DNA of 64,000 nt, taken from positions 704,001 through 768,000 of the forward strand of contig CAWGMQ010000011.1 of NCBI GenBank assembly GCA_963823665.1, in the 5' to 3' direction. The first letter of the stretch is position 1. Each line of letters opens with the position of its first letter. Below are positions 1 to 64,000 of the stretch, in pieces. A program made the position numbers and the translations under genes. The stretch comes from an uncultured Planctomycetota bacterium. GTDB taxonomy: Bacteria > Planctomycetota > Planctomycetia > Isosphaerales > Isosphaeraceae. Under the pieces are notes generated by a model. The model was not told the DNA's origin. It made no database searches and worked only from the letters and a program-made list of their open reading frames with translations.

Positions 1-460
1 TCTTGAGCCGAGATCTCGGAGCTGAAGACGACCACGGTGGTCACGAGCCGCCTTCGATGCCGTGGGACCGACGCCCTTCCATCCTTGAGTTTGTGCCCAG
101 GCTGCGAAGGCGCTTGGCATCAATACCTGGGATTTTCATTGGCGACGATTACAAGAGAAGCCTGCCGATATGGGCCGGTGGTATTACGTCATGGTCCTTT
201 GTGATGATGTTCGCATCGGAAAGGTCATCGAATTTGCTGAAGCGAAGCTCGATCTGGCGGGAATTGCAACGGGCGCTGCCGATGAATTAGGGCTGGGCCG
301 TGGCTTCGAGCAGCATTCCTGTCTGGATTACATCCTCTACGGGGGGATGATAGTAGCAGCGGAGTTTGCATTAGGCATCGATCTTCGGGGATCGGTTCCT
401 GGTGAACCGGGAACCTGAAGCGAGCAGGCTCACCTGCCGCTTCGCTTCGATCACTCTTGG

Positions 461-679
461 TCAGCTACAAGCAGCCTGGCGATTGATTGTCTGATCGATC
501 CCGGACTCGAAAGTGTCACAAACCAGACCGGCTACCAGCCAACTTAGCGGGACGTGCCGCTGCTGAGCAACTCGACGAAGGTGGCAAAGAAGATCGTCGG
601 ACAAGACCACGGTGATTTTGGGCTTCGCTTCCAAGACATTCGCTCCCGGATCATGGTTGTTGATGAACGGAGGCATCAT
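461..679 (-). CDS. small ribbon-helix-helix (CopG-like) DNA-binding protein
   Basis: 72 aa; KITVVLSDDLLCHLRRVAQQRHVPLSWLVAGLV fits a beta-strand-helix-helix pattern; purine-rich SD-like sequence upstream. Confidence 0.5.
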   Translation of the reverse strand: MMPPFINNHDPGANVLEAKPKITVVLSDDLLCHLRRVAQQRHVPLSWLVAGLVCDTFESGIDQTINRQAACS

Positions 680-757
680 GCCTCCTCGAGCCCCTCCTTC
701 TACGATTAGAATAGTTCACAATTCCTGTGGCTGACAAATCCAGGCGGTGAACACCGC

Positions 758-958
758 TTGGGATCTAGGAAAGCATTCTGGATCGGCTTCGCCCTGTTCG
801 GCTGGATGTCTCTGGCGCTGGCGCTGATCCCGTCTGTCAGGATTGGGCACTCGCTGATTGCTTTGCTGTTCGGTTGGCTTGGTGGACAACTCTCTCGCCG
901 TTTTTGCCGAGCTTCCAGAATGAATGAGTCATCGAGGGATTCCAGACACCCATCCTAG
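758..958 (+). pseudogene. fragment of a small membrane protein
   Basis: hydrophobic RKAFWIGFALFGW...IGHSLIALLFGWLGGQLSR; TTG start with no clear SD, looks truncated. Confidence 0.3.
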
Positions 959-997
959 TGTCCGACGCTCCGCAAACGGTGGGTGTCTGACATCCCC
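935..997. repeat. REP/MITE-like palindromic repeat, copy 1
   Basis: agggattccagacacccatc ... ggtgggtgtctgacatcccc are inverted (16/20); core 957-997 recurs at 8017 and 13558. Confidence 0.7.
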
Positions 998-1311
998 CGT
1001 TGCAGTCCTCCTTGTGGTAAAATGCCTGAAGCTGAAGGCGATAAGAAAGGGAGGCGAGAAATGCTTGAAATCAAATCATTCGATGCCGTAATCGCGGGTG
1101 GCCGAATTCATAACGAAGAGAATCTGCGTCGTTGGGAAGGAGAAGAAGTCCGAGTCACCGTGCACTTTCGCGCCCGTGAAATTGCAGGCGCCGCTCGCTG
1201 CGTCTGTAAGGTATGACCGGAGCAATCGGGCTCATCGGTCAGATCCCAAGTTCGCCCATTTTTCGCGTGTTGCACGGGACACCCCTCCGCCGCACGTGAG
1301 TAATCCGAGCA

Positions 1312-2265
1312 ATGAGAAACATTTTTCGGGTTGGCGTTATCGGCCTGGCACTGGCGGGCACCGCGGCCTTTCAGACCGTCAGCCGAGACCCGGCCCCACA
1401 ACCGAGTCCACCGACCGACCGAACTTATCCGGAGCTGGAAACCCGGTTGGCCCCTCTGGCGAGAAAACTCGGGCCGCCGCGTCCGGGAGAGTGGTTGTAC
1501 GAACAAAAGGAACTGGGCCAGACGTTCGCTGAATACGTCAGGGCCCAACCCGTGCGCCGCAGCCGGCGTTGGAAACGGATCTATCTTTGCCTGGTCGGCG
1601 AATTCAGCGACGAGCAGCGGCGCGTTCTGAACCGCACGTGCGAGTATTTGGAGCTATTCTTCGATACACCGGTCGTGGTACACGCCCACGTGAAGCTCGC
1701 GGACATCCCCGCTGAAGCCCAGCGGAAGCATCCGGCGTGGGGCGATGCCCAGATCTTGACGACCTACGTGCTGCATGAGCTGCTGAAGCCAAATCGTCCT
1801 GAAGACGCCTTGGCCTACCTGGCATTCACCGCCAGCGATTTGTGGCCGGGCGAGAACTGGAATTATGTGTTCGGCCAGGCAAGCCTGCACGAGAGAACCG
1901 GCGTCTGGTCGATTTATCGCAACGGCGATCCGGCGGCCGGCGCCGCTGCGTTTCAACTTTGCCTGAAGCGGACGCTGGGCACCGCCTCGCACGAGACGGC
2001 ACACATCCTCACGATGCAGCACTGCACAGCATTCGAATGCAGCATGAACGGTAGCAACAACCAGGTGGAATCGGATGACAAGCCACTTCGCCTGTGCCCG
2101 ACTTGCCTGCGCAAGTTGTGCTGGAATCTTCAAGTCGAACCGACTGCATACCTGCAGAGGCTCGAGCGGTTTTGCCGCAAGGCTGGATTTCTTGAAGACG
2201 CCGAATGGTACGCGCGGGCGATCCAGATCTTGTTCACCCCTCACCGACGCCAACCTCCGTCGTGA
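1312..2265 (+). CDS. archaemetzincin-like zinc metallopeptidase (M54), secreted
   Basis: HETAHILTMQHC...CSM...LCPTC metzincin plus Cys4 motif; WNYVFGQAS; N-terminal signal peptide. Confidence 0.85.
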   Translation: MRNIFRVGVIGLALAGTAAFQTVSRDPAPQPSPPTDRTYPELETRLAPLARKLGPPRPGEWLYEQKELGQTFAEYVRAQPVRRSRRWKRIYLCLVGEFSDEQRRVLNRTCEYLELFFDTPVVVHAHVKLADIPAEAQRKHPAWGDAQILTTYVLHELLKPNRPEDALAYLAFTASDLWPGENWNYVFGQASLHERTGVWSIYRNGDPAAGAAAFQLCLKRTLGTASHETAHILTMQHCTAFECSMNGSNNQVESDDKPLRLCPTCLRKLCWNLQVEPTAYLQRLERFCRKAGFLEDAEWYARAIQILFTPHRRQPPS

Positions 2266-2472
2266 ATTCCTAATGCACCCTAAGACCAGCCCGGCCGACG
2301 AGGTCGAGCGCTACCGCAGCGCGGGCGATCATCGGTTTACATAAACTGCTATAGCGAGTATACACTGCTTCGATCTTGCAGAGTTTGTCGACGAGCTGCA
2401 TCTGCCACGGCCTATGGTGCGGCCTAATAAAGCCGTTACGTCGGCCGGACGGATAGTCGGGGGGGCCGGATC

Positions 2473-3772
2473 ATGAACAAGAAACGCGGGGCGTCGCGAT
2501 CGGCGCGCGCCGGCACAGCGGCTCCGCCGAGCTCGGCGGCCGAGAGGCGTAGGGCACTGGATGTCGAGCGGGTTCTGCGCTGGGCCGATGCCCACCGCAC
2601 GGCGACCGGGCAATGGCCTGACCGGGGTTCCGGGTCGGTCAGCTCGGTGGACGACGAGAACCTGGTCAGCGATCGACACCGCCTTGAGGCGGGGCCGACG
2701 CGGGCAACCTGGGGGATCGTCGCTGGCCATACTGCTGGCCGAGGAGCGCGGAGTCACGCAAGGGGCTAACCCGGAGTCGCCGGTCGACCGGCTGCGAGCC
2801 TGGGAGGCCGAGCAGTTCCCGACACGGCGGCCACGGCGCCACCGCGCGGCGCGACCGCGCGCGACCACCCGCCTCACGATCGACTTGATCCTGGCCTGGG
2901 CCGACGCGCATCACGCGGCCAACGGCCGGTGGCCGACTGCGTGGTCGTCCGGTCCGGTCTCTGGCGTGCCCGTCGAGACCTGGCCGAGGCTCGACCGCGC
3001 TCTGCGGGTCGGCCGCCGCGGCCTGCGCGGCGGTATTACGCTGGCCCAGTTGCTTGCCGAGCACCGCCAGGCTCCTAACATCTACACGGAGCCATCGCTG
3101 ACGGCCGGGCAGATCATCGCCTGGGCCGAGGCGCACCGCGCCGCCACCGGCCGCTGGCCGTCATCGCGGTCCGGCCCGGTGCGCCACGCCGAGGGCGAGC
3201 ACTGGAACTCGATCGACAACGCCCTGCGCCAGGGCTACCGCGGCCTGCCCGGACGCGAGTCGCTCGGCCGCGTGATTCGCGCGCACGCCGGTCCGCACGC
3301 GTACCGGACCCGCCCCGCGCTCACGGTCGAGCAGCTCCTCGCCTGGGCCAGCGCCCACCGCGAGGCCACCGGCGAGTGGCCCGGCGAAGATTCCGGGTCG
3401 GTCCGCGGGGTACCTGGGGAGAACTGGAAGGCGATCAGCCTCGCGCTGTGCCGGGGCAGTCGCGGCCTGCCCGGCGGCTCGTCGCTCGCACAGCTACTGG
3501 CCCAGCACTGCGGCGCCCGCAACCAGCGGGACCTACCTCGTCTCTCGATCGCGCAGATCCTCGCCTGGGCCGACGCCCACCGCGCTGCGACCGGCCGCTG
3601 GCCATCGGCGATCTCCGACCCCGTGGCCAAGGGATCGGAGGAGACGTGGTCACTCGTCAATATGGCCCTGCACAAGGGCCACCGCGGCCTGCCCGGCCAC
3701 TCGTCGCTGGCCCGCCTGCTGGCGAAGCACCGGGCGCTGCGACCGCGGTGCGCGGCTCGGAGGCCGGCCTGA
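2473..3772 (+). CDS. protein with five ~70-aa repeats (ILAWADAHxxATGxWP...TW.AID.ALR.G.RGLPGGSSLA.LLA); frameshift near 2660
   Basis: ORFs 2473-2769 and 2561-3772 join into one repeat series if one extra A in gagaacctgg is removed. Confidence 0.75.
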
Positions 3773-3828
3773 TCAGCTCCGGTCTGGCCGCCGCTGACGA
3801 TCTTGAACGAGGTCGGCTGGATGGTCAT
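3745..3828 (-). pseudogene. 5' fragment of a SLOG / putative Mo-carrier family gene
   Basis: MTIQPTSFKIVSGGQTGADQAGLRAA; the SGGQTGAD motif typifies this family; start overlaps the upstream stop (TGATG); similarity ends after ~28 codons. Confidence 0.65.
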
Positions 3829-4463
3829 CAAAGATGATTCAGGAAGTCACTGAGCGCTTGCGGATCAGCAGTCGGGCTCACTCCGTGCGGGCCTTCGTAA
3901 TAATACACGTGCTCGCCCGGGAAATCCTGATTGAAATACATGGTGCTCGGCCCGGCAACGACGTTGTGATCGCGCGACCCGAAGGCATCAATCTCATAAG
4001 CACTCGTGTTCCCCGGCCCGCTCAGCAGGCGGATGATGGCTGGGTTCAAATGGGCGTGTCCCGTCACAAAACGGTAATCGCGATCGCCATGGTGAAAAGC
4101 CAGATAATCTCTCAAGTCCGGCGGCCCGTAGAAAGCCGCAGCGGTCTTGACGTTCAACCCCGGTATCCCGACCAGGCGCAACGCCAGCGTGCCGCCGGCG
4201 CTGAAGCCGATTAACCCGATCGGCTGACCCTTGCTGAGCGAGCGAACCTCGCTCGCAACCTGGTAGAACGGGCCTGGCCCATTCATCGCAGGCATCGTCA
4301 ACTGGATCGCGCGGTCGCCGTGTGAGTCGAGCAGCGCGGCTGTGTTTTGCGTCAACTGATTCGGTGTGGCCTCACCAAAGCCGTTGCCGTTGAAAACGAA
4401 GACCAGGCTCGACAAGCTTCGAGCTTCCAGTTGCTCGATCGATAATGGGCGGCGTCGTTTCAT
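3828..4463 (-). CDS. alpha/beta hydrolase with a planctomycete LEPR-XLL-type N-terminus
   Basis: MKRRRPLSIEQLEARSLSS; GFSAGG nucleophile elbow; candidate Asp (DHNVV) and His (GPHG). Confidence 0.75.
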   Translation of the reverse strand: MKRRRPLSIEQLEARSLSSLVFVFNGNGFGEATPNQLTQNTAALLDSHGDRAIQLTMPAMNGPGPFYQVASEVRSLSKGQPIGLIGFSAGGTLALRLVGIPGLNVKTAAAFYGPPDLRDYLAFHHGDRDYRFVTGHAHLNPAIIRLLSGPGNTSAYEIDAFGSRDHNVVAGPSTMYFNQDFPGEHVYYYEGPHGVSPTADPQALSDFLNHL

Positions 4464-4584
4464 GGTGATCTCTCATCGATGCAGATGCGGCGACGGGCGG
4501 CGGGTGCCGGATTCTCCTTGGCTACATCGTCCCACTGGTCACCGGCCAGCGACAGGGTGACCGGCACACTCACGATCGCGTGGG

Positions 4585-5977
4585 TCAAGCGACGATTTCC
4601 AGAATAGGGCGGCCCCACGGAACCAGCGCAAACGGGCGCTCGAGTCGGTCGCGAAGCTCGAGGTCGGCAGGTATTCCCAGGCAATGGTAAATCGTCGCGA
4701 TGATTTCGGCAGGAATTACCGGAGAACTGTTGGGCCGTGCCCCGATCTTGTCGCTCGACCCGTGGACGTAGCCGGCCTTCACGCCGCCGCCGATGAGCAT
4801 GAGGCTGTAGCAATAGTTCCAGTGGTCGCGGCCGGCCGCCGCATTGACCTTGGGGCTGCGGCCGAACTCCCCCATGACCACGACCAAAGTGCGTTCAAGC
4901 ATTCCGCGCGAGCAGGTCCTCGATCAGTGTGCCGAGGGCCGCGTCGAGCCCGGGGAGGAGCTCGTTCTTGAGTTTGTTGAAATTGTCGCCGTGCGTATCC
5001 CAGGTGGCGTTGGCGTTGGGCGCCCACGAGATGCAGGCGACCCGCGTGCCGGCCTCGATGAGCCTGCGCGCCAGGAGCGTGCTTTGGCCGTAGATGTTGC
5101 GGCCATAGGAGTCGCGCAGGCGGGGATCCTCGCGGTCGAGTTCGAACGCGCGCCGGGCCTTCGCGGCGGTGAGCAGATCGAACGCACGGGCCTGGAAGCC
5201 GTCCATCTCCTGGAGCCGACGGTCGCGCGCGAGCGCCTCGGCCACATGCCCCACGCCGGCGAGGAGCCGCTTGCGATTGCTGAACCGAGCGAGCCCGACC
5301 CCTTCGGGGAGCCCAAGCTCCGGCATCCCGAAATCCGGCGCGTTGGGGTCGTTGAGTATAAACATGGGGTCGACATTTCGGCCCAGCCAGCCGCCGAAGA
5401 AACCCGGCTGCGGCGGACCGCCGGCCCCTTCGGCCGTGATGTACGGCATCGAAACATAAGGTGGAACCACCGCCCGGGGGGGACGGCAAAGGCTCACGAC
5501 CGAACCCATCGCCGGGTAATCGTTCGGGCCCGTGCCGATCGCCACCGTTGCGTCGCCGCGATCATGACCGGTCAGGCCGACGTAGACGGCCGCTGCGTGC
5601 GCATTGTTCACGCTGTGGTGGACCGACCGGATCAAGGTTGCGTGGTGCATGAACCGCGCCAGGCGGGGCAGGTGCTCGCAGACGGGGACGCCGGGGAAGC
5701 TCGAGTCAATCGGCCTGAACTCTCCGCGGATCTCCGCGGGTGCGTCCGGCTTCATGTCCCACATATCGAGGTGGCTCGGCCCGCCATCGAGGAACAGAAT
5801 GATGCAAGCGTCGGCACGCGGCGTCAGCCCGGTGCCGTTCGGTTGCGCCTCGGCCCGCAGCAGGCGGGGCAGGCTCAACCCCATACATGCCGCGCTCCCC
5901 ACCTGGAGCATCGTGCGGCGCGAGACTCGCGAAGGTCCAGGGCATCGAGGAAAGTCAATCAAGGCTGAACTCCTCAA
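4585..5977 (-). CDS. DUF1501 family protein (Tat-like RR signal); frameshift near 4900
   Basis: SRRTMLQVG, LFLDGGPSHLDMWDMKP, WDTH, GEFGRSPKVN..GRDHW across two ORFs. Confidence 0.9.
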
Positions 5978-6311
5978 CTGCGGGCGTCCCGACGCGGCTC
6001 AATGGAGACCAAACCAGCCGTTTGTGACCCAGAGCGGCAGCGATCGATTGCCCTGCGTGCCTTCTTGAGCTGGGGATTTAGGATTCGAAGTTAGCTGCGA
6101 AGCGTTGAGGACATATTGGCCTGACGTTGCAAATACGTTGCTGCCCCTCCGGTTGCGTAAAAATCACATAGCAAACATATTGAACCAACATTGGGTTCAC
6201 ATGGGCAATATCTTCCCCTGTTTTTCCCCTGCGATTCTGACATCCCCCGTACCGTGAGCGGCTGACCTCCCGGTGTGCTAGCCCAAGTTTTCTATCAATC
6301 CTTTCCATTTC

Positions 6312-6483
6312 TTGTTATTCTTTAATCGGTTGGTCTGACGACTGAGTGGAACCGCTGGGTCTTCCCGATCTGGTCGATGCTTCTCCCTCGACTTATCCAC
6401 CAAATGGGCTTCAACCGAAGCCCCTTTCTTCTCGACCCTGAAAGCATCCCGAGGGTCGTCAGACTTTTGTTCGGAGTTCAATC
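6312..6483 (+). promoter_or_regulatory. extended -10 (TGtTATTCT) and structured 5' leader of RRM gene 1
   Basis: homologous to 7184-7357; stems 6333-6342/6455-6464, 6406-6423 and 6433-6439/6452-6458; SD GGAG at 6473. Confidence 0.55.
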
Positions 6484-6822
6484 GTGGGTAAGAAGCTGTA
6501 TGTGGGCAATCTGACTTACAACGTAGACGAGTCCGCCCTGGAGGCGTTGTTCACGCCGTTCGGGTCGGTCCAGAGCGCACAGGTCATCGTCGATCGGGAC
6601 ACCAACCGCTCGAAGGGGTTCGCATTCGTGGAGATGGGCTCTGACGCCGAGGCGCAGGCAGCCATCCAGGGTCTCAACGGTCACGACCACGACGGCCGGA
6701 ACCTGACGGTCAACGAGGCTAAACCACGGGAGGAACGTGGGGGCGGTGGCGGTGGTGGTCGGGGCGGCTACGGCGGCGGTGGTGGTTATGGAGGTGGAGG
6801 CGGTGGCGGTCGGCGTTATTGA
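6484..6822 (+). CDS. RRM RNA-binding protein with Gly-rich tail
   Basis: RNP2 LYVGNL, RNP1 KGFAFVEM, GGGY tail; SD GGAG. Confidence 0.95.
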   Translation: MGKKLYVGNLTYNVDESALEALFTPFGSVQSAQVIVDRDTNRSKGFAFVEMGSDAEAQAAIQGLNGHDHDGRNLTVNEAKPREERGGGGGGGRGGYGGGGGYGGGGGGGRRY

Positions 6823-7183
6823 GCATTCGATACTGCCGCAGGGTCAAGGAGCTTCCTCAACGGGGGCTCCTTGATCGACTTGATAATACAGTAATAACGA
6901 GAGATAAGCTGGCGGGCAGATTTTGACACCGGGATGCTGAATCGCCTGGTCCCTGTGCTCTGTACGATCCGCTCCTTCTCGCTTCCACCTCAGAAAGCAT
7001 CTCGGCTTGACGCCCCCCGGCGAACAGGGTGATGTATTGCCCTGCCTCCGTCCCGTCACACCCCTTTGCAATCGGTTGCCCTCTCTTGTTTGCAGAAATG
7101 CTCCCTCGTGTCCGAAATGCACACCGCTTCCTGGCGGTTCGATAGAGTTGACCGTTTAGTCATTTCTTTTTGTATTCAGATAA

Positions 7184-7357
7184 GTTATACTTCAAGTGGT
7201 TGGTTCGACGACTGAGTGCGCACTTTGGATTCCCATCGAATCGCTTTCTGTTTCCCCTCTCGCCTTTCCCACCTCCTGGGCTCCTGTGTGTGCCCCTTTC
7301 TCATCGACCCAGAAAGCAATCAAGGGATCGACAAATCTTTTAAACAAGGAGATTAGC
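7184..7357 (+). promoter_or_regulatory. -10 box (TATACT) and 5' leader of RRM gene 2
   Basis: ggttggttcgacgactgagtg matches the first leader at 19/21; shares tcgacccWgaaagca; SD AAGGAG. Confidence 0.5.
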
Positions 7358-7666
7358 GTGGGGAAAAAATTGTATGTTGGAAATTTGACCGATGCGGTGA
7401 CTCACTCCGATCTGAAAAAATGGTTCATCCCGTTCGGGACGGTGCAGAGCGCTCAGGTGATCCAGGATCGTGAGATGGGAGGCAGCAGAGGGTTCGGTTT
7501 TGTCGAGATGGACACCGACGCCCAAGCTGAAGCTGCTATTCAGGGACTCAATGACCACGAACACGACGGGCGGCGGCTAGTGGTGAGCGAAGCCAAGCCA
7601 CGGCTAGCACAAACCTTCAGACTCGCCGGTGGCAGCGTTGGTGGTGGTGGTAATGGACGTCAGTGA
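7358..7666 (+). CDS. second RRM RNA-binding protein (paralogue)
   Basis: GKKLYVGNL, RGFGFVEM; GTG start after AAGGAG. Confidence 0.9.
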   Translation: MGKKLYVGNLTDAVTHSDLKKWFIPFGTVQSAQVIQDREMGGSRGFGFVEMDTDAQAEAAIQGLNDHEHDGRRLVVSEAKPRLAQTFRLAGGSVGGGGNGRQ

Positions 7667-7792
7667 TCCCTACGATGCCGCCGATCGGTCTAGTGACCAT
7701 CTTCGTGACCTCTGGCTTGCCGATCATTTGAATCGAAGGAATAGGGCTGACTCATCAAAGCTCCCATCAGCGTTCTCACAGACCAGGTACCC

Positions 7793-7996
7793 ATGATATT
7801 TCCCAAGTACCGCCACGCTCCGATCATTGATCCCGATCGGAAACGCTGCCCAGTTTGCCACCAAAGCGTTTATTCACTGGCAGGAATTCATCCTCAATGT
7901 GCGATCAAGCGAGCTGATGCTCTGGAATCATTGAGCAGGAAGGCGGCATCCAAAGCTGGTTCTCCAGTCGTTGTCGTCGCTCTTCGGACGGGGTAG
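7793..7996 (+). CDS. small Cys/His zinc-finger-like protein
   Basis: CPVC...GIHPQC in 67 aa. Confidence 0.6.
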   Translation: MIFPKYRHAPIIDPDRKRCPVCHQSVYSLAGIHPQCAIKRADALESLSRKAASKAGSPVVVVALRTG

Positions 7997-8013
7997 GACC
8001 GATGGATCAGAAT

Positions 8014-8071
8014 GCCAGTGCCCGACGCTCGGCAAACGGTGGGCGTCTGACATCCCGGTGTCTGACATCCC
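8014..8071. repeat. dispersed repeat copy 2, with the gtctgacatccc end duplicated
   Basis: gccagtgcccgacgctcggcaaacggtgggcgtctgacatcccggtgtctgacatccc. Confidence 0.75.
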
Positions 8072-8089
8072 TTTCGGGCAGCTATCGCT

Positions 8090-10992
8090 TCACGGCGCAA
8101 ATGGGTTGGCCGGGAAGCCGCGGTCGAACAGCTCGGCCAGCAGGCGGCGGAAGTCGTCGCGACCGCGCAGTGGGGCGAGGTCGGGATCGCGGCTGGTCTT
8201 GGCGGCATCATTCCACCCGGCGGCGATGGCCTGCTTGAGCGTCTGGACCGCTTGGGCCGCCAAAGCCTGCTGTTGCTCTCCCCGCGCGAGCCGGACGCAG
8301 AGCGCGAGGGCAGCGCCCACGTTGTAAAAGTCGACAGGGTTGTGCTGCGCCAGCGCTGCCAGCTCCCGCGTTGTCTGGATCGCCTCGGCCGGCTGATTCA
8401 GCGCGCCGTGCACTTTCACGAGATTGACCATGTGGGCACGGAGAGCCCGTGGATAGACCGGATGACCGGGCATTGCCTTTAGCGCCGCCCGCTGAGACCC
8501 GATCGCCCGCTCCAGCCGCTCGAGCGCCTGCCTCCATCGGCCCTCGCTCATGTCGAACTCGGCGACATTATTCAGAGCGATGCCCAGACTGCTTTGATAG
8601 GAATGAACCGATGGATGGTCGCGCGCCAGCCGCTCGCAAATCTCCAGGGCCCGCCGGCACCAGTTCAGTGCCTCGGCCGCATGACCCGTGGCGTTCAAGA
8701 CAAAGCTGATGTTCATGCAGTCTTCGGCCAGTTCGCTCTGAAGCTGGGTGACGGAGGGGTTGTCGCGGGCAAGCTGCTCACGAACCTCGAGCGCCTTGCG
8801 GTGCCACTCGAGCGCCTCGGCCGGATCGCCCGCGTTGTACGCCAGGATGCCGATGTTGTAGTGGATCTTGGCGCGGTCGCTCTGGAACGCGATGTCGCCG
8901 GGATGGTCGTGCGCCAGCCGCTCGACTATCTCCAGCGCTTGCCGGCATGACTTCATCGCTTCAGCCGGCTGACCGACCAGGAAAAGCGTCGTGCCGAGGT
9001 TGTCGTAGGTACTCGCCAAATCGCTCTGGTACTCGGTTACGGCGGGATGGTCGCGGGCCAGCCGCTCGCGAATCGTCAGGGCATTCCGGTACGCCTCTAG
9101 CGCCGCCGCCGGATCGCCGGCCATGCGCAGCAGGTTGCCGATGTTGTTGTGGCTGTAGGCAAGATCTCGCTGATAGTTGGCGACCGTGGGATTACCACCA
9201 AAGAGCATCTCGCGGATCGCCAGCGCTCTTCGGTGCGACAAGAGCGCGGCGGCCGGATCGCCCGTGGCGATCAACAGGTTGCCGATGTTGTTGTGGCTTG
9301 CGGCCAGATCGCTCTGGTACTCGCTCTGGGTGGGGTGGTCGCGGGCCAGCCCTTCGAGGATGGCGAGCGCCTCGGTATAGGAGCGAATCGCGTCGGGGAT
9401 GGAGCCAATCTCCGCGGTCGTTCCGGCGAGTTCAAGTTTTGCCCCGGCGAGCCTCGCCAGGGATTCGGCACGGGTGCCGCGGTCGGCCTGGAGCTGATCG
9501 GTAAGCTTGCGGAAGAACTCGAGCGGCTCCCTGAGGAGGGCTTTGCGCAGGGGAGCCAGCTCGAGGTGGTTCTTCAACCCGGCATTGGCCGTGACAGCGT
9601 CGCGGAACTTCTTCACCGCGTCGATGGCCAGCTCCTCGCGCGCAGCGCCAGTTGCCGCTGCCGGCCCAGCTCCCGGTTGTTGGCGACCAGCTCGGCGTTC
9701 TTGCCCGCCAGGACTGTGGCGAAGCCGGCCAGGCCAAGCACGCTTAGAACCAGCACGGCGGCCGTGCTGATTACCAGCGTCCGCCGCCGCCGCAGCCAGC
9801 GCCGCGCCTGAAGCGCGATCGGCTCTGGGTAGGCCGTTACCGGCTCGTCGGCCAGCCACTTGATCATGTCATCGGCCAAGGCGCGCGCCGAGGCATAGCG
9901 GTCAATGGCGCGTGCCGCCAGTGCCTTCAAGCAGATCGCCTCCAGGGCCCGCGACAGCCGCGGATCGCGCTGGCGGGGCGGCACGATCGCCGCGTCACGC
10001 ACCGCGCCAAGCCGGTCGGGGCCGCGCAGGGTCGATTCGTCGAAGGCAGACTTCCCCGTCACAATTGCGTACAGGATCAGGCCCAGGCTGAAAATGTCGC
10101 CGGCGGGGACGGCCGGCTCGCCGCGGGCCTGCTCCGGGCTCATGTATCGTGGCGTGCCCAGGACCTCGCCCGTGGCCGTGATGTCTTCCGGCGACGGGCT
10201 GGGCGACGGGAGCTCGCTGTCCCCCTCGCTCGCTGGCTCGGCCGCGCCGAACGGCTTGGCCAGGCCCCAATCCATCACCAGTGTTTCACCGTAGGGGCCA
10301 AGCATGAGGTTCGACGGCTTCAGATCGCGATGCACGACCCCCTGGTCGTGGGCGTAGGCCACCGTGTTGCAGATCGCGATGAAGTGTTGAAGCAGCGCGC
10401 GGAGCCGCAGGCTCCGGTCGCCGGGATCGGGCGGAAATGGCTCCGGTCTGTGGAAGGCGTTGATCGCCTCCTGGAGCGTCCGGCCCTCGATCAAGGGCAT
10501 GGTGTAAAACGGCCCCCGGTCGTCCTGGCCCAAGCCGTAGATCGGCACGATGCCGGGGTGCTGGAGCCGAGCAGTCAGCACGGCTTCGCGCAGGAACCGC
10601 CGCCGCGCCACCTCGCGCAGCCGGTCGGGACGGATCCGCTTGAGGGCCACGGTGCGGTCGAGCTCTTCCTCGTGAGCGGTGACGACGACCCCCAGCCCAC
10701 CATGGCCATGATGCGAGCGAGGACGATACACCGCCGTGGCGCGCAAGACCTCGGGCAGATCATCAGATTCCCTGGCGGCGCGGCGGGCGCGGTCCGCGGC
10801 CGCTAGATTCGGTTGCCGCACTTCCGTGTCGAGGACCGAGTCGATGGCTTCCAGCGCCTCGATGCGGCGCCGCACCTCCGGTTCCAGCTCCGGGTGGGCG
10901 CAGCACAGCTCCTCGATCGTTGCGGGGGTACCGTGCTCCCGCATCACTTCCCAGCGGTCGACCAGCTCATCGACGTTTGTCTTCGTTTCCAT
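8090..10992 (-). CDS. Ser/Thr protein kinase - TM - 49-aa TPR repeats; frameshift near 9650
   Basis: GHGGLG, VALKRI, HRDLKPSN, DWGLAK, GTPRYMSPE; TM helix; TPRs LAxSHNNIGNLL; end motif DPDLAPLRGRDDFRRLL. Confidence 0.9.
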
Positions 10993-11023
10993 GGGTGCCG
11001 TCACCTCGCGATTCGAGCGATCA

Positions 11024-11644
11024 TCAGCGGGGCAATCGGCCTTCCAACCGCTCGTGGAGCTTGAGCCGGGCCGACCGCCAGCGATACCTCACGACTCGCT
11101 CGGTGACGCCCAGCAGGGTGGCCGCCTCGGCATGGGGCAGGCCTTGATACCACAGGAGATCAAAGATCTCCTTCTCATCGCCGGGCAGTGCCTCGATCTG
11201 GTCGTGGAACTCGGTCCAGTCCGCCAGCCGGGCGGGGTCGTCGGTGTCGGTGCCCGGGTCAGCCGGGACAGGCGGGTGCCCCGCCTCATCCCGTCTGCTC
11301 GCGCGGGCCTGACGGCGACCCAGGCCCTCCGGGCCGTCGTAATGCCGCGCCAGATCGATCAGCTCCCGGCGGATCTGCAACGCGGCCAGGTTGATGAAGC
11401 TGCGCACCGACGCGGGCTTGACCTCCTCGAGCGATCGGCAGAGCCGCAGCGCGGCGTTTTGCACCACGTCGTCGGTCTGCTCCCAGCGCCGGACGCCGGG
11501 GTAACTCCGGAGCATCTTGCGGGCCAGCCGGCTGAGCCGGTCGCAGGCGATCATCAAGAGCTCGTCCCGCGCCGTCGCGTCGCCAGCCCGCAGGCGGTCG
11601 AGCCGGAGCTGGATCTGGGTCGACGAGTGTGATGCATCGTCCAT
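11024..11644 (-). CDS. ECF sigma factor directly upstream of the kinase
   Basis: TDDVVQNAALRL (region 2); LPGDEKEIFDLLWYQGLPHAEAATLLGVTERVV (region 4). Confidence 0.9.
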   Translation of the reverse strand: MDDASHSSTQIQLRLDRLRAGDATARDELLMIACDRLSRLARKMLRSYPGVRRWEQTDDVVQNAALRLCRSLEEVKPASVRSFINLAALQIRRELIDLARHYDGPEGLGRRQARASRRDEAGHPPVPADPGTDTDDPARLADWTEFHDQIEALPGDEKEIFDLLWYQGLPHAEAATLLGVTERVVRYRWRSARLKLHERLEGRLPR

Positions 11645-11995
11645 GGAAGCAGTCCGTCTATCGGGCGATTGCCGCCTGAGGAGCTCCGCCCGCGCGCTCG
11701 ATATGGCGAGATCAATGCTTCCACTCTATGCGCGCCGGTGAAAAAAAACACGCGGATTCTCGAACTGCCGTCGTCGCTGATCACGGCGGCTTCCGCTCTC
11801 CTAGGGTAGAAACTCGTTGCGGGTCGAGGGGACTCGGGCCCGCGAGCAATCAGTCGGTCGGAGCCCCGCGCCTCGCGGTGGCCTCGCCATCGTACCTGGC
11901 GAAGGTGGAATGCAAGGCCACATCGCGGGGTGATAGCCTCGGCGCGTCGCGGTGACCGCCGGGTGGGATCGCAGTCCACCTTTCGGAGGAACACA

Positions 11996-12855
11996 ATGAA
12001 TTCTCTCTTTTCGCGCAGTTTTGCCTGTGCGGTCGTTTTGATGGCACTTGGTGCGACGAATCAGGCCCGCGCCGGCGGACTTCTGAGCGTTTCCGATGCC
12101 TCGGAAATGATTCAGTCAACCGCTACGGACAACGACGTGGCGTTACTCACCTCGTTGTTCGGGTATCAACCGCAAACTTTCAGTTACAGCTCGACGTCTA
12201 CGCCAACTGCGTGGGCGGGGCGCTTTCGGGCACGTACCTTGGGTCAGGTCTCAACGTCGCGTATTTGGGTGATCTTTCCAGCTACTTGTCCACGGGCGTG
12301 GTGACGTGGACGAGCGCAGGCACTTACGGGACCCAGAGCTGGAGCGGCTCCGGCAGCGCCACGATCGCAGATTCCTCGGCAACGACGTTTACGGTGACCC
12401 TTACGGAGTCCCTTGCCATCGGTACCAGCACGGCTTCGATGAACTATGTCATCCCCGGCACGGTGCTCGCGAACGGAACGGAAATGTTCGGGAGCCAGCA
12501 GAATCAAGAGGCTGGAACGGGAACAGTGACCCTGAACGGCGTCGCATTCCTGAACATACTAGCTGACTCATGGTATAAGACTGGAAAGTGGCTTCCCGAT
12601 ATACCCTCTGATTACTATGATTCCAAGGGGGTCCCTCAGTACTACCCTCCTTTCGTCGGCGGAGACAACTACTTCAAGGCGTCGCCGGCTCCGCCTCCTT
12701 CCAACGGTTCTTTTAGCCTGACGGGCGTTATTACCGTTAACTCCGTTCCGGAGCCCTCCGGTTCCCTCTTGCTGAGCTTCGGCCTTTTCGGAGTGCTGGG
12801 CTTCTTGCATATCGGCACGAAAAGGATCAATCGGGGGTCAGTAAAGGGGTATTGA
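11996..12855 (+). CDS. secreted Ser/Thr-rich PEP-CTERM protein; frameshift near 12225
   Basis: SD GGAGG; signal peptide ending QARA; C-terminal VPEPSGSLLLSFGLFGVLGFLHIGTKR. Confidence 0.8.
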
Positions 12856-12861
12856 GCACTT

Positions 12862-13010
12862 TTAGTGGCCGGAATTGATCGTGTAATTCCACTCGCCGTG
12901 GAATTTAGCACGTTTGATGCGGAGATGCGCGAGTTCTTCGTCGCTGACCGTGACGCCGGTATCGTATTCGTTGGAGTCAATGGCTGCTCGGACGACGAGG
13001 CCAGTCTTGG
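12862..13010 (-). mobile_element. 3' remnant of an ISAzo13-family transposase
   Basis: manual translation SKTGLVVRAAIDSNEYDTGVTVSDEELAHLRIKRAKFHGEWNYTINSGH*; FHGEWNYTI is the typical ISAzo13 C-terminus. Confidence 0.75.
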
Positions 13011-13554
13011 ATGTGGACTGGGACCTCGACACAGCGTTTACCGTGCGGGGCAGCCCGCGAGGTTGGCCACGTGGTGGACGCCCGGGCGCACGGCGAATTC
13101 TCGCAGGCGCACGGCTGGCGGCGAAGAAACGGCCGAATGGGTGAGCGCCTCAGTGTGATCGACGGGAGTTACCTGAATCGCCGGTGGTTGTCGAGAATGC
13201 GATGCGTGTCCTTGTTCTTCACCGTGACCCCTTTCTTTCATTCGTGGGATTCGTCAGATTCGTGGTACCTCTTCCCCGCTCCGGGCCACCCAACACGACG
13301 ATCCGACAGAGTCGCACGCTTCGATTGCCCGGACTAAGACGCAATAAGAGGCCCTGACAAGTACTTCCCGCACACCTCGCCGACGATTTCTCGGAACTCC
13401 CGTACGGCTGGCTGAACGTCGCGTGTGACCGCAGGTCGCCTACGGCACTGAATCCGGACACCCACCCTTTTTGTCGCGGCCCCGCATCCATGCATTCGCG
13501 GTACGCAAGTTCGGTACAAAACCACGGCCTCTGGTCAAGTCGAACACGCAGAAG

Positions 13555-13598
13555 GCCAGTGCCCGACGCTCGGCAAAAGGCGGGTGTCTGACATCCCC
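13555..13598. repeat. dispersed repeat copy 3
   Basis: gccagtgcccgacgctcggcaaaaggcgggtgtctgacatcccc; a partial inverted mate gacacccacccttttt lies near 13457. Confidence 0.75.
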
Positions 13599-13779
13599 GA
13601 TCGTAGTTGAAATGTGAGCCAGCTCCCCACCGACATTTTCACGCCGCGCCGGGTTGATATCCAGTCCCCGGCTCTCGGATCGACGGAGGAACGATCCACG
13701 CCGTCCGACGACATCCCGCGTCGCGGATGCAAAGGCATGGCGGACCTGCGATAATCGCCCGGACGGTACGCGATTCCCG

Positions 13780-13872
13780 GGGCGTCGCGGAAAAGGTGTC
13801 AGGAACCGTTTGTGCGAAGCACCCCACGGGCCGTCCCGGCAAACGGTTCCTGACACCTTTTCCGCGACGCCC
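13780..13872. repeat. perfect 33-bp inverted repeat with 27-nt spacer (MITE/REP-like)
   Basis: gggcgtcgcggaaaaggtgtcaggaaccgtttg (13780-13812) and its exact reverse complement (13840-13872). Confidence 0.9.
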
Positions 13873-13901
13873 GATCGACCGACCATGATCGGAGCCACGC
13901 C

Positions 13902-16900
13902 ATGACCGCCGCCGCCGACCGCCATCTCCTCTTCGGACTGCTGGCCCTGCAGACCGGCTTCATCCAACAGGCGCAGCTCGTGGCCGCGTTCCATGCCTGG
14001 AGCTGCGACAAGTCGCGGACCCTGGCCGAGCACCTGATCGCGCTGGGGCATCTCAATCCCGCCCGGCGCGCCGCCGTCGAGGCCCTGGCCGCCTTGCACG
14101 TGGAGGCGCAGGGCGGCGACGTGGAGAAGAGCCTGGCGGCCGTCCCCGCCAACCACTCCACCCGCGCCAGCCTGGCGGCGCTGGGCGAGCCCGAGATCGA
14201 GGCGACGCTCGCCCGGGTCACACGGGACAACCATGGCCAGGCCACCGATCGGGACGATGACCTCGACCGCACTTCGACCCTGGCGGTCGGCGGGTCCAGC
14301 GGCGATGGCCGGCGGTTCCGCTTGCTCCGGCCTCATGCGCGCGGCGGGCTGGGCGAGGTGTTCGTCGCCCTGGATGCCGAGCTGCACCGCGAGGTGGCGC
14401 TCAAGCAGATCCTGGAGAAGCACGCCGACGACCCGGTCAGCCGCCAGCGGTTCGTCGCCGAGGCCGAGATCACCGGGGGACTGGAGCACCCGGGCATCGT
14501 GCCGGTCTATGGCCTGGGCACCTACGGCGGCGGGCGGCCCTATTACGCCATGCGGTTCATCAAGGGGGACAGCCTCAAGGAGGCGATCGACGCGTTCCAC
14601 GGTAGCGCGGGCCATGCCCACCGGGGGCACTCCGACGGTCACGCGGCGGTGGGCAAAGCCCACCCGACGGGGACCGGCACGCGCGCGCTGGAATTGCGCA
14701 AGCTGCTCCGCCGCTTCCTCGATGTCTGCAACGCCATCGATTACGCCCACTCCCGCGGCGTGATCCATCGGGATTTGAAGCCGGCCAACATCATCCTGGG
14801 CCGGCACGGCGAGACGCTGGTGGTCGACTGGGGGCTGGCCAAGGCCGTGGGCCGGGCCGACCCGTCGGTCGGCGAGCAGACCATCGCCCCGTCGTCGAGC
14901 GGGTCGTCGGAGACCATGCCCGGCAGTGCCATGGGCACGCCGGCCTACATGAGCCCCGAGCAGTCCTGTGGCGATCTCGACCGGCTGGGTCCTCGTTCCG
15001 ACGTCTACTCGCTGGGTGCCACCCTGTACTGTCTGTTGACCGGCAGGCCGCCATTCGAGGGCGAGGACATCGGCGAGATCCTCCGCAAGGTGCAGGCCGG
15101 CGACTTCCGCGCACCGCGGGAGGTCGATCCCGCACTGGACAAGGCCCTCGACGCCATCTGCCGGACGGCGATGGCGACGAAGCCGCCCGATCGCTACGCC
15201 GGTGGCAAAGCGCTGGCCGAGGACGTCGAGCGGTGGATGGCCGACGAGCCGGTGACGGCCTATCCCGAGCCCTGGACCCGGACTTTGGTCCGCTGGCTGA
15301 CGCGGCACCGGACCGGGGTGACCGGCGTCGCGGCGGCGGTGCTGGCCGGCGTGGTCGGGCTGGTCACCGTGCTCGCGGTGCAATCGACGGCCAACGCCCG
15401 GCTCTCGGCCGCCCTGGCCAGCGAACGGAAGGCCAAAAACGACCTGGCGGCGGCCAACAGCGAGCTGAGCCGCTCGCGCGCCGCGGTGCAGGCTCGCTAC
15501 GACCTGGTGGTCGACGCGATCAAGACGTTCCACACCGGCGTCAGCGAGGACTTCCTGCTCAAGCAGGACCAGTTCAAGGAGCTGCGCGACCGGCTATTGA
15601 GATCGGCGGCGGACTTCTACGGCAAGCTGGGCGCGCTGCTGGGCCAGGAGACGGACGCGGCCGCGCGGCGGGCGCTGGCGCAATCGAACTTCGAGCTGGC
15701 CGAGCTGACGGCCAAGGTCGGCGACGAAGGGGCGGCGCTGGCGGCGCACCGGTCGGTGCTGGCGGCGCGGGAGGCGCTGGCGGCGGAGCCCGGGGCCGAG
15801 GCCGGGCTCGCGGTCGACGTCGTCCGGAGCCTCACCGCCGTGGCGGGGCTGCTGGGGACCGAGGAGGCGCTGGCGGCCTATCGGCGGTCGGAGTCGCTGC
15901 TGGCGGGCCTGACGGGTTCGGATCCGGCGGCGCGAGCCGCGCTGGCGGCCAGCCGGACGTCGCTCGGATGGTTCCTGTGGGGGATGGGACGGCAGGCCGA
16001 GGCGCTGGCGGTCTTCAAGCTGGCGCGGGCCGACCTGGAGGCGCTGGCCGCCGCCTCCGGGGCCTCGAACGACGCCCGGCGCGACCTGGGAGGCACGATC
16101 GTTGGCATCGGCTCCCTACTGTGGCAAACAGGCAAGCCGGCGGAGGCCCAGGCCGAATACCGCACGGCGCTGGCGCTGCTCCAGAAGCTGGCCGATGACA
16201 ACCCCGCCGTCACCGACTTCCGCAACGTGCTGGCCGGCAACCACAACTCCCTCGGCTTCCTGCTTGGGAATACGGGCAAGCTGGCGGAGGCGGAGGCCGA
16301 ATACCGCGCGGCGGTGGCGCTGCTCCAGAAGCTGGCCGACGACTACCCCGCCGTCACCGAATTCCGCAGGCGCGCGGCGGTCTGCCACAACAACCTCGGC
16401 ATCCTGCTTGGGAATACGGGCAAGCCGGCGGAGGGGGAGGCCGAGCACCGCAAGGCGCTGGCGATCTACCAGAAGCTGGCCGACGACAACCCCACCGCCA
16501 CCGGATATCGCGACTCCCTGGCGAACAGCCACAGGGAGCTCGGTCGACTGCTCGCCCGGGAGAAGCGATTCCCCGAGGCGTTCACCGCTCTGGAGACCGG
16601 CCTGGCCCTTTGTCAGAAGCTGGTCGACGCCGATCCCAAGCACAACTGGTACGCAACGGCTCTCGGCGAGAGTTACGCCTTCCGCGGCGGGGCCCGAGTC
16701 CGTGCCGGTCAACCCGCCGACGCCGCCGCCGACCTGCGGCGGTGCGTCGAGGTGTGGGCCGGGGTACCGAAGCTGCCGATCGATGCGAGGTTCGAGCGGG
16801 TCCGGGTGCTGGCGCTCTTGGCCGGGCTGGGTAAGGACCCGAAGTCCGGCGTGACCGCCGCCGAGGCCGCCAGCTTCGCCGACCGGTCGGTCGCCGACCT

Positions 16901-17045
16901 CCGCGACGCCATCAACGCCGGCTGGGCGGTACGCCAGGAGTTGAAGGCGGAGGAATTCGACCCGCTCCGCGGCCGGGAGGACTTCAAGAAGCTGGTGGCG
17001 GAGCTGGAGGCCAAGTCGCGGCCGGAAGCCAAGCCAAAAGACTGA
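13902..17045 (+). CDS. Ser/Thr protein kinase - TM - TPR repeats
   Basis: DRHLLFGLLALQ N-terminus, ARGGLG, HRDLKPAN, DWGLAK, GTPAYMSPE; TM; 49-aa TPRs; FDPLRGREDFKKL. Confidence 0.95.
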   Translation: MTAAADRHLLFGLLALQTGFIQQAQLVAAFHAWSCDKSRTLAEHLIALGHLNPARRAAVEALAALHVEAQGGDVEKSLAAVPANHSTRASLAALGEPEIEATLARVTRDNHGQATDRDDDLDRTSTLAVGGSSGDGRRFRLLRPHARGGLGEVFVALDAELHREVALKQILEKHADDPVSRQRFVAEAEITGGLEHPGIVPVYGLGTYGGGRPYYAMRFIKGDSLKEAIDAFHGSAGHAHRGHSDGHAAVGKAHPTGTGTRALELRKLLRRFLDVCNAIDYAHSRGVIHRDLKPANIILGRHGETLVVDWGLAKAVGRADPSVGEQTIAPSSSGSSETMPGSAMGTPAYMSPEQSCGDLDRLGPRSDVYSLGATLYCLLTGRPPFEGEDIGEILRKVQAGDFRAPREVDPALDKALDAICRTAMATKPPDRYAGGKALAEDVERWMADEPVTAYPEPWTRTLVRWLTRHRTGVTGVAAAVLAGVVGLVTVLAVQSTANARLSAALASERKAKNDLAAANSELSRSRAAVQARYDLVVDAIKTFHTGVSEDFLLKQDQFKELRDRLLRSAADFYGKLGALLGQETDAAARRALAQSNFELAELTAKVGDEGAALAAHRSVLAAREALAAEPGAEAGLAVDVVRSLTAVAGLLGTEEALAAYRRSESLLAGLTGSDPAARAALAASRTSLGWFLWGMGRQAEALAVFKLARADLEALAAASGASNDARRDLGGTIVGIGSLLWQTGKPAEAQAEYRTALALLQKLADDNPAVTDFRNVLAGNHNSLGFLLGNTGKLAEAEAEYRAAVALLQKLADDYPAVTEFRRRAAVCHNNLGILLGNTGKPAEGEAEHRKALAIYQKLADDNPTATGYRDSLANSHRELGRLLAREKRFPEAFTALETGLALCQKLVDADPKHNWYATALGESYAFRGGARVRAGQPADAAADLRRCVEVWAGVPKLPIDARFERVRVLALLAGLGKDPKSGVTAAEAASFADRSVADLRDAINAGWAVRQELKAEEFDPLRGREDFKKLVAELEAKSRPEAKPKD
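14602..14668. repeat. REP-doublet-like palindrome in frame inside the kinase domain
   Basis: gtagcgcgggccatgcccacc ... ggtgggcaaagcccacccgac, inverted 16/21. Confidence 0.6.
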
Positions 17046-17100
17046 TCGCCCCTCACGCGGCGACTTCAGGCCCACGATCGGGCGAGGGTCCGGGCGCATC

Positions 17101-17225
17101 GGGACGGAAACCGGGACGCAGCTAGTATTGACACCGGGGGACGGAAACGGGGGTGCGCCGTGTAGAAGGTGTTGGTCTTCAGTGGGTGTAACTCCCCGGC
17201 AACTGGACGGAAACGGGGACGCGAT
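17101..17225. repeat. three copies of ggacggaaacSggg(acgc), REP-like
   Basis: copies near 17102, 17139 and 17205 in the intergenic region after the kinase. Confidence 0.55.
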
Positions 17226-17714
17226 TCATTGTTGTCCGCAGTCAACCGCCTGCTGCGCTGAAAACTCGGTGCGTCCGGGCTTCGTTCCATTTGACGTACG
17301 TTCCCGCTTAATCGCGCGACTCGCCCGACGGATTGCGCCGGGGCGTCAGGTCCGCTTTGGGTCATCAAAGTACAAAAGTCCCGGTGGCACAGCGGCGCAG
17401 CATTCGACCAAAACTGACGCTGCCCGTCAGATCGAATGCCTGCCAGGACAGCTCCTTACCCTAGATTTACCTTTTCGAGGGGTTGGGCATTAATAGCCAT
17501 GCCCGGCGCGAAAACCGACGGTCGCGAGCAACCGCATGAACCACGCGTCACCCACGGTACGCGCCGTGTTCTCTTCCGCGCTCGTCGATCACATTCTTCC
17601 CGATGCGGGCTTGTACACCGCGCCATCGACCAACCGCGCATCGCATACCGCACTCACCCCGCCATTTCTCAGAACCCCGTTCCCACGCTCCCGCGTCGGA
17701 ACGACGCGCATGGC

Positions 17715-17966
17715 TCAAAACCCGTCCCCGGAATCATTCCTCTCGTCGCCGCTTCCGGACCCCGAGCCCCGCTGGATATTCTTGAAGAACCGCTCCATCA
17801 CGAACCCCAGCCCCGCCCCGACGCACACCCCGCCCAGCAACATCAAGAGCGGATGAAACCCGTACGGCCGCCCCACGGCGAACACAAACATGATGCCCAG
17901 AAACAGGCCCGAGTAATAGACGAGGTCATTGACCGTATAACCTGACCCGCCTTTGAGCCAATTCAT
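17715..17966 (-). CDS. small two-TM membrane protein
   Basis: MNWLKGGSGYTVNDLVYYSGLFLGIMFVFAV...; follows the operon in the same direction. Confidence 0.65.
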   Translation of the reverse strand: MNWLKGGSGYTVNDLVYYSGLFLGIMFVFAVGRPYGFHPLLMLLGGVCVGAGLGFVMERFFKNIQRGSGSGSGDERNDSGDGF

Positions 17967-17998
17967 GGCATTTGTCCCTGTGTCGTGCTCAGTGCGAT

Positions 17999-18859
17999 TC
18001 AGAGCAGATTGCTCGCCAGCAACCCTCGCACCGTATCCAGGAAGAAGAACTTGACGATGCCGTCGATCAGGAGAAAACCCAGACCGGCCGACCACCTCGC
18101 CACCCGCCGCCGGCGGTTGCTCAGGCGCATGCCAGTAACGTGCTCGAACGACAAGCTCGCGATCTCGTAGGTCAAGAACAGATAACCGATGCCTCGACAA
18201 ACCGACCACGGATGCCACCCGAGCGCGACCGCCAGCCACGGGTTCTGCGAGTGCGTGATCAGTTGCCCGACGTAGAAGTTCATCAGGTCAACTTCATACG
18301 AGCCCTGGCAAAGCGTCACCAGCCCGAGTGAAGAATAGGTGAAGACGATCATCGAGGCCAGAAGCTGAAAATGCGCCGGCACCCACCAGCGCAGATCGTA
18401 CTCGGGACTGAACCCCGTCACGATCCACTCATGGCTCTGGCGCCAGTAAGCTTCGCCTCCCAGCATGATCTTCGCCATCCCGTCGGGGTCGCGGGAGACC
18501 AGCGCGATCGCCACCGCGTTGTGCGCCAGGAACACGGCCGCCAGCATCCCGACCCCGCGAGCCACGGAATCCGAGGCAACCGCCGCCAGCAAGAGCACCG
18601 TCGCCATCACCGCCGTCGTCACCCAGGCCGTCGGCCATTGCAGAAAATAATCGACCAGCACCGGGAGGCCCCCGACCGCTGCTCCCAGCACGATCCAGAC
18701 AGGGACCGGTCCCAGCCGGCTACCCAGCCGCTCCACGGATCGAAAGACCGGGCTCGCGACCCACGCGGGGAATCGCCACACCCCGAACCAGGCCGGCCTG
18801 CGGGCTCCGGCCTGTACGGGTGATAAAATCGAGATCGACACGGACGCATCACTCCTCAA
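17999..18859 (-). CDS. multi-pass membrane protein of unknown function
   Basis: about 7 hydrophobic segments; part of the ABC operon; start uncertain. Confidence 0.7.
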   Translation of the reverse strand: MRSDASVSISILSPVQAGARRPAWFGVWRFPAWVASPVFRSVERLGSRLGPVPVWIVLGAAVGGLPVLVDYFLQWPTAWVTTAVMATVLLLAAVASDSVARGVGMLAAVFLAHNAVAIALVSRDPDGMAKIMLGGEAYWRQSHEWIVTGFSPEYDLRWWVPAHFQLLASMIVFTYSSLGLVTLCQGSYEVDLMNFYVGQLITHSQNPWLAVALGWHPWSVCRGIGYLFLTYEIASLSFEHVTGMRLSNRRRRVARWSAGLGFLLIDGIVKFFFLDTVRGLLASNLL

Positions 18860-18868
18860 GACCAGCCG

Positions 18869-18994
18869 TTAGCGCCGAGGAATCGGAATCAAGAAGATGC
18901 CCGTCGTGCTATACAGGATCAAATTCCCAACCCCGAAGATCAGAATGAAGATGACCCAGCCCGCGATTCCGCTGCTCTGTTGTTGGTCACTCAT
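18869..18994 (-). CDS. 41-aa membrane peptide (below the ORF track cutoff)
   Basis: MSDQQQSSGIAGWVIFILIFGVGNLILYSTTGIFLIPIPRR*; strong SD GAGGAG; fills the operon gap. Confidence 0.7.
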   Translation of the reverse strand: MSDQQQSSGIAGWVIFILIFGVGNLILYSTTGIFLIPIPRR

Positions 18995-19015
18995 CGCTCA
19001 CTCCTCTGAAAATGA

Positions 19016-19576
19016 TTACGACGTCGATGAAATTCGCCCCAAGACGTGATTGGCCTCCTCGACCAAGGCCCATTCTCCTCGCCGTCGGGCGCGTGCGGCA
19101 AGGAATCGACACAATGCAATCGCTTCGTCGCGAGCCTCCGGCCTCGCGTATGATAACAACTCCAGGGCTCGCCGTCGCTGCGCAAGATTCCCGGCCACGG
19201 CCGTGATCCGTAGCCGGCGCAAGATTTCATCAGGATCTCTCCACAAAACCCGAACCGCGGTCTGTCCCGTCGGGTCGATCGCCGGATCACTCATCCACGC
19301 GCCATAGACTGCTTCGCGTTCATCGGCGCTCAAACGATCGAGCGTTTCCGCATCCTCGGACCCGGAACGTAGCCCCCCTCGTTCAATCATCGCCATCAAT
19401 CTTGCAGACGGCTCAGGATACCGCTCGCGAACGTGGTATTCAAAGAAGCTGCTGCGGAAAAACAACGTCACCACCGCCAGGCCGATTGCACCGATGTAGG
19501 TCAAACCCAGAAGCGTAAGCTGCCCCCGGATCGAGCGAATGAAATCCCGGTTCACGAGCGCGAGCAAGTCCGTCAT
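19016..19576 (-). CDS. single-TM hypothetical protein
   Basis: MTDLLALVNRDF...; its ATG overlaps the permease stop (ATGA at 19573-19576). Confidence 0.65.
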   Translation of the reverse strand: MTDLLALVNRDFIRSIRGQLTLLGLTYIGAIGLAVVTLFFRSSFFEYHVRERYPEPSARLMAMIERGGLRSGSEDAETLDRLSADEREAVYGAWMSDPAIDPTGQTAVRVLWRDPDEILRRLRITAVAGNLAQRRRALELLSYARPEARDEAIALCRFLAARARRRGEWALVEEANHVLGRISSTS

Positions 19577-21217
19577 GCTTGCGACTCCATCAGTCGGGCC
19601 ATCCGCGCCGCCGCCAGTCGCCGCAGCGGCCAGTCGACGGCGACGCACAACCCGCCCGCAATCAGCCAGAAAAGTGGCGAGGCCGCAAACCGGCAGTGCA
19701 AGGCCACCGCCACCATTGCACCCGCAGAGAGTCCCGCCATCGGCAGCGCAAGTGGCCCGATCGAGCCCCCCAGCACAGGCCGGACACGAAAGCGGCGGCT
19801 CGCGCACGATCAACACGAGCGCGAGCAAACCCATCAGCCACGATAACCCGGCGGCCAGGAGCGCATGAAGCACCGCCGAGGTGACGTCACGCCACACGAG
19901 AACCGCCACGAACGCCCACAACAAGCAGAGCGGCACGGCAACCCTGAGCACCACCGCCTTGCAAACCCCAAGCGCCAGGCCCGCCGGCCGCTCCATCGGG
20001 GCGGTCAGCAGCACCCACGCCGCACCAAAGCTACGGCTGAACGACAGGTTGTACAGCATCGGAGGCACCGCGAGGGCGATCAGGTACACCGACAGCACCG
20101 GCAGCACAATAAGCCGCGTCTCGTCATTCCGCAATGGGTCAGCGAACTGGCCCGCCGCCAGCCCCACGATCACGATTGCCACCGCCATGTTCATCGGCAG
20201 CAGACACCGGATTGTCAGTTCCGAATCGCGCGCCAGCATGGTCTTGCCCAGCCAGTACCCCGCCCGCTCCTCCGATCCTCGGATCCAGAGCCGGCCCAGC
20301 GGCACCGCCAGCCCGCCCACTTGATCGGCACGCATCGGCCGACTCTTTACCCCGCGCGATGTTCCCTGCATTCCCTTATAAAGCCGCAGCAGCCGCCAGA
20401 GAGTCACCCCCACGGCCGCCCCGGTTATAGCCAGAAGCACCGGCCCCACCCCCAGCAGCCCGGGACCACTTGCGTCCGCCACGAACCGCGCCAGCCACGC
20501 CGGCGGCAAAAGATCCAGCCACCACGGCGGAAACGCGGCCCAAACCTCCAGCGCGTGCCCGCGATCCCGAAACATCAACTGAGCACCGTACCCGGCCACC
20601 AGGATGAGCACGATCTGAGTCCACGCCAGAAACTCCTTGAGCGACTTGAGACTCTGCGTGCTCGACCCCAGCGAGAGCACGACGATCACGACGGCGACCA
20701 CGACCGCATTACCCGCCAGTGCGGCAAGCAGATACGCCGGCGCATAATAAAGGCTCGCGTCGCGCAACCCCGCGCCCAGAATCATCGGAAACAAGTTGAG
20801 CGCCACGAACATCAAGACCAGGTAGAAAAGCAGGTTGGCAAACCTCGCCGCAACATAAGTGGCCGGCGTGACGGGCCTGGTCCCGATCAGCTCCAGGTCG
20901 CGCGGGTCGAGCACGATCTCCTGATACTCCACCACCACCGTCGCCGCCAGGACCAGCATCGACGTCGCCAACCCGGTGAGTGCGTAAAAGAAGCAATCCA
21001 CTCGCATGAAGAACACCACGCTGGTCACCGCCGAGACCGTCAGACACTGCCCCACCACCCAGAAGAGCGGTGTGATCCAGTGCGAGGGCTTGGTGGCCGT
21101 GGCTCTGGTATACGCCTGGTTCCGCAGGTCCATCACCAGCATGGCGCGTACGAGCGCAATGAACTTCGCGGGCTCGATCCCCAGTCGTTCCGCCAGCGAG
21201 TAGACGAATCTGGACAT
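19573..21217 (-). CDS. ABC-2-type permease; frameshift near 19770
   Basis: many TM helices; the true C-terminus continues in ORF 19573-19776; adjacent to the ATPase. Confidence 0.75.
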
Positions 21218-21234
21218 CGGCCGCGTTCCGCCGT

Positions 21235-22047
21235 TCAGTGAGATTTCCGCTTGCCCGGCGGCGTGCCCGTCTTTTCCCGTGCGCGAGAGTCATCCGTCCC
21301 GCGTAGCGCAAGCGATTCCGGGGCCTTGGCATCGAGGCGGGTCAGCGACCGGAAAACCGCCTCGAGCGTTCCCTCGGGCCGGCGTGCCAGCAGGTTGGCG
21401 GTCGTGTCATCCGCCACGATTCGCCCGTCGTCGATCACCACGACCCGCGCACACGTCCGCTCGATGACATCAAGGATATGCGAACAGTAAAGGACGGTTC
21501 TCCCCCGCGCGAGCATCGAATCGATGATCTTCCGGAACGTCAGAACACTCGCGACGTCCAGCCCGTTGAGCGGCTCGTCGAGCAGCAGAACCTCGGGGTC
21601 GTGCACGAACGCCGCACTCAGCAGCACCTTCTGGCGCATCCCTTTTGAAAGCGATTCAATACTCTGGTTAGCGGCCTCGCGGAGCCCAAAGCTCCCGAGC
21701 AGCTCACCGATCCGCCGGGCGGCTTCGCGCCGTTCGAGTCCATGCAGCTCGGCCATCAGCGAAAGGTGCTCATTCGGGGTCAGCGTGTCGTAAAGCGCCG
21801 CACTCTCGGGCACATACCCGATGCGCCGCTTGACCTCGAGCGGCGAGGCAGTTACATCGAACCCACAAACGCGGATCTCGCCCTGAGTGGGCCGGACCAG
21901 CCCCGCGATCATCTTGATGGTCGTCGTCTTACCCGCCCCGTTGGGTCCCAGGTACCCCGTCGCTTCGCCAGGCCGCGCGCTGAAACTCACCCCGCGAACG
22001 GCCTCCTTGGATCCATAAGACTTGCCAACGTCCACCAGCTCGATCAC
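21235..22047 (-). CDS. ABC transporter ATP-binding protein
   Basis: GPNGAGKTT, LSKGMRQ, LLLDEP, SH. Confidence 0.95.
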   Translation of the reverse strand: MIELVDVGKSYGSKEAVRGVSFSARPGEATGYLGPNGAGKTTTIKMIAGLVRPTQGEIRVCGFDVTASPLEVKRRIGYVPESAALYDTLTPNEHLSLMAELHGLERREAARRIGELLGSFGLREAANQSIESLSKGMRQKVLLSAAFVHDPEVLLLDEPLNGLDVASVLTFRKIIDSMLARGRTVLYCSHILDVIERTCARVVVIDDGRIVADDTTANLLARRPEGTLEAVFRSLTRLDAKAPESLALRGTDDSRAREKTGTPPGKRKSH

Positions 22048-22552
22048 GCCCCGCCCCCGGTAAACGCAACGAACTCGATCGCAGCGTCACCGCGACCGCG
22101 CGAGCGCTCGGAAGTTCCCACCCTGAAAGGGCCCAACAACAAGGCCCGAGGCACCGCTCTGGCTTGTCCGACGCACCGACCTGTGTTTCCGGCAAATCGC
22201 CCCGCGAGTCTGAATCTACCCGCAGAAGCCGTTGAAGTGAAGAGACCCGCCAAGGAAATGACTCATCTGGCGTCGAATGACCGGCAGCGGCCTCGACGGT
22301 GCACGTTCAAGTTCCAGGCCCCCCGACTGGCCCCAGCAATCCGCACCGTCCTCCACCACTCCCCTTGTGGGAGAGGGGTCGTGCCATCGCCGTCGCCCGC
22401 CTACTTCCCAAGAGACCAAAGACGTGGGCGTCGATCCCTCGGCGAATGCTGAGCGAGCCGAAGAGGTAAGGCACCGGCCGGCCTCGCACCACCCACACCA
22501 ACCCGAAGCGTAAGCGAGGCGACCACGGTCGACAGGATTCACACAAAGTTCA

Positions 22553-22742
22553 GCTCACGCGAAGCCGCACAGAAAACGCCGTGAAAACCGAGACATCGAT
22601 CGAACAAAGCGCCGGCTGTGTACTGATAATAATCCACATCTCAGCATATCTGACTCGCGCCTTTGCGACTCCGCGTGAGACTCAAGAAACTACCGATCCT
22701 GATATAGTAGTGTTTTATCCGTGTTTGATCCGCGGCTAAACT
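22553..22742. repeat. degenerate intergenic palindromic (REP-like) elements
   Basis: ctcacgcgaagccgca ... tgcgactccgcgtgag imperfect inverted pair; atccgtgtttgatccgcggct. Confidence 0.35.
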
Positions 22743-22827
22743 CTGCGATCCTCTTCGCGTTCACACCGTTCCAGATCCTCCGATTGCTTCCCCGACTCAT
22801 CAATCCCGCAGGTCGGAAAACTCCGCA

Positions 22828-23732
22828 TCACTCGGCGTAGACACTCTTCACGAAGTTTGTTAGGTCCTTGATCGGCCAGTCTGGGTACTTCTCCTTGAAC
22901 TCAGCGGTAAGCACCCGGCCGGCCTCTTCGACGGCAACCCCCTCTTGCTTGAGGCCGACGGCGCGGGTCCGCAGATCGACGATGAAGGCCTTCTCGTTGG
23001 CAACCAGCGAACCGTCGCCCGCGGGGCTGTGGGTCGGCAGCACGTGCTCGGCCCCGAGCTTTTCCACCTGGTCGAGCACCGCGATCCAGCTCGAAGGCGT
23101 GCCGCCGTCGCCGTAGATGTTCGGCACGACCTTGTTCTGCACGACGTCGCCGGAGATCAGGGTCTTGTCGGGCAAGACGAAGGTCAGTTCATCGCCCTTG
23201 GTGTGGGCGCCGCCGAACCACAGAAGTCGAGCCTTCACGTCGCCTCCGAGATCCAGTTCCAGTTCTCTGTCAAAGGTCTTGTCCGGGGCGCGAAGTTTGG
23301 CGTCGGCGAGCAGCTCCTTCCACTTGGGGTTCATGCCCGAGAACCGCTGGATCATCTCCACGCCATGCTTGTCCATCTCGTCCTGCTGCACCTTGGGGCG
23401 AATCAGGATAGTTCCCTCCGGGAAACCGGCCACGCCCCCGGCATGCTCGGGGTGGAAGTGCGTCGTCGTCAGATAGAGTTTGTTGCCGGGCGCGAATCGT
23501 TTCGCCACTCTCGCGACCGTCGCACCATTGCGGGCCCGAGGCCGGTGTCGACGACCAGCGTCGCCTTCTCACCCACGACGATCCCGATGTTCGGCCAGCC
23601 AACAATCTGCCAAACGTGATCCGACACCTTCACAGTGTCTTCGCCCAGGGGTTTGTCTCGGTCCGCATCGGTCTGCGCGTGCGCCGTGGCTGCCACGAAG
23701 CACAGCAAGCCCAGGGAGAGGATGGTCTTCAT
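22828..23732 (-). CDS. secreted metallo-beta-lactamase-fold hydrolase; frameshift near 23535
   Basis: signal peptide, LVVDTG, THFHPEH, HTKGD, ISGD, PTH. Confidence 0.85.
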
Positions 23733-23837
23733 GTTGCCGATCTCCAAGGTCCTTGGCCGCCGCGTTCTTGAGGGCGGCGATCCTCGCCGGTGCCGGGTAA
23801 GTCGCGGCAGAATTCTACGGCGGATCGACCCACGCGA

Positions 23838-23990
23838 CTAAGTGAACGGGGGTTTAGGCCTCCGCCGGCTTCCGGATGAACGGCTGTGCTCGACCGCCGC
23901 TTCCCGGCCACCTTTCGTGGCTTGTGGCGGTTGTGGACGGCCAGGACCCCGTTCAGCTCCATAGCGAAGCCCATCGATGAGCAGGTCGAC
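23838..23990 (-). pseudogene. 3' fragment of a probable TetR-family regulator
   Basis: VDLLIDGLRYGA resembles TetR C-termini; no 5' part present. Confidence 0.45.
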
Positions 23991-24503
23991 CTCAACAACG
24001 CGGCTATCTCGAATACGAGCAAGCTCCCCGGCATGTCCATCGGGGAGTACGCTAAGTTGACCCGCCCGAGCAATGTATCGCTCGATGAAGTGCGCACGGT
24101 GTGGGAAACCAACGTGTTCGGCCCCCTCGCCGTCTACCAGGCGATGCCGCCGCTCCTGCGCGAGGCGCCGCAAGCCCGCATCGTCAATGTGTCGAGCGGC
24201 GTTGGCTCGCTGACGATGAATTCGGCCCCGGCCTACCCCTACCGCTCGATCTTCGGCCCCGTCTACCCCGCTTCCAAGACGGCTCTCAACGCGATGACGC
24301 TCGCCATGGCCATCGAGCTGGAGTCGACCGGGATCAAAGTCAACGCCGCCTCCCCGGGCTTCACCAAGACGAACCTCAACAACTATGCGGGCACGGAGAC
24401 CGTCGAGGAAGGCGCCCGCGAGGCCGTGCGCCTCGCCCTGCTCGGCCCGGACGGCCCGACAGGTACGTACTCGCACGCGAAGCTCGGACAGCTCCCGTGG
24501 TAA
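23991..24503 (+). pseudogene. N-terminally truncated SDR oxidoreductase
   Basis: begins at NNAAIS; IVNVSSG, YPASK, SPGFTKT present; TGxxxGIG Rossmann motif missing. Confidence 0.8.
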
Positions 24504-24617
24504 TCGAACTCGGTGTTGTCGGACCGCCGCGCGCGAGGTTACGATTCGTTGCCTCCCGATCTCGCTACCTGTTTCCTCGTTGCGCCCGCATCCGGGCGCC
24601 GGAAGGATTCGGTCCTC

Positions 24618-25583
24618 ATGACCCGCCGAGAGTTCCTAGCGTTGGCCAGCGCGGCCCCGTTCGCGCGGATGATTCCGTTGCGGCTGGATTCGCCTGCCCG
24701 GCCACTTCGCCTCGGAGTGATCGCTGACCTGCACCATGGCCTCGCCCCCGACGCGCTTTCACGCTTACAGGCTTTCGTGGACGCGGCCCAGAGGCGGCCA
24801 GGGATCGACGCAGTACTTCAGCTCGGCGATTTCAACTATTCGCAGTTGACTTCAAAGGAGTGTGTCGACCTTTTCAACCAGCTAGATCACCCCAAGCTGC
24901 ACGTGCTCGGCAATCACGACATGGACAAATGCGACAAGACCGCCGCCATGAACTTCTGGGGCATGAACACGCGCTACGGTGCGCTATCGATGCACGGATA
25001 CCGGTTCATTGTGCTCGACCTGAACCATTTCAAGAAGGACGGCAAGCTTTACGAGTATGCGAATGGCAACTATTTCGCGGCGGGCGCGAGCTGCAACTGG
25101 GCAGATCCTCAGCAGCTCGACTGGTTAACCCAGGAGCTGCACAAGAGCAAGGAGCCCGTGATCCTGCTCTCCCATCAGCCGCTCGGATTCGCCGAGCCGA
25201 ACCAGCCGATCCCGCCGGAGCAACAGCAGGTTCTGAAGATCGTCGACGAGGCTGCAAAGGCCAACCCACGCGGCGCCGTCGCGGTCAGCATGTTCGGCCA
25301 CCTCCACGTCGACCGCCTGGAGCGCGTTTCGGGCGTGCCCTATTACTGCATGAACTCGGCGAGTTACTTCTGGTACAAAGGGATGCGGGCCTACACCAAG
25401 CCGCTCTTCGCGTTCATGGAGCTGGGGACGGACGGGGTGTTGAAGGTCGAGGGCATGGCCGGCGAATTCGCCGAGCCACCGCCAAGGGAATCCGACACCG
25501 TGCTGGGACGTTCGGCATCGATCCAGCCCCGCGAGATTGAGATGCGAACAGCGGACCCCGGCCACGGGCGGCAGTCGCTTTGA
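24618..25583 (+). CDS. calcineurin-like metallophosphoesterase with Tat-like signal
   Basis: MTRREFL; DLH, GD, GNHD, SHQP, GHLH. Confidence 0.9.
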   Translation: MTRREFLALASAAPFARMIPLRLDSPARPLRLGVIADLHHGLAPDALSRLQAFVDAAQRRPGIDAVLQLGDFNYSQLTSKECVDLFNQLDHPKLHVLGNHDMDKCDKTAAMNFWGMNTRYGALSMHGYRFIVLDLNHFKKDGKLYEYANGNYFAAGASCNWADPQQLDWLTQELHKSKEPVILLSHQPLGFAEPNQPIPPEQQQVLKIVDEAAKANPRGAVAVSMFGHLHVDRLERVSGVPYYCMNSASYFWYKGMRAYTKPLFAFMELGTDGVLKVEGMAGEFAEPPPRESDTVLGRSASIQPREIEMRTADPGHGRQSL

Positions 25584-25696
25584 TTTCGAAGCTGGGCAGC
25601 ACGTGGCACGGTCCGCGGTGCCTTTTCGTTCGACCCGGCGGCGATTCTCGCCAGGCCTCATCCGGCGTACCCACAATGCAGTGCTTTGTCAATTGT

Positions 25697-26482
25697 ATGT
25701 TCAGATTGCGCCGCGTCGCTGCTCCCGCCCTCCGACGGCTCCTTCGGGTCCAAAGCCATCGCACGATCGCCCTGCCCGATCGCAACCGCCGCCGCTTGGC
25801 GGGCGGCGCCCGGAGCCGCACTCTTCCGAACGTGGAGCTTGCTGCTCATCCGGCAAATTGCGCTCGGCTCGTGATCATCTACCCGGGGCTGAACGCCACT
25901 CTGGACGGAGAAAGCCGCCAGTTCACCCAGGCCCATCCGTTCCGCTATCGTCGCCTCGCTGAACGACTCCAAGCCGAGCGGATTGCTGCCGTCGTTCGGC
26001 TCGCCAACCCACCGTGTGGGTATTATGGGGATGGGCAGGTCGCCGTCGATCGATTGGCCCGGGCCATTGATTACGCCTTGGCTCACTCCCGGGCCCTGTG
26101 CGGCCATCGCCGTCCCGAACTCTGTCTGCTGGGGTTCTCAGCAGGGGCAGGCGCGGTCGCCGCCCTGGCCGGCGCCTACCAACCGAAGCGACTGCTGCTC
26201 GTCGCTCCCTCCGGGGATGTCGGCCCCCGACGCATTGTCGCTGGCCTCAGGGAGTACGCGGGCCAGCTCGTCCTCCTGGTCGGGGAACAGGACGAGGTCG
26301 TCGGCCGCGATGCGGCCTGCCTGTTCGATGAGCTCTCGCCGGCCGCGTGCCCCAAGGAGGTTCGTTTCGTGCCGGGTTGTGACCATTTTTTCACCAGGCC
26401 CGATCATGACCAACTTTTGGAAGAGACGAGCTTGAGGGTATTCGCTGGATCGGACGAGGCTCCATCCGGAGCACCAATCTGA
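25697..26482 (+). CDS. alpha/beta hydrolase
   Basis: GFSAGA, GEQDEVV, GCDHFF triad; start uncertain. Confidence 0.75.
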   Translation: MFRLRRVAAPALRRLLRVQSHRTIALPDRNRRRLAGGARSRTLPNVELAAHPANCARLVIIYPGLNATLDGESRQFTQAHPFRYRRLAERLQAERIAAVVRLANPPCGYYGDGQVAVDRLARAIDYALAHSRALCGHRRPELCLLGFSAGAGAVAALAGAYQPKRLLLVAPSGDVGPRRIVAGLREYAGQLVLLVGEQDEVVGRDAACLFDELSPAACPKEVRFVPGCDHFFTRPDHDQLLEETSLRVFAGSDEAPSGAPI

Positions 26483-26523
26483 AAGTCATGCAGGGTGTCC
26501 CGTGCACCCGAGCCCCGCGGCCG

Positions 26524-26889
26524 TCATGCCTTGAGATCCTTCGGGGCTTGGCACCGCCAGGCGTCTTTGATAAGTGGCTCGAGCTCGCGGACGGTCATCG
26601 TGGGCAGATTCACAAGAATGGCGGGAAACTCATTGTAATGTGGTTCCGTGAAGAACTTTGTCGGATCCAGGTCGAGTAAGCGGTCCTTCTCCGCGAGGCT
26701 CGCCACCCGAACCGCGATGACGTCCGGTTGCGGCACTCGAGCCTTCTTCGGCTCGACCCGCTCCATCCACACCCACACAAATCCCTTCAGTTTTCCCTTG
26801 TTGCGAACGGAAAAGGCGAAACGGTCAACAGCCTCCTCGGTCTCGGGCAGCGATAGGGCAATCCGGCGAACGTCAGCCTGAGTTGCCAT
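26524..26889 (-). CDS. MmcQ/YjbR family DNA-binding protein
   Basis: VRRIALSLPETEE...FFTEPHYNEFPAILV...DAW. Confidence 0.85.
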   Translation of the reverse strand: MATQADVRRIALSLPETEEAVDRFAFSVRNKGKLKGFVWVWMERVEPKKARVPQPDVIAVRVASLAEKDRLLDLDPTKFFTEPHYNEFPAILVNLPTMTVRELEPLIKDAWRCQAPKDLKA

Positions 26890-27018
26890 TGGAGTCGCCT
26901 TCAGTCCACTTGGCCCGTTTTGATTGCGGATCGCTCCCCGACGCCATCAATAGGGTCCATGCAGCCGGCCCGCTGCATCGAGTCGACCCTTATGCCGATC
27001 TCTGCCATGGATAGCGCG

Positions 27019-28212
27019 CTACTTCAATTGCGCCAATCGATCGCGTAAGGCGATCGTGGCTGCTTCAAAAACCCTCGATTGTTCCCGATTCCACCGTTGT
27101 GAGTCGATCGCCTCGAGCGCTTGCTGAACCTCGTCTTTGTCAAGGCAAGCGGCAAGGTCGCTTAACGCATCCGCAGCGTAGTTCCTCAAAATCACCATAC
27201 CGGAACCGGCATCGCGCCAAAAACGTTTGTCAGACACTCCTCCAATCGCTAGCTGAACCGCGTTGCGCCGCTGCGCGGCCGGCAACCGCGACGCGAGTGC
27301 TGCGATGCTCGCCACCGCCTGCAAATCGAGCGTCTCATCGACCAATCCGCTCGTCAAGAATTCATAGGCCCTCATGGCCTGGGCCTTATCCAGTATAAAT
27401 CTACAGTTGTACAACAGAGCTTTGAGGGCTTGATTCTGAAATCGCTGTTTCGCCGTGCCTTGCTCAGAAAGTTCCCGCTGCCATTCATCCCATTTCTGAT
27501 CGTGGGAGCGTTGCCAGTCCTCGGCGATTCCGAGCAGTTGGTCGATGGCCTGTTTCTCTCTCGCGTTCTCGAGGTCCAATCGCCTCATCAAGCTGCCTAA
27601 AAGATTGACGCCCCTTCGCCGATCTTCGAAGTCGTTCGACCGTAGACTGGCCACGGCTTTGTCGCAAGATTTGGCAACTTGGTCCGGTGTCAAGACCTTC
27701 GTATCTCTCGCGAGCGCTGCAATCGCCCGAAAAGCAAACTCGGCAAGCTCCCGGTTCTTGGCATCGGCGGCATCAAGCAAGCGCGGAAAGCTCCGATCGA
27801 CGTACGCTTGATTCAGCCGGATTTGCGCCAGGCGCGCCGCGCCTGCGTACTCTGGATCAGTCCCGGTGTAGCCCTGCGTGCAGCAGAGTTTCTCGACGGC
27901 CAGACACGCCCACCCCCGACCTTTGGTATAGCGAGCATTCAGTGCCTTTGCGACAAGCGAGAAATCCTCGTCTTGCAAATCCACCCGGACTCCGCTGCCC
28001 AGCTCGCTCAGTCTCGCGCATTCCGCGTCAGTGAGAATTGTACTTCCGTTGATGGAGACGGCCGCGTTGCCACCCTTCGCATGCGGGCTACCGCTGGTGC
28101 CGCCACCCGCTCTCCCCGATTCGCCGGCGGCGTGCCAAACCGCTCCCAGTACGGTTCCCACCGCGGCGAGCGACAGAAGCCCGGCGACAAACGATACATC
28201 GGACTTTCTCAT
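27019..28212 (-). CDS. exported helical (HEAT-like) hypothetical protein
   Basis: 397 aa; hydrophobic N-terminus; Ala/Leu-rich helices; lower GC than flanks. Confidence 0.6.
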   Translation of the reverse strand: MRKSDVSFVAGLLSLAAVGTVLGAVWHAAGESGRAGGGTSGSPHAKGGNAAVSINGSTILTDAECARLSELGSGVRVDLQDEDFSLVAKALNARYTKGRGWACLAVEKLCCTQGYTGTDPEYAGAARLAQIRLNQAYVDRSFPRLLDAADAKNRELAEFAFRAIAALARDTKVLTPDQVAKSCDKAVASLRSNDFEDRRRGVNLLGSLMRRLDLENAREKQAIDQLLGIAEDWQRSHDQKWDEWQRELSEQGTAKQRFQNQALKALLYNCRFILDKAQAMRAYEFLTSGLVDETLDLQAVASIAALASRLPAAQRRNAVQLAIGGVSDKRFWRDAGSGMVILRNYAADALSDLAACLDKDEVQQALEAIDSQRWNREQSRVFEAATIALRDRLAQLK

Positions 28213-28566
28213 TTCAAATCTCTTGTCGATAGCACGGCCATTTTGTTGGCCTACCCAGTTTTGATAGCCTAAGTTCGCGCGGGATGAATCGCAAGCGCGG
28301 AAAGTTTACGCGCGTCGGCCACATCGACTTCGAGTGGAGAGTCCGGGGAATCGAAAAGGACATCGCGTCAGGGAAAATGTGCTGACCAGTTCAAATCCAC
28401 CTGAACCGAGGCATTGGGGCCAGGCAGGCTATATACTCGTTGTCTGACCCCGTGAAACCGAAAGCGACCTGGAAGCTCATCCAAGTGAGACGGGAACGGA
28501 AAGGAAAGATACCAGAGCTCCCTGAAGGAACTCGGCGCGTAGTTTCCGCTGGGATTCGCCTGTCGA

Positions 28567-29154
28567 ATGGAACCGTCGATGAATGAGGTGACTCGCATCC
28601 TGGACGCCATCGGGGAAGGTGACGCCGTGGCCGCGGCCCAGCTCTTGCCGCTGGTCTACGACGAGCTCCGGCGGCTCGCGGCCCTGAGGATGGCGCAGGA
28701 GAAACCGGGCCAGACGCTTCAGCCGACGGCCCTGGTCCACGAGGCTTACCTGCGCCTGGTCGGCCCTGGCGAGGAGCGGCGATGGGACAACCGTGGCCAC
28801 TTCTTCGTCGCCGCCGCCGAGGCCATGCGGCGGATCCTGGTCGAGAACGCCCGCCGCAAGCGCAGCTTCAAACGCGGTGGCGACCGCCAGCGCCTCGATC
28901 TCAATGTGGAACAACCGGTCGAGATGGAGAGGAGCGCCCCGCTCCTGGCGCTCGACGAGGCCCTCGTTCGGCTCGAAGCTCGCGACGCCGCCAAGGCACA
29001 GCTCGTGAAGCTGCGCTACTTCGCCGGCATGACGATCGAGCAGGCGGCCGAAACGCTGGGCATCTCGGTCACGACCGCGAACCGCTGGTGGAACTTTGCC
29101 CGCGCCTGGCTGCACGAAGAGATCCGCCGCGACCCGGATATCACAGTCGCTTGA
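28567..29154 (+). CDS. planctomycete-type ECF sigma factor
   Basis: LLPLVYDELRRLA, TLQPTALVHEAYLRL, AMRRILVE, VKLRYFAGMTIEQAA. Confidence 0.92.
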   Translation: MEPSMNEVTRILDAIGEGDAVAAAQLLPLVYDELRRLAALRMAQEKPGQTLQPTALVHEAYLRLVGPGEERRWDNRGHFFVAAAEAMRRILVENARRKRSFKRGGDRQRLDLNVEQPVEMERSAPLLALDEALVRLEARDAAKAQLVKLRYFAGMTIEQAAETLGISVTTANRWWNFARAWLHEEIRRDPDITVA

Positions 29155-29271
29155 GACTGCTGAAGTCACGCCCGCCATCCGGTCTGGAAATTTTTTTCGA
29201 TTTGAGTGGAACGATTTCGCGCTGGATTGCGCATGGAGGTACAGGAACAGACCTGTTAGAGGAGAGCCGTC

Positions 29272-32200
29272 ATGCCGACCACCGATCGAGAAGAAGCTCT
29301 TTTCGCCGCGATTCTGGAAAAACCGACCCGGGCCGAACGCGCGGCCTACCTGGAGGGCGCCTGCGGCGCCGACCACCCGCTGCGGGAACGCATCGAGGCC
29401 CTGCTGGCTGCCCACGACGCCTCGAACGGCGTCCTGGATGCTCCGCCTCCTGTGCCAACCACGACACCCCCTCCCCTCACGGAAAAGCCCGGCACGGTCA
29501 TCGGCCCGTACAAGCTGCTCCAGCAGATCGGCGAGGGGGGCATGGGCGTCGTCTACATGGCCGAGCAGCTCGAGCCAGTCCGCCGCAAGGTCGCACTCAA
29601 GATCATCAAGCCCGGCATGGACAGCCGCCAGGTGATCGCCCGGTTCGAGGCCGAGCGCCAGGCCCTGGCGATGATGGACCACCAGAACATCGCCCGCGTC
29701 CTCGACGCCGCCACAACGGAAAGTGGTCGGCCCTATTTCGTCATGGAGCTGGTCCACGGCGTGCCGATCACCCGGTTCTGCGACGACAACAAGCTGACAA
29801 CCCGCGAGCGGCTGGCGTTGTTCGTGCCCGTCTGCCAGGCGATCCAGCATGCCCACCAGAAGGGCGTCATCCACCGCGACGTCAAGCCGTCCAACGTCCT
29901 GGTGACCATGTACGACGACAAGCCGGTGCCCAAGGTGATCGATTTCGGCGTGGCCAAGGCGATCGAGCAACGACTCACGGAAAAGACGATGTTCACCCAT
30001 TACGGCGCCTTGGTCGGCACCTTCGAGTACATGAGCCCCGAGCAGGCGGAGATGAACGCCTTCGGCGTGGACACGCGCAGCGACATCTACTCGCTTGGCG
30101 TGTTGCTCTACGAGCTCTTGACCGGGACGACGCCGCTGGAGCGCACTCGGCTGCGCGAGGCGGCGCTCGACGAGATGGTGCGGTTGATCCGGGAGGAGGA
30201 AGCGCCGCGGCCGAGCCTCCGGCTCAGTAGCTCGGGCGACCTGCCCAGGATCGCCGCCGCGCGCAAGACCGAGCCGGCGCGGTTGTCGAAGCTCGTCCGT
30301 GGCGATATCGACTGGATCGTGATGAAGTGCCTGGAAAAGGACCGGTCGCGGCGCTACGAGACGGCCAACGGCGTGGCCCGCGATCTGGAGCGCTACCTCG
30401 CGGACGAGCCCGTGGAGGCGTGTCCGCCGAGCTCGAGTTACCGGCTGCGCAAATTTACCCGCAAGCACAAGAAGGCAATCGCGACCACGGCGGCGTTTGC
30501 GGCTCTTTTGGTGGCAGGCGTGGTGATGAGCACGTTGATGGCGGTGTGGGCTAACCGGCAACGGATGGCCTCGGAGGTGGCGAGGCAAGAGGCGAACCAG
30601 CAGCGAAGGGCCGCGGAGGCGGCGAAGCAACAGGCCTTGGATGCCAGAGCTGAGGCAGACAGACAGCGCGACGAGGCACGTCTTACCGCCTATGCGTCCG
30701 GGATGGGGCTGGCCCAGCGTGCCTGGGAAGAGAGTAATGTCGTCCGCGCCCGCGAATTGCTCGAAGAGGTGCCCCGGGAGGCGACTGGCAGAACTCTGCG
30801 TGGGTTCGAGTGGTTCTATCTGTCCCGCTTGTGCCATCCCGACGAGCTGACCCTCTCAGGCCATTCCGGGTTGGTCATGAGCGTGGCGTTCAGCGGGGAC
30901 GGTCAGCGCGTGGCTTCGGGGAGCACGGATCACACCGTGAAGATCTGGGATAGCGCCACCGGCAAGGAGCTATTCGACCTCAAGGGGCATTCTGGTGCGG
31001 TCTGGAGCGTGGCGTTTAGCGGGGATGGCCAGCGCGTGGCTTCGGGGAGCACGGATCAGACGGTGAGGATCTGGGATAGCGCCACTGGCAAGGAGCTCTT
31101 CGCCCTCAAAGGCCATACCGGTGAGGTCCCGAGCGTCGCGTTCAGCCCGGACGGCCAGCGCGTGGCTTCGGCGAGCCGGGACCAGACGGCGAAGATCTGG
31201 GACATCGCCACCGGCAAGGAGCTCTTCGCCCTCAAGGGCCATGTCCATTGGGTTTTGAGCGTGGCGTTCAGTCCTGACGGCCAGCGCCTGGCGTCGACAA
31301 GCTCTGACAAGACGGTGAAGATCTGGGATAGCGCGACCGGCAAGGAGCTGTTCACCCTCGAGGGCGATGCAGTTTGGCTCGGGAGCGTGGCATTCAGCCC
31401 AGACGGCCAGCGTCTTGCGTCGACGGGCCCTGACCCGACGGTGAAGATCTGGGACAGCGCGACCGGCAAGGAGCTATTGGCCCTCAAGGGCCATGCCGGT
31501 AGCGTCACGAGCGTGGCGTTCAGCCCGGACGGCCAGCGCGTGGCTTCGGGGAGCATGGATCAGTCGGTGAGGATCTGGGATAACGCCACGGGCAAGGAGC
31601 TATTCGCCCTCAAAGGCCATGCCGGTTGGGTCAGGAGCGTGGCGTTCTCTCCGGACGGCCAGCGCCTGGCTTCGGGGAGCGATGACCAGACGGTGAAGAT
31701 CTGGGACTGCGCGACCGGCAGGGAGTTCTTCGCCGTCAAGGGCCATCCACGTTGGGTCGCGAGCGTGGCGTTCAGCCCGGATGGCCAGCGCCTGGCGTCG
31801 GCGAGCCACGACCGGACCGTGAAGATCTGGGATTGTGCGACCGGCGATGAGCTGGTCGCCCTCAGGGGCCATGACTCTGATGTCACGAGCGTGGCGTTCA
31901 GCCCGGACGGCCAGCGCCTGGCGTCGGGGAGCTGGGACAAGACGTTGAGGATTTGGGACAGCGCGACCGGCAAGGAGCGGTTCGCCCTCAAGGGCCATGC
32001 CGGCGCGGTTCTTACAGTGGCGTTCAGCCCGGATGGCCAGCGCCTGGCGTCGGGAAGCGAGGACAAGACCGTGAAGATCTGGGATTGCGCGACCGGCAAG
32101 GAGATGTTCCCACTCACGGGCCATGCCGGTTGGGTCGCGTGCGTGGCGTTCAGCCCGGATGGCCAGCGGCTGGCGTCGGCAAGCGGTGACCAGACGGTGA

Positions 32201-33189
32201 AGATCTGGGACAGCGCGACCGGCAAGGAACTATTGGCCCTCAAGGTCCATGCCGGTAGCGTCACCAGCGTGGCGTTCAGCCCGGACGGCCAGCGCCTGGC
32301 GTCGACGAGCCTTGACCAGACGGTGAACATCTGGGACATGGCGACCGGCAAGGAGCTATTTGCCCTCAAGGGCCATGCCGGTTGGGTCAGGAGCGTGGCG
32401 TTCAGCCCGGACGGCCAGCGCCTGGCGTCGGCGGGCATTGATAAGACGGTAAGGATCTGGGACAGCGCCACCGGCAAGGAGCTATCCGCTCTCAAGGGCC
32501 ATGCCGGTGCGGTCGTGACTGTGGCGTTCAGCCCGGATGGCCGGCGCCTGGCATCCGGGAGCCAAGACGGCTCGATCAACCTTTGGGAGACAACGAGCGC
32601 CTCTCGCGAAATCCAGCAACGTCGGGCGACCAATCAAATGGTGGCCGATCTCTTCGGACAGATGCACCTGCGTGCCGACGTCCTGGAGCGGTTGCGAACT
32701 CTGCGCGGCATCAGTCTGTCCCGCAGGCAGAACGTCCTCGACGTCGCCCAGACGTACCCCGAAAATCCAATCCAGCTCAATGAGCTGGCCTGGGAATTGG
32801 TAAGGTTGCCCGGCCGCGACATGCCGGGCTACCAGAAGGCCCTACGCTTCATCGAGGAAGCCTGTCAACTCGAACCCAAGAACGGCTATTACTTGAACAC
32901 GCTGGGCGTGACTTATTATCGGCTCGGCAGTTATGAAAAAGCGCTGGACGCGCTCTCGCGCTCGGACAAGATCAACACTCTCCAAGACAATGGCTCACAC
33001 CCGCTGGACATCGCCTTCCTCGCCATGACGCACCATCAACTCGGCCACGCCACGGAAGCCCAGGCCGAGCTCCAGCGGCTGCGGGAGCGGATGAACGATT
33101 CGCGGTGGGCTCAGAATTCCGGAGCTCAAGGTTTCCTTCGCGAAGCGGAGGCACTGCTTGCAAAACCCAAGCCGCCCGGCAGCGAGTAG
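29272..33189 (+). CDS. Ser/Thr kinase - TM - 14 WD40 repeats - TPR
   Basis: GEGGMG, HRDVKPSN, DFGVAK, YMSPEQ; TM; 14 copies of GH...VAFSPDG...VKIWD; TPR tail. Confidence 0.95.
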   Translation: MPTTDREEALFAAILEKPTRAERAAYLEGACGADHPLRERIEALLAAHDASNGVLDAPPPVPTTTPPPLTEKPGTVIGPYKLLQQIGEGGMGVVYMAEQLEPVRRKVALKIIKPGMDSRQVIARFEAERQALAMMDHQNIARVLDAATTESGRPYFVMELVHGVPITRFCDDNKLTTRERLALFVPVCQAIQHAHQKGVIHRDVKPSNVLVTMYDDKPVPKVIDFGVAKAIEQRLTEKTMFTHYGALVGTFEYMSPEQAEMNAFGVDTRSDIYSLGVLLYELLTGTTPLERTRLREAALDEMVRLIREEEAPRPSLRLSSSGDLPRIAAARKTEPARLSKLVRGDIDWIVMKCLEKDRSRRYETANGVARDLERYLADEPVEACPPSSSYRLRKFTRKHKKAIATTAAFAALLVAGVVMSTLMAVWANRQRMASEVARQEANQQRRAAEAAKQQALDARAEADRQRDEARLTAYASGMGLAQRAWEESNVVRARELLEEVPREATGRTLRGFEWFYLSRLCHPDELTLSGHSGLVMSVAFSGDGQRVASGSTDHTVKIWDSATGKELFDLKGHSGAVWSVAFSGDGQRVASGSTDQTVRIWDSATGKELFALKGHTGEVPSVAFSPDGQRVASASRDQTAKIWDIATGKELFALKGHVHWVLSVAFSPDGQRLASTSSDKTVKIWDSATGKELFTLEGDAVWLGSVAFSPDGQRLASTGPDPTVKIWDSATGKELLALKGHAGSVTSVAFSPDGQRVASGSMDQSVRIWDNATGKELFALKGHAGWVRSVAFSPDGQRLASGSDDQTVKIWDCATGREFFAVKGHPRWVASVAFSPDGQRLASASHDRTVKIWDCATGDELVALRGHDSDVTSVAFSPDGQRLASGSWDKTLRIWDSATGKERFALKGHAGAVLTVAFSPDGQRLASGSEDKTVKIWDCATGKEMFPLTGHAGWVACVAFSPDGQRLASASGDQTVKIWDSATGKELLALKVHAGSVTSVAFSPDGQRLASTSLDQTVNIWDMATGKELFALKGHAGWVRSVAFSPDGQRLASAGIDKTVRIWDSATGKELSALKGHAGAVVTVAFSPDGRRLASGSQDGSINLWETTSASREIQQRRATNQMVADLFGQMHLRADVLERLRTLRGISLSRRQNVLDVAQTYPENPIQLNELAWELVRLPGRDMPGYQKALRFIEEACQLEPKNGYYLNTLGVTYYRLGSYEKALDALSRSDKINTLQDNGSHPLDIAFLAMTHHQLGHATEAQAELQRLRERMNDSRWAQNSGAQGFLREAEALLAKPKPPGSE
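30859..32589 (+). repeat. 14 x 126-bp WD40 tandem array with high internal DNA identity
   Basis: recurring agcgtggcgttcagcccggacggccagcgc and gtgaagatctggga. Confidence 0.9.
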
Positions 33190-33399
33190 ACGGTTGTGGG
33201 CGGCCTGAGTAACGTCTCGAGCGCTTCCGAGTGGAATCAGTCCAAGTCTCCGCAAAGCACCAAAGGATTCTGATAGCGCATCCGGGTCGTAGCGGTCCGT
33301 TACACAGCCGCCTGCTTCGGCAGGTCAGCCGAGCTGCTCCGGAACGCCTGCGAAGATTAATCTGGACTCTCTTGCGACCAGGGTACATCATCTGCAGAA

Positions 33400-35031
33400 A
33401 TGGAACAAATGACGAAATCGACCACAGCTCTGATCGGTTTCCTGATCGGATGCTTCGGTCCCGCGCTTACAGCCGTCGCGGACGATCGGCCGAATATCGT
33501 CGTCGTGCTCGTCGACGACATGGGATTCTCCGACATCGGCCCCTACGGCGGCGAGGTCCCGACGCCCAATCTCGACCGGCTTGCCGCTCGCGGAGTTCGT
33601 TTCACGCAGGCTTACAACGCGGCGCGGTGCAGCCCCACGCGGGCGTCGCTGTTGACGGGCCTCTATCCGCACCAGGCCGGAATGGGCTGGCTCGATGATC
33701 GGGTCGAGGCGAATTCGAAAGGCATTCGCGGCCGCCTCCTGCCCAGAGCGGTGACGATCGCCGAAGTCCTCCGCGACGCCGGCTACTTCACGGCGATGAC
33801 GGGCAAGTGGCACCTCGGTCAACAGCACGGTTGCACTCCCTGGAACCGAGGCTTCGATCGCTCGCTGAATTCGCGATTCGGCGAGGTCTACTTCCCCAGC
33901 GAGTCGGACAGGCCGGGCACGGCGACTCTCTACCTCGACGGCAAGGAGCTTCCCAAGGATTCGCCCATCTTCGGCAACGACTGGTACTCGACCGACCTCT
34001 TCACGGAGTGGGGTCTGAAAGTCGTTGACCAGGCGCGAGCGGAGAACAAGCCCTTCTTTCTCTACATCGCGCAAGGCGCTCTGCATTTTCCGCTTCGTGC
34101 GCCGGCGGAGACCATCGCGAAATATCGAGGCCGATACCTGAAAGGCTGGGACGTGCTCCGCGACCAGCGTTACGCGAAACAGCTTGCGCTGAGGGTGATC
34201 GACCCGAACTGGACGCTCGCCCCGCGCCCGCCGGAGGTGCCGGCCTGGGAGTCGCGGGCCGTCGAGCGGCAGAAGCGCTTCGACGAGATCATGGCGGTTT
34301 ACGCCGCGATGATCGAACGGATCGACATGGCCATGGGCACCCTGGTTGACGGACTGGAGCGCCGGAAAGTTCTGGATAACACGCTGATCCTATTCCTGAG
34401 CGACAACGGCGGCAATGCGGAGGGCGGTCCGCCGGGCGTCACGCGGGGCGACGGGCCGATCGGCGGGCCGCAATCGTACGTACTGCTCGGGATGAATTGG
34501 GCGACACTGGCGAACACCCCGTTTCGTCGCTTTAAGCACTTCACTCACGAGGGAGGCATCAGCACGCCGCTCATCGCTCATTGGCCGGCAGGCATTCCGG
34601 CGGAGCGCCGTGGCGCCCTCGAGAATCAGCCTGTGCACCTGATCGACGTCATGGCGACCGCCGTCGATCTCGCCGGCACCTCGTACCCTCGTGAGTTCCG
34701 CGGCAATGCCATCGAGCCGATGCAGGGTGTCAGCCTTCGGCCCGCATTCCTTGGAAAGCCGCTGGCCCGCACAGAGCCGATCTTCTGGGAGCACGAGGGA
34801 AACAAAGCGGTGCGCGACGGGAAATGGAAGCTGGTCCTCCGTCACCGACAGTCCTGGCAGCTTTTCGACATGGAGGCCGACCGAACCGAACAACACGATC
34901 TGGCGCAGCAACAGCCGGAGCGAATCACCAAGCTCGAAGCCGCCTGGAACGCCTGGGCTCGGCGAACCTTCGTTGACGACTGGCCCGGTCCTGATCATAC
35001 AGAATGGGGAGATGACATCAAACCACGCTAG
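33400..35031 (+). CDS. arylsulfatase (Cys-type)
   Basis: DDMG, CSPTRASLLTG, GKWHLG, SDNG; signal peptide. Confidence 0.93.
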   Translation: MEQMTKSTTALIGFLIGCFGPALTAVADDRPNIVVVLVDDMGFSDIGPYGGEVPTPNLDRLAARGVRFTQAYNAARCSPTRASLLTGLYPHQAGMGWLDDRVEANSKGIRGRLLPRAVTIAEVLRDAGYFTAMTGKWHLGQQHGCTPWNRGFDRSLNSRFGEVYFPSESDRPGTATLYLDGKELPKDSPIFGNDWYSTDLFTEWGLKVVDQARAENKPFFLYIAQGALHFPLRAPAETIAKYRGRYLKGWDVLRDQRYAKQLALRVIDPNWTLAPRPPEVPAWESRAVERQKRFDEIMAVYAAMIERIDMAMGTLVDGLERRKVLDNTLILFLSDNGGNAEGGPPGVTRGDGPIGGPQSYVLLGMNWATLANTPFRRFKHFTHEGGISTPLIAHWPAGIPAERRGALENQPVHLIDVMATAVDLAGTSYPREFRGNAIEPMQGVSLRPAFLGKPLARTEPIFWEHEGNKAVRDGKWKLVLRHRQSWQLFDMEADRTEQHDLAQQQPERITKLEAAWNAWARRTFVDDWPGPDHTEWGDDIKPR

Positions 35032-35038
35032 CTTGTGC

Positions 35039-35461
35039 TCACCTGTGCGTCAGCCTGTTCATTTCTTCGTCGTCCGCGCCGAACCAGCAGAGTGCCTCGC
35101 TGATGGCCGTCAACAGGCTGAGGAACTCGATGGCCGCCTTGGGCCATCGCCTGGCATCTTTGGGAAACGTGTCCAACCACTCGTTGATCTCGCCACTGCG
35201 AGGAGCCACTGCGCGGGCAAAGGCCCGGATGTCCTCCTCGGGCGTCTTCTCGAAGTAGTCGCGCCGCGTGATGTCGCACGAGATGGCCCATCGTTCCACA
35301 TTCGGGATCAGGTCCCGCAGGTGTGGCGGCACCTCTTCCGGATTGACGACGATCCTCGGACGGTTCTCGGCATACCAGCCATATTTCCGTTGCATCTCGT
35401 CGCCAGGTCCGACGTCAAACTCGTGTCGTCCTTCGCCGTTGATCACCCGTTCCCTCCGCAT
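35039..35461 (-). CDS. hypothetical protein
   Basis: 140 aa with protein-like composition (VPPHLRDLIPNVERWAI...EINEWLD); downstream of the sigma gene. Confidence 0.55.
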   Translation of the reverse strand: MRRERVINGEGRHEFDVGPGDEMQRKYGWYAENRPRIVVNPEEVPPHLRDLIPNVERWAISCDITRRDYFEKTPEEDIRAFARAVAPRSGEINEWLDTFPKDARRWPKAAIEFLSLLTAISEALCWFGADDEEMNRLTHR

Positions 35462-35504
35462 AGAGGACCTGCCGATTGCCTGGCTCGCGCAACGCCGTCT
35501 GATT

Positions 35505-36791
35505 TTAACTCGCCCCACCGCCACCCGCCAACCGCGCCGCCTGCATGAGAAGATACGCGCGCTCGGCAAGGTTCCCGGTCCTCGCTCCGGCCCTCCGATA
35601 GTGCCGCGCCGCGTCGTCCCGGTCACCGGCCAGTTCCAGCAGATGTGCTCGAACCGCGTCCAGCCGGTGATGTTCCGCGACACGTGTGTCCGCGCTGAGT
35701 GCATCCAGCAATTCCAGCCCATGCGCCGCGCCGTGCACCATCGCCGCAGCAATCGCGTGATTCAACCGCACCATCGGGTTGTCAGTCATCCTCAGCAGAA
35801 GACTGTAGAGCGCCAGAATCTGCGGCCAATCGGTATCCTCCACCCGTGCCGCTTCATCGTGAACGGCAGCGATGGCGGCCTGCAACTGATACGGGCCAAC
35901 CGAACCTTTGGGCAACGTCGCCGAGAGCAGCGAGATTCCCTCCGCGATTTGCTGGCTGTCCCAGAGCGCTCGATCCTGCTGCGCCAGCGGGATCAGCTCG
36001 CCGCTGGCCCCCGTTCGCGCCAGGCGGCGAGCATCCGTCAACAACATGAGCGCGAGCAATCCGGCGACTTCCGTATCGCCCGGTTGTAGATCGTGGAGCA
36101 GCCGAGCCAGGCGGATTGCCTCGTGCGACAGATCGCCTCGGCGAAGCTCGCTCCCAGCCGTGCTTGTATAACCCTCGTTGAAAATGAGGTACAGGATGTG
36201 CAGCATGGCGCGGAGACGTTGCCCTCGCTGCTCCGCAGTGGGAAGCTCGAACGGAAGCTCGGAGCGCTCTATCGTTTGCTTCGCCCGGCTGATTCGCTGG
36301 GCCATCGTGGCCTCGGGTACGAAGAACGCCTTGGCGATCTCCGCCGTGGTCAAGCCGCCCACGGCTCGCAAGGTCAGCGCGATCGCCGACGCAGCGCTCA
36401 AGGCCGGATGGCAGCACATGAATAGCAGCACCAGCGTGTCATCCTCTTGGGGTGCCGATGAGTCGTACGCCGGCTCTGACAGGTGAGCCGCTTGCACGGC
36501 AAAATCGCACTCGCGTCGCCGGCGTGCCGAGTCGCTTCGAACCTGATCGGCCATCGACCGGAACGAAACCTGGGTGAGCCAGGCGTGGGGATTCTCCGGT
36601 ACGCCTTCCCTCGGCCACTGCACCGCTGCCGCCAGCGCCGCCTCCTGAACGGCGTCTTCAGCACCGGGGAAATCGTGGAATCTTCGGACAACCGTCGCGA
36701 GCACCTTCGGGATCAACGTTCGTAACAGATCCTCGATCGTAATGACCGACGGTTGTCCCGCTGTCGAAGCATTTGGCGGTGTCATGCTCAT
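35505..36791 (-). CDS. ECF42-type sigma factor with C-terminal TPR/DUF6596 extension
   Basis: AEDAVQEA, LFMCCHPAL, TMAQRISRAK, LYLIFNEGY, GPYQLQAAIAAVH, TDWPQI. Confidence 0.9.
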   Translation of the reverse strand: MSMTPPNASTAGQPSVITIEDLLRTLIPKVLATVVRRFHDFPGAEDAVQEAALAAAVQWPREGVPENPHAWLTQVSFRSMADQVRSDSARRRRECDFAVQAAHLSEPAYDSSAPQEDDTLVLLFMCCHPALSAASAIALTLRAVGGLTTAEIAKAFFVPEATMAQRISRAKQTIERSELPFELPTAEQRGQRLRAMLHILYLIFNEGYTSTAGSELRRGDLSHEAIRLARLLHDLQPGDTEVAGLLALMLLTDARRLARTGASGELIPLAQQDRALWDSQQIAEGISLLSATLPKGSVGPYQLQAAIAAVHDEAARVEDTDWPQILALYSLLLRMTDNPMVRLNHAIAAAMVHGAAHGLELLDALSADTRVAEHHRLDAVRAHLLELAGDRDDAARHYRRAGARTGNLAERAYLLMQAARLAGGGGAS

Positions 36792-36804
36792 CAGAAGCTC
36801 CCGT

Positions 36805-37527
36805 TCAAATGTGCAAAGCCGAACGATGGCTTGCTGGCGCTCCCGCCGAGAGACCATCGGGACAACCCTTGCCGTCGCTGTTGTGACCTCGCAGTCGGAT
36901 CGCACGCCACGCAACAAACATCACCCAGGTGCAGTAGTTCACGATCAAAATCCTGTTGGGCCACCCGATCGGCACTCTGGGTACGCCAGGCTTGGGACGC
37001 AGAGTAAAGAAAGCGGCGACCATCAAGGCCAGGCTTACCCATGTTAGACAAGCGATCGCAAGCATCGCGTGTCGTGAAGACCGCCATGGTTGCGTGCGAC
37101 CGAGACTCACGCTGATCAGCATCGCAGCGATCGGCAGAGTGGGAATACCAAGGGCTCCCGCCAGATTGTGAGGCACGGGCCGCGTCAGATCAAATACGGA
37201 AGCCATGGCTTGCCCCAAGCCGGCAACAACGAGAAAGGCCAACCCGATCTGACCGCCACGCGTCGTGACGTGCGACCGTATCGCGAAGGCCAGCCCCCAG
37301 GAGCTTGTAGCCCAGGCAAGAAACATCACTGAAAGTGCCCACCCATGACGTCCCAGAGCATATTCACTCACGACACGCCACGTCGGATCAAACTCGGGGC
37401 TGAGCACATGCAAACCCACCAGACAGACAACTGTTGTCACGGACGCAGTTAGCGAGAGAACCGCTGCCCAGGCTGCGATCGTGCGCCGGTCTCCCTTGGA
37501 ACCGGCCTCGTTTGCGAATGTGTGCAT
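36805..37527 (-). CDS. DUF998 membrane protein
   Basis: LHVLSPEFDPTWRVVSEYALG; about 6 TM segments; start overlaps the YCII stop. Confidence 0.75.
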   Translation of the reverse strand: MHTFANEAGSKGDRRTIAAWAAVLSLTASVTTVVCLVGLHVLSPEFDPTWRVVSEYALGRHGWALSVMFLAWATSSWGLAFAIRSHVTTRGGQIGLAFLVVAGLGQAMASVFDLTRPVPHNLAGALGIPTLPIAAMLISVSLGRTQPWRSSRHAMLAIACLTWVSLALMVAAFFTLRPKPGVPRVPIGWPNRILIVNYCTWVMFVAWRAIRLRGHNSDGKGCPDGLSAGAPASHRSALHI

Positions 37528-37922
37528 CACAGCCACTCCTTTGGTGCCGTGGCCAGGACTTCCCTCACCTCGATGGGCATGCTTCCAGTCGTGCCCCCCG
37601 GACCGGGTGCCGCCGAAGCCCGCGCGGCGATGCTGTACGCCTCCTCCGCGGTCTCCACGTCGATAATCCAGAAACCAGCGAGAAACTCCTTGGCTTCGGG
37701 GAAAACCCCATCCGTGACAGGCTCGCCGTTGCGGCCTGAACGAACAACCTTGGCTTGATCGGGCGACGCCAGGCCATGAGTCGCCACGAACACTCCCGCC
37801 TCCTTGAGCTCCTCTGTAAACGCACGCATGAAAGTCATGTTCGCCAGCATGTCCTCCTTGGGCCATTTGAAGAAAGCGTCCCAATCGGCCTTCGTACCAT
37901 GCATCATCAGAATGTACTTCAT
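37527..37922 (-). CDS. YCII/DGPF family protein
   Basis: MKYILMM...VTDGVFPEAKEFLAGFWII...IEVR. Confidence 0.9.
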   Translation of the reverse strand: MKYILMMHGTKADWDAFFKWPKEDMLANMTFMRAFTEELKEAGVFVATHGLASPDQAKVVRSGRNGEPVTDGVFPEAKEFLAGFWIIDVETAEEAYSIAARASAAPGPGGTTGSMPIEVREVLATAPKEWL

Positions 37923-38145
37923 GGCTCCGGGTCCTTTGTATTCTGGGCTCGAAAAATTCCTGGTTACCGTGATGGAGTCGGATCCGATTCCAGGTTCTCG
38001 ACATCGCTGGAAGTTTTTTTCTCGGGGTGCCTTCGTGCGGACGAACGTTCGCGGCCCCACACGAGCGCGACGAGGGCCGCCACGAATCCGACGATGAGAC
38101 CGGTGATGCGCGGGCCGCACCCCACGCGCCCGACCTCGCTAAAGC

Positions 38146-41030
38146 TCAATGTTTGGCATCGCCCGCTGGAGCTTGCAGCTCTTTGATAATTCGCTGAAAG
38201 TCCGGCTTGGAGCGGATGCCGTCGAGGTCCGGATCGACCTTCAGCCGTTCGACGTCCCGCCACCCGCCCTGGCTGCCGCGTCGAATGGCGGCGATAGCTT
38301 CATCGGCGTAGGTGCGCGCGCGCACGGGATCGAGCTTCTCTGCGGCGCCGGCGCAAATCGCCAGGCCGCACGCGACCTCGACGTACGTCCCGGCCGCATT
38401 CGCCGGCAGACTCTTGATCGTGCTGCGGGCGATTAGAGCAGCCTCGACGTGCTCCCCGCACCGAGCCAGCGCCAGCATCAAATTGATCCGCGCAGTTCGC
38501 GCTTTCGGATCACGGGCCAGCTCCCGGCGCATGTCGCGGCACAGGCGGTACGACTGCATCGACGCGTCGTTCTCGCCGAGCCGAAGCAGCGCCGTCGCGA
38601 GGTAGTAGTGGGCAGTCGCCACGTCGCTGCGGTAGATGGCGCTCTCTGGGTCGCGCGGCAGGAGCGCAGAGAAGCCGTCGACGGCTTTCTGGTAGTAGTT
38701 GCGGGCGGTCTTCGGGTCGTTGAGCTGGAGCAAGGCGATGTGCCCGAAATCCTCGTACGACCGATAGATGTCGCGCAGGTTTGGCACGTTATCCGGCCCG
38801 TCCGCGGCGAGCGCCTGCCGAATCTCGAAAGAGCGTTGGAAGTGCTGGCGTGCCCGGTCAAGATCCCCCTGGCTCAAGCAGATGTGGCCCAGTTTTTCGT
38901 GCAGGCCCGAAAGCTCCCGCCGCACCTCGAAGAGGCTGCGCACCGGCTCGGGGATCGATTCGCGCACCCGCACCTCCTCGTCGAAATACGTTCGGGCCTC
39001 GGCCGTCCGGCCTCGGCGCAGCACGGTCGTGCCCAGCGCCCCAGCGCATTCGCGACACTGCGAAGTCGGCCGCCATCCTCCGGAGCCTTCGCCAGCAGAT
39101 CGCGGTACAGTCGCAGTGACTTCTGGAAGTTGCCCTCGGCCGCCTCCATGTTGCCGAGTGAGTAGAGCTGGTAGTGGCCCAGCGCGCCCTTGCCGATCGC
39201 GAGGGTCAAGAGGAAATTGTCGTCCTCCGCGCCGTATCTGGTCGCCAGGCTTTCCAGGATGCGATCCATCTCGGCGAACGGTTTTGCCGCCTCCGAGACT
39301 CGGCCGATCGAGACCAGCGTCTCGGCTGCCTGCTTGTAGATGCCAGCCATCGCTCGATCGATCACTCGGGTGTTTTTCTCGTCGGCGCGCACTGCCTCAT
39401 ACAGCGGCTTCATCTGCTGAAGCGAGTCTTCCAGGCCCCGCTTGACCTGCTCGAGCAGGCGGAGCTGGACCTGCTCCGTGCCGGGAATGCCCTGCAGGTC
39501 CTCGGACGAAGTCCTGCCAAAGCTGCGCCACGCGTTGATCGTCTCCATGTTCTGGTCCAGTGCCTTGGCGAGGTTGGCACGAGCCTCTTCCGTCTTCTGC
39601 TCTGCAATCTTTCGGGCGGCAAGCGCGGCTTCCTTCTGAGTCTCCGCGACGCCTTGCGCCTCACGGGCGGCGCGCTCAGCGCGCTCAGCGGCGATTCGTC
39701 GTTCATCCGCGACGCGCTTCGCCTCGGATTCACTCGCGAGTGATGAATTCAGGCGCGCGTTCTTGTCGCCCAGAATCCTGGCCGAAATGGCGAGCGTGGC
39801 TATGATGGTGATGAGCAGCAGCATAACCACGGCGATCGCCGCCGCATCGCGCGGGTGCCGCCAGGCCCAGCGCCAGAGGCGTTCGGGGGCCGAGACGGGT
39901 CGCGCCAGAATCGGCGCGCCTTCGAGGAACCGGCGCAGGTCGTCGGCCAGGGCACCGGCGTCGGGATAACGTCGTGCGGGTTCCTTCTGAAGGCACTTCA
40001 GGCAGACGGTTTCAAGGTCGCGGGGAACCTTGGGCTGAAGCTGTGAGGGAGGCAGAGGCTCGCGGTTGCGAACAAGGTCGAGGGTCTCGAACATCGTCGT
40101 CCCCTGGTGAGGGGGGCGGCCGGTGAGCATGACATAAAGGATGGCACCCAGAGAGTAGAGATCGGCGGCCGGCCCCGCCTCGTGAGTCAGGCCGTGCGCC
40201 TGCTCAGGCGCCATGAAACTCGGAGTGCCCAGGATCGAGCCGCTGCGGGTCTGCCCCGAGTCGGTCTCCAGGCGACGGGCCAGGCCGAAGTCGGTGATCT
40301 TCGGCCGGCCGGCGGAGGTCAAGAGCACATTGGCCGGCTTGAGGTCTCGGTGGACGATCCCCCGCGCGTGCGCCGCTTGCATGGCGCGGGCGAGGGCTTC
40401 CGCGATCTCAGCGGCCCACCTCGGGTCCTGCGGCCTGCCGCCCAGCCGCGCGTCGAGCGAGCCGCCGTCGACGTATTCGAGGGAAAAGTAGGGGAGGCTG
40501 TTCGTCTCGCCGATATCGAAGATCTGAATGATGTCGGGATTTTGAAGCGTGGCGACAGCCCGCGCCTCGGTGAGAAATCGCGCCACCTGCTCGGGGCCGG
40601 CATGCGAGCCGGCCAGGATCACCTTGAGCGCGACGATGCGGTTGAGCAGCGTGTGCTCGGCCTTGTAAACCACGCCCATGCCGCCGCGACCAAGTTCGCC
40701 GAGGATGCGATAGTTAGGAATGTTGATATGCCCGAAATCCGGGTCGAATTCCCCAGTCTCCGGATTGCAGGGCAGCGTATCGCGGCCCGATTCAGGGCCT
40801 GCGGCGACGGTCGGCGAGTCCGGATCGAGCTCGGTCTCGGCGCCTGCCGTGACGCCGAGCGTGGCGTCGGGGTCGTTGACGTCAAGTGACGCCTCGCATG
40901 GAGCACCCGTGGCCTCAAGCGCGCGTGCGAAGCCAGTGGTGGCGGCCGGCGAGGGAGACGCCGCGGTCGGGCCCACGGAAGACGGAGCGGCGGTCTCCTT
41001 GTCGTTCGCAAAGTTCTGCGGGTCGTCCAT
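38146..41030 (-). CDS. Ser/Thr kinase - TM - TPR; frameshift near 39035
   Basis: GRGGMG, HRDLKPAN, DFGLAR, FMAPEQ; TM; TPRs; DPDLDGIRSKPDF. Confidence 0.9.
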
Positions 41031-41048
41031 CGCGGCCTCTTAGTGAGA

Positions 41049-42267
41049 TCAAAAGTAAGACAGCCATCCGCCAGGATGCCGCGCCCTGACCCCGGCGAAC
41101 CAGCGGCACGGGACGTATAGCACGGCGACCATCACGGCCCAGGCGATGTAGATCCCCGGGAGGCTCAGCTCCCAGCCCGCCGGAGGCTTGTCTAGCGCTG
41201 CCGGCGAGAACATCCACGCGACCGGCAATCCCCGCACCAGAGCCAGAAGCACGGCAAGCCCGTGGATCACGTACCATTGCAAGAGGTAATACAACAGCGG
41301 CACGCGCCCCAGCGTCACGACGGCACGGCCGAGCGGGCCGCGGATGCCCACCCGATCGATCACCGCCAGGGCCGCGATCGCCGGGCCAAGCGTCATCAGC
41401 ACGTACAGCAAAGACGGTGGTTGTTTCGTGCAGTTGATGAACGAGAGCGCCGTCAGCAGCGGAGTCGCCTCCGCCGTCCACGGGCTCGGTTCGCCATACC
41501 CGCCCCACGCCCGCAGAACCAGGAACGCCGCGGTCATGCCGCCGCCCGTGATCCTCATCACCCGCCGCCTGAGGCCTGGCTCGAGCCGGATGACCTCGCC
41601 GAAGCCATACCCCGCGGCGACCACCCCCAGCCAGGGAAGGAGCGGGTAGGCGACAACCACGGTCACGCCATCCGGCAGCGGCAACAATCCCCGTTGCAGC
41701 AGGAGCGCCACGGCCGCTCGCAACGCGGCGGGGCTCTCGGAACCCGGCGATAAGTCGCCGGCCAGGCCGTGCGTCGCGATGAGCAGCACCCCGATCGCCC
41801 CAACCACCCGGCTCGGAAGGAAGATCAGCCCGGCCAGCACCACGAATGAGGCCCCGATGGACCATAGAACGGTCAAGATCACCGGGGCGTTCACCGGGTC
41901 GAAAAACAGGCCGAGTCGGACGACCGTCACTTCGAGGAAGATCAACCATAGCCCGCGCGAAATGAGAAACACCGCAAGCTCGCCCCGCGACCGGCCCCGG
42001 GAGCCCATCGGATAGGCGCCTGTCCCCGCGAGGAAGGCAAACACCGGCGCAGAAGTGTGTGACCCATCGTGTCATGAAGAGCGCCGGACTCGCAAGCGAC
42101 AGGTCTGTGGGGTTGATCGACGCGTTGCCGAAATAGTCGCGGGTGTGATCGAGCACCATCAAGATCATCACGGCCCCGCGCAAGAAATCGACGGCGTCCA
42201 CACGTCGGGCCGCCCGCGCCTTGATGGCGTTTGCGTCGTCCGGTGGCTCGCCCGGCTCAATCGACAT
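41049..42267 (-). CDS. DUF1624 / HGSNAT-like membrane protein; frameshift near 42045
   Basis: DFLRGAVMILMVLDHTRD, TRWVTHFCA, YPLLPWLG, KQPPSL. Confidence 0.85.
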
Positions 42268-42503
42268 CGCAATCCTCCTTTCCGCCAATCAAGCTGGATC
42301 GTTGCACGGACCATTCCGAGGGTACCACTCTCGCGGGGACGACCATGACCAGGAGATTCGCCGCGGTCTGGCGATTCCCGACGCGGCCTCGTGCGGCGGA
42401 ATATAAGATTCTCGTGATGCTACCCAAACATCGCGGCGCCGGCCAGCGGCGCGACCTTCTCGCGTGCCGTCGCCGACGGGGCCGGAATGGTCCTTCCGCT
42501 CGT

Positions 42504-44222
42504 TCAGGGCTTTGGTCCTTTGGCACGCTCGAGCAGGGCCTCGACGTCCGTCCACAGCGCCTGCCATTCCTTCCGCTCGGCCTCGGGCAGCTTGGCCAGG
42601 GCAACGGCATCGCGGATGCCAGCGAGGTCGGGGTCGGCCAGCCAGAACCGCAGCCAGCCTTGCACGTCCGCAGACGCAGTGGGCGAGCGGGCCGCCAGGT
42701 GCCTGACCTTGAATGCCAGGTGTTCTCGGAGCCAGCCCAGGGCGAGTCCGCGGCAACGAGCGCGCTCAGCCTCCTCGTTGGGGTGCGTCGTTCCCTCGGC
42801 CACAGCCAGCCAAGGCGGCGGCGCGGGCGGCGTCGTAGCGCCTGCCCGGTTGGACGCCGTCGGCGAGATCCGGATCTGCCGCGTAGGCGTCGACGTAAAG
42901 GCGAACGGCGGCGGCGAAGTACTTGCGATCGAAGCACATCGCAGCCAGTGCCAGCCGCTCGGCGTTATCTTTCGGAGGGTCTTCCCCCTTCAGGACGACG
43001 GTGAGACGCTCCGCCAGCGCCGCCGGCCGTTCGGCGTCGGCCACCCATCGTGCCGAGGCGTGGGGCCAGCCGGGCCCTTTGGTGCCTAGCTCGTGCCCGC
43101 GTCGGATCAGGGCGAGCGATCCGGCGAAGTCGCCTTGAACCCGGAGGATTCCGCCAAGATTGAGGTGGGCCAAGGCGTCGTCGGGCTTCTTCCGGATCGC
43201 CTCGCGGTACGTCGCGGCTTCGAGCGCCTCGCCAGCCTCTTTGGACAATCCTTTGGCCTTGAGCAACCTGCCCAGGCAGCCGAGTATCGTGGCGTAGCTC
43301 GTTGAGCTCGCGGTGGATCGCGATGGACTCGTCAAGTTCGCGCCGCTTCTCAAGCGCGTCGGCCAGCTCGTGAGCGGTTTCGGTCGGCGACGCGGGCGGC
43401 TGCGACCAATGCCGCCGGCCCGTATCCGCCGTCACTGGACCGGTCTTTTCGCATGCGAATCGCCGCCCAGTCGTCCAGCGCCCCGGCCAGCGCCAGTGCC
43501 ACCGCCGGCGAGCGAGCCTTGATATTGGCCCCCACCTCGGCGGGTTTCATATCGCGATGGATCACACCTCGAGTGTGGGCATAGGCCATCGTCTGGGCCA
43601 CGGCCGCGAAGATCGAAAGGAATCGGGGCAGATCCTCGGCCGGTCCCGAACGGGTTGCGAGGAGATTGGCCAGCGTCTGCCCTTTCACCAGCTTCATGCT
43701 GAAAAACGGCCGCTTGTCGGCGAACGTCCCGAGCTCATAGATCGGCACCACGCCGGGGTGCTGCAACTGGCCGCCGATCTGGGCTTCCTCGACAAACCGG
43801 CGGACGAGGTCGCCGTCTTCGCGGAGGTCTTCGCGCAGCACCTTGATCGCGACGTCGCGGCCCAGGTCGGGATCGCGTCCCTTCAGAACGGAGCCCATGC
43901 CGCCGCGCGCGATCTCGCCGTCAATCCGATAGCGAGTCGACGTCTCTTGCCCGTTCAAGGGCCGGATGATCGGCGAAGGCGTCTCACCGATGGCCGTATC
44001 CCGCAGCAGCACGCGCGGCACGTTGCCGAAGGTGGTGTCGAGCATCTCGAGGACGCTCGGGGCGGGAGAAGCATGGAAGGTTGTTTCCGGGCTGTCTTCG
44101 GGAAGATCGCTCCCCGAGTCGCTGCCCATCCCGGCCAGCAACATGCAGCGCGGGCAGAGGCTCTCCGGCGAACGGTAGGGCACTGGTGATCCGCACTTCT
44201 GACAAGTTCGAGGGTCGGCCAT
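42504..44222 (-). pseudogene. decayed Ser/Thr kinase-TPR gene with internal deletion
   Basis: kinase stops at HRDMKPA (no DFG/DWG) and jumps to a later region (ALDDWA); TPR and DPDLAGIRD tail lie in other frames. Confidence 0.8.
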
Positions 44223-44266
44223 CGCGGGTTCTCCCGGTCCACTTTCGAGCTGCTCACAAGCTCTGA

Positions 44267-44383
44267 TACCGGAAAAGACTGAGGACCATACAGGGGACGG
44301 CGAAATTTGATGCGTCGACCATTCAGATCAAGGCCCGAGGGCCGCGAAAAGGGCATTCAGCTCGTCGTCGACTTCGGCGTCGT
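44267..44383 (-). pseudogene. 3' remnant of an ECF sigma gene plus downstream DNA (direct repeat of 45202-45318)
   Basis: DDAEVDDELNALFAALGP* vs DDVEVDDELKALFAALGP*; offset 935 bp. Confidence 0.8.
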
Positions 44384-44470
44384 GTAGAATCGCCACGAAA
44401 CCTCTGAAGTCGAGTACCAGCGTGCACGAATTCGACAAGTGCGGCAAGTACCAGATCCAGCACCACATAG

Positions 44471-44761
44471 GCGTTGTTCGAGATTCTGGGAGGGCGTAAG
44501 GCCATGATCGAATCGCCGCTGGTTCAAGAGCTCAAGAAAGAATGGACCGAGGACGCGAAGCGCGCCGGACGCCGGGAATGACGCCGGGAAGGGGAGATCA
44601 AAGCCCTCATGACGGTCTTGATACGGCGATTTGGTGCGAAAGCTGAATCGCTCGAGCCCGAAATCAGGGCGACCGGGGATGACGCGCGGTTGAACGATTT
44701 GATCGGGCATGCCGCCACATGCCGTAGCCTCGCGTCGTTTCGCAAGATGCTCACAGCGTAA
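44471..44761 (+). pseudogene. 3' fragment of an Rpn/DUF4351-like gene with internal stop
   Basis: ALFEILGGRKAMIESPLVQEL...RRE*RREGEIKALMTVLIRRFG...CRSLASFRKMLTA*; TGA at 44579. Confidence 0.55.
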
Positions 44762-45191
44762 AGCGCTTGTCGACTCGGCGGCGACCGTTTCCGTATGCAG
44801 GCTGATCAGCTCCATGCCTGTATGTCCCGTCCAGCATCAGCCGCGACTTCGTTTTGTAGCCCAAGTCTCTGAGTGCGGACTCAACCGCGACGAGTTGGTC
44901 GCCCTGGAGCTCGATCACGCCGTTCTTGACGGTTCCGCCGGTTCCGCAGATTCCCTTGAGCCGCGCCGAGAGTGCTGAAAGGTCGTTTCCGTCGGGGTCG
45001 AGGCCCCAGACCGTTGTGACATGCTTCCCCTTGGGCCGTTTTTCCAGTCTTAGACGCGCGGCCTGCGACTCGGGGGGTATGAGCTTCTTCTCCACCACCG
45101 GCGGCGCGCAGGTGCATTCGCGCTCGAGCATGCCGCAACGGTCGCATCTGGGCGGGCGGTCCCACTCTGTGCCGGCGAAGAGGCGTCCCAT
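44751..45191 (-). CDS. yciH: SUI1/YciH translation-initiation-factor family protein
   Basis: RLEKRPKGKHVTTV, LKGICGTGGTVK, IELQGDQ; the C-terminal ~30 aa may be read-through. Confidence 0.85.
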   Translation of the reverse strand: MGRLFAGTEWDRPPRCDRCGMLERECTCAPPVVEKKLIPPESQAARLRLEKRPKGKHVTTVWGLDPDGNDLSALSARLKGICGTGGTVKNGVIELQGDQLVAVESALRDLGYKTKSRLMLDGTYRHGADQPAYGNGRRRVDKRFTL

Positions 45192-45262
45192 GTGTCTTTA
45201 GTACCGGAAAAAAGCAACGTCCATATAGAGGACGGCGGATTTTGTTGCGTTGACCATTCGGA

Positions 45263-45994
45263 TCACGGTCCGAGCGCCGCGAAAAGCGCTTTCAGCTCGT
45301 CGTCGACTTCGACGTCGTCGTCAACAGTGGCGGCGATCGCAGCCCGGAGGGCCGCGCGATAGCGCTTCCGGAGCCGGTGAACCGCAACTTGCGCGGCGGC
45401 CTCGGTCGTGCCCAGGCGTGCCGCGAGGTCGGCCTGAGAAACCTGGCTCGATCCTGCTTCGAGTACGACTTTCAGAACATCGAAGATCGCGCCGCGACCT
45501 GAGGCCTCGTACTCGCGGCGGATCGTCACCACGACGCGATCGAGCAGCGCCAGCGCCCAGTCGCGCTCGAACTGCCGCTCGGGTGTGTGCTCATGCGCAG
45601 GCTCGAGCTGGTACTGCCCTTCAGCGTCGCTCGCGTTGATCGAGAGCAGTGCCCGGCCTCCCCCGCGGCGAGCCGCGGCATCGCGCTCGCGCTGGTGCGC
45701 CAGAAAGTGACGGCAGTCGGCCAGCAACAACGAGCGGAAGCGGCCGAGCACCGGGTTCGCCGCCGCCACAGTCCCGCGCTCGAGCAAGCGGGCGAAATAC
45801 CCCTGCGTCAGGTCGAGGGCCTGCTCGGGCCCGTTCCCCTTGCGACGAATGAACGCATAGATCGGATACCAGTAAGCTCGGCACAGTTCCTCGAGCGCGG
45901 CCTGCGCCTCGGGCGCAGCAGGGTTGACCGCGTGAGCTACCTGGCTCCAGCGCGTCGTTGGAAATCCAGCCGGCGAGACGGACTCATTCATCAT
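45263..45994 (-). CDS. ECF sigma factor (FPTTRWS type, usually kinase-linked)
   Basis: FPTTRWS, LCRAYWYPIYAFIRR, GRFRSLL, VAVHRLRKRY. Confidence 0.88.
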   Translation of the reverse strand: MMNESVSPAGFPTTRWSQVAHAVNPAAPEAQAALEELCRAYWYPIYAFIRRKGNGPEQALDLTQGYFARLLERGTVAAANPVLGRFRSLLLADCRHFLAHQRERDAAARRGGGRALLSINASDAEGQYQLEPAHEHTPERQFERDWALALLDRVVVTIRREYEASGRGAIFDVLKVVLEAGSSQVSQADLAARLGTTEAAAQVAVHRLRKRYRAALRAAIAATVDDDVEVDDELKALFAALGP

Positions 45995-46288
45995 CGGGAC
46001 CGTGAGGCGGATGAACAGGAGAAAGGGCCGGGGACATCCCTGGTGAGGAGTAACCCACTCTAACCACTTGCGTGCCAGGCGTCCAAAGGTCGCCAGATCG
46101 GACCATGCCTCGCACTCGCTCCAGGCCGGAGCGATTCGACTCGCCGCCACCGGCCGTGACCTCATGGAAAACGTCGGTCTCATGAATTATTCTTGACACG
46201 CAAAGTGCCACCGAGTCTGCTTCTCAATGCACGGATGGCACCCTTCGGCCGTCTTCGCAGGTCTCTTTCGAATAACATTGATCCATGA

Positions 46289-47653
46289 ATGAAATCCCAA
46301 CAGAAACTCACGCCCCGATCGCTGCCGCTCCCGTGTCCGATCGAGAACCGGCTCAAACTCATCGACGCACTCCGCGGCGTTGCCCTCCTGGGCATTCTGC
46401 TGATGAATATCCCGGGCTTTTCCATGCCCGATTACTCCACGGAATCGTTCAAGAGCGATCCGGCTAACGTCAACTTCTGGGTGTCGGCCGTGATCTCGGT
46501 CGTTTTTGAAGGCAAGATGCGGGCGCTCTTCGGCATGCTCTTCGGCGCAGGCGTTGTGCTGTTCGTTTCCAAAAAAGAACAGGCAGGGAGATCAGTAACC
46601 GGGCTCTTTTATCGGCGAATGTTCTGGCTTGTCCTGTTCGGCTTCATCCATGCTCACTTGATCCTGTGGATCGGCGACATCCTTTACCTCTACGGCTTCT
46701 GCGGCATGCTCGTGTATCTCTTCCGAAAGGTGAAGCCGATCTATTTGGTTCTGGGCGTTCCCTTGGTGGCGGTCGTCGATTTCACGGCGGGAACGCTGTT
46801 TTACCAGAACCTGAGGGACAAGCGCATCGCGTATGTGGAAGCCAGTGCCGTCGCCGCAGAACACAAACCACTCTCCGAGGCACAAAACAAGGCTCTCGCG
46901 CAATGGCGCGAGATCGAGAAAACGTTCATACCGAACCGCGAAGACGCCCGAGAGAACACGCGAAAAATGAAGTCGGACTACGCCACCGTTGCGAGTCACC
47001 TGCGGCCCCTGGCATGGAAGGTCGAGACCATTTTCTTGCCGATTGAGATCTGGGATTCGCTCGCATTGATGCTACTCGGCTTGGCTCTGTATCGATGGGG
47101 ATTTCTCTCGGGACAATGGTCGAATCGAGACTATGCAAGAGTCGCGGCGATCGGCTACGGCATAGGCTTGCCGTTGGCCGTTTACAGTTTCTATCACAGT
47201 TTTTTGTATAGCCCGAACCTGGAGACCAGCCTTCGTCGCATGGAACTCGAGCCCATCCAATGGGTCAGACTGATTTATCCCTTCCAACGGATATCTCTGG
47301 TCATGGCTCACGTCGCCGCGATCATTCTGCTGTACAAGGCGAAATATGGTCAGTTATTGTTCCGATGCCTCGAAGCCGTGGGGCAGATGGCGTTCACGAA
47401 TTACATCATGCATTCCGTTATCTGCACACTTTTCTTCTTCGGTTACGGCTTGAACTATTATGGCGAACTGGAGTTCTACCAGATCTACTTCGTTGTCTTG
47501 GCCGTCTGGATCGTGCAGTTGATCGTCAGCCCGCTCTGGCTGCGGTTTTTCCTCTTCGGCCCCCTCGAATGGGTTTGGCGGAGTCTGACGTACTGGAAAT
47601 GGCAGCCGTTCATCCGCCGAGGACAAGTGGCAGCAGCGGGTATCGTCGGGTAG
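46289..47653 (+). CDS. DUF418 (YeiB-like) membrane protein
   Basis: DALRGVALLGILLMNI, GDILYLYG, GQMAFTNY, GPLEWVWRSLTY. Confidence 0.9.
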   Translation: MKSQQKLTPRSLPLPCPIENRLKLIDALRGVALLGILLMNIPGFSMPDYSTESFKSDPANVNFWVSAVISVVFEGKMRALFGMLFGAGVVLFVSKKEQAGRSVTGLFYRRMFWLVLFGFIHAHLILWIGDILYLYGFCGMLVYLFRKVKPIYLVLGVPLVAVVDFTAGTLFYQNLRDKRIAYVEASAVAAEHKPLSEAQNKALAQWREIEKTFIPNREDARENTRKMKSDYATVASHLRPLAWKVETIFLPIEIWDSLALMLLGLALYRWGFLSGQWSNRDYARVAAIGYGIGLPLAVYSFYHSFLYSPNLETSLRRMELEPIQWVRLIYPFQRISLVMAHVAAIILLYKAKYGQLLFRCLEAVGQMAFTNYIMHSVICTLFFFGYGLNYYGELEFYQIYFVVLAVWIVQLIVSPLWLRFFLFGPLEWVWRSLTYWKWQPFIRRGQVAAAGIVG

Positions 47654-47667
47654 CTCTGCTTGACCCG

Positions 47668-48442
47668 TCACACCGGCGTCGGCGCGACCGCCTCGCTCCC
47701 CTCGACCACCGCTTCGGCGATCTCCGCCCCAGGCGCCCGCGGCAATCGCACCACAAACCGGCTGCCCCTGCCTGGCTCGCTCTCCACGCTGATCGTGCCG
47801 CCGTGTGAAAGGGCAATGCGCCGCGCCACGGCCAGGCCCAGCCCGACCCCCGCGCGGCCCAGCCGGCGCGCCGACTCGGCGCGATAGAATGGCTCGAACA
47901 CCCGCGCGAGGTCCTCGGCCGGGATCCCGCATCCGCGGTCCTCCACCTGGAGCACAACGGCGTCCGGCTCGCACCACGTGCGCACGATGATCGGCGTGCC
48001 CGGCCCGCTATACTTGCAGGCGTTCTCCAGCAGATTTTCCAGCAACTGGCCGAGCAGCGGCCGATGCGCCCGGATCCAGAGCCGTTCGCCGTCGTTTCCC
48101 CCGAAGCGAAGGTCGGCCGCCCGCTCGTGGCCCGACCAGGTCCGAAGGTGGTCTGAGGCCCACGCGCCCAGGTCGAGGCATTCCAGGTCCGGCAGCCCCG
48201 CGTCGGCATCGGCCCGCGCAGAAACAAGAGCGCCTCGACGACTCGCCAGAACCGCACCGCGTCGCCATGAAGTCCGTCCAGCACTCGCTCGTGCTCCTCC
48301 ACGGTGCGCCGCCGGCGCCGGGCGACCTCGATTGCGGCGATCAGCGCGGCCAGCGGCGTGCGGAGCTGGTGTGAGGCCTGGCCGGTGAACTGCCTCTGTC
48401 GCTCAAGTGCCACGTGCAAGCGGTCGAGTAACCCGTTGAAAC
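47668..48442 (-). pseudogene. 5'-truncated sensor histidine kinase (HisKA + HATPase); frameshift near 48220
   Basis: FNGLLDRL..ASHQLRTPL, NLLENACKY, DRGCGI, GVGLGLA; sensor and TM part absent. Confidence 0.8.
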
Positions 48443-48445
48443 TGC

Positions 48446-48655
48446 TTCATCGACGCCGAGAAGGAGGGTTACGACGCCTACCTCAAGGAGCTGCTCCCCT
48501 ACGTCCGCCCCGGCGGCCTGATCATCGCCCACAACATGAGAAGGCCTGCCCCCAATGAGCGCTACGTCGAGGCGATCACCACCAGCCCCGACCTCGACAC
48601 GTCCTTCGTCCTCATGGACGGCGCCGGGCTCGGGATCACGCTCAAGAAGCGCTGA
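48446..48655 (+). pseudogene. 3' half of an O-methyltransferase gene
   Basis: manual translation FIDAEKEGYDAYLKELLPYVRPGGLIIAHNM...GITLKKR*; no start codon. Confidence 0.75.
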
Positions 48656-49242
48656 GACAAAGCCGGAAAAGCTCGAGCAGACATGCCCCCGCCCTGGTCG
48701 CCGAACGGCTCGCTGTCGAGCCCAGCGCATCAGGGCGGGGCGCTCGGCGCCCTGCGGGAGAAAGAGTGACGGAGCCCTCAATGCAGAAGCTCCCTCCTCG
48801 GCGGCGATTGACTAAATAGTATTGCACGATCATGCGACTCAGGTGGGTGGAACTAGCTTCGCCGGAAGTCCGGTGTAGCAGGCACACTCCGTGTGCCGTC
48901 CGCCGAAGTTGCCGGTCGGTGGCACTGTCCAAGTCAGCGCTCCATGCTCGGGCGAATCGCCGTCCTGGAATCGGGGAAAGCCAATTAGGTCGGAGTCATC
49001 TTTCGAGTTCATCGATCGCCATCGACTTGAGGCGGTAACGCTTAACGTTTGGTACATTACTAACGAAACGGCAATTCGCAATCTTGTGAGTGCGAGGCTC
49101 CCGCCGAGCCGCGCTGGCGCTCGCCCCACCGTCCGACGCCGTGTCCCAGATCGCGAAACTTATTGACGTCGCTCGTCTCCTGGCAGACATGATTGGTCCC
49201 GATCCGACTCGACGCCACCAATGACTGGGAAGAACGCTGGCC

Positions 49243-52200
49243 ATGGCACTCTCCCCGCGCCCACTCAAACAGTACCACGTGTTCCTCGCCTCGCCCGGTG
49301 ATGTCCCGGCGGAACGGCAGCACGTGCGCAAGTTCTTCGACGAATACAACCGCCACACTGCCCACATCTGGAAGGCTCGGTTCGAGGTCATCGACTGGGA
49401 GAACTACGCGACGATCGGCGTCGGCCGTCCGCAGGAGCTGATCACCCAGCAGACCCTGGAAAAGTATCAAGACTCCCTGGCACTGGTCGTGGGCATCATG
49501 GGCCAGCGGTTCGGCTCGCCGAGCGGCAAGGCGGAGTCCGGCACAGAGGAAGAGTTCAACTGGGCGATGGAGAGCCACAAGAAAGACTCTGGCTTTCCGG
49601 AGATCAAGTGGTTCTTCCGCAAGGTGGATAAGCTCGAGCTCCCAGCCGATCCCGACGAGGCCGACGCGGCGCTCGACCAGTGGAAAAAGGTCCGCGCCTT
49701 CCGCAAGCGGATGCAGGATTTGAACGACCCGGTCTTCTACACGGAATACCCAGGCGCCGCCGGCTTCGCCGAGGTGTTCGAGCGCGATCTCAACCAATGG
49801 CTGGCGGATCCGGCACGTCCGTGGGCGGCGGAGCGTGCGGCCTCAGGTGTGCAGCGGACAGCGTGGCCGTCGCACTGCCCGCCGAGTTCGATGCGGAAGG
49901 CTACCAGGCCGCGCTGCTCAAGCGATTCGACAAGCTCAACTTCGAGATGCTCGACACGACCGGCGCGTTCTACAGCGGCGTCCGGCTGTGGAGCGTCTTC
50001 GTCCCGCAGTCGGTGCGGGAATGCCACCAGTACAACCCCCGCCTGCTGGAGATTCCCAAGGAACACCAGGAGCGGCTGCTGAAAGCCGGCGAGATCACCG
50101 CCGCGGAACTGGAGGAAGCCGAGCGGCAGGCCGATCGGCTGCGCCAGGAGTACTTCAGCCAGCCGCTCCGCCCCGTGCTGGACGTCGTCGACGAGGCCCT
50201 CCGGGCAACGTCGTCGCGGGCCGGGCAGAAGCTCGTGATCCTGGGCGACCCGGGTTCCGGCAAGTCGTCGCTGATCCGGTACCTGGCCCTGCGCTGGGCG
50301 CGTATCGCCGAATCGACGGTCCGCGACACTCAACCGATTCCGCTGGTGATCGACCTGCGCGAGTACGGCCGGTGGCAGTGCGAGGGGCGTAAGGGATTCG
50401 TCCGATTCCTGGAAGAAGGCCCGGTCTGGCACGAATGGCGCCGCGGCCTGCTGCCCCGGCTTCTCGCGCAACCCGGTCGCGTGGTGCTGCTGCTCGACGG
50501 GCTGGACGAGGTGTTCGACGTGCAGGCGCGCGAGGCAGTCATCAACGACGTCCAGCGCTTCAGCAGTGAATCCGCCCACACGTCGATCCTGCTGACGTCG
50601 CGCGTCGTGGGCTATCAGCCGCACCGGCTGCGCGACGAAGGGTTCCGTCACTTCATGTTGCAGGACCTGGCCACCGATCAAATCACCGCTTTTGTCGACC
50701 GCTGGCATGCAGAGACCTTCGCCAGCGAGGAGCAAGCGGCGCCGAAAGGCGAGCGGCTGAAAAAAGCCATCAAGGATTCGAAGGCGATCGCCATGCTGGC
50801 CGGCAACCCTCTGCTCCTCACGATGATGGCAATCCTGAACCGCAACCAGGAACTGCCGCGCGATCGGGCCGACCTGTACGCCCAGGCGTCCCGGGTGTTG
50901 CTGCATCAATGGGACACCGAACGGGCGCTGGTGGACTTCCCCGGGCTGCGAGCCGATGTGGGTTTACGCGAAAAGACCGATATCCTGCGCCGCGTGGCCT
51001 TCCACATGCAGTCGGGACCGAGTGGTCTGAAGGGAAACCTGATCGACGGCGCAACGCTTAGCCGCCTGATCGAGGACTATCTGCGTGAAGAGCTGCATTT
51101 CGACCCGGCCCGCGCCGCGGCGCGTGCGGTGGTCGACCACCTGAGGCTGCGCAACTTCATCCTTTGTTTCGTAGGCGCGGACAGCTACGCCTTCGTGCAT
51201 CGCACGTTTCTGGAGTACTTCTGCGCGGCCGAGTTCGTGCACCGGTTCAACGTCACGAAAACTCTGGACATGGACGGACTGATCCAGTTGTTCGACGACC
51301 ACTGCCGCCATGACGAATGGCGCGAGGTCCTGCGGCTGATCTGCGGCCAGATCGACGAATCGTTCGTCGGCAAGATAGTCGAGCACCTGGCCGCGCGGAG
51401 GGTTTCAGAGACCTGGGACGGCGAATCGCCGCGGCCGGAATTGCTGTTGGCGATCGGGTGCTTGAGCGAGGCGCGGAACATCGCACGGCTCGAGGACTTT
51501 GCGCGACTCTCGTCGACGCGCTACTGCGAATTTACATACCTGGGGACGGCGTAAAGGAGTTCCACGACCGGCTCCTCGCTTCGCAGCGGGAAATAGGTAC
51601 CCGATGGCCGGGAGCCGGGGCACTCTGGACGACGGTTCTCAAGCGCGAAAGAGAAATCAATGAAACATGGGCGGCGGTATTCCTGGTCAAGTTTCTGGCA
51701 TGCGTTCGCCCCGAGCGACAACTCGTGGAGCAGCTTCTGGCATCGAAGAATTATTGTCTGCGTTGGAGCGCAATTGAGGCGTTGGCCGAGCACTGGCCCG
51801 ACGAGGCGACCCGCGCCGTGCTGACTCGGCACGCCGTACAGGATGGCGAGTACCCTGTCCGTGGCGCCGCGCTTAAGACGTTGGCCGAGAATTGTCCCGA
51901 TGAGGCGACGCGTTCCCTACTGATGCAGCGTGCGGTGCAGGATGACAACGACGCTCCCCGCCAAACCGCGCTTGAGGCGTTGGCCGCGAAGTGGCCCGAC
52001 GAGACGACGCGTGCGTTGCTGTCGGAGCGGGCTGTGCAGGATGACAACGGCGGTCCCCGCCAAGCCGCGGTTCGGGCGTTGGCCGATAAGTGGCCCGACG
52101 AGACGACGCGTGCGTTGCTGTCGGAGCGTGCGGTGCAGGATGACAACGACGTTCCCCGCCAAGTCGCGCTTGAGGCGTTGGCCGATAAGTGGCCCGACGA

Positions 52201-54085
52201 GACGACGCGTGCGTTGCTGTCGGAGCGTGCGGTGCAGGATGACAACTACGCTCCCCGCCAAGCCGCAGTTCAGGCGTTGGCCGCGAAGTGGCCCGACGAG
52301 ACGACGCGTGCGTTGCTTTTGGAGCGTGCTGTGCAGGATGACAACAACGGTCCCCGCCAAGCTGCGGTTGAGGCGTTGGCCGCGAAGTGGCCCGACGAGA
52401 CGACACGTGCGTTGCTGTCGGAGCGGGCGGTGCAGGATGCCAACTACGATCTCCGCCAAGCGGCGGTTCGGGCCTTGGCCGCGAAGTGGCCCGACGAGAC
52501 GACGCGAGCCCAGTTCGCCAAGTGGACGACCGAGGCGGCAGCGCCCGATGTACGCAGCGCTGCGGTTCAGGCGTTGGCCGCGAAGTGGCCCGACGAGACG
52601 ACGCGTGCGTTGCTGTCGGAGCGGGCTGTGCAGGATGACAACGGCGGTCCCCGCCAAGCCGCGGTTCGGGCGTTGGCCGATAAGTGGCCCGACGAGACGA
52701 CGCGTGCCCTACTGACGCAGCGTGCGGTGCAGGATGACAACTACCCTCCCCGCCGAGCCGCGGTTCAGGCGTTGGCCGATAAGTGGCCCGACGAGACGAC
52801 GCGAGCCCAGTTCGCCAAGTGGACGACCGAGGCGGCAGCGCCCGATGTACGCAGCGCTGCGGTTCAGGCGTTGGCCGCGAAGTGGCCCGACGAGACGACG
52901 CGTGCGTTGCTTTTGGAGCGGGCTGTGCAGGATGACAACTACGCTCCCCGCCAAGCCGCAGTTCGGGCGTTGGCCGAGAAATGGCCCGACGAGACGACGC
53001 GCGCCCTGCTGATGGAGCGTGCCGTGCAGGATGACCACCGCGCTCCCCGCCAAGCTGCGGTTGAGGCGTTGGCCGATAAGTGGCCCGACGAGACGACACG
53101 TGCGTTGCTGTCGGAGCGGGCGGTGCAGGATGCCAACTACGATCTCCGCCAAGCGGCGGTTCGGGCCTTGGCCGCGAAGTGGCCCGACGAGACGACGCGT
53201 GCGTTGCTTTTGGAGCGGGCTGTGCAGGATGACAACTACGCTCCCCGCCAAGCTGCGGTTGAGGCGTTGGCCGCGAAGTGGCCCGACGAGACGACGCGTG
53301 CGTTGCTGTCGGAGCGGGCTGTGCAGGATGACAACAACGGTCCCCGCCAAGCTGCGGTTGAGGCGTTGGCCGCGAAGTGGCCCGACGAGACGACGCGTGC
53401 GTTGCTGTTGGAACGGGCTGTGCAGGATGCCAACTACGATCTCCGCCAAGCGGCGGTTCGGGCCTTGGCCGCGAAGTGGCCCGACGAGACGACGCGAGCC
53501 CAGTTCGCCAAGTGGACGACCGAGGCGGCAGCGCCCGATGTACGCAGCGCTGCGGTTCAGGCGTTGGCCGCGAAGTGGCCCGACGAGACGACGCGTGCGT
53601 TGCTTTTGGAGCGGGCTGTGCAGGATGACAACTACGCTCCCCGCCAAGCCGCAGTTCGGGCGTTGGCCGAGAAATGGCCCGACGAGACGACGCGCGCCCT
53701 GCTGATGGAGCGTGCCGTGCAGGATGACCACCGCGCTCCTCGCCGCGCAGCGCTTGAGGCGTTGGCCGCGAAGTGGCCCGACGAGGCGACTCGCGCCTTG
53801 CTGGCCCAGCGGGTTGTCCAGGATCCGGACGATCAGGTGCGAGGCCTCGCCTTTTCCGCGTTGGCCAGGACCCACTCCCCGATTGGCCGCATCCTGCCGA
53901 CACGAGACTTGGATGGCGTGGGCCCGTATCTCGATCCACTGCAACCGATTCCACTTGACAATATCCGAAAGGCCGCCAAAAGGCTCAGCATCCACCCCGA
54001 CGAAATCGACGCCCAGGTCGCGTCGCTCTCGGCGCACTTGGGTTGGGATATCACCCGCGGCGCGAAGCCATCGGGTAAAGAATAG
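49243..54085 (+). CDS. NLR-like STAND protein: DUF4062-like N-terminus - NACHT - HEAT-like repeats (~1610 aa); frameshifts near 49850 and 51500
   Basis: VFLASPGDVPAER..FGSP..SGTEEEF; Walker A GDPGSGKS; Walker B LLLDGLDE; LTSR; GNPLLL; FVHRTFLEYF; WREV; three overlapping ORFs form one continuous architecture. Confidence 0.85.
51794..53872 (+). repeat. 21 x 99-bp (33-aa) tandem repeat array
   Basis: unit WPDETTRALLxERAVQDDNxxPRQAAVxALAxK; tggcccgacgagacgacgcg recurs every 99 bp. Confidence 0.95.
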
Positions 54086-54209
54086 CTCAGAAGCAATCCT
54101 ACCAGAAAGGAACGCGAACTCGGCGAGTGAGCGCGCGAATCCAACCGGACCGGAACGCAACGGATACGGATCGCACACACCGCCCGCCATGCCCCGCCCC
54201 CAAATCCCA

Positions 54210-54238
54210 TTGAGCTTGGACCACCGCCCCGCTAAGCT
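54210..54238 (+). promoter_or_regulatory. candidate sigma70 promoter TTGAGC-N17-TAAGCT (second copy at 54915-54943)
   Basis: 17-bp spacing; conserved in both duplicated copies. Confidence 0.5.
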
Positions 54239-54276
54239 GACGTGTGTCGCCGTCGCGGCAATGGAGTCCAGCCGCC

Positions 54277-54879
54277 ATGCAAACTCAACTCGTCATGATG
54301 CTGATCCTGGCTTCAACCGCTCAGTTGAAAGCAGACGACAGGCCCCGTCCCGAGCCTCCGCGCGTCTGGCCGGTGACTACCATCCACTTCCGGACCGCTG
54401 GCGAAACTCACGCCCTCACGCTCGAAATGCCACCGCCGGCTGCCGCGGACGCCGAGGACGACGATCCGCCTCCCGCACAGCCGGTCGGGCGTTTCAATTT
54501 GAATACCGCCATGCTGGATCGCGACAACTTCGACCGCTGGCTCTTCCCCCGCGAGCTCTCGGAACGCGCCCGGTACGATCATTTGAAGGAAATCCTCGAT
54601 GCAAGGATCGTTGTCGTGGCCCAGGCGAACAAGCTGACAGACCACGAGCGCGCCAAACTCCGTCTCGCCGGACGCGGAGACATCAAGCGATTCTTTGATG
54701 AAGTCCAGAAGCGGAAGGATCAGTTCGAGATTGACAGAAAGTCTTTCAACACCGGCCTCGCAACCCTGCGCCGCCTCGACGAGCTCTCGCCAACCTACCG
54801 GGACGGCCCCTTCGGCGCTGACTCGCTCTTCGTGAAGATACTTCATAAAATCAGGAACGACCGGCAGACTGGCGGTTAG
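54277..54879 (+). CDS. secreted hypothetical protein, copy 1
   Basis: signal peptide; KLRLAGRGDIKRFFD motif; SD GGAG. Confidence 0.8.
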   Translation: MQTQLVMMLILASTAQLKADDRPRPEPPRVWPVTTIHFRTAGETHALTLEMPPPAAADAEDDDPPPAQPVGRFNLNTAMLDRDNFDRWLFPRELSERARYDHLKEILDARIVVVAQANKLTDHERAKLRLAGRGDIKRFFDEVQKRKDQFEIDRKSFNTGLATLRRLDELSPTYRDGPFGADSLFVKILHKIRNDRQTGG

Positions 54880-54981
54880 CGCCGGCGGTCCCACATTGGC
54901 ACCCCCCAATCTCATTGAGCTTCGACCACCGCCCCGCTAAGCTGACGTGTGTCGCCGTTGCGGCAATGGAGTCCAGCCGCC

Positions 54982-55575
54982 ATGCAAACTCAACTCGTCA
55001 TGATGTTGATCCTGACTTCAACCGCTCAGTTGAGAGCAGACGAGAGGCCCCGTCCCGAGCCTCCACTCGTCTTGCCGGTGACCACCATCCACGTCCGGAC
55101 CGCTGGCGAAACTCACGAGCTCACGCTCGAAATGCCGGCGCCGGACGACGAGGGCGACGATCCGCCTCCCGCACAGCCCGTCGGGCGCTTCAATTGGAAT
55201 ATGGCGATGCTGGATCGCGACAACTTCGACCGCTGGCTGTTCCCACACGAGCAATCGGAAACCGCGCGGCAGGAGCATTTGAGGGACATACTCGACGCCA
55301 AGATCGGTGTCGCAGCTTCGGCGCACAAGCTGACGGATCTAGAGCGCGCCAAGCTCCGTCTCGCCGGACGGGGAGACATCAAGCGATTCTTCGATGAAGT
55401 CCAGAAGAGGAAGGATCAGTTCGAGACCGACAGAAAAAACTTCAATACCGGCCTTGAGGCGCTGCGCCGTCTTGACGCGCTCTCGCCAACCTACCGGGAT
55501 GGTCCCTTCGGCCCTGGCTCGCTCTTCGCCAAGACACTCCACAAGATCGACAACGACCGCAAGACTGGCCGATAG
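54982..55575 (+). CDS. secreted hypothetical protein, copy 2 (tandem duplicate)
   Basis: highly similar to copy 1, including upstream DNA; offset 705 bp. Confidence 0.8.
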   Translation: MQTQLVMMLILTSTAQLRADERPRPEPPLVLPVTTIHVRTAGETHELTLEMPAPDDEGDDPPPAQPVGRFNWNMAMLDRDNFDRWLFPHEQSETARQEHLRDILDAKIGVAASAHKLTDLERAKLRLAGRGDIKRFFDEVQKRKDQFETDRKNFNTGLEALRRLDALSPTYRDGPFGPGSLFAKTLHKIDNDRKTGR

Positions 55576-55747
55576 CACCCGCAGACCCTCATTGCGGTCG
55601 CGTGCACGACCCGTTAGATTCACGCATGCCTCAAATGCGCGTGTGCGATAAACGTCGACGGCCGGGCCTGCGCCGTGACCCGGCTGAAGGTTCATCCGCG
55701 GCTCTCGCCGGTGTCAACGCCCAAGACGAATAAGAGGATGTGCACAC

Positions 55748-57253
55748 ATGGCGCAGCGGGGCAATGCCAATGTCCAATTCGAGGGCCAGACCATCGACGA
55801 GATGGTCGCGGCGTTCATGAAGGAACACCGCATCCCGGGAATGACCCTGGCAATCGTGCAAGCCCCGTACATCCCGCGCGTAGTGGGGTACGGCGTCTCC
55901 GACGTCGAGAAAGGGCTGCTGGCTTCGCCGAAGACGCTGTGGAACGTCGGCCAGATCACGCAGGCCTACACGGCCGTCGCGATCATGCAGCTCGTCGAAG
56001 AGGACAAGCTCGCCTTGGATGATCCTGTCAGCCGGCACCCCCCGAGCTTACCGGGCCCTTGGCAAGGCATCACGGTGCGGCAGCTCATGGCCCACGCCTC
56101 CGGGTTGCCCGACTACACCAGGCAGCCGTCCTTTCAGCCCGCTCGCGAGTACACTCCCGACCAGGTGATCGCCTTGGTCAAGGACATTCCCCTGGCCTTC
56201 ACGCCCGGCACGCGCGTCGAAAACAGCGCCACCAACTTCTTCCTGCTCGGGCTGGTCGTCGAGCGTGCAAGCGGAATGAGCTACGAGGAGTTCGTCACCA
56301 AGCACCAGATCGAGCGCCTCGGGCTGAAGAACACGTTGTTTCCCTCCAAACTCGCCCAAATCAAGTCGGAAGGGCTCGAACCCGGTTCGGCCAAGCACCA
56401 GAAGTTTCTGAGCGAGCGGCCCTACATCGACCCTACGGAGCTGGCCACGGGTTACACCGAGAAAGACGGCAAGATCACACCGGTTCCACGCAACAGTCAG
56501 AGCGCCTGGTATGCGAGCGGCGCGATACTCGCCTCGGCCGAGGATATCAGCCTCTGGGACATCGGGCTCGCGGGTAACCTGCTCGTCCGCAAAAAGGAAA
56601 ACCGCGACTTCCTCTATCATGGCATCGCGCTCAGCGACGGGACGAAGGTCCCGGCGCATTGCGGTTGGCGATTCCCGGGGCGCCCGGGGCTCATGGACGT
56701 CCGAGGAAATGTGCCCGGGTTCTCGTGCTACCTGAGCCGGCTCACGGTCGATCTCGTCTGTGTCACATTATGCGCGAACAAGGAAGGAGTAGACCTCACC
56801 GAGCTAGGAAGGCGCATCGCCGGGGCGTTCGACCGCGCGCTGGGGCCGCCGGTCAGCCCCAAGGTGATGACCTGCCTCGAAAGCTGCTTTCCCGTCGCGA
56901 CGACCGCCGACCGCCTGGCCGAGTTTCTCCGGACCAACGGCGTCGAAGTCGTCGCACGCATCGACCACGCCGCCGCGGCCCGGAAAAAGGGATTGGCAAT
57001 GAGACCCACGGAAGTGCTCATCTTCGGCAACCCATCCCTCGGCACGCACCTGATGCTCAGCCGGCCCAGCGTGGCACTCGACCTGCCGCTGCGCGTTGCG
57101 GTCTGGCAGGAGGTAGACGGAACCGTGTGGGCGGGCTATCACGATGTTTCCGACCTCGCCAGCGGCCACGGGATCACCGACCGCGCGGAGACGCTCGAAG
57201 CGATGAAGTCCGGCCTGACCGCCGCGCTCGCCCATGCCACCGCGCCATATTAG
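55748..57253 (+). CDS. beta-lactamase/PBP-fold protein fused to DUF302
   Basis: IPGMTLAIV, ITVRQLMAHASGLPDY, LAFTPG; C-terminal RIDHAAAA..VLIFGNP.LGT.LM..LDLPLRV. Confidence 0.85.
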   Translation: MAQRGNANVQFEGQTIDEMVAAFMKEHRIPGMTLAIVQAPYIPRVVGYGVSDVEKGLLASPKTLWNVGQITQAYTAVAIMQLVEEDKLALDDPVSRHPPSLPGPWQGITVRQLMAHASGLPDYTRQPSFQPAREYTPDQVIALVKDIPLAFTPGTRVENSATNFFLLGLVVERASGMSYEEFVTKHQIERLGLKNTLFPSKLAQIKSEGLEPGSAKHQKFLSERPYIDPTELATGYTEKDGKITPVPRNSQSAWYASGAILASAEDISLWDIGLAGNLLVRKKENRDFLYHGIALSDGTKVPAHCGWRFPGRPGLMDVRGNVPGFSCYLSRLTVDLVCVTLCANKEGVDLTELGRRIAGAFDRALGPPVSPKVMTCLESCFPVATTADRLAEFLRTNGVEVVARIDHAAAARKKGLAMRPTEVLIFGNPSLGTHLMLSRPSVALDLPLRVAVWQEVDGTVWAGYHDVSDLASGHGITDRAETLEAMKSGLTAALAHATAPY

Positions 57254-57576
57254 CTCGAGTGAAATGCTCGGATGCCGGTTGCGCTCGTAGAATCGACGAC
57301 GGTCGCTTTCCTCGTAGGGTCCGCCCCGACCGTCCGCCCCGCAATGCCATCCCCGCAAGAAGCCCGACCTGCCTCTCCGCAGCGCATCAGCGGTGTCACG
57401 AAGCGCTCGATGCGTTACGATACATGTGTCGGTAACGTAATCAGCGTAAGAAGATTTCAAGTACCCTCACAACCGGAGCTAAGCGTTGCCCACTTGGTGG
57501 CCCTTCCGAAAATCCCCACCACCCCCTCGCCCCGCTCCACTCGACGCGACGGCAATCGTCCGCCGAGCGCCGTCGC

Positions 57577-58420
57577 TTGCGCTTCCGCGTCAAGCCCGGC
57601 GCCGTCTCGCAGCTCGCCGGTGCCTACCATGGCGCCCGGCCGGGGATCGGCCTCACCTTCGCTGAGCTTCGCGCCTACGAGCCCGGCGATGACGTCCGCC
57701 ACATCGACTGGAACGTCACCGCCCGCCAGGGCCGGCCGTTCGTGCGCCGCTACGTCGAAGAACGCGCGCTGTCGCTGTGGCTCGTGGTGGATGTCTCCGC
57801 CAGCATGCGGTTCGGCCTCGAGCGGGCCACCAAGGCCGATCGCGCCGCCCAGGCCGCCGCTCTTCTCGCCACCGCCGCCGTGCAGAACGGAGACCGGGTC
57901 GGCCTGGCCTTGGTCAGCGATCGCATCGAGCTCGAGCTGGCCCCAGCCGGCGGCGTGCGACACCTCTCCCAGTTGGTCCGCGCTCTTGTCGCCACGCCCA
58001 CCACTTCCCCCGGCACCAAGCTCAGTATCGGACTGGCAAGAGTCCGCCGCACCGCCCGGCGGGCCATGCTCGTCGTGATCAGCGACTTCGTGAGCGAAGA
58101 GCCCTCGCTCACCTGGCGCCGCGCCGCCCGGCGCCACGATACGATCGCCATTCGCGTCGTCGATCCCCGCGAAACCAAGCTGCCCGACGCCGGTATCCTT
58201 TCTCTCGAGGACGTCGAGCGCGGCAAGAAACGCTTCGTCGACTCAAGCTCGCGCCGCCTCCGCCGCGACTATGCAAAGGCAGCGGTCGATCGCACCAGTC
58301 GTTCCAGCGCTGGTGCGGCAACTCCGGCATCGAGCCGTTCACGATGATGACGGACTCGGATCCGATCATACCGTTGATCGAGCTGTTCTCACGACGCAAC
58401 ACGCGCCGGGGTGGCTTGTG
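57577..58420 (+). CDS. DUF58 (MoxR-associated, vWA-like) protein; frameshift near 58295, start probably further upstream
   Basis: FAELRAYEPGDDVRHIDWNVTAR, VDVSASM, VISDF. Confidence 0.85.
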
Positions 58421-59000
58421 AAGCGAGCCGACCGCGCGATCTCTGGTCCCGCCGCGACCGAATCTGGGCCCGGAGCCCTGGTCGAAATCCCCGGCCGCGG
58501 TCGCACCTGGCTCGTCGTCCCGGCGCTGTTCGCGCTCGTCGCAGCGTGGCTCGCCTGGAGGATCGTGTCGCGCTCGGCGCACGAGGTCGCCTCAAGAAGC
58601 TGTCTCGCTCGAGCCGCTCGACCAATCGCCGCGCGGCCGTCTGGTCGCTCTCTCGTCCTCCGCAAAAACCGCGCTCGCCGCACGTTTTGGCCCCGCGCTG
58701 GCGCGCCAAGACAACCGAGGAACTTGCGGTTGAGCCCGCGCTCGCGGAGCTGCTCGGCCCGGATCTGCTCCGTGAGCTGATCGAGTTCCTCGACCGGACC
58801 GATCGCCTCAAATTCGCCCCGCACCGGTCCAACCAGGCCGGCCGGTCGCTCGAGGAAGAGCTCGCCGCATGGGACCCGCGCGTCGCCGGCTTGATCGGCA
58901 AGATCGGCGCGAGATCCAACGGTCGTCCGGACAAGCACGCTCAGCGCGCAGCGCGGCTCCTGCTTCACCAGCCCGATGATCGCCCGCGGCTGAGGCGGAG
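58417..59000 (+). CDS. membrane protein following DUF58 (frameshifted; end approximate)
   Basis: TM WLVVPALFALVAAWLAW, then TTEEL...FLDRTDRLKFA in another frame. Confidence 0.5.
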
Positions 59001-59016
59001 ACCCGTACGCTCGCCT

Positions 59017-60180
59017 TCACGGATTCAGCTCACTTCTCTTGAACTGCACCGCGAGTATGTCGGAACGGTAAGGGCCTGTTCGCAGGCGGATGCGCCACGT
59101 CATCTCGTCGCCGAGGCGATCCTCGCTCACTGGCTCACTCGTTACCAGGGTCTCCGCGCTTTCACCCGGTTTCAGGTCCGGGAACTCCTGACCCACGATC
59201 AGCCACTCACTCTCGACGGCCAGCGGATAAAGCTCGATCCTGCCCCCGTTCGGGGTAGCAACGAACGACCGGTCCAGCGCCGATCCTGCATCCCGGATCA
59301 GTGTCCTCGCCAGCGGCGTGAGCGAGTAATTACTGGACAGGTTGGTCAGCTTGAATCTCAGAACGAGTGAGCTCATCTCCTCGAGGCGATACTCGGCCGG
59401 CTCGATCTTGCGCTCGAGCTCCGCGGGTCCGAATGAAACCGAGAGCGGCGTGATGTCAACGTCGCCGATTCGAATCGTCTGGCCGACCAGCGCGACGTTT
59501 GCCGGCGGAATGGGCGGAAGCTCGACCTTTGCTGCGGCATCAGCGGTTTTCGCGGCCCGCGGATCGTCCACCCGGGCGCGCGTCGTCCCGGCCCCGCTCT
59601 TCGGCCGGATGGATCGCGCGCCCCGACCAGAGCACCCAGCCCAGTCCCAGCGTGACCGCGCTGGAATAGCTCAGTAACAGAAGCTGCATCCAGATGCCGC
59701 GGCCGTCGCCGGCGCTCTCGTCGTCATCCGAGCCCGAGTCCACCCGGCGAATCTCGCCCGTCCGGTGCGGCGCCGGGATGGCGTCTCCTGAACGCCGAGG
59801 CCCGCTCGAGCTCGCACGCGAGCGGCCCGCGCCCCCCTTGAAAAGCGAGAGGAGCTTGCCCCACCCGCTCCCGCGGATCGAATGCTCGCCCGAGCCGTGC
59901 CGCACGCCTTGGAAGATCTCCGCCGTCGCCGGATCCAGCGCTTTCTCCGCGGCGGCTGGGTCATTCGAATGGAGCGCCGGGTCCGGGTGGAAGTCAGGCC
60001 CGGAGAGCTGCAAGTCAAGATCGTCGACGCACGAGTCGAAAACCATTTCGTCAAGGTCCAATTCCGGTGACTTCTCAGGCTCCGCCCCACCCTTCGCGCT
60101 CGCCCCCGCTCGGCGGCGTTCGCGCCTGATCCGGGTGCGGGGTCGGCAATGGTTTTTCTCGGATTTCCGACGACATCTTC
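59017..60180 (-). CDS. single-TM hypothetical protein, multiply frameshifted (start approximate)
   Basis: ORFs 59540-60061 (TM LLLLSYSSAVTLGLGWVLW) and 59017-59571 appear contiguous. Confidence 0.55.
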
Positions 60181-60310
60181 CTCACCACGAGTTCCAAACG
60201 CACCGCTCAGGCAGGAAAAATCGGCCAGGAAAAGAGGGGTGCCATCAATCACATCATGATCGTTTTACCGCTCAGGAATCAATCCCCGTCCGCCGCCGTG
60301 TTCTCCCGCT

Positions 60311-61102
60311 TCATCCGCGCCGCCGGAACCACACGGTCGTGCCGGCGCCCGCAGTGAGCTGCCGCCCGGCATCACCATTGACCACCGCCACCTCCACCCA
60401 GCCTGCGCTGCCGACCAGCGCGATCAGCGTTCCCGTCGGACGCTCGCCGTAAGTTCGCAGAACGCCCGTGATCCGCTCGCCGGCAATCTCGATTTCCCAA
60501 TCACCACGCGATGTTTCGCCCAGGTACTCCGCGTTGATATTCGTTATCAGGTTGCCGAACGTGTCGCGAAAAATCACTTCGCCCACGAATCCGCGCTCGT
60601 CAGCCGTCGGCTCGAAATTCCTGAGCTTGATGAATTGATCTCGGCTTGGGCCGAGCAACGCCGGATCCCCCCCGCGCAGCAAATGCGCGGCCGCCGGCGC
60701 CAGGATGTCACGCCCGTGGAATGTCGCCGAGACGATCGAACGCTGCAGCGCCGGGTTGGTAAGCTCCCAGATCCCGCCCGATGCTCGCCCCCGCGCCACC
60801 CCCGTGATCAGCCCGTTGTCCGGCAGCACGAACCACTGCTCGGCGAACATGGCCGCGATCAACCGCCGCTCCGTGCCCACTCCCGGGTCCACGACGACAA
60901 GGTGCACCGTCCCCTTCGGAAAGACATCGACAACCCCCGCCAGGATGAAGCCCCCCTCCAGAATATTCTGCGGCGAAATCGTGTGACACACGTCGACGAG
61001 CTGCGTTCCCGGAGCCAGCTCGAGCAACACACCCTTGAGGGCGGCGACGTACGACCCGGTCAAGCCGAAATCAGTCGTCAGGGTCAATATCCGCTGTTCC
61101 AT
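60311..61102 (-). CDS. DUF62 family SAM hydroxide adenosyltransferase (SAM hydrolase)
   Basis: LTTDFG, VVDPGVGTERR, PDNG, SATFHGRDI, DTFGNLITN. Confidence 0.9.
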   Translation of the reverse strand: MEQRILTLTTDFGLTGSYVAALKGVLLELAPGTQLVDVCHTISPQNILEGGFILAGVVDVFPKGTVHLVVVDPGVGTERRLIAAMFAEQWFVLPDNGLITGVARGRASGGIWELTNPALQRSIVSATFHGRDILAPAAAHLLRGGDPALLGPSRDQFIKLRNFEPTADERGFVGEVIFRDTFGNLITNINAEYLGETSRGDWEIEIAGERITGVLRTYGERPTGTLIALVGSAGWVEVAVVNGDAGRQLTAGAGTTVWFRRRG

Positions 61103-61115
61103 CGCTCCTCCAGGA

Positions 61116-61466
61116 TCAAGGGACCGCAGCCTCATAGACAGCCGTGACCCGCGCGGTGATTCCCCCGCGCGCATTGAACTGCCCCATGACTCTCATTCGC
61201 CTGGGACGGCAGCTCGCCGTCAGATCATCGAGTATCGTGTTCACCACGTGCTCGTAGAAAATGCCCCGATTGCGAAAATCGAACAAGTACAGCTTCAAGC
61301 TCTTCAGCTCGAGACAGGCCGCCGCGGGCACGTACTGGATCACGATCGTGCCGAAATCGGGCTGCCCCGTCTTGGGGCACACCGCAGTAAACTCCGGGCA
61401 AGTGATCTCGATTTCGTACTCTCGCCTCGGAAACTCGTTCGCAAAAGTCTCGACCGCCGAAGGCAT
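61116..61466 (-). CDS. queF: NADPH-dependent preQ0 reductase (unimodular)
   Basis: PEFTAVCPKTGQPDF, ELKSLKLYL, FNARGGI. Confidence 0.95.
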   Translation of the reverse strand: MPSAVETFANEFPRREYEIEITCPEFTAVCPKTGQPDFGTIVIQYVPAAACLELKSLKLYLFDFRNRGIFYEHVVNTILDDLTASCRPRRMRVMGQFNARGGITARVTAVYEAAVP

Positions 61467-61631
61467 CGCGTTACTCCATCTCTTCCTGTTGGCCCGCAGC
61501 TCCCGCTCCCAATTGCTATTCTAGTCGAGTATGGTATCGGCTCGGAAGTTCCCTGGCTTTCGCTTCCGCGCGCACACACACCCGCGTGCTGCCTCGCAAC
61601 ACACTCTTTTCTCCTTCCAAGGATCGCTCAA

Positions 61632-62528
61632 ATGGAAACGCGACGGTTCGGCAAGATGGACATGAAGGTGAGCCCGCTCGGCTTCGGCGGGGCTGAGATC
61701 GGTTTCGAGAAGCTTCAGGTCGACGCCGTGGCACGCCTCCTGGGCGGTGCCCTGGACGCCGGGCTCAACGTCATCGACACGGCCGAATGCTATCTTCAAA
61801 GCGAAGAGCTGATCGGCCAGGCCCTGGCCTCGCGGCGCAAGGAGTTCTGTCTCTTCACCAAATGCGGTCACCCCGAAGGGCCCTACAAGGAAGACTGGCG
61901 GCCCGATTCCCTGCTCCAGAGCATCCGGCGCAGCCTCCAGAGGCTCAAGACCGATCGCGTCGACCTGGTCCAGCTCCATAGCTGCTCGGAGGCCGAGCTC
62001 CGCCAGGGTGATGTCATCGCCGCGCTCCAGCGCGCCCGCGAGCTGGGCTACACGCGCTATATCGGATATTCCGGCGATGACGTCGCGGCCCGCTTCGCCG
62101 TCGGCTGCGGCGCATTCGACGCGCTGCAAACATCCCTCAGCATCGCCGATCAGCAGTCCATCGACCTCACGCTCCCCCTGGCCCGAGAGCGGGGAATGGG
62201 CGTGATTATCAAACGGCCGATCGCCAACGCCGTCTGGAAATACACTCAGAAGCCCGAGAACACCTACGTTCAGCCTTACTGGGAGCGCCTTCAGAAGCTC
62301 GACTACGACTTCTTGAAGGGCGACGCCAAGAAAACGGCGGCCGTCGCACTGGGGTTTGCCCTGCACTGCCACGGCGTGCACACCGCGATCGTCGGCACGA
62401 CCAAGCCCGACCGCTGGCGAGAAAACGCCGCGCTGCTTGAATCAGACCCCCTGCCCCACGAGCAGTTCCAGGCCATTCGCGCTCGCTGGCGCGAGGTCGC
62501 TTCCCCGGACTGGATCGGCCAGACCTGA
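61632..62528 (+). CDS. aldo/keto reductase
   Basis: LGFGG, IDTAECY, TKCG, SLQRLKTDRVDLVQLH. Confidence 0.92.
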   Translation: METRRFGKMDMKVSPLGFGGAEIGFEKLQVDAVARLLGGALDAGLNVIDTAECYLQSEELIGQALASRRKEFCLFTKCGHPEGPYKEDWRPDSLLQSIRRSLQRLKTDRVDLVQLHSCSEAELRQGDVIAALQRARELGYTRYIGYSGDDVAARFAVGCGAFDALQTSLSIADQQSIDLTLPLARERGMGVIIKRPIANAVWKYTQKPENTYVQPYWERLQKLDYDFLKGDAKKTAAVALGFALHCHGVHTAIVGTTKPDRWRENAALLESDPLPHEQFQAIRARWREVASPDWIGQT

Positions 62529-62532
62529 GAAG

Positions 62533-63980
<1,448 letters not shown>

Positions 63981-64000
63981 GGCGTCGCTTCCTCGCTTGC

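Follow-up and report, generated by a model that had tools for sequence, protein, structure and literature searches.

The gene at 49243..54085 on the forward strand of the window (the whole 64,000-nt stretch of DNA that was analysed) appears from its sequence to be a bacterial NLR, with a sensor that would evolve like that of the fungal NLRs with highly conserved repeats. The trigger of the predicted receptor is most likely a protein, and its output most likely a loss of NAD+. The gene has an effector-NACHT-repeat architecture with intact Walker A, Walker B and catalytic-Glu motifs, and its effector and NACHT parts are under purifying selection. The scaffolds of its repeats are homogenised, there is a surplus of amino-acid change at the positions by which artificial αRep proteins bind their targets, and array length and order vary between relatives.

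Gene organisation and reading frame

The frame-corrected product of about 1,614 aa is encoded by one gene and is composed of DUF4062, NACHT, a variable helical segment, a HEAT-like array and a small wHTH cap. The Pfam search of the product returned five hits at E ≤ 0.1, and DUF4062, NACHT, HEAT_2 and the C-terminal wHTH-HSP90_Na-assoc each scored above their own cut-off. The last of these (PF24410; 53888..54007, +) reached 27.3 bits against a cut-off of 23, its region has a dN/dS of 0.27-0.37, and the gene ends with the stop codon at 54083-54085 (+). The effector-NACHT-repeat architecture proposed in the initial annotation is borne out by these domains and by the intact homologues, in which it is a single polypeptide.

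Alignment with intact homologues passes through three frames in succession and changes frame near 49840-49860 and again near 51495-51515. At frameshift 1, in the linker (49840..49865, +), the window is one base short modulo 3, and at frameshift 2 (51495..51515, +) it is one base short. We considered both as probably assembly errors, because a contig of 99.5% identity is one base longer at frameshift 2, relatives are intact and dN/dS is 0.09-0.37. Precisely, a 200-nt contig covers 199 bases of the window (51358-51556) with 1 mismatch and 1 gap; this low-depth contig, at frameshift 2 only, is the evidence from the window's own strain. Of the two frame corrections that the initial annotation had called for, the one at frameshift 2 is supported by this contig and the one at frameshift 1 by contigs of relatives: all five listed contig pieces across this site are longer than the window by +1 mod 3. 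Homologue L049 is open across frameshift 2, with similar sequence on either side.

The frameshifts could instead be genuine and the window copy a recent pseudogene or a repeat reservoir, in this strain only, which would be compatible with any of the mechanisms discussed below. The gene has two breaks, frameshift 1 is covered by no reads of the window's own strain, and both paralogues on contig C4 of the same genome are broken too; the paralogue breaks, however, sit at other places than those of the window gene. Moreover, unrelated genes of the window are split into overlapping ORFs, namely a DUF1501 gene (4588-5977) and two stretches of kinase-TPR genes (8093-11004; 38149-41030), which is what single-base errors would produce in an assembly of 12 contigs and 16.5 Mb. 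Given also the additional base in the contig across frameshift 2, the dN/dS values and the zero premature stops in the homologous frames, we consider a pseudogene quite improbable.

Effector and NACHT module

The first reading-frame piece (49243..49840, +) encodes an N-terminal DUF4062 domain, of a TIR-like NADase family, and a linker, according to Pfam, PADLOC and the homologues. The Pfam match (PF13271, aa 13-108) scored 25.8 bits against a gathering cut-off of 24.7. The N-terminus also matched the PADLOC candidate PDC-S60 (E 5.8e-28 over aa 9-189), and no full-length PDC-S60 match was found with PADLOC, only model positions 3-169 of 906 being covered. It is 72-91% identical to 17 homologous N-termini. 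The putative catalytic Glu104 (49552..49554, +), in the motif S-G-T-E-E-E-F, is invariant in the 18 aligned sequences (18/18), and S-x-T-x-x-E-F is present in 77 of the 83 DUF4062-bearing homologues among those listed. By motif and position, Glu104 would be equivalent to E97 of Swarozyc and E87 of Eva01. The domain modelled alone (pLDDT 67) shows alternating strands and helices and matches generic flavodoxin/Rossmann-like folds, the first TIR chain (TIR-STING) being at rank 37 with Z 7.3. DUF4062 has been described as a TIR-like, NAD+-depleting antiphage effector family (bioRxiv 2026.05.01.722283; bioRxiv 2026.06.25.731849), in agreement with the TIR-like effector of the initial annotation, and with the putative catalytic Glu kept, the domain is a probable NAD-destroying enzyme. 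Among the 120 homologues listed, 37 are without DUF4062 and have Pfam NNH2 instead; the N-terminal effector is swapped within the family.

The NACHT module (NBD-HD1-WHD-HD2; 49872..51470, +; Pfam NACHT 43.6 bits) carries the Walker A motif GDPGSGKS (50244..50267, +) and the Walker B motif DGLDE (50496..50510, +), which corresponds to the NACHT signature D[GAS]hDE. Walker A is found in 120 and DGLDE in 117 of the 120 homologues listed, and the dN/dS of NACHT is 0.18-0.22. The AF2 model of homologue P0002 (pLDDT 86) has the predicted NLR-like NBD-HD1-WHD-HD2 fold; it matched NLRC4 (Z 20.7, rmsd 6.3, 437 aligned), NOD2 (E 4.4e-09) and NLRP3. Profile and structure searches, as the initial annotation had advised, gave the Pfam domains named above, with NLRC4, NLRP3, NOD2 and, for the repeats, αRep as top matches of the P0002 model. 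Bacterial NACHT proteins, with their D[GAS]hDE Walker B signature, have been reported as antiphage (Kibby et al., bioRxiv 2022.07.19.500537).

Repeat array

The array (51794..53872, +), defined by TRF, unit alignment, Pfam and a PDB sequence search, is made of 21 HEAT_2/αRep-type units spaced exactly 33 aa; unit positions are counted here within the 33-aa repeat. In order, the residues at positions 20-21 are YP,DA,GG,DV,YA,NG,YD,PD,GG,YP,PD,YA,RA,YD,YA,NG,YD,PD,YA,RA,DQ, letter for letter the string first read, and the unit alignment shows positions 11, 28 and 32 to be variable as claimed. TRF gave a period of 99 with 19.8 copies (score 2239). The array consists of an N-cap, 16 inner units of the main type, 3 divergent units and a C-cap. 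The description of the repeat DNA as almost invariant holds for the 16 inner main-type units (mean pairwise aa identity 83%) and not for all 21 units (70% in aa, 78% in DNA). The 'PD' units are more than a di-residue variant: they form one identical, divergent type ('W13') that is 32-41 of 99 bases off the other units. Its three copies, unit 8 (52487..52585, +), unit 11 (52784..52882, +) and unit 18 (53477..53575, +), are identical in DNA, and with unit 11 starts an exact block of 266 nt that recurs seven units further on. W13-related units are present in L041, L042 and L056 and in several homologous proteins.

Pfam HEAT_2 (PF13646) matched the array with 240 bits, and all five hits of the PDB sequence search (E ≤ 1) were αRep proteins, with positions 20/21 of the array aligned to αRep 18/19. 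The repeats of the P0002 model matched αRep with Z 14.8 (rmsd 4.6, 170 aligned; Z 14.1 for a second αRep chain), and in this model helix 2 begins at unit position 20. The repeats are thus HEAT-like units of the αRep kind, as in the earlier call of HEAT-like and not TALE, and the 31-residue αRep unit length is not matched by the 33 aa of the array units. With 116 D+E and 95 K+R, the array is acidic on balance.

Within the array pS was 0.22, against 0.38-0.78 to the arrays of other genes. The within-array value was not the lowest in every homologue (exceptions: L046, L051, L052 and L055), and low-identity arrays are found in both same-genome paralogues and in several homologues. We also looked for a DGR template in this genome (G000, 92% complete), and the DNA search found no near-identical repeat elsewhere: it matched the array itself, the two C4 paralogues at 65-78% and only short chance hits.

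Variable positions and selection

Positions 20/21, described in the initial annotation as a variable di-residue, are the most variable ones, but the variable site is a patch of unit positions 18-22, 24, 28 and 32, about eight positions varying together. Position 11, likewise variable, sits in helix 1, outside the αRep face.

By homology, the di-residue corresponds to αRep 18/19, where the helix begins whose concave face binds folded proteins; in αRep-GFP crystals most concave-face contacts come from these two positions (PMC4613692). The six αRep positions were set in advance from PMC3754942 (18, 19, 22, 23, 26 and 30, equal to 20, 21, 24, 25, 28 and 32 here). When all 1,107,568 six-position sets were ranked, this set was in the top 0.04% by family entropy and in the top 0.07% by within-array mismatch (25 arrays). 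We infer that the variable residues lie on an αRep-type binding face; that residues 20/21/24/28 share one solenoid face, a point to be checked according to the initial annotation, agrees with the αRep alignment and with the start of helix 2 in the P0002 model.

Within the array, pN was 0.455 at 20/21, 0.327 at the six αRep positions and 0.049 elsewhere, with a pS of 0.217. The pN/pS ratio, by simple counting that ignores recombination and uses non-independent pairs, was 2.74 at 20/21 against 0.20 on the scaffold, which supports an excess of amino-acid change at the variable sites; the ratio at 20/21 was above 1 in 14 of 15 homologue arrays. In the main-type units of the window, codons 20 and 21 vary at first and second bases only and their third bases are fixed (pS 0), a pattern not predicted by neutral divergence. 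When homologues are pooled, however, 20/21 have an elevated pS as well (0.48 and 0.39, compared with 0.20), and old patches swapped whole would thus account for part of the signal.

Variable segment before the array

A second variable element, missed by the initial annotation and new here, lies between the NACHT module and the array (51470..51793, +). This hypervariable, non-repetitive helical segment of about 110 aa was recognised by entropy, identity and a tree test. Its column entropy is 2.3-3.0 bits, against 0.4-1.6 in NACHT. The window segment is 70-71% identical to those of P0007 and P0011 and 60% to that of L049, but only 20-34% identical to those of the seven closest NACHT relatives listed. 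The segments of 75 proteins fall into 42 types, and segment type does not follow the NACHT tree (segment sharers as a NACHT clade were rejected by the AU test). The segment appears to be swapped between members of the family.

As the most divergent part of the protein, moving independently of NACHT, the segment could together with the cap units hold most of the specificity, the array being a spacer or avidity element with a length drifting by recombination and a patch that is either tolerated or kept from being homogenised by the mismatches that it carries. Full-length homologues with 1-2 detected units and the raised pooled pS at 20/21 would fit, and selected αRep binders have 1-7 internal modules (PMC3754942), a number greatly exceeded by the 21 units here. 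We nevertheless consider this rather unlikely, as the fixed third bases of codons 20/21 are unlike neutral divergence and the overlap of the variable positions with the αRep binding face is far greater than chance would give.

Relatives, alleles and neighbourhood

In at least 120 homologues (959-1434 aa) NACHT is fused to the downstream parts, and 83 of them have a DUF4062 N-terminus. None of 40 related genomes gave a close match, but such matches are present in several phyla. When repeat strings were compared between homologues, as initially suggested, number and order of the units differed across these phyla (0-17 units), with no more than 1-4 units in many of the full-length homologues. Among 659 distinct units, 181 di-residues occur. 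Alleles matching at 849-850 of 850 pre-array residues have 2, 3, 3, 3 and 4 units and two further allele pairs have 8 against 9 and 8 against 11 units, differences that may include assembly collapse. Across the allele clusters, array length differs in 5 of 10 and one more has a rewritten 9-unit array, although nested cases could be assembly collapse. No defence gene adjoins the receptor within the 64-kb window, and a defence, toxin-antitoxin or transposase neighbour is found at only 7-8 of 16 homologous loci, a raw count with no background rate.

Proposed mechanism

We propose that the units stack as a curved solenoid, with a concave face formed by helix 2 positions 20, 21, 24, 25, 28 and 32 and by loop positions 18-19 and 22. 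This face and the variable segment beside NACHT would bind a folded foreign protein, most likely one of a phage, by its surface. Trigger binding would lift autoinhibition, NACHT would oligomerise, the DUF4062 domains would cluster and NAD+ would be destroyed, so that the infected cell would arrest or die. New specificities may arise when near-identical units undergo unequal recombination and conversion, when the patch acquires point mutations under selection and when genes exchange the segment ahead of the array. Specificity would reside in a composite surface spanning a few neighbouring units and not in a one-unit-one-base code. Taken as a whole, a bacterial NLR with solenoid and segment sensing a foreign protein, NAD+ destruction and recombination-driven specificity is the explanation that we consider probable.

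The same receptor could respond to a trigger other than phage, such as a guarded host protein, a toxin delivered by a competitor or a kin/non-kin marker of this large-genome planctomycete, as in fungal HET-E/HET-D allorecognition. The best-studied receptors of such an evolutionary pattern do serve allorecognition (PMC13449251), the neighbourhoods hold mostly ordinary genes, and phage sensing via host DnaJ is described for one bacterial NACHT protein. We consider this unlikely, however: the bacterial DUF4062 and NACHT proteins reported as tested so far are antiphage, the N-terminus matches PDC-S60, and the gene is without a conserved partner and patchy across phyla.

TAL effectors resemble the array in their two-helix units of 33-35 aa, in the close identity of these units to one another and in a pair of neighbouring variable residues; their RVD alphabet is small and variation is limited to these two residues. 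Here, in contrast, the array is acidic, which argues against sequence-specific DNA binding, the di-residue alphabet is open, the variable site is a multi-position patch and the context is that of an NLR. No TALE repeat similarity was found among the five Pfam hits (E ≤ 0.1) or the five PDB hits (E ≤ 1), and the HEAT_2/αRep family, the 181 di-residues in 659 units and the patch 18-22/24/28/32 speak against a TAL effector.

A code of TALE or PPR kind, in which the di-residue of each unit would recognise a single element of some linear polymer, either nucleic acid or extended peptide, and unit order would spell the target, might be suggested by the strict 33-aa phase of 21 units, by the peak of variability at two neighbouring residues next to an invariant Arg and by units reused in new orders. 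It is very improbable in view of the acidic array, its family, the di-residue diversity, the roughly eight co-varying positions, the many homologues with 1-4 units only and the αRep surfaces reported to bind folded patches (PMC4613692). Of the initial interpretation, the NLR, the effector, the fungal parallel, the differing repeat order among relatives and the variable binding face were supported, and the TALE-like specificity code in repeat order was not. We see little chance, too, that the gene belongs to a natural, self-rewriting binder library on a death switch with two tiers of variation, in which the exchangeable segment would act with in-register units, each reading one target element of a peptide chain or repeating phage structure. 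If this were true, unit order would program the trigger predictably, and the receptor would be a kill switch that senses proteins and can be programmed through a code open to reading.

Comparison with known systems

The effector-NACHT-repeat layout of our preferred reading, a protein-sensing NLR, is shared with the fungal NLRs with highly internally conserved (HIC) repeats, i.e. Podospora HET-E/HET-D/HNWD (WD40) and ANK/TPR NLRs, as described in PMC4986451 and PMC13449251. Near-identical repeats and few hypervariable positions, on the predicted concave face, are shared too, as apparently are unit gain, loss and shuffling, so that the parallel with fungal NWD/HIC receptors drawn at first stands. 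The array has the high identity of HIC repeats by mean pairwise aa identity (0.83 for inner units, 0.70 for all 21), a metric different from the published threshold, Psim ≥ 0.7 by T-REKS. The present receptor differs in being bacterial, with 33-aa HEAT_2/αRep units, a DUF4062 effector and an added exchangeable non-repetitive segment. Bacterial NLRs with repeats conserved in this way, but of other types, have already been reported (Dyrka et al. 2014 PMC4986451; Ament-Velasquez & Saupe 2026 PMC13449251; Dyrka 2020 preprint), the cross-domain survey being described as covering only the repeat classes ANK, TPR, WD40 and LRR.

The bNACHT proteins of 'antigen-receptor type' (Kibby et al., bioRxiv 2022.07.19.500537) share a NACHT with D[GAS]hDE, C-terminal HEAT repeats, an N-terminal NAD-targeting effector, a single gene and a patchy distribution. 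Like them, the present gene has a NACHT with Walker A and D[GAS]hDE in an effector-NACHT-repeat polypeptide (after two frame corrections in the window). In the portion of that report cited here, neither DUF4062 nor internal conservation of the repeats nor selection acting on HEAT units is mentioned. Swarozyc (bioRxiv 2026.05.01.722283) and Evangelion (bioRxiv 2026.06.25.731849) share the N-terminal DUF4062 with the conserved Glu motif but, as described, have a short auxiliary domain without NACHT. Animal TEP1/NWD1/NWD2, likened by domain order and motif, have the same DUF4062-NACHT-repeat order, whereas the sensors of TEP1/NWD1/NWD2/NPHP3 are WD40 or TPR.

The αRep artificial binders (PMC3754942, PMC4613692; PDB 3LTJ, 4JW2, 6FSQ) belong to the same HEAT-like subfamily with the same variable positions, and their libraries vary in unit number, as do the natural arrays. 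Their units are 31 aa long and consensus-engineered, whereas those described here are of 33 aa, natural, NLR-fused and diversified by recombination and selection, with 18, 19, 22 and 11 varying too and 25 varying little.

Significance

Fungal work predicted diversification by shuffling for bacterial NLRs with near-identical repeats; as described, it covered WD40, TPR and ANK, without a site-level bacterial test. This receptor family makes such a test tractable, since one gene encodes the receptor and its predicted output, a loss of NAD+ or the death of the cell, can be scored. In αRep it has an engineered twin with solved complexes showing which residues bind, and many natural alleles differ in the sensor only. 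The family also ties the newly characterised DUF4062 NADase to a bacterial NLR switch, in the domain order of human TEP1/NWD1/NWD2. If selected αRep-type units could be grafted, they would offer a route to custom intracellular sensors in laboratory bacteria.

Repeat array and its fold

Pfam domains above their own cut-offs in the window gene (49243-54085) were DUF4062, NACHT, HEAT_2 and a C-terminal wHTH-HSP90_Na-assoc domain; this architecture is a direct observation, as are the motifs and the evolutionary pattern of the gene. The 21 units lie at 51794-53872, at a spacing of exactly 33 codons (TRF period 99, score 2239), and we recovered in them the same string of residues at unit positions 20/21 (the di-residue) that the initial annotation had read. 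There are 16 distinct sequences among the 21 units, the DNA-identical ones being 3=9, 7=14, 8=11=18 and 12=19. Mean identity is 70% (amino acids) and 78% (DNA) over all units, and 83% (amino acids) over the 16 inner main-type units. Units 8, 11 and 18, which carry Trp at position 13, make up a type of their own (W13). This type is also found in several proteins and in one planctomycete, one gammaproteobacterium and one alphaproteobacterium, indicating that it is old. An exact 266-nt block comes back seven units on and an exact 185-nt block ten units on, which points to array growth by block duplication, besides single-unit exchange.

All five PDB sequence matches of the repeats were αRep proteins, and in the alignment unit positions 20/21 fall on αRep 18/19. 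The variable positions of αRep are 18, 19, 22, 23, 26 and 30 (PMC3754942); they sit on the concave-face helix 2, with 18/19 making most of the contacts to a folded target (PMC4613692). A structure model was made of the homologue P0002, in place of the 21-unit array of the window. This AF2 model (101-row alignment, pLDDT 86) has two helices per unit, helix 2 starting from position 20, and its top structural matches were NLRC4, NLRP3 and NOD2 for the NACHT part and αRep chains for the repeat part. By homology, the variable patch of the units probably lies on an αRep-type concave face.

Variability of the array

Across 659 distinct units of 120 homologous proteins, entropy was highest at positions 20 and 21 (3.5 and 3.7 bits). 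Within 25 high-identity arrays the mismatch at positions 18-22 was 0.42, 0.60, 0.63, 0.70 and 0.46, and elsewhere 0.60 at 24, 0.39 at 28, 0.31 at 32 and 0.28 at 11. Of all possible six-position sets, the αRep set placed in the top 0.04-0.07%. With the 13 distinct main-type units of the window (78 non-independent pairs), pN amounted to 0.455 for 20/21, 0.327 for the six αRep positions and 0.049 for the remaining 27, as compared with a pS of 0.217. The 20/21 ratio was above 1 for 14 of the 15 homologue arrays and saturated in the last. The hypervariable-repeat pattern of the window NLR is real and, as a pattern, well supported. In the pooled homologues pS at 20/21 is high too (0.48, 0.39), hence some variants appear to be old patches moved whole. 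Synonymous distance is 0.22 inside the window array versus 0.38-0.78 to 15 other arrays, a sign of concerted evolution that is not seen in every homologue.

Each of the 120 proteins had between 0 and 17 detected units, in every case fewer than the 21 of the window. No common di-residue string was found in any of 61 pairs with at least 90% NACHT identity; since this figure is biased by the clustering of the database at 90%, we compared the arrays within 90%-identity clusters. Unit number differed in five of ten clusters, a nine-unit array had been rewritten in one and the arrays were unchanged in four. One cluster carried 2, 3, 3, 3 and 4 units after 849-850 of 850 identical residues, and in a pair from another, arrays of 8 and 11 units differed by a three-unit block; such nested differences could reflect assembly collapse.

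The initial annotation had proposed a reprogrammable sensor with specificity encoded in repeat order, and had likened the di-residue to TAL-effector RVDs while calling the sequence HEAT-like, not TALE. A modular code is very improbable: the fold, the net acidic array (116 D+E versus 95 K+R), the 181 different di-residues, the multi-position patch and the short arrays of many homologues speak against a TALE-like one, and the window NLR is not a TALE.

Two sources of variation were tried and rejected. Codons 20 and 21 never differ in their third base among the main-type units of the window, and the resulting N-N-C (20) and N-N-T (21) resemble the adenine mutagenesis of a DGR; no template repeat was found in the assembly, which argues against this process. 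Silent cassettes acting as donors were sought in the assembly at the protein level, and only two paralogues on contig C4 and three weak matches at two loci came up.

Segment between the NACHT module and the array

The initial annotation had overlooked a segment of about 110 residues that separates the NACHT module from unit 1. No other stretch of the family varies as much as this segment (entropy 2.3-3.0 bits), which is helical by prediction. It is 29-53% identical between homologues with a NACHT 74-83% identical, and 75 segments fell into 42 types at 50% identity. The window segment is 70-71% identical to those of the homologues P0007 and P0011 and 60% to that of locus L049, and only 20-34% to those of its seven closest NACHT relatives among those listed. 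On a quick NACHT tree of 28 rows, the seven segment sharers needed 6 changes versus a shuffled mean of 6.4. The AU test on a quick 16-row NACHT tree (LG+G4) rejected a clade of the window with P0007, P0011 and L049 (p 1.6e-101) and one of the window with P0007 (p 0.004). Recombinational exchange, or long retention with repeated replacement, would explain this pattern. The segment is a candidate second specificity determinant; that it sets specificity instead of the array we consider unlikely.

Frameshifts and paralogues

Aligned to intact homologues, the window gene runs through three successive frames, with switches near 49840-49860 and 51495-51515. At the first, each of the five listed contig pieces from relatives (about 88-93% alike) that cover the site exceeds the window in length by 1 modulo 3. 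At the second, a 200-nt contig from sequencing run X1 covers 199 window bases with one mismatch and one gap. Values of dN/dS against three homologues were 0.09-0.19 for the effector, 0.18-0.22 for NACHT and 0.27-0.37 for the C-terminal part. Both frameshifts are likely assembly errors. It is quite unlikely that they are real and the gene a true pseudogene in this strain, a question separate from the mechanism.

The assembly (GCA_963823665.1) comprises 16.46 Mb in 12 contigs and is 91.9% complete. At 4588-5977, 8093-11004, 38149-41030 and 42769-44222 of the window, genes (DUF1501 and three of the kinase-TPR type) are broken up into ORFs that overlap or abut, which suggests that single-base errors or decay are frequent in the assembly. 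The two DUF4062-NACHT-HEAT paralogues (loci L019 and L020), C4:810623-814604 and C4:824774-828041, both on the minus strand and about 10 kb apart, have a NACHT 70% identical to that of the window gene. Both are frameshifted as assembled, at sites other than those of the window gene, and their arrays of 12 and 5 units have low internal identity (DNA 0.56 and 0.64).

Family and genomic context

Of 8000 candidates scored in the homologue search (proteins of 959-2735 aa), 2707 reached E<=1e-20, and the best 120 were analysed. Walker A was present in 120 of these 120 and DGLDE in 117; 83 have a DUF4062 N-terminus, with S-x-T-x-x-E-F in 77 of them, and the remaining 37 carry Pfam NNH2 in its place. 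Among single members, P0080 has a C-terminal PNP/MTA-SAH nucleosidase replacing the array, P0101 a RimI-like acetyltransferase at the C-terminal end and P0102 a long additional N-terminal part with PF13749. At L042:9957-11001 the usual wHTH cap sequence is absent after the array, and a different C-terminus follows a frame change.

In the genome-contig search, relatives made up 25 of 43 candidate stretches, 19 of them at 69-85% identity from Planctomycetota, Acidobacteriota, several proteobacterial groups, Desulfobacterota and Verrucomicrobiota. Intact homologues include those of the cultured species Desulfobulbus elongatus (L052) and Trichlorobacter thiogenes (L050). More distant relatives (loci L059-L061, from cyanobacteria and one unassigned record; NACHT identity 44-47%) have a 34-aa version of the unit, with DNA identity of 0.82-0.95 among the three detected in each and the same patch variable. 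The nearest named homologues are from Isosphaeraceae; in 40 related genomes, among them a congener (84% complete), the same query picked up only distant NACHTs (22-39% identity). In the sequencing-run search no RNA run was listed and no run contained half of the sequence words; run contigs were aligned outside the array.

At 16 homologous loci, 109 of 173 called ORFs, namely those other than NLR pieces and distal ORFs, included no conserved partner gene and, despite the name of PF24410, no Hsp90 partner. A defence, toxin-antitoxin or transposase neighbour was present at 7-8 of the 16, a count with no background control (WYL/Cas1, HNH/AAA_21, HepT, MqsA, TIR-CHAT with MNT-HEPN, IS110, DDE and DUF4143). 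Three family members have, within 10 kb, a gene for a CHAT (caspase-like) protease that also carries TPR or TIR/AAA domains; these protease genes are all on the minus strand (L020:15325-18945, L044:10164-13472 and L056:444-2834).

In the window, no gene of these three classes adjoins the NLR, and a promoter/terminator scan upstream of it gave 0 sites. Directly downstream, at 54197-55575, is a tandem gene duplication (705-nt spacing, copies 85-91% identical) encoding a protein of about 210 aa with an apparent N-terminal signal peptide, judged by eye; it had no Pfam match, and the first copy no NCBIfam match. The window also has DUF1501, DUF1559 and ECF-kinase genes, which, like the Isosphaeraceae homologues, point to a planctomycete as the source. 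At 29272-33186 an ECF sigma factor gene precedes one for a 1305-aa protein with 14 WD40 matches, and the WD40 array (30859-32552) shows conservation among its own repeats (126-bp period, 13.4 copies, 80% matches). Elsewhere in the assembly, 22 reverse-transcriptase (RVT_1) matches occur on C3, C5, C6, C7, C8 and C11, none in the window. Many are in identical multi-copy sets, seven sharing identical scores in 634-aa frames; the shorter ones at C7:317740 (381 aa) and C5:1037129 (329 aa) could be of DGR or retron types. One of the 22 is some 2.3 kb away from a further NACHT gene (C8:616080).

Relation to known receptors and proposed mechanism

Fungi are known to have HIC (highly internally conserved) repeats whose concave positions are hypervariable (PMC4986451), and the parallel drawn initially with fungal NLRs holds: the window gene probably works like a fungal HIC NLR. 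It belongs to the bacterial NACHT NLRs. NACHT-HEAT is a listed bNACHT type (Kibby preprint), and HIC NLRs of bacteria have been reported with WD, TPR, ANK and LRR repeats (PMC13449251; Dyrka preprint). The accessible parts of PMC13581612, supplements included, do not mention DUF4062 or HEAT sensors, and the PMC13174449 supplement had no match to the topic. We found no published description of hypervariable HEAT arrays in bacterial NLRs, with the proviso that preprint supplements, such as Kibby Table S1, may list the architecture.

DUF4062 proteins are described as NADases of the TIR-like kind, which deplete NAD+ upon phage infection and whose catalytic Glu is E97 in Swarozyc and E87 in Eva01; human TEP1 (DUF4062-NACHT-WD40) is described as an active NADase (bioRxiv 2026.05.01.722283, 2026.06.25.731849). 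All 18 sequences aligned have the Glu that is Glu104 in the window DUF4062. The DUF4062 profile had no relative among PDB sequences (single match, E 0.14), and the NCBIfam search gave partial matches only, far under the cut-off. A fold search with a DUF4062 model (pLDDT 67, strands alternating with helices) brought up generic flavodoxin/Rossmann folds, with the first TIR chain at rank 37 (Z 7.3). By analogy with the named families, we infer a ligand, oligomerisation and NADase activity for this NLR. A trigger other than phage is rather unlikely. Release of NACHT by a ligand, ending in abortive infection, is probably how the receptor works: the ligand would bind the concave patch and the variable segment, the released NACHT would oligomerise and cluster the DUF4062 domains, and these would destroy NAD+ and so abort the infection.
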